From positions 2,028,484 to 2,060,483 of the forward strand of contig CBDDBY010000005.1 in the NCBI GenBank assembly GCA_965225925.1: 32,000 bases of DNA, read 5' to 3'. Shown piece after piece: positions 1-32,000 of the stretch (position 1 is the stretch's first letter; every line of letters begins with the position of its first letter). This DNA comes from Dehalococcoidia bacterium (lineage in GTDB: Bacteria > Chloroflexota > Dehalococcoidia > Lucifugimonadales > JAGWBF01). Below the pieces are notes generated by a model. The model saw only the letters and a program-made list of their open reading frames with translations, was not told where the DNA came from and ran no database searches. The position numbers and the translations under genes were made by a program.

Positions 1-73
1 CCTCCGGCCACCCCTCTCCCACTGGGATATGGGCAGGGGGTGAGGGCTACTTATATAAGCTTAGAGGAGCCCT

Positions 74-391
74 ATGCCCGAGGAATGTGTGAAAGTGGTC
101 CGGGCCGGCGAGCTCCCTGGGGGCGAGAAGATGCTGGTGGAGCTGGAAGGTGAAAGGATCCTGCTGGTCAACATCGGTGGTAAATACTACGCCGTAGGTG
201 AAGAGTGTCCTCACGCCTATGCCATGCTGTCCATGGGCCAGCTCTACGGGGAGGAGATAGTCTGCCCGGTCCACGGCAGCGGGTTCAACGTCAAGAGCGG
301 GAAGGTCCTATCGCCTCCCGCCAGGGAGGACCTGGCCTGCTATCCCGTCCGGGTGGAGGGTGACGATATTCTTATCGGCCCTGCGAATTAG
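74..391 (+). CDS. Rieske [2Fe-2S] ferredoxin-type small protein (105 aa)
   Basis: GAGGAG SD at 64-69 before the ATG. The protein has both Rieske ligand boxes, C-P-H (EECPHAYA) and C-P-V-H (IVCPVHGSGF). Size is typical of stand-alone oxygenase ferredoxin components. Confidence 0.85.
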   Translation: MPEECVKVVRAGELPGGEKMLVELEGERILLVNIGGKYYAVGEECPHAYAMLSMGQLYGEEIVCPVHGSGFNVKSGKVLSPPAREDLACYPVRVEGDDILIGPAN

Positions 392-406
392 AAGACTAAG
401 GAACCT

Positions 407-425
407 CCTCTCCCGGTGGGAGAGG
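407..425. terminator. GC-rich hairpin (CCTCTCCC-GGT-GGGAGAGG) between convergent genes; possible bidirectional terminator or REP-like element
   Basis: Perfect 8-bp stem with a 3-nt loop, read directly. It lies in the 64-nt gap between the Rieske stop (391) and the LLM stop (456). There is no T-tract, so a terminator function is uncertain. Confidence 0.3.
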
Positions 426-455
426 ATTGAGGTGAGGGAGAGGGTATTCAAGAAC

Positions 456-1451
456 CTACCGGGGGGCGCAGGCCCGGATTACCTCCATCACCCCTTTCTT
501 GTCGCCCTTACCCGATACGAATGGGCTGATAATCGGTAGCGGAAGACCCGCCTCGCGGTACCCCTTTAACCGTTGGCGGCAGTCGTCGGGAGTGCCGACC
601 AGGGCGAAATCCTGGATGAGGCGCGTGGGGACCAACTCAACGGCCCGATCCTTGTCTCCCGCCTTCCAGGCCATGTCCACAGCCTCCAGTTCCTCACCGT
701 AGCCGGCCTCGGCCATCAGCTTACGGTACCTGGGGAACTGGGAACCGTAGGCCGCGACGAACTCCCGCAGCGACCTGGCAGCCTCTTCCTTGTTAGGGCC
801 CAACGAGGTCCGTAGCAAGGTGGACACGTCCACCTCCTTGGGGTCCCTTCCCGCCCGCTTCGCACCGATGGCCACGTGCTCGGCGGCGATTCTGGCCCTG
901 TCCAAGGTGCAGGTGGTAAGCATAGCGCCCTGAGAAATCTCGCCGCTAATCTCCAGCATTCTGGGGTTCACCGCCCCCAGGTAGATTGGGATCTCCTTCC
1001 GGAAGGGTTGGAACCAAAAATCGAAGCGTCCGATGTTGTATACATCGCCTTTGTAGGACACCTCACCATCCTGTAACAAGGTCCGGACGATGTCTACGCA
1101 CTCTCTGATGCGCTGCACCGGCTTGGAGAACTCTAGGCCGTGCTGGGGCCCGACCTGGACCTTGTGGCTTGAGCCCAGGCCCAGAACGCATCGGCCATCG
1201 GAGTAATAGTCCACGGTGGCGGCGGCCATGGCTATTGTCGGGGCGCTGCGCACGAATACGCTGCTGATGCTCGTGCCCAGCAGGATGGTCTTGGTGGCCA
1301 GCGCCCAGGAAGTCAGGATGGAAAACTGGTCGCCGCCCTGGCCCTCGGCCATCCAGGCCGACTCATATCCCAGCTCCTCCGCCAGCTGAACACATTCAAC
1401 CATGTCCGCCAGTGCCATGCCCCTGGAGAATGCTAGTCCGATTCTTTCCAT
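456..1451 (-). CDS. Luciferase-like (LLM) flavin/F420-dependent oxidoreductase, copy 1 (331 aa)
   Basis: Full-length ORF with a GGGGAGG SD 8 nt upstream of the ATG. It shows LLM-type strings (GGDQFSILT, LLGTSISSVFVRSAPTIAMA, LGLGSSHKVQV, RKEIPIYL, GAKRAGRDPK). It is a close paralogue of 4579-5574. Confidence 0.85.
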   Translation of the reverse strand: MERIGLAFSRGMALADMVECVQLAEELGYESAWMAEGQGGDQFSILTSWALATKTILLGTSISSVFVRSAPTIAMAAATVDYYSDGRCVLGLGSSHKVQVGPQHGLEFSKPVQRIRECVDIVRTLLQDGEVSYKGDVYNIGRFDFWFQPFRKEIPIYLGAVNPRMLEISGEISQGAMLTTCTLDRARIAAEHVAIGAKRAGRDPKEVDVSTLLRTSLGPNKEEAARSLREFVAAYGSQFPRYRKLMAEAGYGEELEAVDMAWKAGDKDRAVELVPTRLIQDFALVGTPDDCRQRLKGYREAGLPLPIISPFVSGKGDKKGVMEVIRACAPR

Positions 1452-1468
1452 ATCTTCAGCCTCCCCAA

Positions 1469-2362
1469 TCAGCCTAGGTGTTCCTTCAGCCAGTCCTTAG
1501 CCAACTCGGTTACCTGGCTCAGGTAGGGCTCCTCATAGACCTCGTAGTGAGATATGCCGGGAATGACTTTCAAACTTTTCGGCTCTTTAGTCCGTTTGTA
1601 CATCTCGGCTACCTCTTCGGCGGGCGTGACCAGGTCCTTTGCACCGGCGATGTAGAGGATCGGCCTGGGCGAGATACGGTCAACAACATCAATGGGCCGG
1701 AACTCCATTAACTTTTCCGCGGAGGCCAGCGAGTAGGAGCCGATTTTCACGCCTTCCATCCCCGGCATCTTGCTCAGGTCCTGCTCCATAGTCTCGTTGA
1801 TCGAAGGATCAGCCCCCCAGAATTCCGCCAGGGACATTCGCTTCGAATCGCCCGTGACTACCCTGGACTTACGGTCTTCTTCGAGAAGGGCCAGGAACTC
1901 CAGCCACTCCCAGAGACGCCTGAGGCTGTGCAACGAGCGTTTCCCGTCGCCAAATCCCACGACGCTGATGGCGCAGCTGACACGTGCGTCCAGCCCGGCC
2001 ACGTAGGGGACCATGCCTCCTCCCCAGCTCCATCCGATGAGGGCCAGCCGGTGGGGGTCCACCTTCGGGTGGACCTGAAGGTAGGTCAGGGCGTTGCCGA
2101 TGTCCTCCGCCATCTCCAGAGGATATAGCCGGGAGGAGTCCCCCTCACTCTCGCCGACGCCACGGAAGTCCCATGTCAGGGCTACGTAACCCATAGCCGC
2201 GAATTGCCGGGCGACGTGGGGAAACCGGAAGTAATCTTTGTTCCCCAGCATCCCCTGGCACATCACTATTCCGGGGCAGCCATGGTCTCCGGCTCCCTCG
2301 GGTTCGTACAACGTCCCCGCTATTTTCAGCCCATCGCTGTAAAAGCTGACTTTCCGCTCCAT
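1469..2362 (-). CDS. Alpha/beta hydrolase (COG1073-like esterase), paralogue 1 (297 aa)
   Basis: Nucleophile elbow G-W-S-W-G-G. It shares blocks with the two other copies (IAGTLYEP, AAMGYVALTWD.RGVGESEG, EFRPIDVVDRISPRPI, VIPGI.H..VYEEPY). Its stop is 17 nt from the next gene's start. Confidence 0.8.
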   Translation of the reverse strand: MERKVSFYSDGLKIAGTLYEPEGAGDHGCPGIVMCQGMLGNKDYFRFPHVARQFAAMGYVALTWDFRGVGESEGDSSRLYPLEMAEDIGNALTYLQVHPKVDPHRLALIGWSWGGGMVPYVAGLDARVSCAISVVGFGDGKRSLHSLRRLWEWLEFLALLEEDRKSRVVTGDSKRMSLAEFWGADPSINETMEQDLSKMPGMEGVKIGSYSLASAEKLMEFRPIDVVDRISPRPILYIAGAKDLVTPAEEVAEMYKRTKEPKSLKVIPGISHYEVYEEPYLSQVTELAKDWLKEHLG

Positions 2363-2400
2363 GGTGGTCCCCTTGACGACCGGCGCCAGCCCCTGGCGGT

Positions 2401-3294
2401 TCAGCCGAGGTTTTCCTTCAGCCAGGTGGTGGACACCTCCAGGACCTGGCTCATGTAAGGCTCCTCATAGACGTTATGGTGGTCGATCCCGGGAATGACC
2501 CATAGCTTCTTCGGCTCCCCGGTCCGCCTGTACATCTCGACGATGTCCTCCGCAGGGGTAAGGGTGTCCCTTCCAGCGGCAATGTAAAAGATCGGCCTGG
2601 GCGAGATGCGGTCCACTACGTCGATGGGGCGAAACTCTATTATCTTTTCGGCGGTGGCCAAAGAGTAGGGAGTGCCTGTAGCGTTCTCCATCCCAGGTAT
2701 CTTGCTCAGCTCCCTCTCCACGTCCTTATTGGTCGAGGGGTCTCTTCCCAGGATCTCCCCGGGAGCCAGCAGCTCGGACTTCCCAGTCAACACCCGGGCC
2801 TCTTTGTCCTTTTCGATACGGTCCAGGAAGGTGAGCCAGTCCGCGGGGCTCCGCATGTTCCTCAATGAGCGTCTCCCGTCACTCCAGCCCACAATACTGA
2901 CCGTGCACTTGACCCGCTCATCTACGCCCGCTACGTAGGGGACCATGGCCCCGCCGTGGCTCCAGCCCATGAGGACCAGCCGGCCGGGGTCCACCTTGGG
3001 ATGGATCTGGAGGTAGGTCAGGGCGTTGCCGATATCTGCCGCCATCTCCAGGGGATAGAGGCGTCCGTATTCCCCCTCGCTTTCGCCCACGCCCCGGTAG
3101 TCCCAGGTCAGAGCCACGTAACCCATGGCCGCAAGCTGGCGGGCAATGTGGGGGAACCAGAAGTATTCCTTTACCCCGATCATGCCCTGGCACATCAGGA
3201 TACCGGCGCAAGAATTGTCCCCGGCGCCATCTGGCTCGTACAGGGTCCCCGCTATCTTGAAGCCGTCACTGTGGATGCCGACGTTCAGTTCCAT
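2401..3294 (-). CDS. Alpha/beta hydrolase, paralogue 2 (297 aa)
   Basis: Same length and block structure as 1469-2362. Nucleophile elbow is G-W-S-H-G-G. Confidence 0.8.
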   Translation of the reverse strand: MELNVGIHSDGFKIAGTLYEPDGAGDNSCAGILMCQGMIGVKEYFWFPHIARQLAAMGYVALTWDYRGVGESEGEYGRLYPLEMAADIGNALTYLQIHPKVDPGRLVLMGWSHGGAMVPYVAGVDERVKCTVSIVGWSDGRRSLRNMRSPADWLTFLDRIEKDKEARVLTGKSELLAPGEILGRDPSTNKDVERELSKIPGMENATGTPYSLATAEKIIEFRPIDVVDRISPRPIFYIAAGRDTLTPAEDIVEMYRRTGEPKKLWVIPGIDHHNVYEEPYMSQVLEVSTTWLKENLG

Positions 3295-3302
3295 AAGTAT
3301 CC

Positions 3303-4457
3303 CTATTCCATTACTCCCAGGGCGTCCCTTATCGCCTGGCCGATGGGGGTTAACGGGCTCTCTGCGAGGGGACCGTGGGGGATCATACGGTTATGGAGAA
3401 CCACCACGCCCAGCCGGGCGTCGGGCTCGGCCCACCCGACTGCGCCTCCGGCGCCGTTGTGGCCGAACATGCGTGGATTGTTACCCGCCGGGCCCATTCC
3501 GGGGCTGCCGGCGAAGTGAAAGCCCCCTATCGTGCCGTTGTGGGGCACGCCGTGCACGGGGTCGTAATCGCAGGGAGGACGGGGAATGTGGAAGGTCCTG
3601 ACCCGGTCCTCGGAGAGAAGCCGAACACCGTCCAGCTCTCCGCCGTTGGCCAGCATGGCGAAGAACCTGGCTCCGCTCCGGGCGGTCATGATCCCGTTGG
3701 CTCCCGGAATGCAGGCACGCATCACATCGGACCGCCCGAAGACCTCCTGGGTGATGGCAACCTCATCGGGGATGGAGCGTGACCTGAGAGAATCGGGGGG
3801 GAACCCGGGCGCGCCGGGGAGCATGGGAGGCATATTGGTCAGCACTGCTACCCGGGGCTCCACCTCACGAGGAATGCCTGACCAGAGGCAATCTATACCC
3901 AGAGGCTGGCAGATCTCCTCCTGGATGAAGGTCCCAAAGGGCCTCTTCTTTGGATCGGTACGCCGAACGACCTCTCCCACTACCCAGCCGAAGGTGTAGG
4001 ACATATAGCCGGATTTTGTGCCCGGCTCGAAGAGCGGCCTCATGTCGGCTAAACGCTGCACCATCCAGTCCCAGTCGCACATTAGCTCCGGGGTCACGCC
4101 CAAAGGCATGAGGGGGACCCCGATGCGGTGGGTGAGGACGTCATACACCGTCCCCTTGTCCTTGCCGTGGGCGCCGAACTCCGGCCAATAACGGGCCACG
4201 GGGCTGTAGTAATCCACAAGCCCCCGCTCCACCTGAATATGCAACGCCACGGCAGATACGGCCTTTATGTTGGACCATGCCTGGAAGAGGGTATCGCCGT
4301 GCACCTTCCTTCCCGTGGTCTTATCTGCAAGGCCGCCCCACACGTCTATTACCAGCTTGCTATCCATGTAGGCGGCAACCTGGATACCGATCTCGCCCCG
4401 ATTCGCTATAGCGAAGTCAACGGCTGTTTGGACGATCTTGTTCGGGTCACCTGCCAT
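3303..4457 (-). CDS. Beta-lactamase-fold serine hydrolase (esterase/amidase-like), 384 aa
   Basis: S-x-x-K box (WSNIKAV) sits near the N-terminus at the usual position. GGGAGG SD lies 6 nt upstream of the ATG. The stop is 8 nt upstream of the next gene's start. Confidence 0.75.
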   Translation of the reverse strand: MAGDPNKIVQTAVDFAIANRGEIGIQVAAYMDSKLVIDVWGGLADKTTGRKVHGDTLFQAWSNIKAVSAVALHIQVERGLVDYYSPVARYWPEFGAHGKDKGTVYDVLTHRIGVPLMPLGVTPELMCDWDWMVQRLADMRPLFEPGTKSGYMSYTFGWVVGEVVRRTDPKKRPFGTFIQEEICQPLGIDCLWSGIPREVEPRVAVLTNMPPMLPGAPGFPPDSLRSRSIPDEVAITQEVFGRSDVMRACIPGANGIMTARSGARFFAMLANGGELDGVRLLSEDRVRTFHIPRPPCDYDPVHGVPHNGTIGGFHFAGSPGMGPAGNNPRMFGHNGAGGAVGWAEPDARLGVVVLHNRMIPHGPLAESPLTPIGQAIRDALGVME

Positions 4458-4578
4458 GGCTGCACCTCCCGCTCTCTGGCTGTTTGGGACAGTCCTACAC
4501 TATGAGCTGGTATGTCCTCATCTGGAGGCCGGATAAACGCAGTTGATTGGACCGGGTGGACCGGCGGTTTTATGGGTG

Positions 4579-5574
4579 CTATCGGGGTGCGCAGCCACGG
4601 ATGATGTTGATCGCCTGGTCCTTGGCATCGGGACCGCCGACGGCCGGGAATATGATGGGAAGGTTTATGCCCGCTTTCCGATACTTATCCAGCCCCTGGC
4701 GGCACTCTTCCCCGCTGCCTGCGAGGGAGAGTATGTCGATAAGGCCGGCGGGTACCAGCTGCATGGCTGTTTCTATATCTCCGCTCCCCCACGCCACGCG
4801 TATCGCCTCCAACTCCTCGGTGAACCCGCTCTGAGCCATCAGCCTGCGGTACCTGGGGAAGAAGCCGGCATACATGGCGACGGCGAACCGCATGGCGTCC
4901 CTGGCCTTGTCTTTGTCGTCGGAAACGGCGCAGGGAATCATGGTCGCCACGTCCACATCCTTCGGGTCCCTCCCCGCCCGCTTGGCCCCTACCGCCACGT
5001 GGTCTACGGTGGTCTTTGCCTGGTCCAGGGTGGACCAGACACACAGGGCTCCATCAGCGATCTCCCCGCAGACTTCGAGCATCTTGGGAAACACCGCCGC
5101 CAAGTATATCGGTATTTCTTTTCGCACGGGCTCGATGCCCATGTCGAAGTGATTGATGTTGAATATTTTGCCTTCGTAGGAGACCTCTCCGTCCCGGAGC
5201 AGCGCCCGCACGATGTCCGTTGTCTCTCTGATGCGCTGAATGGGTTGGGAATAGACGATGCTGTGCTCTGGCTCCACCTGGACCTTGTGGCTTGAGCCCA
5301 GACCAAGGAGGAAACGGCCGCCGGAAAACTCATCAACACAGGCCGAGGCCATGGCGATGGTGGGAGCGCTTCGCACGAACACGCTGGATATACTTGTCCC
5401 CAACAGGATCTTTTTGGTGGCCAGGGCGCAGGCGGTGAGAATGGAGAACTGGTCCCCGCCATGTCCCTCGGCCATCCAGGCCGAGTCGTAGCCCAGCTCA
5501 TCCGCCAGTTGGACGCACTCCACGATCTCCTTGGGACTCATACCTCCAGCGAAGGCTACACCAAGACGCTCCAT
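4579..5574 (-). CDS. Luciferase-like (LLM) flavin/F420-dependent oxidoreductase, copy 2
   Basis: Paralogue of 456-1451 with long identical peptide runs. The ORF opens at a GTG at 5580, but the ATG at 5574 (MERLGVAF) aligns with the copy-1 N-terminus MERIGLAF and has GGAG upstream. Confidence 0.85.
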   Translation of the reverse strand: MERLGVAFAGGMSPKEIVECVQLADELGYDSAWMAEGHGGDQFSILTACALATKKILLGTSISSVFVRSAPTIAMASACVDEFSGGRFLLGLGSSHKVQVEPEHSIVYSQPIQRIRETTDIVRALLRDGEVSYEGKIFNINHFDMGIEPVRKEIPIYLAAVFPKMLEVCGEIADGALCVWSTLDQAKTTVDHVAVGAKRAGRDPKDVDVATMIPCAVSDDKDKARDAMRFAVAMYAGFFPRYRRLMAQSGFTEELEAIRVAWGSGDIETAMQLVPAGLIDILSLAGSGEECRQGLDKYRKAGINLPIIFPAVGGPDAKDQAINIIRGCAPR

Positions 5575-5679
5575 GTCCACACTCCATCAGGCTGATGTGG
5601 CCCGCAATCCTTACCACACTTGCCCGTTCAGATGAATTTAGCAAGGCACCCGGGGCAACAAACAGGATGTTGCGCGTTT

Positions 5680-5708
5680 ACTGTAATCAGTCCTGTATCT
5701 GATGTCAA
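5680..5708 (-). promoter_or_regulatory. Sigma70-like promoter candidate TTGACA-17-TACAGT (minus strand)
   Basis: Read on the minus strand: TTGACA (5708-5703), a 17-nt spacer, then TACAGT (5685-5680). It lies in the 214-nt gap upstream of the LLM copy 2 gene. Confidence 0.4.
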
Positions 5709-5794
5709 CGGCCTCGGGGATGGCAGCGGAGGGCCAATCGCCTTTCAGCAATCCAAAGACCGCCTTAGCGCCCTTTCGGTGGCCGGACCCTGGT

Positions 5795-6694
5795 CTACTT
5801 CAGTTGGACGTGCTCTCTGAGCCAGCCGGTGATCATCTCGAACACCTGGCTCAGGTAGGGCTCCTCATAAACGCCGTAATGAGAAATGCCGGGGATGACC
5901 CACAGCTTCTTCGGCTGGTTGGTACGGTTGTACATGTCAACCACGTGTTCGGGAGGGCCGATGTTATCTCCCTCAGCCACGATGTACAGCATCGCCCTGG
6001 GCGAGATGCGGTGCACCACGTCTATCGGGTTGAACTCCAGCAACTTTTCCACGCTGGCCAGGGAATAGGAGACACCCTTGGGCTCCTCCATCCCCGGCAC
6101 ATTGACCCGCACACGTTCCCTGGCCTCTGCGGTGGCTGGGTCTCCGGGCATGATCTCCCCCAATGGCACCACCTCCGACTTCCCCGTCACCACCCGGGAC
6201 CTCTTATCTTGTTCGATGCGGTCCAGGAAATGCAGGTATTCCCAATGGCGCCAGCCGCTGCGCATCAACCGCTCCCAGCTGCTCCAGCCCACCACACTCA
6301 CGCCGCACGCGACCCGGTCGTCCACACCGGCCACGTATGGGACCATCCCTCCACCGAAACTCCAGCCTGCCAGGGCCAGCTTCCCCGGGTCCACCTTTGG
6401 ATGGAGCTCCAGGTAGGTCAAGGCGTTGCGGATATCCTCGGCCTGTTCCAGGGGATATAGCCGTCCATGTTCGCCCTCACTCTCGCCGATGCCCCGGTAG
6501 TCCCAGATAAAGGCCACACAGCCCAGATCGGCCAGCTTGCGCCCGAGATAGGGTAACCACCAGTACTCTTTGATCCCCACCATGCCCTGGCAAAGCACGA
6601 TGCCGGGACAACTCCGGTCCTGGGCTGCCTCGGGCTCGTACAGTATTCCCGCGATCCTGAGGCCGTCGCTGTAAAACCCGACTTTTGTCTCCAA
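5795..6694 (-). CDS. Alpha/beta hydrolase, paralogue 3
   Basis: Nucleophile elbow G-W-S-F-G-G, with the same blocks as the other two copies. The ORF opens at a TTG at 6703. The TTG at 6694 gives METKVGFYSDG, matching MERKVSFYSDG and MELNVGIHSDG of the paralogues, with an AAGAGG SD 9 nt upstream. Confidence 0.8.
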   Translation of the reverse strand: METKVGFYSDGLRIAGILYEPEAAQDRSCPGIVLCQGMVGIKEYWWLPYLGRKLADLGCVAFIWDYRGIGESEGEHGRLYPLEQAEDIRNALTYLELHPKVDPGKLALAGWSFGGGMVPYVAGVDDRVACGVSVVGWSSWERLMRSGWRHWEYLHFLDRIEQDKRSRVVTGKSEVVPLGEIMPGDPATAEARERVRVNVPGMEEPKGVSYSLASVEKLLEFNPIDVVHRISPRAMLYIVAEGDNIGPPEHVVDMYNRTNQPKKLWVIPGISHYGVYEEPYLSQVFEMITGWLREHVQLK

Positions 6695-6851
6695 ACCTGT
6701 CAACCTCTTATCTCTTTATCCCGCTGTGGCTCCAGATACGCGACTCCTAGGCGATGGAGCGATTATAGGTGCGCCCTCATCAGGTGTCAACAACGATTTA
6801 AGAGGGCGGGACCGGCTGAAGAATATCGGCCCAGCGCTAAAATTTCGGGGG

Positions 6852-6880
6852 TTGACTCCCTGGATAGGACAGGCTACTCT
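6852..6880 (+). promoter_or_regulatory. Sigma70-like promoter candidate TTGACT-17-TACTCT
   Basis: Hexamers with a 17-nt spacer lie in the divergent 209-nt intergenic region, about 30 nt upstream of the VOC gene's SD (GAGGAGG at 6901-6907). Confidence 0.35.
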
Positions 6881-6912
6881 CTCCCTACACCTAGGGCAAC
6901 GAGGAGGCTGGA

Positions 6913-7374
6913 TTGTTCACCAACGTGCACCACGTCACCTATGTGGTGGAGGACGTGGACCAGGTGGCCGAGTACATGGAGCGGAACTTTGGCATGAAGC
7001 CCGAGGTGGCCGATGAAGCGCCGGATAAGGGCTACAAATTCATCGTGTATTGGGTAGGGTCAACCTATTTTGACTTCGTTGAACCCACAACCGATGACAC
7101 CGCCACCGCCCGTTTCTTAAAGGAGCACGGCCCTGGGCTGAGCCACGTCGTATGGGGTGTGGACGGGATTGACCAGGTCTTCCAGGACCTGAAGAGTAAG
7201 GGTAATGTGCTGCAGGCCAACCAGGCCAATCAGGACGGCCCCAGCAGCAACATCTTCGGGATAAGGGCCCTGCATATAGACCCCGGCAGCGCCCACGGTG
7301 TTTACTGGCAGCTGGCCGAGGGAGAGGGGCCGCATAAGGGATGGAAGTACCAGGGACCAGGAGCTGACCGCTAG
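6913..7374 (+). CDS. VOC/glyoxalase-fold protein (methylmalonyl-CoA epimerase-like), 153 aa
   Basis: TTG start 5 nt after GAGGAGG. The N-terminus HHVTYVVEDVDQVAEYMERNFGM and the later LSHVVWGVDGID are typical of the paired beta-alpha-beta-beta-beta VOC modules. Confidence 0.7.
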   Translation: MFTNVHHVTYVVEDVDQVAEYMERNFGMKPEVADEAPDKGYKFIVYWVGSTYFDFVEPTTDDTATARFLKEHGPGLSHVVWGVDGIDQVFQDLKSKGNVLQANQANQDGPSSNIFGIRALHIDPGSAHGVYWQLAEGEGPHKGWKYQGPGADR

Positions 7375-7385
7375 TTAAAGGTGAA

Positions 7386-8354
7386 GTGATGAGTCAAAAG
7401 AAGATAGGGATCGCAGGCTGGGGCATAACGTTTCCTGGAGCGGACAGCGTCGGCATCCTGGAGACCCTGAAAAAGGCGGAAGAGTTGGGAGTCTATGGCG
7501 TATGGCTGGCCACGGGGCCGACCTCCCAGGCGGATGCCCTGACCCTCCTGGGGGCCGTGGCCGTGTCCACCCAACGGATGATGTTGGGGACGGCCATCAC
7601 TCCCACATGGCCGCGCCACCCCGTGGTTATCGGGCAGCAGGTCCAGGTGCTAGCCCAGCTGGCCCCCGGCCGGTTCCGGCTGGGGTTGGGCATGGGCCAT
7701 CAGGCAGCCATGGAGGAGACATACGGGGTGGACTTCAATGCGCCTCTGAGCCACCTGAAAGAGTACGTGCAGATCCTGAAGGCGTTGCTTCAGAAGGGTT
7801 CGGTGGATTTCGACGGCAAGTACTACAAGGCCCACGCTCGAGTGGCGGCGCCGGTGGACGTGCCAATAATGATCGCGGCCCTTCAGCCCCGGTCCTTCGA
7901 GCTGTGCGGCGCCGAGGCGGACGGGGCCATCAGATGGGTCTGCCCCAGGCCCTACCTGAGGGATGTGGCCCTCCCCACCATGAGGGCCGCAGCGGCGAAG
8001 GCGGGCAGGCCGGTTCCGGCCCTCATCGCCCACGCCCCGGTCTGTGTTCACGACGACCCAGTGGAGGCACGGGCTGCCATACGGGAGCAGGTCAGGTCAC
8101 TGAGGCCCGGGCAACCCTTCTACCGGCGCATGTTTGTCACGGCGGGTTACCCCGAGGCCGCCCAGGGGGAATGGAGCGACGCCATGATAGACGCCACCGC
8201 CCTTGTGGGTAACGAGGACCAGGTGGCTGAGCAGATGGAGGAGCTTTTCGAGCTGGGCGCTACGGAGGCGGTGGTTTCCCCCATGCCCGCAGGCAAGGAC
8301 CGTGCCGCCTCCCAGGAGCGCATCTTGCAGATGCTGGCCAAGGCTTCTCGCTGA
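7386..8354 (+). CDS. LLM-class F420/flavin-dependent oxidoreductase, tandem copy A (322 aa; alternative ATG start at 7389)
   Basis: Shares blocks with the next two genes (PRHPVV, QLAPGRFRLG, VDFDG.YY, RSFELCGAE.DGAI.W.CP, AHAPVCVHD.P, EWSDAMIDA, LGATE). Confidence 0.85.
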   Translation: MMSQKKIGIAGWGITFPGADSVGILETLKKAEELGVYGVWLATGPTSQADALTLLGAVAVSTQRMMLGTAITPTWPRHPVVIGQQVQVLAQLAPGRFRLGLGMGHQAAMEETYGVDFNAPLSHLKEYVQILKALLQKGSVDFDGKYYKAHARVAAPVDVPIMIAALQPRSFELCGAEADGAIRWVCPRPYLRDVALPTMRAAAAKAGRPVPALIAHAPVCVHDDPVEARAAIREQVRSLRPGQPFYRRMFVTAGYPEAAQGEWSDAMIDATALVGNEDQVAEQMEELFELGATEAVVSPMPAGKDRAASQERILQMLAKASR

Positions 8355-8384
8355 GCCCAGATTGCCAGATTTAAGGATAAGCCG

Positions 8385-9353
8385 ATGAACCAGAAGCGGA
8401 TCGGAGTGGTGGTGGGGGGGACAGGATTTATAGACCCCCTCAGCCCGGATCTCCTTAAGGAGATCGAGGAGGCGGAGGGCCTGGGTATTCCGGCGGTTTG
8501 GATGCCAACATTCTTCGGGGGCCCCGAGCCCTTGACTATGTTCGCCAGTGCCGCTGTGCGCACCGAAAAAATTCAAATGGGCTCCTCTATCGTGCCCACC
8601 TATCCCCGGCATCCGGTGGTCACGGCCCACCAGGTAGAAGTCATCGCCCAGCTTGCCCCCGGGCGCTTCCGGTTGGGAGTTGGGCCAAGCCATGGGCCTT
8701 TAATTCGGGACATCTACGGGTTGGACTTCAGGGCCCCTCTTGCGGGCCTCAGTGAGTACATGCATATACTCAAAGTTCTGTTAAAGGAGGGCGCGGTGGA
8801 CTTCGACGGGCGCCACTACAGTGCCCATGCCCGCATGGCCGCCCCGGTGGATGTGCCGGTCATGGCCTCTGCCCTCCGGCCCAAGTCCTTCGAGTTGTGT
8901 GGGGCCGAGTCCGATGGGGCCATCAGCTGGGACTGCCCCGGCGCATACCTGCGGGACGTGGCCTTGCCCGCCATGAAGGCCGGAGCTGACCGGGCCGGCC
9001 GGCCTGTGCCGCCTCTGCTTGCCCATGCCCCGGTGTGTGTCCATGATGACCCGGAGGAGGGGCGGGCCGCCATGAGGGAGCACCTTTTCAGCCCGCTTCT
9101 GCCCTTCTACCGGCGTATGTTTGCCGCCGCGGGATTCCCTGAGGCCTCCAACGGGGAATGGAGCGACGCCATGATAGACGCCGTGGCCCTGTGGGGTAAC
9201 GAGTCCCAGGTGGGAGAAAAGCTGCTGTGGCTGTTCGAGATTGGCGCCACCGAGGTCGTGGCGGCGCCTGTACCGGCGGGGAAAGACCCGGAGGCCTCAA
9301 TGAAGCGCACCCTTCGGCTGCTGTCCCAGGTTTCACCCCACGTTTCACCCTAG
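8385..9353 (+). CDS. LLM-class F420/flavin-dependent oxidoreductase, tandem copy B (322 aa)
   Basis: Same length and blocks as copy A. AAGGA SD precedes the ATG. A 30-nt stretch (9153-9182) is identical to 8166-8195 in copy A. Confidence 0.85.
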   Translation: MNQKRIGVVVGGTGFIDPLSPDLLKEIEEAEGLGIPAVWMPTFFGGPEPLTMFASAAVRTEKIQMGSSIVPTYPRHPVVTAHQVEVIAQLAPGRFRLGVGPSHGPLIRDIYGLDFRAPLAGLSEYMHILKVLLKEGAVDFDGRHYSAHARMAAPVDVPVMASALRPKSFELCGAESDGAISWDCPGAYLRDVALPAMKAGADRAGRPVPPLLAHAPVCVHDDPEEGRAAMREHLFSPLLPFYRRMFAAAGFPEASNGEWSDAMIDAVALWGNESQVGEKLLWLFEIGATEVVAAPVPAGKDPEASMKRTLRLLSQVSPHVSP

Positions 9354-9364
9354 GAGGTTGTGGA

Positions 9365-10303
9365 ATGAGCGGAAAAATCATCGGCATATCGGTATTGGGT
9401 CCTGATAGCCAGGCGGTGCTGGCCGAGATAGAGAGGGCCGAAGAGCTGGGCATCGGGGCTGTCTGGCTGACCACGGGTGTGGGCCTGGACGCCCTCACCC
9501 TCTTCGCCGCCGCCGCCGTGCGGACGCGCCGCATCTTGCTTGGAACGGCCATAACCCCAACATTTCCCCGGCACCCCGTGGTGGTTGCCCAGCAGGTCCA
9601 AGTCCTGCATCACCTGGCCCCGGGCCGGTTCCGCCTGGGGGTCGGCCCCAGCCATCGCCCCATCATGGAGGGTACATTCGGCGTTGACTTCCATGCTCCC
9701 CTGGGGCACCTGAGCGAGTACATCCATATCCTCAAGTCTTTGTTGCACAAGGGGGCCGTGGACTTCAATGGGCGCTACTACAAATCCCATACCGAGATGG
9801 GGTTGACCGTGGATGTTCCTGTTATGGCCTCGGCCCTTCAGGCCAGGTCCTTCGAGCTGTGTGGGGCCGAGGCGGACGGGGCCATAAGCTGGGTCTGCCC
9901 TGGGAAATACTTGAAGGAGGTGGCCCTGCCGGCCATGAAGGCCGGGGCGCAGAAGGCCGGACGACAGTTGCCACCTCTAATCGCCCACGCGCCGGTCTGC
10001 GTCCACGACAACCCCGATGAGGTCCGGGCCGCCATCCGGGAACAGGTGACCAACCCCAGGATGGCCTTCTACCAGCGAATGTTTGCATCTGCGGGCTTTC
10101 CCGAGGCCTCAGGCGGTACGTGGAGCGACGCCATGATGGACGCCACGGCGCTGACTGGGAACGAGTCTCAGGTGGAAGAGAAGTTGGATGAGATGTTTGC
10201 TCTGGGCGCAACCGAAATACTGGCGTCGCCCATTGCCGCCGGAGCCGACCGGGCGGCTTCGCTTGAACGGACGTTGAGGCTGCTGGCCCGGGTTTCATCC
10301 TAA
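9365..10303 (+). CDS. LLM-class F420/flavin-dependent oxidoreductase, tandem copy C (312 aa)
   Basis: The track ORF opens at 9227 inside copy B. The ATG at 9365 (MSGKIIGISVLG) follows an AGGAGG SD (9352-9357) and aligns with the N-termini of copies A and B. Confidence 0.85.
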   Translation: MSGKIIGISVLGPDSQAVLAEIERAEELGIGAVWLTTGVGLDALTLFAAAAVRTRRILLGTAITPTFPRHPVVVAQQVQVLHHLAPGRFRLGVGPSHRPIMEGTFGVDFHAPLGHLSEYIHILKSLLHKGAVDFNGRYYKSHTEMGLTVDVPVMASALQARSFELCGAEADGAISWVCPGKYLKEVALPAMKAGAQKAGRQLPPLIAHAPVCVHDNPDEVRAAIREQVTNPRMAFYQRMFASAGFPEASGGTWSDAMMDATALTGNESQVEEKLDEMFALGATEILASPIAAGADRAASLERTLRLLARVSS

Positions 10304-10361
10304 GCCTTTTGCCCGTACGTCTGGCGGCCCATAGGGGCGCGGCAGGGTGATTCCCCCGGCG

Positions 10362-11561
10362 CTAGCGCAGAAGCCGGCGTTTCTGGGCTTCGAACTCCTC
10401 AGGGGTGAGGTAGCCCTGTTCGAGAAGGCGGGCTAGACGCTCCAGCCTGCCCACTGTGTCGTTCCCATTTCCAACGCCGTTGGGCCAGGCCACGAGGCTC
10501 TTGTCCAGCTTGTTAACGTCCGTTACGCCGCACAACGCCATTTCGCGGTCCAGTTCGTCCCGTAGGATCTCCAGCACGCGACGCACACCATCCTCGCCAG
10601 CCACCGACAGGCCCCAGAAGTTGGCCCGGCCGATAAATATCCCTTTAGCTCCCAGGGCCAGGGATTTCAACACGTCACCACCACGCCGGATCCCGCTGTC
10701 TAGGTACACTTCCAGGCCGTCGCCAACGGCATCCATAACCTCAGGAAGCATCTCAATAGAGGCGATGGTCCCCTGGAGAGTGTGGCCACCGTGGTTGGAG
10801 ACGATGAGGGCATCCGCGCCGTGCTCTAAGCACAGCTTCGCGTCCTCTCCCGTCTGAATTCCCTTTATGATCAGGGGGAGGGAGGTGATGGAACGCACCC
10901 ACTCCAGATCGGACCAGATGAAGGACCCGTCGAAGGACTCGTTAATGGCGTCTATGGTTGGCAGGTTCGGCCGATCAATTCCTTCAAAGTTCTTCAGGAA
11001 TCTGAAGGGGTCCGCCGTAGTGGAGTACTTTACCTGCATCTCTCTCATCAGCCAGGAAGGTGCCCCCAGGTTGTCCACAGTGAGGATTATGGCAGTATAT
11101 CCAGCCGCCACGGCCCGCTCCACCAGGATCCTGGAGATCTCTCGGTCGCGGAACATATAAAGCTGAAACCATATAGGTCCGGTTGCGGCGGCAGCCACCT
11201 CCTCCAAACTGTAGTTCGAGGCGGTGCTGAGGGCCAAGAGGGTGCCTACGGCCCCGGCGGCACGGACCGAGGCCAGCTCGCCGTCGGGGTGGACCCGCTG
11301 GTGACTCCCCGCGGGGGCTAGCATCACGGGGAAGTTTATCTTGTGCCCCAGCACCTCCGTGGAGAGATTACGGTGGGTCACGTCCACCATTACCCGAGGC
11401 CGGAGGGCCAACCGCTGGAAGGCTTTAACGTTGTTAGTATTCGTGATGTGGTCCGGGTCATCCAGGTTGCCAAAGACGTTATCGTACAGATACGGCGGCG
11501 TGGTCTCCCTGGCTTTATCTTCATAGTCACCCACCGTTATCAGAGATGATAGGACGTCCAA
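10362..11561 (-). CDS. FMN-dependent alpha-hydroxy-acid oxidase/dehydrogenase-family protein with C-terminal SHOCT-like tail (399 aa)
   Basis: TTG start 6 nt after GGAGGAG. Family blocks are present: LIIKGIQTGEDA, VSNHGGH, DSGIRRGGDVLKSLALGA. The C-terminal LERLARLLEQGYLTPEEFEAQKRRLL matches the SHOCT short C-terminal domain pattern. Confidence 0.8.
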   Translation of the reverse strand: MDVLSSLITVGDYEDKARETTPPYLYDNVFGNLDDPDHITNTNNVKAFQRLALRPRVMVDVTHRNLSTEVLGHKINFPVMLAPAGSHQRVHPDGELASVRAAGAVGTLLALSTASNYSLEEVAAAATGPIWFQLYMFRDREISRILVERAVAAGYTAIILTVDNLGAPSWLMREMQVKYSTTADPFRFLKNFEGIDRPNLPTIDAINESFDGSFIWSDLEWVRSITSLPLIIKGIQTGEDAKLCLEHGADALIVSNHGGHTLQGTIASIEMLPEVMDAVGDGLEVYLDSGIRRGGDVLKSLALGAKGIFIGRANFWGLSVAGEDGVRRVLEILRDELDREMALCGVTDVNKLDKSLVAWPNGVGNGNDTVGRLERLARLLEQGYLTPEEFEAQKRRLLR

Positions 11562-11747
11562 TGCGCTCCTCCTGTTTTTTCTTTTAGCCGCGGCCTTGGG
11601 CGAAAGGTGCTATCAGCCGCTTTTGATTGTTTACACTCTTGATCTGGTGGCCAACCTACGGGCATATCCGGCCAGCCTGGGCGTAACCAGCTAATAATAC
11701 GGCCAGCCCGGATTTCCTGTCAACGACTGTGGAATTGGTGGCTGCGG

Positions 11748-11776
11748 TTTACGAACTTCGTCGCCGAGGGTATAAT
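11748..11776 (+). promoter_or_regulatory. Sigma70-like promoter candidate TTTACG-17-TATAAT
   Basis: A perfect -10 hexamer at 11771-11776 and a 17-nt spacer, about 115 nt upstream of the E1alpha start. Confidence 0.4.
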
Positions 11777-11890
11777 AGCGTTGACCCGGATTCGCATGGC
11801 AGAATATCCGCTAACTAGAGTCAGGGGAGAACATACGCTCCAGTGAGCCCCGGAGTGTCACCAGGAGGAGCCTATCCAATAGGGGGGTAG

Positions 11891-12919
11891 ATGGCGCAAA
11901 CCAAGGCAAAAAGCCAGGCAAAAGAGACCTTCAAGAACAATCACGGAAACCTTGGACTGACGGACCAGGAGATACTGGACTTTTATAAGCGAATGGTTCT
12001 TGTTCGTACCCTGGACGAGCGCGTTTGGACCCTGAACCGCCAGGGCAAGGTGCCCATCGCCGCCTCCAGCCAGGGGCACGAGGCCGCTGAGATGGGCAGC
12101 GTGTTGGCGGGCCTTAAGGATGGGGACTGTTTCTTCTTCCCCTACTACAGGAACTTGGCTCTGAAGATCATGTCTGGGCTAACCCCCCTTGAGGCGATGT
12201 TCTCCTTCATGGGCAAAAAGGGAGACCCCTACAGTGGAGGAAGGCAATTTCCGCTACAGGGCGCCAACCTGAAGAACCGGGTCATCCAGATCTCTAACGT
12301 GGTGGCTGCGGGCATGACCCAGGCGGTGGGCTACGCACTGGGCTCCAGGTTGTTGGGCGACAAGACCGTGTGCCTGTCCTACTTCGGTGATGGCGCCTCC
12401 AGCGAGGGAGAGTGTCACGAAGCCATGAACTTCGCGGGAGTGCACAAGCTGCCCGTGATATTCGTCTGCGAGAACAACGGATACGCCATCTCTGTCCCCC
12501 AGAATAAGCAGATGGTGGTGAGGGACCTGGCCGACCGGGCGGCGGGTTACGGCTTCCCGGGGTTCGTAGTGGACGGGATGGACTTTTTCCAGGTCTTTGA
12601 GGCGACCAAGGAGGCCATATCCCATGCCCGCTCCCAGGGACCCGTCTTGCTGGAAATGAAGGTGGTGCGGTACATGCCCCACACTACCGACGACGACGAC
12701 CGGCGGTACCGGCCCAAGGATGAAGTGGAGGAAGGCCGCCAGCGTGACCCCATCCTTTCACTGCGCTCATACCTGATGAGGGTGGACCTTTTGACCGAGG
12801 AGCAGGAGGAGGAGATACGCCGGGAGTCCAGGGCCGAGGTTAACCGGGCCACCGATGAAGGTGAGGCCGCACCCGATCCTGACCCTTCAACCATCTACGA
12901 CCACGTATACGCGCCTTAG
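11891..12919 (+). CDS. 2-oxoacid (branched-chain/pyruvate-type) dehydrogenase E1 alpha subunit, TPP-dependent (342 aa)
   Basis: TPP-binding block GDGASSEGECHEAMNFAGVHKLPVIFVCENNGYAIS. It is followed by E1beta and E2. Confidence 0.9.
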   Translation: MAQTKAKSQAKETFKNNHGNLGLTDQEILDFYKRMVLVRTLDERVWTLNRQGKVPIAASSQGHEAAEMGSVLAGLKDGDCFFFPYYRNLALKIMSGLTPLEAMFSFMGKKGDPYSGGRQFPLQGANLKNRVIQISNVVAAGMTQAVGYALGSRLLGDKTVCLSYFGDGASSEGECHEAMNFAGVHKLPVIFVCENNGYAISVPQNKQMVVRDLADRAAGYGFPGFVVDGMDFFQVFEATKEAISHARSQGPVLLEMKVVRYMPHTTDDDDRRYRPKDEVEEGRQRDPILSLRSYLMRVDLLTEEQEEEIRRESRAEVNRATDEGEAAPDPDPSTIYDHVYAP

Positions 12920-12930
12920 GGAGGTTGTCC

Positions 12931-13914
12931 TTGGCAGTCATTTCGGTAATTGAGGCAGTCCGCCAGGCCATGTACGAGGAGATGAAGAGGGACTCCAGGG
13001 TCATCATCTTGGGTGAGGACGTGGGGTTGCGGGGAGGTGTCTTCCTGGCTACCGATGGGCTTCAACAGGAATTCGGGGAGGACAGGGTGATAGACAGCCC
13101 TCTGGCCGAGGCATCCATCGTCGGCATTGCCGCTGGGGCCGCCTTCAAAGGGATGCGTCCCATCGCCGAGATACAGTTTTCGGATTTCGTTTGGCCCGCG
13201 GCCAACCAGCTCATCGGCGAGACGGCGCGGGCGTGCTACGGCAGCAACGGAGCTTTGTCCGTGCCCATGGTGGTGCGGATCCCCTACGGCGGCGGTATTC
13301 ACGGGGGCCTTTTCCACTCCCAGAACGTGGAAGCCGTTTTCTTTCATACCCCGGGCCTTAAGGTTGTCGCTCCCGCCACTCCATATGACGCCAAGGGCCT
13401 GCTGAAGTCATCCATAAGGGACAACAGCCCAGTGGTATTCATCGAGCACAAGAAGACCTACCGGCTTGTACGTGGAGAAGTCCCGGAGGAAGAGTACCTG
13501 TTGCCCATCGGCGTGGCGGATGTGAAGCGCAGCGGCACCGACATCTCGTTGATGACCTACGGCCTGGTGCTGCACTATTGCCTAGAAGCTGCGGAAATCC
13601 TCGCTGAAGAGGGAGTTAGCGTGGAGGTGGTCGACCTGCGGACGCTGAAACCTCTGGACAGGCAGGCCATCCTGGACTCGGTGAAAAAGACGGGGAAGGC
13701 ACTCATAGTGCACGAGGACAACGTCACTGGGGGCGTGGGTGCGGAGATTTCCGCGTTGCTGGCGGAGGAGGCCTTCGAACACATGGATGCGCCCATAATG
13801 CGGGTATGCGGACCCGACGTGCCTACCATGCCCTTCTCCACCCCATTGGAAGACGCCTACATGCCCGACGCCGAGCGGATCGCCGCCGCGCTGAGAAAGC
13901 TGGCGGCCTACTGA
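12931..13914 (+). CDS. 2-oxoacid dehydrogenase E1 beta subunit
   Basis: Transketolase-like blocks (ILGEDVG..GGVF, RVIDSPLAEASIVGIAAGAA). The ORF opens at a TTG at 12925, directly abutting GGGAGG. The in-frame TTG at 12931 has better 6-nt spacing. Confidence 0.9.
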   Translation: MAVISVIEAVRQAMYEEMKRDSRVIILGEDVGLRGGVFLATDGLQQEFGEDRVIDSPLAEASIVGIAAGAAFKGMRPIAEIQFSDFVWPAANQLIGETARACYGSNGALSVPMVVRIPYGGGIHGGLFHSQNVEAVFFHTPGLKVVAPATPYDAKGLLKSSIRDNSPVVFIEHKKTYRLVRGEVPEEEYLLPIGVADVKRSGTDISLMTYGLVLHYCLEAAEILAEEGVSVEVVDLRTLKPLDRQAILDSVKKTGKALIVHEDNVTGGVGAEISALLAEEAFEHMDAPIMRVCGPDVPTMPFSTPLEDAYMPDAERIAAALRKLAAY

Positions 13915-14087
13915 CCCGGTTGGCTGCCTCGTCCCGGGGGCCTGCCAGCCGTAACGCCGGGATATTATCAACGCCTTTTCATGCAGGCTATAATGTTTGA
14001 GAATTTTGAATAGAAAGCTATCCCCAGGTCCGAGGATAACAACTGGCTTAAAGAGGGGTCCAGGAGACCCCGCCTAAGGATGGTGAG

Positions 14088-15434
14088 ATGCCCATAACCA
14101 TAGACCTTCCCCAGGTCGGCGAGTCGGTGGTGGAAGGGATAATCGGGAAGTGGCTGAAGAAGCCAGGGGATAGGGTGGAGAAATACAACCCCCTGGTTGA
14201 GGTGGTCACTGATAAGGTAACCATGGAGGTCCCATCCCCCGTCGACGGCGTGCTGACCCGCATCCTGGCCGAGGAGGGCGCCACGGTGCCGATGGGGGCC
14301 CCCATCGCCGAGGTGGAGACCGAAGACGGACAGACCGCCGTTTCGGGACCTGCCCCTGCGGCCCAGGCCCCTCCAGCCTCGGAGCAGGCCCCCCGAGAGG
14401 CGGGCACCATTGGCTACTTGGTCAAGGACGTCAAGCCGGTGGGGCCGACGGGTGGGGGAATCGGTGAGCCAGAGCCGCCACCGGATAGGCCGCGAACGCC
14501 GCCGGCAGCGCGTTCATCAATGCCAAATCCCACCGTGGCGCCCAGCCGGGAACGCCCCGGCGCCGACCGTGCCCGCTACTCCCCAGCGGTACGACGGCTG
14601 GCCCAGGAACACAACGTGGACCTGGCCATTGTGAAAGGCACCGGTGGCGCAGGCCGCACTACCAGGGACGACGTTATGAGGTACGTGGAGGACGGCGGGA
14701 CTAAAGCCGCTCCAGCACCTGCAATCCACACTGGTCCCCAACAGGAAGAGTTGGCCCTCAGCCCGGTCAGACGCCTCATCGCCCAGCACATGGTGAAGAG
14801 CGCCACCGAGATACCCCATGCCTGGAGCATGGTGGAGGTGGACGTTAACAGCCTGGTGAAATTCCGGGAAGCCGTGAAGGCGGAGTTCCAGCAGCGGGAG
14901 GGAATGGGGCTAACCTACCTCCCTTTCGTCATCAAGGCGGTGGTGGAGTCGCTCAAGGAACACCCTATGTTGAACTCCAGTTGGGGCGGCGACAAGATTA
15001 TCTTGAACAGGAAGATCCATGTGGGCATCGCCGTGGCCGCAGCCGAGGGGCTGGTGGTCCCTGTAATTCATAACGCCGATACCCTGAGTATAGCCAGGCT
15101 GGCCAAGTCGGCCGGCGACCTGACCGCAAGGGCGCGGGAGGGCAAGCTTATTTTGGAGGACGTGCAGGGCGGCACCTTCACCGTGAACAACACGGGCGCA
15201 CTGGGCTCTATCGTTTCTCAGCCCATAATCAACCATCCCCAGGCGGCCATACTCACCACCGAGGCCATTCAGAAGCGGCCGGTGATAGTCCAGGACGCCA
15301 TCGCCATCCGGCATATGATCAACATATGTCTCTCCTTCGACCACCGCATCGTGGACGGCGCCCTATCCGGGGCCTTCCTCCAGTCGGTGAAGCGCCGCCT
15401 GGAGGCCATGGGTCCGGACACACCTATATATTAA
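14088..15434 (+). CDS. Dihydrolipoamide acyltransferase E2 (448 aa)
   Basis: It has an N-terminal lipoyl domain with the VVTDKVTMEVPSP lipoyl-lysine box and a Pro/Ala-rich linker. It also has the peripheral subunit-binding box SPAVRRLAQEHNVDL and the catalytic DHRIVDG box. Confidence 0.92.
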   Translation: MPITIDLPQVGESVVEGIIGKWLKKPGDRVEKYNPLVEVVTDKVTMEVPSPVDGVLTRILAEEGATVPMGAPIAEVETEDGQTAVSGPAPAAQAPPASEQAPREAGTIGYLVKDVKPVGPTGGGIGEPEPPPDRPRTPPAARSSMPNPTVAPSRERPGADRARYSPAVRRLAQEHNVDLAIVKGTGGAGRTTRDDVMRYVEDGGTKAAPAPAIHTGPQQEELALSPVRRLIAQHMVKSATEIPHAWSMVEVDVNSLVKFREAVKAEFQQREGMGLTYLPFVIKAVVESLKEHPMLNSSWGGDKIILNRKIHVGIAVAAAEGLVVPVIHNADTLSIARLAKSAGDLTARAREGKLILEDVQGGTFTVNNTGALGSIVSQPIINHPQAAILTTEAIQKRPVIVQDAIAIRHMINICLSFDHRIVDGALSGAFLQSVKRRLEAMGPDTPIY

Positions 15435-15448
15435 GGAGCCGGCCAGCC

Positions 15449-16180
15449 GTGCCAAAGCCTCCTACCTGCCGGGTCTTGAGGCTCGGTGTTATCGAATACC
15501 TGAAAGCCTGGGAGCTGCAAAGGGCCCTGGCCGCGCAGGTGCACCAGGGGTCCCAGTCCAGCACTCTCCTGCTGCTGGAGCATCCGCCGGTATATACCAT
15601 AGGACGGCGGGGGACCCGGGAGCAGGTCCGGTTGGATGACGACCAGATTTCACAAATGGGGGCATCCCTCCACGAGGCGGACAGGGGTGGACAGGTCACG
15701 TTCCACGGGCCCGGACAGCTTGTGGCCTACCCCGTGGCGGACCTCAGGGATTGGGGCGGCCCCGTCAAATACGTACGCACTTTGGAGCAGGTGATCCTCA
15801 AGACCCTGGCTGACTTCAGTATCAACGCCGGACTCATGGAGGGGTTGACGGGGGTGTGGGTGGGAGACGAACAGACGGATTCTGTACTAAGCCGTAAGAT
15901 AGCGGCCATTGGCGTCAAGATAAGCAGGGGAGTCTCGTACCACGGCCTGGCCCTCAACGTAAACACCGATCTTTCCTGGTTCGATAACATCATCCCCTGC
16001 GGGATTCCAGAGGTGACGGTTACATCCATGCAACAGGAGTCCGGAAGCCCTGTGGATAGTGACGCGGTGGCATACAGTCTGGCCTACCATTTTGGCCGGG
16101 AAATGGGCTTCCGCATGGTGGAGGTGGACTCTTTGGACGATGGGTCTGCGGTCACCGAATCCATGGGAGTCCAAGGCTAG
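15449..16180 (+). CDS. lipB: Lipoyl(octanoyl) transferase LipB (243 aa)
   Basis: GTG at 15449 lies 10 nt after AAGGAG (15433-15438) and downstream of the E2 stop. Motifs GGQVTFHGPGQLVAYP, KIAAIGVKISRGVSYHGLALNV and IIPCG are present. Confidence 0.88.
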   Translation: MPKPPTCRVLRLGVIEYLKAWELQRALAAQVHQGSQSSTLLLLEHPPVYTIGRRGTREQVRLDDDQISQMGASLHEADRGGQVTFHGPGQLVAYPVADLRDWGGPVKYVRTLEQVILKTLADFSINAGLMEGLTGVWVGDEQTDSVLSRKIAAIGVKISRGVSYHGLALNVNTDLSWFDNIIPCGIPEVTVTSMQQESGSPVDSDAVAYSLAYHFGREMGFRMVEVDSLDDGSAVTESMGVQG

Positions 16181-16205
16181 GCGCCTGCCGGTTTAAGGAC
16201 ATGGT

Positions 16206-16811
16206 TTGAGTACCCAGGCGAACGAAATAGATGTTGTTGGCGAGATTGATCGTATTTGGCGGGACTTCAGCCATCGCCTCAGATCCTTTATTCTACGCTG
16301 GGTCCACAACGAAGCCGACGCAGAGGACATTTTACAAGATGTCTTTTGGAAGATTCATAAAAAACTTCTGAGCCTTAATCAATCAACGAAACTGGAGTCT
16401 TGGATTTATCAGATTGCGCGAAACACGATCATTGACTACTATCGCCGCCAGGGAAAAGCACCTTTGTATGTTTCTGAGGTGCCTGAACATGGGTCGGAGC
16501 CATTTGACGCTGAAGGTACACCCGAGGAAGTGGCCGCCTGTCTCAAGCCCATGATCGCTGAATTGCCCGAAAAGTACCGGCAGGCCATCCGCTTGACCGA
16601 GTATGAAGGCTTGACCCAGAAAGAAATGGCGCAAAAGCTGGGGTTGTCCTTATCTGGAGCCAAATCCAAGGTACAGCGGGCCAGGGAAAATCTGAAAAAG
16701 TCACTACTGGCTTGCTGTCACTTCGAGTTTGACCGCCGCGGCCATATCCTTGACTATGAGCTCAAAGAGCAGACCTGTCGCTACTGTTCCCAAGAGATTG
16801 CCAGCAGGTAG
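16206..16811 (+). CDS. ECF sigma factor of the SigZ type with Cys-rich C-terminal extension (201 aa)
   Basis: Sigma region 2 (EDILQDVFWKI, WIYQIARNTIIDYYRR) and region 4 (LPEKYRQAIRLTEYEGLTQKEMAQKLGLSLSGAKSKVQRAR) are present. The tail CCHFEFDRRGHILDY..CRYC is the SigZ-family signature as I recall it. TTG start lies 7 nt after AAGGA. Confidence 0.8.
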   Translation: MSTQANEIDVVGEIDRIWRDFSHRLRSFILRWVHNEADAEDILQDVFWKIHKKLLSLNQSTKLESWIYQIARNTIIDYYRRQGKAPLYVSEVPEHGSEPFDAEGTPEEVAACLKPMIAELPEKYRQAIRLTEYEGLTQKEMAQKLGLSLSGAKSKVQRARENLKKSLLACCHFEFDRRGHILDYELKEQTCRYCSQEIASR

Positions 16812-16899
16812 TTTTGCGTCCTTTTTGCCGGACCTCCGTCTATAGGTATGGAAGGCCAGCAATGGCTGGACAAAACTATACACGATGGGGAGGTTTGAT

Positions 16900-17607
16900 A
16901 TGGCCGATTCTAAGGACGTAGTAGCAGACTGCGGTTGCTCGAAAGATACGACGGTGGCGGCTCTTGGACGTGGGCCTGGATGCTGCCCTGAGAGGGATGA
17001 AGCCGTGACAGGGGGAGGCGGTCCTGGGTGCTGTGGCCCGGAATGTTGTGGGGTGGAAGAAGACGTTGTTCCGAAAGGCGACATCCAAGCCGCCAGACGA
17101 CGTCTGGACATAGAATTTCTGTACCTGGACCTGACCGTTTGCCAGCGTTGTCAGGGCACCGAAAGAAGTCTTGAAGAGGCTCTTTCCGAGGTGGCCCAAG
17201 TGCTGGAACTGTCAGGCACTGAGTTGATACTTCGGAAGACTCATGTTCAGACGGAAGAACAAGCCCGTGCTCTTGGGTTCGTTAGCTCGCCCACAATTCG
17301 CATCAACGGCCGGGACATCCAGATGGTCCGTAGTGGTCCCACGGACGTGAAGGAAAGCCCATGCGGATGTGGCCCTGCCCTGTGCGGTCAGGACATAGAT
17401 TGCCGTGACTGGGTGTATCAGGGGGAGGCTCACGATAGGCCGCCTTTAGCGCTGATTGTAGGCGCCATTCTTAAGGAGGCATTTGCAGCTGGGGAAGACG
17501 CCCCGGAGACGCCAAGCCAATTTGGAGATGTTCCAGACAACCTGAGGAAATTCTTCACCGCCAAGCGCGGTCTTGTAGCCGACAAATCGGTGGAGCACGC
17601 TGCGTGA
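16900..17607 (+). CDS. DUF2703-type (thioredoxin-like) protein with Cys/Gly-rich N-terminal extension
   Basis: The ATG at 16900 lies 5 nt after GGGGAGG, while the track ORF opens at 16885. The core FLYLDLTVCQRCQGTE...SSPTIRINGRDI...CGCGPALCG..CRDW fits my recollection of DUF2703. The N-terminus has the vicinal Cys pairs GPGCC and PECCG, plus DCGC. Confidence 0.65.
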   Translation: MADSKDVVADCGCSKDTTVAALGRGPGCCPERDEAVTGGGGPGCCGPECCGVEEDVVPKGDIQAARRRLDIEFLYLDLTVCQRCQGTERSLEEALSEVAQVLELSGTELILRKTHVQTEEQARALGFVSSPTIRINGRDIQMVRSGPTDVKESPCGCGPALCGQDIDCRDWVYQGEAHDRPPLALIVGAILKEAFAAGEDAPETPSQFGDVPDNLRKFFTAKRGLVADKSVEHAA

Positions 17608-17646
17608 CCTTAGGACAGGCTGAATAATAGGAAAAAGGTAACTGCT

Positions 17647-18003
17647 ATGTTCTTGGAAATAGAGGTAATGGAGGGCGCCAACTGCCCTCTTTCGTTCACC
17701 AGGATGTTTGATGCAACCCAGGACCCAGTCCAGGTGTCCCGGGTTATGGCTTCGGACCCTCAGGACGACGACCGCATGTGTGACGTGACCGGGTGGTCCG
17801 CCGGGGGACCGTGCCCCGCCTATGCAGCTCTGGTGGAGGACTCGGGAGAGGGTATCGCCATGCTCATTTACGGCGGAGACGAGGGGATCAGGTTGAAGCC
17901 AGTGGACTGCAACGAGCCCTGGGACCTAAGCAGCCCCCAACAATGGGGAGAGGCCTGTCTCCTGTTGGACAGGGCGGTGAAGCTGGTCCTCGCCGCCCAG
18001 TAG
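17647..18003 (+). CDS. Hypothetical protein (118 aa)
   Basis: It is the only ORF filling this gap and I recognise no motif in it. The start is uncertain (ATG at 17647 or 17668). Confidence 0.45.
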   Translation: MFLEIEVMEGANCPLSFTRMFDATQDPVQVSRVMASDPQDDDRMCDVTGWSAGGPCPAYAALVEDSGEGIAMLIYGGDEGIRLKPVDCNEPWDLSSPQQWGEACLLLDRAVKLVLAAQ

Positions 18004-18006
18004 CAT

Positions 18007-18975
18007 CTAGGGAGTCAGTATTACCTTCCCCTTGGAGCCCCGTTCCTCCAGGTGGTTGTGGGCCTTCGCCACATCTCCCATGGGCATTATACGGTCAATG
18101 ACCAACCGCAGTTTCCCTGACTGGAAAAGGGGAAGCATCTCCGCCATGGCCGCATGGTGGTCCAGCACGCCCTGGGGAGACCGGCCTATGCTGAAACCCA
18201 GCACTTCCCGGTTGACGGGATAGATATCAGAGGCGGAGAGAGATGCCTGCTTGCCGCTGGCGTTGCCGTAGATGACCAGGCGCCCGTACGGGGCAAGGCA
18301 GAGAAGGCTCTTCTCCAGCACCTCTCCCCCGACGCATTCCAGGATCACCTGCACTCCGGCGCCGCCGGTGAGCCCTTTTATCGCCTCCTCGAAGTCGGTG
18401 GTAAAGTAGTTGATGGTCTCGTCAGCGCCCAGAGACCTGGCCAGCTCCAGTTTCTCCTCTGTGGATGCCGTGGCGACGACCCTGGCCCCCCAACGTTTGG
18501 CGAGCTGAATGGCGGCGGTCCCCACACCCGATGCCCCGGCCTGCACCAGCACGGTCTCCCCAGGCTTCACTTCAGCCCGGGTCTTCAGAAGGTGGTAGGC
18601 GGTAAGGAATACTACGGGTATCCCGCCGGCCTGGACCATGTCCATGCCATCGGGGCAGCGGAACACGGTGGAGGCATCCACGGAAACGTAATCGGCCTGG
18701 CCACCCGCCGCCCGGCCCAGCACCGGATCGCCGGCCTTGAATCCCGTGACGCCAGGTCCCAGCTCCTCGATAGTGCCCGCGGCTTCGAGGCCCAAGATGG
18801 CCGTGGGCGCCGACCCCGGATAGTTGCCTGTGCGGCGCATCAGGTCCGCGAAGTTCACGCCCGCCCCAGCAACCTTGATCAGCACCTCCCCTTGACCCAG
18901 TACAGGACGGGGGACATCCTCTTCATAGACCAGGACCTCAGGGCCACCAAATTTATGGATTCGAACGGCCTTCAT
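18007..18975 (-). CDS. NADPH:quinone oxidoreductase / zeta-crystallin-type MDR (322 aa)
   Basis: The ATG at 18975 (MKAVRIHKFGGPEVL) follows GGAGG. MDR blocks are present (GVNFADLMRRTGNYP, AGASGVGTAAIQLAK). The upstream in-frame extension to 19101 overlaps the preceding gene's end and has no SD. Confidence 0.85.
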   Translation of the reverse strand: MKAVRIHKFGGPEVLVYEEDVPRPVLGQGEVLIKVAGAGVNFADLMRRTGNYPGSAPTAILGLEAAGTIEELGPGVTGFKAGDPVLGRAAGGQADYVSVDASTVFRCPDGMDMVQAGGIPVVFLTAYHLLKTRAEVKPGETVLVQAGASGVGTAAIQLAKRWGARVVATASTEEKLELARSLGADETINYFTTDFEEAIKGLTGGAGVQVILECVGGEVLEKSLLCLAPYGRLVIYGNASGKQASLSASDIYPVNREVLGFSIGRSPQGVLDHHAAMAEMLPLFQSGKLRLVIDRIMPMGDVAKAHNHLEERGSKGKVILTP

Positions 18976-19867
18976 CCTACCTCCTTGTAATCGGGGAAAT
19001 CCGGGCAATCTGGATTCACCCAACCGCCAGCGAGTAGACCTCCCCGGCGCTATCGGGTAACGGATACTCATTCCAAGAATCGCCGCCATCCAGCGAGCCA
19101 AAGACCTGGCCGTCCCTGGCGGCGCAGTATATCTGCGACGGCCTGCGCGGGTTGACGGCCACCGCCATCATGGTGCTGGCCGCCGTTACCCCGCGGTCCA
19201 AACGTTCCCAGGTCTCCCCCAGGTCTGGGCTCCGGTACAATGCCCCCACGTCGCTGCGCGCAGCTCTGCCCAAAGATACATACAGGGTGTTGGGATCTGC
19301 GGGAGAGACCAGCAGGTCCCTGGTATAGGTGATGGGCGAGTAACTGCCCAAGTCGATGGCCTCTCAAGAGTCGCCCCGTTGAGGGCCGCGGAACATCCCC
19401 TCTCTGGTGCTGATGTACACGGTCCCTGGATTTGCCGGGCTCACCACCACACCGTGGAGGTCCAAACGGTCCTCGCCTCCCTCGGATAGACCCAAGTTGA
19501 TGGGCTCCCAGGTCTCTCCACCGTCCGGGCTGCGGATCATGCCGCCAACTTCCAGGGCGGCGTATATCTGGTCGGGATACGAGGGGTCGGCGGCCATGTC
19601 AATAACCCGGGTGTCGAAGGACATGGCCATCACGTCGGGGCCCAAAGCTATGGGCAACGGCTCCCAGCTTTCACCGGCATCCTCGGTCCGAAAAATCTGG
19701 GCCGGGGCCGTACCGACGTACATAACGCTAGGCTTGTGGGGGCGAAACAAAATGGACCAGACGACGCTGCCAGCGATGGGCAGGTTCAAGGGTCTCCAGT
19801 GGTCGCCCCGGCTACCGCTGCGAAATATGCCATCCCCGGTACCGGCGAACACCACCTCCGGCCTTAA

Positions 19868-19886
19868 CCCGAATCCACCGAAGGAC
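19868..19886. repeat. IS terminal inverted repeat (left)
   Basis: CCCGAATCCACCGAAGGAC, the exact reverse complement of 21554-21572. Confidence 0.85.
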
Positions 19887-20014
19887 ACGGATGGACGGCG
19901 TGAGGGCAGCGGAAGGGGGTGGGTGAGGGAGCTACAGGGGAGATGGCCTGGGGTCTTGGGGTAGATGGGAGGCCGGCGGAGGGTCTTCAGTCGCCGCACA
20001 GGGCCCCTAAGGCC

Positions 20015-21451
20015 CTATGCGGGAGTTGCGATGCGCGGGATGGCGAGAGGATACGCAGCAGGGGACTCTCGCGACCGGGGTGGCGCGAGATTGCGGGGAC
20101 GTTGGGTCAGTTGCAGGCTGGCCGTCAGGCCGGGAATGGAATGGCTTGCAGCCGGGCCAAGGCGCGACTGAACTGGGTTTCCCAAGGCCAGCGCCGGGGG
20201 AGATGCAAAGTGAGGCGGCGCGCCGAGCGGGTGATCCGCCCCACCAGAGCGAAGACCCGCCGCCTGAGGGTCTTGGTGATCACGGTCCGCTCGCCCAGAC
20301 CAATCCGCGCCGTTCCAGCGGGCCAGGTTATGCGCCATCACCTGGCCCGCCAGCCAGGCGCCGTTGGCGGCGAAGCGCGCCGACGGCATGTGGTTCAGCC
20401 CGACACCGTACTTGAGGTCGCGTATGGCGTTCTCGACCTCGGCGTGGCGGCGATGATCGGCCTCCAGTTCCAGCGTCTCCCCATCGCGGTCGGTGATGAA
20501 GGCGTGATAGCTGTATCTGGCGAAGAGGGCGAGCTGGGAACCGGGTGTCGGCTTCACCCGCCGGACAATGAGCCGCGCCGGCGGGGCGTCCGGCTTGGTC
20601 TGGAACGGGGTGTAAGTCGTCTCGGCGACATCGGCGGCGCCGTCCATCCAGTAGGGAATGGGAGTCCAGTCCTCCTCTGGTATCGCCTCGATCAGGTCCC
20701 GCAGGCTGGCGCGCTGGCGGATGGTGATAGAGAAGCGGACATCCATTTCCCGGCAGGCGGCAACGACAGTGTGGGCGTAGAAGCCGCTGTCGGCCCGCAC
20801 CGTGAGTTGTCCCCTGGCCCCGCCGTAGCGCACCCGCCCCACCGTCTCACGCAGGAAGTGGGCCGCGCCACGGGCGGTGTTGGCCCGGCCCTCGCGCAGC
20901 CGGGACAACAGCACCTCGCCGGTGCCGGCGGCAATGGCCAGCAGCGGGTGATAGCCGCGGGCGCCGGTATAGCCGTGGTGGCGCGCTCCCTCCTTGGCCA
21001 GTCCATAGGTCTCGCAGATGGTCGAGTCCAGGTCGATGGTCAGGGGCGAGTCGCCGGGTCCGGCCCCAGCGGCCCAAGCCCGGGCCAACAACTGGCGGCT
21101 CACGCGGTCGAGTTGACGGACATGCCCCCACCGGAAGCTGCGCAGGAAGGTCCCCAGGGTGGATGACGCCTTGACCACGCAGCCTAGAACACCGACCGTC
21201 TCACCAGCGCGCAGCGCATCGGCGTCGTCGATGCAGTCGCCGCCTGCCAGCGCGGAAGCGACCAGCGTCAGCATCTTGTCCCCAGTGTTCGCCCGTCCCG
21301 GCGCTCCGCCGAGGTCAAGGTGATGGTCGACGAGTTCCCGCAGGCCCAGGTGCCGGGCTAGGGTGGCCGGCAGGAGCAGGCCGGCATTGGCCACCAGGCG
21401 ATGGTCGTCAAAGAGGATGCGCATACGGTCGAATTTGTTCTGTGGCAGCAT
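20015..21451 (-). CDS. DDE transposase, IS1380 family (478 aa)
   Basis: AAGGAG SD lies 10 nt upstream of the ATG. The N-terminal pattern (FDDHRLVANAGLLLPATLARHLGL...GDCIDDADALR...SSTLGTFLRSF) and the C-terminal HRRHAEVENAIRDLK block resemble IS1380/DDE_Tnp_1_4 transposases as I recall them. Confidence 0.8.
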   Translation of the reverse strand: MLPQNKFDRMRILFDDHRLVANAGLLLPATLARHLGLRELVDHHLDLGGAPGRANTGDKMLTLVASALAGGDCIDDADALRAGETVGVLGCVVKASSTLGTFLRSFRWGHVRQLDRVSRQLLARAWAAGAGPGDSPLTIDLDSTICETYGLAKEGARHHGYTGARGYHPLLAIAAGTGEVLLSRLREGRANTARGAAHFLRETVGRVRYGGARGQLTVRADSGFYAHTVVAACREMDVRFSITIRQRASLRDLIEAIPEEDWTPIPYWMDGAADVAETTYTPFQTKPDAPPARLIVRRVKPTPGSQLALFARYSYHAFITDRDGETLELEADHRRHAEVENAIRDLKYGVGLNHMPSARFAANGAWLAGQVMAHNLARWNGADWSGRADRDHQDPQAAGLRSGGADHPLGAPPHFASPPALALGNPVQSRLGPAASHSIPGLTASLQLTQRPRNLAPPRSRESPAAYPLAIPRIATPA

Positions 21452-21553
21452 CTATTGGGTGCTCCTTGTTTCCGGGCTGGTTTCTGTTCCAAAACCATTA
21501 TCCCAGATTCAGAGGAGCACCCTCTGGCTTCTTCAAGGACTGTCCCCAAGGCC

Positions 21554-21572
21554 GTCCTTCGGTGGATTCGGG
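21554..21572. repeat. IS terminal inverted repeat (right)
   Basis: GTCCTTCGGTGGATTCGGG, the exact reverse complement of 19868-19886. Confidence 0.85.
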
Positions 21573-21741
21573 CTTAGAGGATGGGTGGTGATTACCCTCA
21601 CCTCGGGAGAAGGGGGCAGGCCGTTGGTAATCTCCTCCCACCCCTCTACTGCGGGCGACTTCCGGAAGAGGCCGCCAGTCCCCGCGCCGGCATAGACGTA
21701 AGGTTCCGCGACATCCATTCTTACCTCCGACGTTAGCCCGC

Positions 21742-22452
21742 CTACCGAAGGTGCAAATGCTTGAAGCTCTCGGCGTAATCCATGCCGTGGTGCTGGCCCG
21801 CCTTCTGCTTCCACTCCCGCACCCAGCCGTCGGACTCAAGGCTGTCTCCCACCTGGGACACGTGCCGCTTCAGCGCCTCGATGGCTACTTCGATAGTATC
21901 TGAAACGTCTATCCACTTGTCGGGATCGTTGTAGTCGGGCACCAGGACCTCGCGGACCTTGTGGGGCTCCAACCCCTCCTGGAGCAGCTCCGGAAAGGTC
22001 ATACGGTCTCGGGCAGCAGGGAATACCGCGGCCAGGGTTGCCTCTCCCACCGCCAGATGGTCGGGATGGCCGATCCACTGGCTCGCCTTCAGCTCTCTTA
22101 CGGGACTTGGACAGATCAGGATGTCCGGCTTGTGCCTCCTGATCTGCCTCACGATGTCCCGCCGGAGCTCCAGGGTGGGCTGGAGCATGGAGTCCTCGTA
22201 ACCGAGGAAAACCACATCCTTCAAACCCAGGACCTCGCCCGCCGCGATCTGCTCCTCCCGCCGTATCCCCGCCAGTTCCTCGGAGGTCATAGATGGGTTA
22301 CTGCTGCCCTTACTGCCGTCGGAGCATATAACGTACACCACCTCTATCCCCTCCCCACACCATTTGGCCACAGTCCCTGCGCAGGAATATTCGGCGTCGT
22401 CGGCATGAGCCATCACCACCATCCCCCGTGTGTAAGGCAGCTCTTGAGTCAT
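21742..22452 (-). CDS. LmbE/PIG-L family N-acetylglucosaminyl-type deacetylase
   Basis: Metal-binding boxes VVMAHADDAEY and GHPDH are present. The ATG at 22452 avoids overlap with the upstream gene, whereas the track ORF opens at 22542. It lies 58 nt downstream of the CysRS-GT2 stop on the same strand. Confidence 0.8.
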   Translation of the reverse strand: MTQELPYTRGMVVMAHADDAEYSCAGTVAKWCGEGIEVVYVICSDGSKGSSNPSMTSEELAGIRREEQIAAGEVLGLKDVVFLGYEDSMLQPTLELRRDIVRQIRRHKPDILICPSPVRELKASQWIGHPDHLAVGEATLAAVFPAARDRMTFPELLQEGLEPHKVREVLVPDYNDPDKWIDVSDTIEVAIEALKRHVSQVGDSLESDGWVREWKQKAGQHHGMDYAESFKHLHLR

Positions 22453-22510
22453 AGAACGTCTATCCTTCTTAATAGAATAAATGGAGGCATCCAGGCGGCG
22501 ATTGACGGTG

Positions 22511-24694
22511 TCAGGAGTGGTGGGTCTTGTTACTGGAAACAAGGAGGTCCGTCCTGTCGCCCCACTTTTTCAGGAAACGCTTGAAGTTTTTGTGGCTAAG
22601 CTGGTCCCGCTCGGCCTCTCCCAGGGCGCTCCACTGGCGGTGTTCGTGGCGGGTGAAAGGGAGGCTGCCGTCGGCCACTATCCGGTAACCCTGGTCCTTG
22701 AACTGAAAGCTGAAGTCCAGGTCCAGATTACGATAAAAGCGGAAGGTTTCACGCATAAGGCCCACCCGGCCCGACAGGGGGCGGCGAAAGGCCAGGCAGT
22801 AGGCCTGCATGGCGTCGGCGTCGTTGGAGCCCACCTCTTCGTGGAAGTGCCGGAGGTCGTCGGTTCGAAGCCCCCAGGGTCCCACCAGGCCTATGGACTC
22901 CTCCTCCAGCCACCTGCCCACGGGGCCCAGGACGTCGCCGCAGACTTCCACCGAGGTGTCGACAATCACTATGTTCTTGCCCAAGCTCTGTTTCAACCCG
23001 ATATTCTTGGCGGCCGCTTCTCCCAGCACATGGTCGCAGAATATGACACGGACGCGGGAGTCCCGTTGCTGCAACTCCTGGAGCCACTCGGATGTGCCAT
23101 CAGTGGAGCCGTTGTCCACCAAAACCAGCTCGGCGGAATATCCATCGGACCATTTCAAGATGCTCTCGGCGCACCGCTTCACATCGTCTATGTAGTTGCT
23201 GGCGGTTATAACAAATGAGAATTCAACCTTGTTGGGCAAATCTAGATAGGTCTCCACTTCCTTGGATGAGGAGACTGCCTTCCATCGCTCATTGCGGGTC
23301 TCCAGGCGAGTCTTGGGCCGGACCTTGGTATCCTCCCGAGTATCCCTCACCAAGTATCCCTCGCCGGCAAGGTTGGAGCGTAGCGTATCGGCCCTGTGAT
23401 AATCGGCCCTCTTACGGAAGCCGTCCCTTTTAGTAACGGTTGACTGGATTTGGCGGGAAAGCTCGTAACGGCCAGGCACCTCATCCAGCCTGAGTCCCAG
23501 GATACGGTCCAGTTCCAAAAGTAGCTGGAGCTTGGCCTGACCGGGCAGATTTGAGTGAACCATATCCCACGTCAGGCCCAGGGCCCTGGGCAGGTCCAGG
23601 TCGCTCTCCACGGCGTCCATCAGTTTTCCCTGCCATTCCTCCGACTCCTGGGGCAGACTGGACAGGGGTGGGAGGTTTCGCCACTCGACAACACGGTTCC
23701 TGAGGCTGGTCAGGGCCCGCTCGGCGGCCCGAAGGGCCGAGAAGGTGAAATTCATCCTGTGCCTGTACCTGACTGTGAGGCAGAGATACCGGAATGACAG
23801 GGGATCGAAACCCCGTTGCTCCAGGTCATCCAGGATGAACTCGTTCCCAGCCGACTTCGCCATCTTTACCCCGTCGGCGAGGAGGTGCTGGCCGTGCACC
23901 CAGTAGCGCACGAAGGGCTTGCCAAATGCCGCCTCGCTCTGGGCTATCTCGTCCTCGTGGTGGGGGAAGATGTTGTCCACGCCTCCCGTGTGTATGTCCA
24001 GTTGCTCTCCCATGTATTTGGTGGACATGGCGGAGCATTCAATATGCCAACCTGGGAATCCCTCACCCCAGGGACTGTCCCACTTCATTTCCCTGCCGGG
24101 TTCCGCCGCCTTCCAGAGGGTAAAGTCACGGGGGTCCCTTTTCAAAGGGTCGGCTTCCATCTTAACCCCCTCCATCAGCCCCTCCCCGACGTTACCCGAC
24201 AACTTCCCGTAATCGGTGAACTTCCCTACCTCGAAGTAGATGTTGCCCCCGGCCTCGTAGGCGTATCTTTTTTCAAACAGCCGGTCTATAACGGCCAGCA
24301 TTTCCTGGATATGGTCGGTGGCCCAGGGGAAGTGGTGGGCTGGGAGAACGTTGAGCTTCTCTTCGTCTCTGTGGAAGGTCTGTGCGTAGAACCGGGCTAT
24401 CTCCTGGGGAGTCTTCCCCTCGGCGAGAGCGGCCAGTATCACTTTGTCCCCACCGGTCTCGAGCATCTCCTGCCGCATGTGGCCCACATCGGTAATGTTC
24501 TTGACGTGGACCACGTTGTATCCCCGGTACTCCAGGGCCCGTTTGATCCAGTCGGCCATCATGTAGGTGCGGAGGTTGCCTATATGGGCATAGCGGTACA
24601 CGGTCGGGCCGCAGGTGTACATGCGTACTACCCCGGGCTCCAGGCTGGTGACCTCTTCGATGGTCCTGGTGAGAGTATTATAGATGCGTAGCAA
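22511..24694 (-). CDS. cysS: Cysteinyl-tRNA synthetase-type enzyme fused to a C-terminal GT2 (GT-A fold) glycosyltransferase domain (727 aa)
   Basis: TTG start. CysRS motifs are present: HIGH (AHIGN, aa 36-40), KMSKS (KMAKS, aa 277-281), the Zn/Cys boxes TCGPTVY, GWHIECSAM and FPHHEDEIAQSE, and a helical C-terminal region to about aa 460. A GT2 domain follows at about aa 489-690 (FSFVITASNY, LVLVDNGSTDGT, IVIVDTS; nt about 22625-23230). Confidence 0.85.
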   Translation of the reverse strand: MLRIYNTLTRTIEEVTSLEPGVVRMYTCGPTVYRYAHIGNLRTYMMADWIKRALEYRGYNVVHVKNITDVGHMRQEMLETGGDKVILAALAEGKTPQEIARFYAQTFHRDEEKLNVLPAHHFPWATDHIQEMLAVIDRLFEKRYAYEAGGNIYFEVGKFTDYGKLSGNVGEGLMEGVKMEADPLKRDPRDFTLWKAAEPGREMKWDSPWGEGFPGWHIECSAMSTKYMGEQLDIHTGGVDNIFPHHEDEIAQSEAAFGKPFVRYWVHGQHLLADGVKMAKSAGNEFILDDLEQRGFDPLSFRYLCLTVRYRHRMNFTFSALRAAERALTSLRNRVVEWRNLPPLSSLPQESEEWQGKLMDAVESDLDLPRALGLTWDMVHSNLPGQAKLQLLLELDRILGLRLDEVPGRYELSRQIQSTVTKRDGFRKRADYHRADTLRSNLAGEGYLVRDTREDTKVRPKTRLETRNERWKAVSSSKEVETYLDLPNKVEFSFVITASNYIDDVKRCAESILKWSDGYSAELVLVDNGSTDGTSEWLQELQQRDSRVRVIFCDHVLGEAAAKNIGLKQSLGKNIVIVDTSVEVCGDVLGPVGRWLEEESIGLVGPWGLRTDDLRHFHEEVGSNDADAMQAYCLAFRRPLSGRVGLMRETFRFYRNLDLDFSFQFKDQGYRIVADGSLPFTRHEHRQWSALGEAERDQLSHKNFKRFLKKWGDRTDLLVSSNKTHHS

Positions 24695-24771
24695 ACGCCC
24701 TTCCCCGGTGGAGGTTGCTCAGGGAGGATTTTAACACTTATACGCCCCCAATGCACCTGCAACCCCCGCCG

Positions 24772-24800
24772 TTGACATTGGCGGCGGCTGTGCCTACAAT
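24772..24800 (+). promoter_or_regulatory. Sigma70-like promoter candidate TTGACA-17-TACAAT
   Basis: A consensus -35, a 17-nt spacer and a near-consensus -10, about 45 nt upstream of the ATG at 24846. Confidence 0.5.
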
Positions 24801-24845
24801 CCTATCTAGCCATTAGCTACTCCCAATCTGGCTCTGAGGCCTGAT

Positions 24846-25547
24846 ATGACCAGCATAAGACAGCTCCATGAACTTCAAGAACTGGACCTGGAGATCGCCC
24901 AACGGCAGGGCCTAATCGCCTCGGTGGATAGCCAGCTAGGCGACCGGTCGGCCCTGGATAGCCTACGCAACCAGCTTGCGAGCCGGGAGGCGGGCCTCCA
25001 TGAGCTACGTCTGAAGCAAAGGTCCGGGACGCTGAACGTGGACTCCATAAGGGAAAAACTGCAGGACCTGGAGGGGAAGCTGTACGGTGGCGCAATAACG
25101 AACCAGAGGGAATTGGAGAGCTACGAAAAAGAGGCGGCCTTCCTGCGCGGCCAGTTGCAACAGCTGGATGAAGAGGGACTGGCAGAGATGATGGCCCTGG
25201 AAGAAGCCGAGAAGAAGGTCAGGTCCCTGAATGAGAGTTCCAAGCAGGGCGAGGAAGACTGGAAAGTCAAGCAAACAGAGCTGGCCCGTGAGAGAGCGGG
25301 GCTGGAGGAGATCATAGCGGCTCTGGAGTCCCGGAGACAGAAGATGGTCGCCCAGGTGGGCGGGCAGGAGCTCAAACTGTACGAGAACCTTCGACTGGCC
25401 AAAGGGGGAATGGCCATTGCTAAGGTGGAAAGGGGAATGTGCCAGGTGTGCCGGATGGCCCTCCCCACCCACCAGAACCAGCGGGTCAGGACTGGACGGG
25501 AGCCCGTGCAGTGCGGCAGCTGCGGGCGGATTCTATACTTGAGTTGA
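24846..25547 (+). CDS. COG1579/DUF164-type coiled-coil protein with C-terminal C4 zinc ribbon (233 aa)
   Basis: Long heptad-like Glu/Leu/Gln-rich region, followed by CQVCRM...CGSCGRILY. Confidence 0.75.
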   Translation: MTSIRQLHELQELDLEIAQRQGLIASVDSQLGDRSALDSLRNQLASREAGLHELRLKQRSGTLNVDSIREKLQDLEGKLYGGAITNQRELESYEKEAAFLRGQLQQLDEEGLAEMMALEEAEKKVRSLNESSKQGEEDWKVKQTELARERAGLEEIIAALESRRQKMVAQVGGQELKLYENLRLAKGGMAIAKVERGMCQVCRMALPTHQNQRVRTGREPVQCGSCGRILYLS

Positions 25548-25568
25548 GCCAGTTTCTGGGTGCCAGCG

Positions 25569-25597
25569 TTGACCCTTGATACGGGATATGTTAGATT
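25569..25597 (+). promoter_or_regulatory. Sigma70-like promoter candidate TTGACC-17-TAGATT for rnpB
   Basis: The hexamers end 5-6 nt before the first base of the predicted P1 stem of RNase P RNA. Confidence 0.5.
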
Positions 25598-25601
25598 TCA
25601 A

Positions 25602-26074
25602 GGGGGCCAGGTAGGCTGGGTGGCCGCTTCCCCGGACTCTGGGGGAGAGGAAAGTCCGGGCTCCACCGGGCAGGGTGCTGGGTAACGCCCAGGCTCCTCG
25701 ACGGTGTAAATCATTGTCGGGGAGACGGAAAGTGGCACAGAAACTATACCGCCAACGCACCCCGGGAAGGCCTGGAAGGAAGGGTTTAACCAGCTTTCCA
25801 TGATTTCTCGGGGTGCGTTGGTAAGGGTGAAATCGGGTGGTAAGAGCGCCCGGCCGGCCGTGGCGACACGGCGGTGGTCAAACCCCACCTGGAGCAAGGC
25901 CGAATAGGGGGACAATAGGCGCCCGGCCTGTCCCCGGGTTGGCCGCTCGAGTCCGGCGGCAACGCCGGACCTAGATAGATGGTCACCGTCCTGACGGCCA
26001 GCGGGGGGCCCACAGAGGCTCGCCATCTGACCGGCCAGGATACAGAACCCGGCTTATAGGCTTGCCTGGCCCCT
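25602..26074 (+). ncRNA. rnpB: RNase P RNA, bacterial type A
   Basis: Universally conserved blocks are present: GAGGAAAGTCCGGGCTCC (25647-25664) and ACAGAACCCGGCTTAT (26042-26057). So are GGTAAGGGTGAAA..GGTAAGAGCGC, GGAGCAAGGCCGAATAGGGG and CTAGATAGATGG, colinear with E. coli M1 RNA as I recall it. A 14-bp P1 stem pairs 25603-25616 with 26060-26073. Confidence 0.92.
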
Positions 26075-26115
26075 TCAGCTAAAACGGCCCCTAATTATCT
26101 AACCGGGGTGGCGTA

Positions 26116-26943
26116 TTGCCCAGAAATATCGTGTCGGATATGTTGAGGGAAGGCCTCTTCACCCGGGTGGTGGGAAGTAGAATCATATACTTCCAGCGAC
26201 TCACGTCCACCATGGACGAGGCGGTCCGCCGGGCTCGGGAGGGGGCCAAGGAGGGTCTGGTTGTCCTGGCCGAGGAACAGACAGCCGGCCGGGGCCGCTT
26301 TCAGCGCGCGTGGGTCTCCCAGCCGGGCAATCTCTACTTCTCCATATTGCTAAGGCCATCCCTGGATGGCTTGCAATACGTCAGTATCGTCTCCGCACTG
26401 GCGGTGGTGCGCGCCATCAGGAAAACCGCCGGCCTGAAGGCCACCATCAAGTGGCCAAACGATGTCAGAATAGGCGGCAAAAAAGTCTCCGGCGTCCTGG
26501 TGGAGAATTCGTTGCGGGCCAATAGCGTGGAACATGCTATAGTGGGGATCGGGTTGAACGTGGCCCTGGACCCTTCCATTACGGATGAGCTGGCCGGTAT
26601 CGCCACCAGCCTGAACTTAGAATCCGGCAGGACCATCAACCGGGAGGCTCTTCTGAAGCATATTCTTCAGGAGATGGACGGCCTATATAAGCTCCTCTCT
26701 CCGGACCGCGCATCATCCATTTCCGGGGCTGCAATTGGAGACGGCCTGGACATGGCAAAGGCAGAATGGCGGGGCCTTCTGGAGACAATAGGGAACCATG
26801 TGGAAGTGCGGTGGCAGGAGGAGATGTACAGGGGCTATGCCGAGAATGTGGACTCCGCCGGAAACCTTCTTTTAAGACTGGGGGATGGGACGTTGGCGAC
26901 CTTGCCGGCGGGTGAAGTGACATCGGCAATCGGTAAAGATTGA
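26116..26943 (+). CDS. birA: Biotin--[acetyl-CoA-carboxylase] ligase, group I (no N-terminal HTH), 275 aa
   Basis: Motifs GRGRFQRAWVSQPGNLYFS, KWPNDV and GKKVSGVLVE. The start is uncertain (TTG at 26116 or ATG at 26140). Confidence 0.85.
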   Translation: MPRNIVSDMLREGLFTRVVGSRIIYFQRLTSTMDEAVRRAREGAKEGLVVLAEEQTAGRGRFQRAWVSQPGNLYFSILLRPSLDGLQYVSIVSALAVVRAIRKTAGLKATIKWPNDVRIGGKKVSGVLVENSLRANSVEHAIVGIGLNVALDPSITDELAGIATSLNLESGRTINREALLKHILQEMDGLYKLLSPDRASSISGAAIGDGLDMAKAEWRGLLETIGNHVEVRWQEEMYRGYAENVDSAGNLLLRLGDGTLATLPAGEVTSAIGKD

Positions 26944-27770
26944 CTAGTTCAGGAGGACAGCGATTGCTGGAGCGGCTCAGCCTGGATGGGCATGTGGTAA
27001 TAGTCACAGGGGGCGGGACCGGCTTGGGGCGGGCCATGGTGATGGCTCTGGCCAGGGCTGGCGCCGAATTGGTGATTGCCGCCCGGAGGCAGGCTCCCAT
27101 TGACGAGGCCGTGGCCGAAGTAGAAGCCATGGGTGGAAAGGCTCTGGCCATCATTACGGATGTGTCGGACTCTGGCCAGGTGGACCGGATGGTGGCGGGC
27201 ACCCTGGAGCGATTCGGCAAGGTTGACGTGTTGATAAACAACGCTGGCAGGACCTCAGAGAATGTTCCCACGCCCATATGGGATGTCAGCGATGAGGAGT
27301 GGCAGGCCGGCATAGAGACAAATCTGAGCGGCGCCTTCTATTGCGCCCGGGCGGTATCCAAACACATGGTGGACCGGGGCAAAGGGAAGATCGTCAACGT
27401 GGCTTCAGGGCTGGGGATGAGGGGGATCAGGGACCTGTACGCCTATGCCTGCGGTAAAGGTGGCATGATACAGCTGACCAGGGCCTTGGCCATGAGCCTC
27501 GGCCGTCACGGCGTGACGGCTAACACCATCGTTCCGGGTTTCATTCCCACCAGGGGAGTGGACAAAATGAGGGACAACCTGCCCAGGTCCGGAGAGGTTA
27601 TACCCACCGGGCGGTTGGGCAAACCGGAGGACATCGGCCCCATTGCCGTTTTCCTGGCGTCACCTGCTTCGGACTACATGAACGGTGAGATAATCACCCT
27701 GGATGGAGGCGGCCTGGCCGGGGGATTCGCCCCCACGGGCCACTCACCGTTCATCTCAATCGAGCTGTAG
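26940..27770 (+). CDS. Classical SDR oxidoreductase (276 aa)
   Basis: Motifs TGGGTGLG, NNAG, a Ser in NVASG, and Y-A-C-G-K (YxxxK). The TTG start overlaps the birA stop (TTGA). Confidence 0.85.
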   Translation: MTSSGGQRLLERLSLDGHVVIVTGGGTGLGRAMVMALARAGAELVIAARRQAPIDEAVAEVEAMGGKALAIITDVSDSGQVDRMVAGTLERFGKVDVLINNAGRTSENVPTPIWDVSDEEWQAGIETNLSGAFYCARAVSKHMVDRGKGKIVNVASGLGMRGIRDLYAYACGKGGMIQLTRALAMSLGRHGVTANTIVPGFIPTRGVDKMRDNLPRSGEVIPTGRLGKPEDIGPIAVFLASPASDYMNGEIITLDGGGLAGGFAPTGHSPFISIEL

Positions 27771-27814
27771 CGATATCCTTCCCCCTCGACGGGGAAATTT
27801 TGGAGGAGGCTGAG

Positions 27815-28576
27815 TTGCCGGTCCCAGAAGAATATAGCCTGGCCGGTAAAGTGGCCCTTGTCGCCGGCGACGGCGGCGGGTTCACTCCTATTCTGGCCCA
27901 GGCGCTGGCCGAGGCCGGAGCGCGGATATTTGTGGTCTCCCCGACCCAGGCCATGATAGACGATGCCGCCCGCATGGTAGGGGATGTGGGTGGAGAAGCC
28001 GCCGGAACCGTGTGTGACAGCACCGACGAAAAGTCAGTGGATTCAGCGGTGGTGGAGGCCCTGGCCCGCTATGGACGGGTGGACGCACTGGTCAACAACT
28101 TCCGGACCGATTTCGCCAAACCCTTCGACGACGTGAGCCTTGGCGAGTTCGAGGAGGTGATGGACAGGAACCTGAAGCCGGTGTTCCTGGTCTGCCGGAG
28201 TGTGGGAAAGAGGATGGTGGAACAAAGATGGGGAAGGATAATTAACATAATATCTGGACTGGCGGAGAGGGGATTATGGAACTCGGCCGTCTACTGCGCC
28301 AGTCAGGGCGCCGTCCTCCAGCTGACCAGAGCCCTGGCCCTGGAATGGGCCAGGCACAACGTCCGGGTAAACGCCATCGGCACCGGCTGGTTCAGCCTGG
28401 AGGAGCCTGATCCCGAAGAGGCGCAAAAGGAGCTACTGGTACGTTACATTCCTCTGCGCCGAAGGGGGCATCCCAGGGATATCGCCCCGTTGCTGGTTTT
28501 CCTGGCCTCCGATGCCTGTGACTACACCACAGGCCAGCCCATCTATATTGACGGCGGCCTGATGGCCCATCCTTAA
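27815..28576 (+). CDS. SDR-fold protein with eroded cofactor/catalytic motifs
   Basis: The TTG at 27815 lies 5 nt after GGAGGAGG, while the track ORF opens at 27800. The SDR fold is evident, but the motifs read AGDGGGF (vs TGxxxGxG), NNFR (vs NNAG) and YCASQ (vs YxxxK). Confidence 0.75.
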   Translation: MPVPEEYSLAGKVALVAGDGGGFTPILAQALAEAGARIFVVSPTQAMIDDAARMVGDVGGEAAGTVCDSTDEKSVDSAVVEALARYGRVDALVNNFRTDFAKPFDDVSLGEFEEVMDRNLKPVFLVCRSVGKRMVEQRWGRIINIISGLAERGLWNSAVYCASQGAVLQLTRALALEWARHNVRVNAIGTGWFSLEEPDPEEAQKELLVRYIPLRRRGHPRDIAPLLVFLASDACDYTTGQPIYIDGGLMAHP

Positions 28577-28685
28577 CCGGGCGGCGGAATTCCGGTTCCT
28601 TCCCAGCCTGCGAAAGGCTCCTTCCAGTCGCCCAATCTATTTCCTGCACACCGCCTCTAGGTGTACAATAGCCCCGGTCAGACAG

Positions 28686-30122
28686 ATGAACAGGCTAAAT
28701 CGTCTTCAAGGAATGCGGGACCTACCCCAGGAGTTCTGGCTCCCACTCAAGGCAGCCCAGGACCGCTTGAGGGAAGTTTTTTTCCTCCACGGCTACCGGG
28801 TGCTGGAGACGCCGGTGCTTGAGGCGACGGAGCTATTCCTGCGCAAGTCCGGCGGGGAGCTGGCAGCCCGTTTGTACAGCTTCAGTGACCAGGGAGGGAA
28901 CCGGGTAAGTCTTCGACCGGAATATACCGCCTCTATACTCAGGCACTACCTGGAGCAGTCCGAACCTAGTCCCCTGCCGGTGCGGGTCCAGTATGCGGGA
29001 CCGGTTTTCCGCCACCAGGAGGATGGCTTCCTCGACAGGCAGTTCACCCAGGCCGGAGCCGAGCTTTTGGGCTCCTCGGACCCCAGGGCCGATGCCGAGA
29101 TACTGTCCCTTTGTTGCCACGCCCTATTGAGCCTTGGCCTGGACGGCCATCGTCTGGAAATTGGAGACATCGGAATCCCCCGCCGGATATTGGAATCCCT
29201 AGGCCTCTCCGAAAGGGCCATTGTGTTCATCCTAGGCAGCATTTCCGAGCTGGCAGAGGGGCCGGACGGGCTTGCCAAAGTGAAGGAAAGGGCGGAACAG
29301 CTGCGGCTCCTGGCCGCCGGCCCCCGGCAGACCGATCTGGGCGCGGCCATCCGGGAAATGGAAGAAAATAAAGCCAGAGAGCTGTTGCACGGCCTGCTGG
29401 AATGGGCCCAGGCGGGCTCTTTGGGGCAACGTGAGCCTACGGATATCGTGGAGAGGTTGCTGCGCAAGTTCCAGGGGAGCGATGACCCCGCCAGATTTCA
29501 GCAGGGGCTGGAAGTTGCCTATGAGCTGGCCGGTATAAATGGAGATGCCAAAGGTTGTCTCGAGGAGGCGGGTAAGCTCATCAAGTCTTATGACCTGGAC
29601 CCGTCGACAACGGACAGGCTGAGGAATGTGATGGGGCTCCTTGACGAAGTGCAGCCCTCCGGTACTACATTGGTCCTGGACTTCGGTCTGGCCAGGGGTC
29701 TCGCTTACTACACCGGCATCGTCTTCGAGATATGGCACCCCGCCAGTGACGTCTCCCTGGGAGGAGGCGGCAGGTACGACGGCCTGGCCAGGGCTCTGGG
29801 CAGTCACTCCGGCATCGCTGCTCTCGGCTTCGCCTACAATCTCGAACAGTTGGTGTACGCTCTTGAATCGGCGGGAAACCCGGCGAAGGGGGCCGATGAC
29901 GCAGGAGAGGGCGTGCTGGTGGTGGCGTCCGAGGCAACAGGTTACAAGGAAGGGCTCCTGCTGGCCCGGAAGCTGCGCAGCGAAGGGACCCCAGTGGAGA
30001 TGGATATGTGCGGCATGAACGTGGAGGAGAGCCTCTCCTACGCCAGAAGCAGAGGCATCGCCGAAGTGATCGTGGTGGACGGCGACGGGAATCCTACTAG
30101 CTATAAGCCTGGGGAGAGCTGA
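28686..30122 (+). CDS. Histidyl-tRNA synthetase paralogue, probably HisZ-like regulatory subunit (478 aa)
   Basis: HisRS blocks are present: GMRD, LRPEYTA, RGLAYY, GGGRYDGL, and a C-terminal anticodon-binding-like alpha/beta domain. Motif 2 reads FRHQEDGFLDRQFTQ, and motif 3 reads NLEQL instead of GLERL. The stop overlaps the hisG ATG (TGATG). Confidence 0.7.
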   Translation: MNRLNRLQGMRDLPQEFWLPLKAAQDRLREVFFLHGYRVLETPVLEATELFLRKSGGELAARLYSFSDQGGNRVSLRPEYTASILRHYLEQSEPSPLPVRVQYAGPVFRHQEDGFLDRQFTQAGAELLGSSDPRADAEILSLCCHALLSLGLDGHRLEIGDIGIPRRILESLGLSERAIVFILGSISELAEGPDGLAKVKERAEQLRLLAAGPRQTDLGAAIREMEENKARELLHGLLEWAQAGSLGQREPTDIVERLLRKFQGSDDPARFQQGLEVAYELAGINGDAKGCLEEAGKLIKSYDLDPSTTDRLRNVMGLLDEVQPSGTTLVLDFGLARGLAYYTGIVFEIWHPASDVSLGGGGRYDGLARALGSHSGIAALGFAYNLEQLVYALESAGNPAKGADDAGEGVLVVASEATGYKEGLLLARKLRSEGTPVEMDMCGMNVEESLSYARSRGIAEVIVVDGDGNPTSYKPGES

Positions 30123-31207
30123 TGCCTTCAGAACTCAATCGGTCGAGAGTTCTCCGCGGATCGGTGGAGACCACCCAAGAGTCCCAGGTGAGTGGCGGTA
30201 GCGAAGGGGAGCTTAGGCTGGTCCTGCCCAGCGACGGTGACCTCTACGAGCTGTCGTTGGACTTTCTGAGGTCCTGCGGCATCCCCGCGGCGAGGCCCAG
30301 CCCGCGTAGCTACACGGCCCGCATCCCCTCTCTGCCCCGCTCTATAGTGCTGTTCCAACGAACGGCGGACATCGCCGGGAAGGTTGAGGAGGGCAGCGCA
30401 GAGCTGGGAATAACCGGCCTGGACCGCTTCCTGGAGTTTCGAGAGGAAGCCAGCCCTGTGATTCCCATCATCGAGAACCTGGGGTTCGGCCACTGCGAGC
30501 TGGTGCTGGCGGTGCCCGATTCGTGGCTGGACGTAGTCTCCATGGATGACCTGGCGGACCTGGCCCTGGAGTTCAGGCAGAAGGGTCGACAGCTACGCAT
30601 CGCCACCAAGTACCCTCGGCTGGTCCGGGGTTATCTTTACCATAGTGGGATCAACTATTTTTCTCTAGTGCAGGCCAGCGGTACTTTGGAAGCGGCGCCG
30701 GCCGCCGGATATGCGGACCTTATCGCCGATCTTTCGGCCAGTGGGACGACCTTGCGGGAGAACCGGCTGAAGACCCTGGAGGATGGCGCCATCCTGGCCT
30801 CCCAGGCCTGCCTCATAGGTAACCCCAAACTCCTGAAGGCGGCGCCGTGGGGTCTGGAACTGGTCCGTCCCATGCTTGAGATTATGGAGGGGCGCCTGAG
30901 AGCCGGCTCTTTCTACCGCCTCACCGCCAACGTCAAAGGCCCGTCTCCTGAAGCAGTGGACTCCGGCATTCTCGCTAGACCCGGTCTGGCGGGGCTCCAG
31001 GGCCCGACGGTTTCCCGGGTATATAGCGCCGAAGGAGAAGACTGGTACGCCGTGAGTCTCCTGGTGCCCAGGGACAAGCTTCTGGATGCGGTGAACCACC
31101 TGCGACAGACGGGCGGGGTGGATATATCGGCTTCCCAGGTCAGCTATCTGTTTCAGGACCAGTGCGGGCCCTACCAAAAGATTGTTGATTCGCTGGACGG
31201 TGTTTGA
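30122..31207 (+). CDS. hisG: ATP phosphoribosyltransferase, long form with C-terminal regulatory domain (361 aa including an N-terminal extension of about 30 aa)
   Basis: The core begins LRLVLPSDGDLYELSLDFLRSCGI, with DLSASGTTLRENRL later. A HisG_C-like tail is present (YRLTANV...GLQGPTVSRV...WYAVSLLVPRDKLLDAVNHLRQTGGVDISASQV). GGGGAG SD lies 4 nt upstream of the ATG. Confidence 0.85.
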   Translation: MPSELNRSRVLRGSVETTQESQVSGGSEGELRLVLPSDGDLYELSLDFLRSCGIPAARPSPRSYTARIPSLPRSIVLFQRTADIAGKVEEGSAELGITGLDRFLEFREEASPVIPIIENLGFGHCELVLAVPDSWLDVVSMDDLADLALEFRQKGRQLRIATKYPRLVRGYLYHSGINYFSLVQASGTLEAAPAAGYADLIADLSASGTTLRENRLKTLEDGAILASQACLIGNPKLLKAAPWGLELVRPMLEIMEGRLRAGSFYRLTANVKGPSPEAVDSGILARPGLAGLQGPTVSRVYSAEGEDWYAVSLLVPRDKLLDAVNHLRQTGGVDISASQVSYLFQDQCGPYQKIVDSLDGV

Positions 31208-31208
31208 G

Positions 31209-31991
31209 GTGCCCAATCTGCCGACCCACTTAAGTCTTGCCTCCCAGGCGGCGCGCAGAATGGCCCACCCAACCATCGATAGCCATCTAGGCAGCTTCCT
31301 CTTGGGCTCAACCAGCCCGGACATCAGGATTCTCACCAAGGGCAAGAGGGATGATACGCATTTCGCGACCCTCCAGGTCCAGAGCATCGGCATAGGGGTG
31401 GCGGGTCTTTTCCATTCTTACCCTGCGATCGCCGACTCCTCTAAAGTGAGCGGCCCGACCAGGGCCTTTCTTTCGGGCTACCTCGTCCATCTGTTGGCCG
31501 ACGAAGCCTGGATCCTGGATATCTACCGTCCTTACTTCGACGACCCCCTGCTCTTTCCCGACCGGGTGCACGCCAACATCTCGGACAGGGCGCTCCAGCT
31601 GGACATGGACAGGGTGGCCAGGGAGGAGATGGGGGACATGGACCAGGTCCGCTCCTCCCTGGACGGCTCAGAATCGGGCGTGGTCCTGGGGTTCATCGGT
31701 CCCGAGACCTTGGGAGAGTGGAGAGAATGGGTGACGGAGTTCACCCGCTGGGCGTTCAGCTGGGAGCGGCTCCGCTTCGCCTCCCGGAGGATGTACCGGG
31801 ATGATGCAGGGGCCATGGAGCGGGTGGAGGGGTTCCTCCAGGGTATGCCCGGCAGCCTGGCGCGGCTATATGATAAGATACCGGATGGTACTATCGAGGC
31901 GTACCACGAGACGGTAATCGGGGAATCGGTACGGTTTATCAAGGAGTACCTAGGTGCGTCTGAACGTGATAAAGGGGCTGGACCAGGCTAA
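31209..31991 (+). CDS. Conserved hypothetical protein, possibly zinc-dependent phospholipase C-like metal hydrolase fold
   Basis: The GTG at 31209 lies just after the hisG stop, while the track ORF opens at 31182 inside hisG. The N-terminal PNLPTHLSLA...LGSTSPDI and HLLADEAW patterns loosely resemble that family. The function call is weak. Confidence 0.5.
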   Translation: MPNLPTHLSLASQAARRMAHPTIDSHLGSFLLGSTSPDIRILTKGKRDDTHFATLQVQSIGIGVAGLFHSYPAIADSSKVSGPTRAFLSGYLVHLLADEAWILDIYRPYFDDPLLFPDRVHANISDRALQLDMDRVAREEMGDMDQVRSSLDGSESGVVLGFIGPETLGEWREWVTEFTRWAFSWERLRFASRRMYRDDAGAMERVEGFLQGMPGSLARLYDKIPDGTIEAYHETVIGESVRFIKEYLGASERDKGAGPG

Positions 31992-32000
31992 AGGGGAGCT

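Follow-up and report, generated by a model that had tools for sequence, protein, structure and literature searches.

What is a glycosyltransferase doing at the end of a cysteinyl-tRNA synthetase (CysRS)? The question is raised by the window – the whole 32,000-nucleotide stretch of Dehalococcoidia DNA analysed here – in which a single open reading frame (ORF) joins a CysRS to a GT2-type glycosyltransferase, with a gene for a PIG-L/LmbE-family deacetylase directly downstream. The original prediction saw in these three enzymes a candidate pathway for a new cysteine-containing thiol, and offered as a counter-argument that the fusion could be a housekeeping CysRS to which an accessory domain is attached. 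It is the counter-argument that has gained the better support, from the cysS-type score of the synthetase and the housekeeping genes that surround it elsewhere: probably, although well short of certainty, the fusion is the lineage's ordinary CysRS, carrying a catalytically intact soluble GT-A glycosyltransferase at its C-terminus.

Layout and spread of the fusion

In the ORF list, the fusion gene occupies 22511..24694 of the minus strand and comprises 727 codons and a stop, running from a TTG start at 24694 to the stop codon at 22511-22513. Its start codon and entire architecture agree with those of more than 100 full-length homologues. Every motif quoted in the original prediction – AHIGN, KMAKS, TCGPTVY, GWHIECSAM, FPHHEDEIAQSE, LVLVDNGSTDGT and IVIVDTS – is found in the translation, and its CysRS, GT2 and LmbE domain calls all agree with Pfam (tRNA-synt_1e, Glycos_transf_2 and PF02585, respectively). 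The protein begins with the catalytic Rossmann domain of CysRS (aa 1-340; 23675..24694, minus strand), continues through a helical bundle and a C-terminal α/β anticodon-binding domain (aa 341-470; 23285..23674, minus strand), delimited by the TIGR00435 alignment and structure matches, and then passes through a short linker, structured by its pLDDT (aa 471-489; 23228..23284, minus strand), into the GT-A (GT2) glycosyltransferase domain (aa 490-727; 22514..23227, minus strand), defined by PF00535, a domain model and Foldseek.

The full-length AF2 model has a pLDDT of 84.7 and a pTM of 0.82, and it is from these two measures that the placement of the domains relative to each other was judged. Over aa 461-490, the linker region reaches pLDDT values of 81-94 in the full-length model and 86-95 in the domain model; the GT2 domain is thus predicted to follow the anticodon-binding end of the synthetase after a short linker that is modelled with confidence.

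The deacetylase gene (21742..22452, minus strand; 236 aa and a stop) follows after a 58-nt spacer (22453..22510, minus strand) that contains the RBS-like element AAGAAGGA. The longest ORF of this region, 21742..22542, uses a TTG start and overlaps the fusion gene; 14 of 14 orthologues fix the start at the ATG matching 22452, and with that start the originally predicted same-strand gap of 58 nt is exact. RBS-like sequences precede both the fusion and the LmbE start, no terminator-like site was found between the two genes, and a search for a leader RNA or T-box upstream of the fusion returned RNase P RNA as the only Rfam match. In the window's own lineage, LmbE is probably co-transcribed with the fusion.

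That the fusion would recur in relatives was borne out on a large scale. It is present in at least 438 species genomes, the best 80 loci of which all belong to Dehalococcoidia, SAR202 or Chloroflexota MAGs; in 78 of these 80 it is a single ORF, and the remaining two look frameshifted. More than 120 clusters of full-length homologues lie at 64-98% identity, and the fused family reaches down to about 50% CysRS identity. All 25 scored key residues of the two domains are kept in 200 of 207 full-length fused sequences and, judged by this conservation, both active sites are under purifying selection. The fusion is therefore old, widespread and conserved across Dehalococcoidia.

A synthetase of the cysS type

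The N-terminal module matches tRNA-synt_1e (Pfam PF01406) at aa 16-325 with an E-value of 1e-97 and carries the full set of class signatures: HIGH as H37-I-G-N40, KMSKS as K277-M-A-K-S281 and a Zn/Cys site formed by C28, C220, H245 and E249. None of these residues varies in alignment A2, and 205 of 207 fused sequences retain them. The proposal that the module might be a cysteine ligase resembling MshC, the Cys:GlcN-Ins ligase of mycothiol synthesis, is contradicted by profile scoring: the protein reaches 418.2 bits against the cysS model TIGR00435 (cutoff 340), aligning to model positions 1-464 of 466, and stays far below the MshC cutoff (TIGR03447; 216.1 bits versus 485.1).

Structure comparisons lead to the same assignment. 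The best solved relatives are true CysRS enzymes, matched at full length including the anticodon-binding domain with 325 bits – 8QHP, a homodimeric CysRS, heads the PDB matches to the CysRS part – whereas the match to an MshC structure (166 bits) covers aa 2-373 only. The alignment to Borrelia CysRS 3SP1 extends to its residue 499 of 501, the model covers 461 of 461 residues of E. coli CysRS 1U0B_B (from a tRNA complex; TMt 0.83), and profile A1 matches the C-terminus of CysRS 3TQO. Relatives match Pfam CysS_C, although the window protein itself does not reach an E-value of 0.01. The N-terminal module is a true cysS type with a complete anticodon-binding domain, not an MshC-like enzyme. With canonical bacterial CysS proteins (E. 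coli 1LI5/1U0B, Borrelia 3SP1 and 8QHP) it shares the motifs, the Zn/Cys site, the helical bundle and the anticodon-binding domain; what they lack is the additional GT-A domain, some 250 residues long, found in none of the CysRS structures matched. With MshC (3C8Z, 8HFM) it shares the CysRS-derived cysteine-adenylating core, aa 2-373, but MshC, at about 410 aa, has neither the anticodon-binding domain nor the glycosyltransferase, both of which are present here.

The N-terminal 470 residues would accordingly be expected to work as in any CysRS, activating cysteine and loading it onto tRNA-Cys, an expectation founded on the complete motifs, the complete anticodon-binding domain, the HMM scores and the structural matches. 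The fused gene is presumably the only cysS of the genome. Its closest unfused relatives, at 51% identity, are the cysS genes of the sister Chloroflexota class Ca. Limnocylindria – the pattern expected for an orthologous housekeeping gene. A search with the closest unfused CysRS matches Ca. Limnocylindria and other Chloroflexota, with no match on a contig equal in length to a fused-gene chromosome. Two family members that have lost active-site residues stand out. One (P0272) has lost the nucleotide-binding Asp of GT2 and kept an intact CysRS, which fits CysRS as the primary function. The other (P0307) sits at the syntenic position yet lacks HIGH, KMSKS and one residue of the Zn/Cys site, so that at least one lineage must possess a second route to Cys-tRNA.

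The attached glycosyltransferase domain

The C-terminal part matches Glycos_transf_2 (Pfam PF00535) at aa 493-613 (E 1e-17; 64.6 bits versus a cutoff of 23.3), and its domain model, with a pLDDT of 93 and a pTM of 0.89, retrieves GT-A enzymes in Foldseek with E-values down to 5e-13 and, for many, a probability of 1.00. By modelling, then, the domain is a confident GT-A fold. It contains no hydrophobic stretch that could serve as a membrane segment (Kyte–Doolittle maximum 1.35 in a 19-residue window), and it resembles soluble GT-A enzymes – the catalytic domain of ppGalNAc-T2, Leptospira 6P61, WrtF, K4CP and GalT1 (5HEA) – in fold (TMq 0.55-0.68), in a nucleotide-binding half that aligns by sequence and in an Asp at the DxD position; with the ppGalNAc-Ts it also shares a C-terminal His. 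The differences are equally clear: identity to these enzymes is only 15-22%, D-x-S-x-E stands in place of their DxD or DxH, and the acceptor half has invariant motifs of its own (HFHEE, DAMQAYC, RFYRNLDLD and RHEHRQW) with no characterised counterpart.

The conserved elements of the domain are VDNGS (D527), D579-x-S581-x-E583 in the place of DxD, a G-loop (G605/G608), RFYRNLD658LD660, H683-E-H685 and a C-terminal helix. D579, within D-T-S-V-E, aligns by HMM with the first DxD Asp of K4CP, GalT1 and 6P61, and there is essentially no variation at D579, S581 or E583. Because the last DxD residue is Ser instead of Asp, metal binding cannot be taken for granted. D658 is a candidate xED-like catalytic base, assigned solely by motif position. 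The DxD-position Asp, the G-loop, Asp658 and the C-terminal His are all invariant. From these motifs, the C-terminal 240 or so residues would be predicted to bind a nucleotide-sugar and pass the sugar to an acceptor, probably by an inverting mechanism.

Could the domain instead be a non-catalytic appendage of CysRS, with a role in structure, oligomerisation or nucleotide-sugar sensing? The change of DxD to D-x-S, the loss of the nucleotide-binding Asp in some members (P0272 and L078) and the homodimeric state of 8QHP speak in its favour. However, the GT-A core (D527, D554, D579, E583, D658, H683 and H685) is retained in about 97% of the 207 sequences, across lineages whose GT2 domains are merely 35-45% identical. 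Such conservation would be surprising if the domain neither catalysed a reaction nor at least bound a specific ligand, and we therefore give the non-catalytic alternative very little credence.

A glycosyltransferase in this position might also act on the synthetase's own RNA substrate, glycosylating tRNA-Cys or Cys-tRNA-Cys while it is bound. GT2 follows directly after the anticodon-binding α/β domain, across the confidently modelled linker of a full-length model with a pTM of 0.82, the GT2 family was found nowhere but on CysRS, and the acceptor half is rich in invariant Arg and His, all as such an activity might have it. Yet bacteria are not known to modify tRNA with sugars in this way, and GT2 is acidic (net charge -6), its C-terminal half being about neutral across the family – unlike the usual nucleic-acid-binding surface – which leaves the idea highly improbable.

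We return, then, to the accessory-glycosyltransferase reading and to how the domain came to be where it is. The GT2 family was strictly associated with CysRS among the homologues searched, with no genuine stand-alone copy; the two stand-alone candidates (P0208 and P0249) proved to be frameshift splits directly after the CysRS ORF, on low-coverage contigs. The glycosyltransferase was probably gained a single time, by an ancestor within Chloroflexota/Dehalococcoidia, and has stayed attached ever since, as the lack of a genuine stand-alone copy would imply. In P0307, the active sites of both domains have decayed together. The strict association and this joint decay suggest that the two functions are coupled, for which the reading as a plain accessory domain has no explanation.

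LmbE and the question of a thiol pathway

One form of coupling would be a route like those of mycothiol (MshA/B/C/D) and bacillithiol (BshA/B/C), which combine a glycosyltransferase, an LmbE-type deacetylase and a cysteine-activating enzyme – a logic whose three enzymes are found together in the window. GT2 would make a GlcNAc-glycoside, LmbE would deacetylate it and the CysRS site would ligate cysteine to the resulting amine, besides or in place of charging tRNA, to give a Cys-aminosugar thiol specific to Dehalococcoidia. We consider this route unlikely, although several observations keep it in view: the window and 23 related species have all three enzyme types together, probably on one transcript; MshC shows that a CysRS core can evolve such ligase chemistry, and the catalytic core in the window still aligns to MshC with 166-216 bits; and the restriction of the GT2 family to CysRS, like the joint loss of both active sites in P0307, fits coupled functions.

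The deacetylase itself gives the idea less than it might. It is a clear PF02585 member (108.8 bits versus 28.2; E 4e-31), and its zinc-site residues – H16, D18 and D19 of AHADDAE and H129-P-D-H132 – are invariant in alignment A3, but it falls below every NCBIfam cutoff for the thiol-pathway deacetylases: BshB1, its best match (87 bits versus 182.5), BshB2 (75 versus 195), MshB (31 versus 224) and Mca (62 versus 277). Its adjacency to the fusion, which the pathway reading would have conserved, is found in only 23 of the 80 best species loci – those that come nearest to the window when ranked by GT2 domain – and in none of the eight deep-branching fused lineages; in the other 57 loci, no LmbE was found beside the fusion even at E ≤ 1. 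LmbE is a lineage-specific neighbour of the fusion, not a conserved partner. Around it, the syntenic genes of the window lineage (a BNR/Ycf48-like gene and a quinone oxidoreductase) show no functional theme, and the adjacency may be inherited gene order. In other lineages, the fusion lies among housekeeping genes (other aaRS, GroES/EL, RecO, PRPP synthetase and BipA). Three further candidate partners were set aside: Peptidase_S51, which adjoins the fusion in two deep lineages but elsewhere is missing or, in a few loci, 7-9 kb distant; Amidohydro_3, a lineage-specific downstream neighbour in L172; and a MeaB-like GTPase with an HPF gene, downstream in about 45 loci without a functional theme.

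LmbE could nevertheless co-occur with the fusion without adjoining it, since most LmbE orthologues lie in different neighbourhoods, and those of comparable divergence (55-66% identity) are widespread in marine contigs (read as SAR202-type). Their neighbours there are sulfur and cysteine genes, which encode a sulfite-oxidase-like Mo enzyme, a four-rhodanese protein, a CDO-like cupin and a GNAT, in keeping with the thiol route. Also on this side, literature searches returned no low-molecular-weight thiol of Chloroflexota; one SAR202 paper simply lists an annotated 'mycothiol maleylpyruvate isomerase'. On the other side stand the chemistry and topology of the fusion. Its CysRS module is a full cysS with no MshC-type truncation, and MshA and BshA are GT4 (GT-B) enzymes, whereas the glycosyltransferase here is GT-A/GT2, with a gene linkage confined to one sub-lineage. 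By the topology of the chain, GT2 hangs from the anticodon end, which in CysRS–tRNA geometry is far from the aminoacylation site, so that channelling within one monomer would be unlikely. What stands of the thiol-pathway prediction is the presence of the three enzyme types; an MshC-type ligase and a conserved LmbE linkage do not, and the prediction is weakened as a whole. In its boldest version, to which we assign only a small chance, Dehalococcoidia, including SAR202, would make a third cysteine–aminosugar redox thiol with an LmbE orthologue adjacent or elsewhere and the housekeeping CysRS doubling as ligase; were this true, the CysRS active site would represent a stage, still extant, of the change from CysRS to MshC.

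Aminoacyl-tRNA synthetases with extra catalytic domains are rare, mycobacterial LysX, a LysRS–MprF fusion, being one, and in the cases that are understood, to our knowledge, the function of the added domain is linked to the amino acid or aminoacyl-tRNA of the synthetase. Another is the MetRS–aminotransferase of Mycoplasma penetrans, in which a synthetase is fused to an enzyme that supplies or uses its substrate (PMC7694997). Like these, the Dehalococcoidia protein joins a housekeeping synthetase to a second catalytic domain; in them, the tie to the amino acid or aminoacyl-tRNA is known. No aaRS–glycosyltransferase fusion, on CysRS or any other synthetase, was reported in the literature searched, and the CysRS–GT2 fusion is apparently undescribed so far; at present, the 727-aa proteins are labelled just 'cysteine--tRNA ligase'. 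Hundreds of species, in a class that includes SAR202, which reportedly abounds in the deep ocean, thus carry a conserved and, by prediction, apparently active glycosyltransferase on an apparently essential translation enzyme. It may be an unrelated enzyme merely carried along on an essential gene; alternatively, the identity of its acceptor could reveal a new link of cysteine or tRNA-Cys to sugar metabolism, or a new low-molecular-weight thiol in Chloroflexota.

Architecture and spread of the fused gene

A single open reading frame of 727 codons (22511..24694, minus strand, with a TTG start at 24694) encodes a protein in which Pfam recognises both a class-I CysRS catalytic domain (aa 16–325, E 1e-97) and a Glycos_transf_2 domain (aa 493–613, E 1e-17, above the gathering score). 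A gene for a PIG-L/LmbE deacetylase (PF02585, E 4e-31) follows on the same strand. ORF and domain searches thus confirm the layout proposed in the original prediction – a CysRS–GT2 fusion followed by LmbE – and every motif quoted there is present. The longest LmbE ORF (21742..22542) overlaps the fusion gene; all 14 orthologues compared use the ATG equivalent to 22452, and with this start (21742..22452) the spacer is 58 nt, as originally given. RBS-like elements precede both starts, and no terminator-like site was found between the two genes.

Searching protein databases yielded at least 120 clusters of full-length homologues (64–98% identity), the named ones carrying the label 'cysteine--tRNA ligase [Dehalococcoidia bacterium]'. 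When one genome per GTDB species was scanned with a profile of the GT2 domain, relatives appeared in 438 species; the best 80 loci all belong to MAGs of Dehalococcoidia, SAR202 or Chloroflexota, and many lie on complete chromosomes. Complete chromosomes with the fusion include OZ240206.1, OZ244792.1, OZ253476.1 and OY761541.1. One ORF spans both CysRS and GT2 at 78 of the 80 loci, and the remaining two look frameshifted; the fusion is conserved in relatives. Two apparently stand-alone GT2 candidates (P0208 and P0249) proved to be frameshift splits, each immediately following a CysRS ORF on a contig of low coverage, and no genuine independent copy of the fused-type GT2 family was found.

Fused representatives at 50% clustering (P0263, P0264, P0267, P0268, P0269, P0272, P0273 and P0274) go down to about 50% CysRS identity. 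Fused proteins form essentially one clade in a neighbour-joining tree, and the nearest relative without the fusion, P0271 (51% identity), comes from Ca. Limnocylindria and other Chloroflexota – the pattern expected for an orthologous housekeeping gene with a gained domain. Of the 207 full-length fused sequences, 200 retain every one of the 25 residues scored across the two domains. The 50%-identity representatives also include two other unusual CysRS architectures, P0353 and P0282: one carries a PALP (PLP-dependent, cysteine-synthase-like) domain ahead of CysRS (768 aa), and the other is an 858-aa protein resembling two tandem CysRS units.

The synthetase and glycosyltransferase modules

The N-terminal module appears, on every sequence and model feature tested, to be of the tRNA-charging CysRS type rather than an MshC-type ligase. 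It scores 418 bits against the cysS model TIGR00435 of NCBIfam (cutoff 340), with model positions 1–464 of 466 aligned, but only 216 bits against the MshC model TIGR03447 (cutoff 485), and the MshC-like reading falls on this comparison. The best sequence matches among solved structures are the true CysRS entries 8QHP, a homodimer, and 3SP1 (325 bits), whereas an MshC structure matches over aa 2–373 only, at 166 bits. A full-length AF2 model (pLDDT 84.7, pTM 0.82) superposes on E. coli CysRS, taken from its tRNA-Cys complex, over the full 461 residues (1U0B_B, TMt 0.83), and CysRS entries rank above MshC among its structural matches. HIGH, KMSKS and the Zn/Cys ligands C28, C220, H245 and E249 are invariant in the family alignment.

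The assignment of the C-terminal domain to the GT-A/GT2 fold, made originally from sequence, is upheld by the Pfam score and by structure. A model of aa 441–727, built from an alignment of 73 sequences (pLDDT 93, pTM 0.89), matches the ppGalNAc-T2 catalytic domain, the Leptospira glycosyltransferase 6P61, WrtF and K4CP (E down to 5e-13, TMq up to 0.68). In profile alignments D579 falls on the first Asp of the DxD motif in K4CP, GalT1 and 6P61; at this position the fused family reads D-x-S-x-E, with D579, S581 and E583 essentially invariant. Further invariant positions are D527 (VDNGS), D554, N564, G605 and G608 of the G-loop, D627, Y632, R638, the motif RFYRNLD658LD, H683-E-H685 and W688. Judged by motif order rather than coordinates, these residues look like the GT-A core, with what are presumably a donor-binding Asp, an Asp at the DxD position, an xED catalytic base and a C-terminal metal-binding His. 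No hydrophobic segment was found in the fusion protein, and the glycosyltransferase is therefore taken to be soluble. The fused domain would transfer a sugar, probably with inversion, to some acceptor; that it is instead a non-catalytic appendage of the synthetase is among the less likely readings, and a distinctly improbable one.

Model confidence is high in the linker and where it meets the anticodon-binding domain, and the whole-protein pTM is 0.82, which suggests that the GT2 domain is held in a fixed arrangement at the synthetase's anticodon end. Going by the general geometry of CysRS–tRNA complexes, this end should lie far from the aminoacylation site, which would make channelling inside a single monomer unlikely. 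Another of the less likely readings, that the GT2 domain glycosylates tRNA-Cys or Cys-tRNA-Cys, has very little probability in our estimation.

Two divergent members bear on a possible functional coupling of the modules. P0307, an intact fused ORF of 745 aa (L163:10001-12238), is syntenic with normal fused genes (pyruvate kinase, fusion, polyprenyl synthase, MetRS; L163 compared with L082 and L172). Its CysRS module has lost HIGH (AHIGN to VDINQ), KMSKS (KMAKS to KMATR), E249 and W216, and its GT2 module has lost D527 and D658, so that from its sequence it looks like a pseudo-enzyme; its genome (ERZ25067144) must make Cys-tRNA by another route. That both sites decayed together is, in this single case, compatible with a glycosyltransferase useful only beside an active CysRS. 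P0272 has lost the donor-binding Asp of GT2 and kept an intact CysRS, which fits CysRS as the primary function.

Gene neighbourhood and the proposed thiol pathway

The original prediction joined CysRS, GT2 and LmbE into a new pathway for a glycoside–cysteine thiol, a reading that weakens at the neighbourhood of the genes. An LmbE gene immediately follows the fusion in the window and at 23 of the 80 species loci, which form the group ranked nearest to the window by GT2 domain; for the other 57, a profile search (E<=1) of about 10 kb around the fusion found no ORF of the LmbE family. Those loci have other conserved neighbours, functionally unrelated: a MeaB-like GTPase and a ribosome hibernation factor downstream, CoA-transferase-like and oxidoreductase genes upstream. 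LmbE was found near the fusion in none of eight deep-branching fused lineages, where the neighbours are other aaRS genes, GroES/EL, RecO, PRPP synthetase and BipA.

A reverse scan of metagenomes with an LmbE profile gave 339 relatives; among the best 80, GT2 lies upstream only at the three closest loci with enough upstream sequence for a judgement (66–77% identity). The others (55–66% identity, mostly marine contigs) sit in a different conserved block, with an ArsM-like methyltransferase, a sulfite-oxidase-like Mo enzyme, a four-rhodanese protein, a CDO-like cupin, an enolase-superfamily enzyme, NIPSNAP and GNAT. With LmbE in 23 of 80 loci, in none of the eight deep lineages and its orthologues mostly elsewhere, the adjacency is lineage-specific. 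It may be merely inherited gene order, since the rest of the window's block (a BNR/Ycf48-like gene, a quinone oxidoreductase) has no functional theme.

The window's LmbE also scores under the cutoffs for the thiol-pathway equivalogs BshB1, BshB2, MshB and Mca. The thiol pathway nevertheless keeps a minor share of the probability: the lineage of the window has all three enzyme types side by side, this GT2 family occurs only with CysRS, many related contigs carry LmbE orthologues, and no described Chloroflexota thiol surfaced in literature searches.

Several features of these neighbourhoods may be recorded. The marine LmbE block (L109, L111, L118–L121, L125, L133, L140, L143–L145 and others, with LmbE at about 6001-6700 where flanks are full) groups sulfur- and cysteine-related genes, among them its Mo enzyme, four-rhodanese protein, cysteine-dioxygenase-like cupin, ArsM-like methyltransferase and GNAT. 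In two deep-branching lineages (L165:5240-5938, L167:3964-4632, L168:3614-4282) the fusion adjoins a Peptidase_S51 gene of the dipeptidase E/cyanophycinase family, which is divergent in one lineage and in the other overlaps the fusion's stop codon; a few further loci have such a gene 7–9 kb off, and the rest lack it. In the window, an insertion sequence (19850-21590) with imperfect 37-nt inverted repeats (19850-19886 and 21554-21590) and a DDE_Tnp_1_4 transposase ORF (20018-21451, minus strand) splits a BNR/Ycf48-like gene, which in related genomes comes after LmbE; the fragments of this gene lie at about 21533-21716, 19364-19999 and 19016-19351, and intact orthologues have about 342 aa (e.g. 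L009:13511-14536).

Further afield, a complete class A bacterial RNase P RNA (25608-26072, plus strand, 264.9 bits) lies between a zinc-ribbon/CT398-like gene and a biotin-protein ligase gene, rendering the overlapping minus-strand ORF 25598-26026 spurious. At 28686-31204 (plus strand) a HisRS-like gene (tRNA-synt_His), with no anticodon-domain match reported, is followed after 2 nt by a long-form HisG with a HisG_C domain; the two may be a HisZ/HisG pair, which would be unusual with a genuine long-form HisG. At 16206-17604 (plus strand) a gene for an ECF-type sigma factor precedes one for a DUF2703 protein whose N-terminus is Cys-rich, and these may form a sigma/anti-sigma-like pair. The stretch 459-10300 holds repeated cassettes of luciferase-like monooxygenases (459-1451, 4582-5580, 7386-8351, 9227-10300) and paralogous alpha/beta hydrolases (1472-2362, 2404-3294, 5798-6703), together with a Rieske protein and a beta-lactamase-family gene; paralogue expansion of this kind has been reported in SAR202-type Chloroflexota.

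Precedent and significance

Full-text literature searches found no description of a CysRS–glycosyltransferase fusion, an architecture already in public databases, labelled simply cysteine--tRNA ligase. The nearest precedent retrieved is the MetRS–aminotransferase fusion of Mycoplasma penetrans (PMC7694997), likewise an aaRS with an appended catalytic domain. Taken together, we consider it probable that the protein is its lineage's housekeeping CysRS joined to an active, soluble, probably inverting GT-A glycosyltransferase, with LmbE a lineage-specific neighbour, and we rate the CysRS–GT2 family as belonging among the aminoacyl-tRNA synthetases with an appended catalytic domain.
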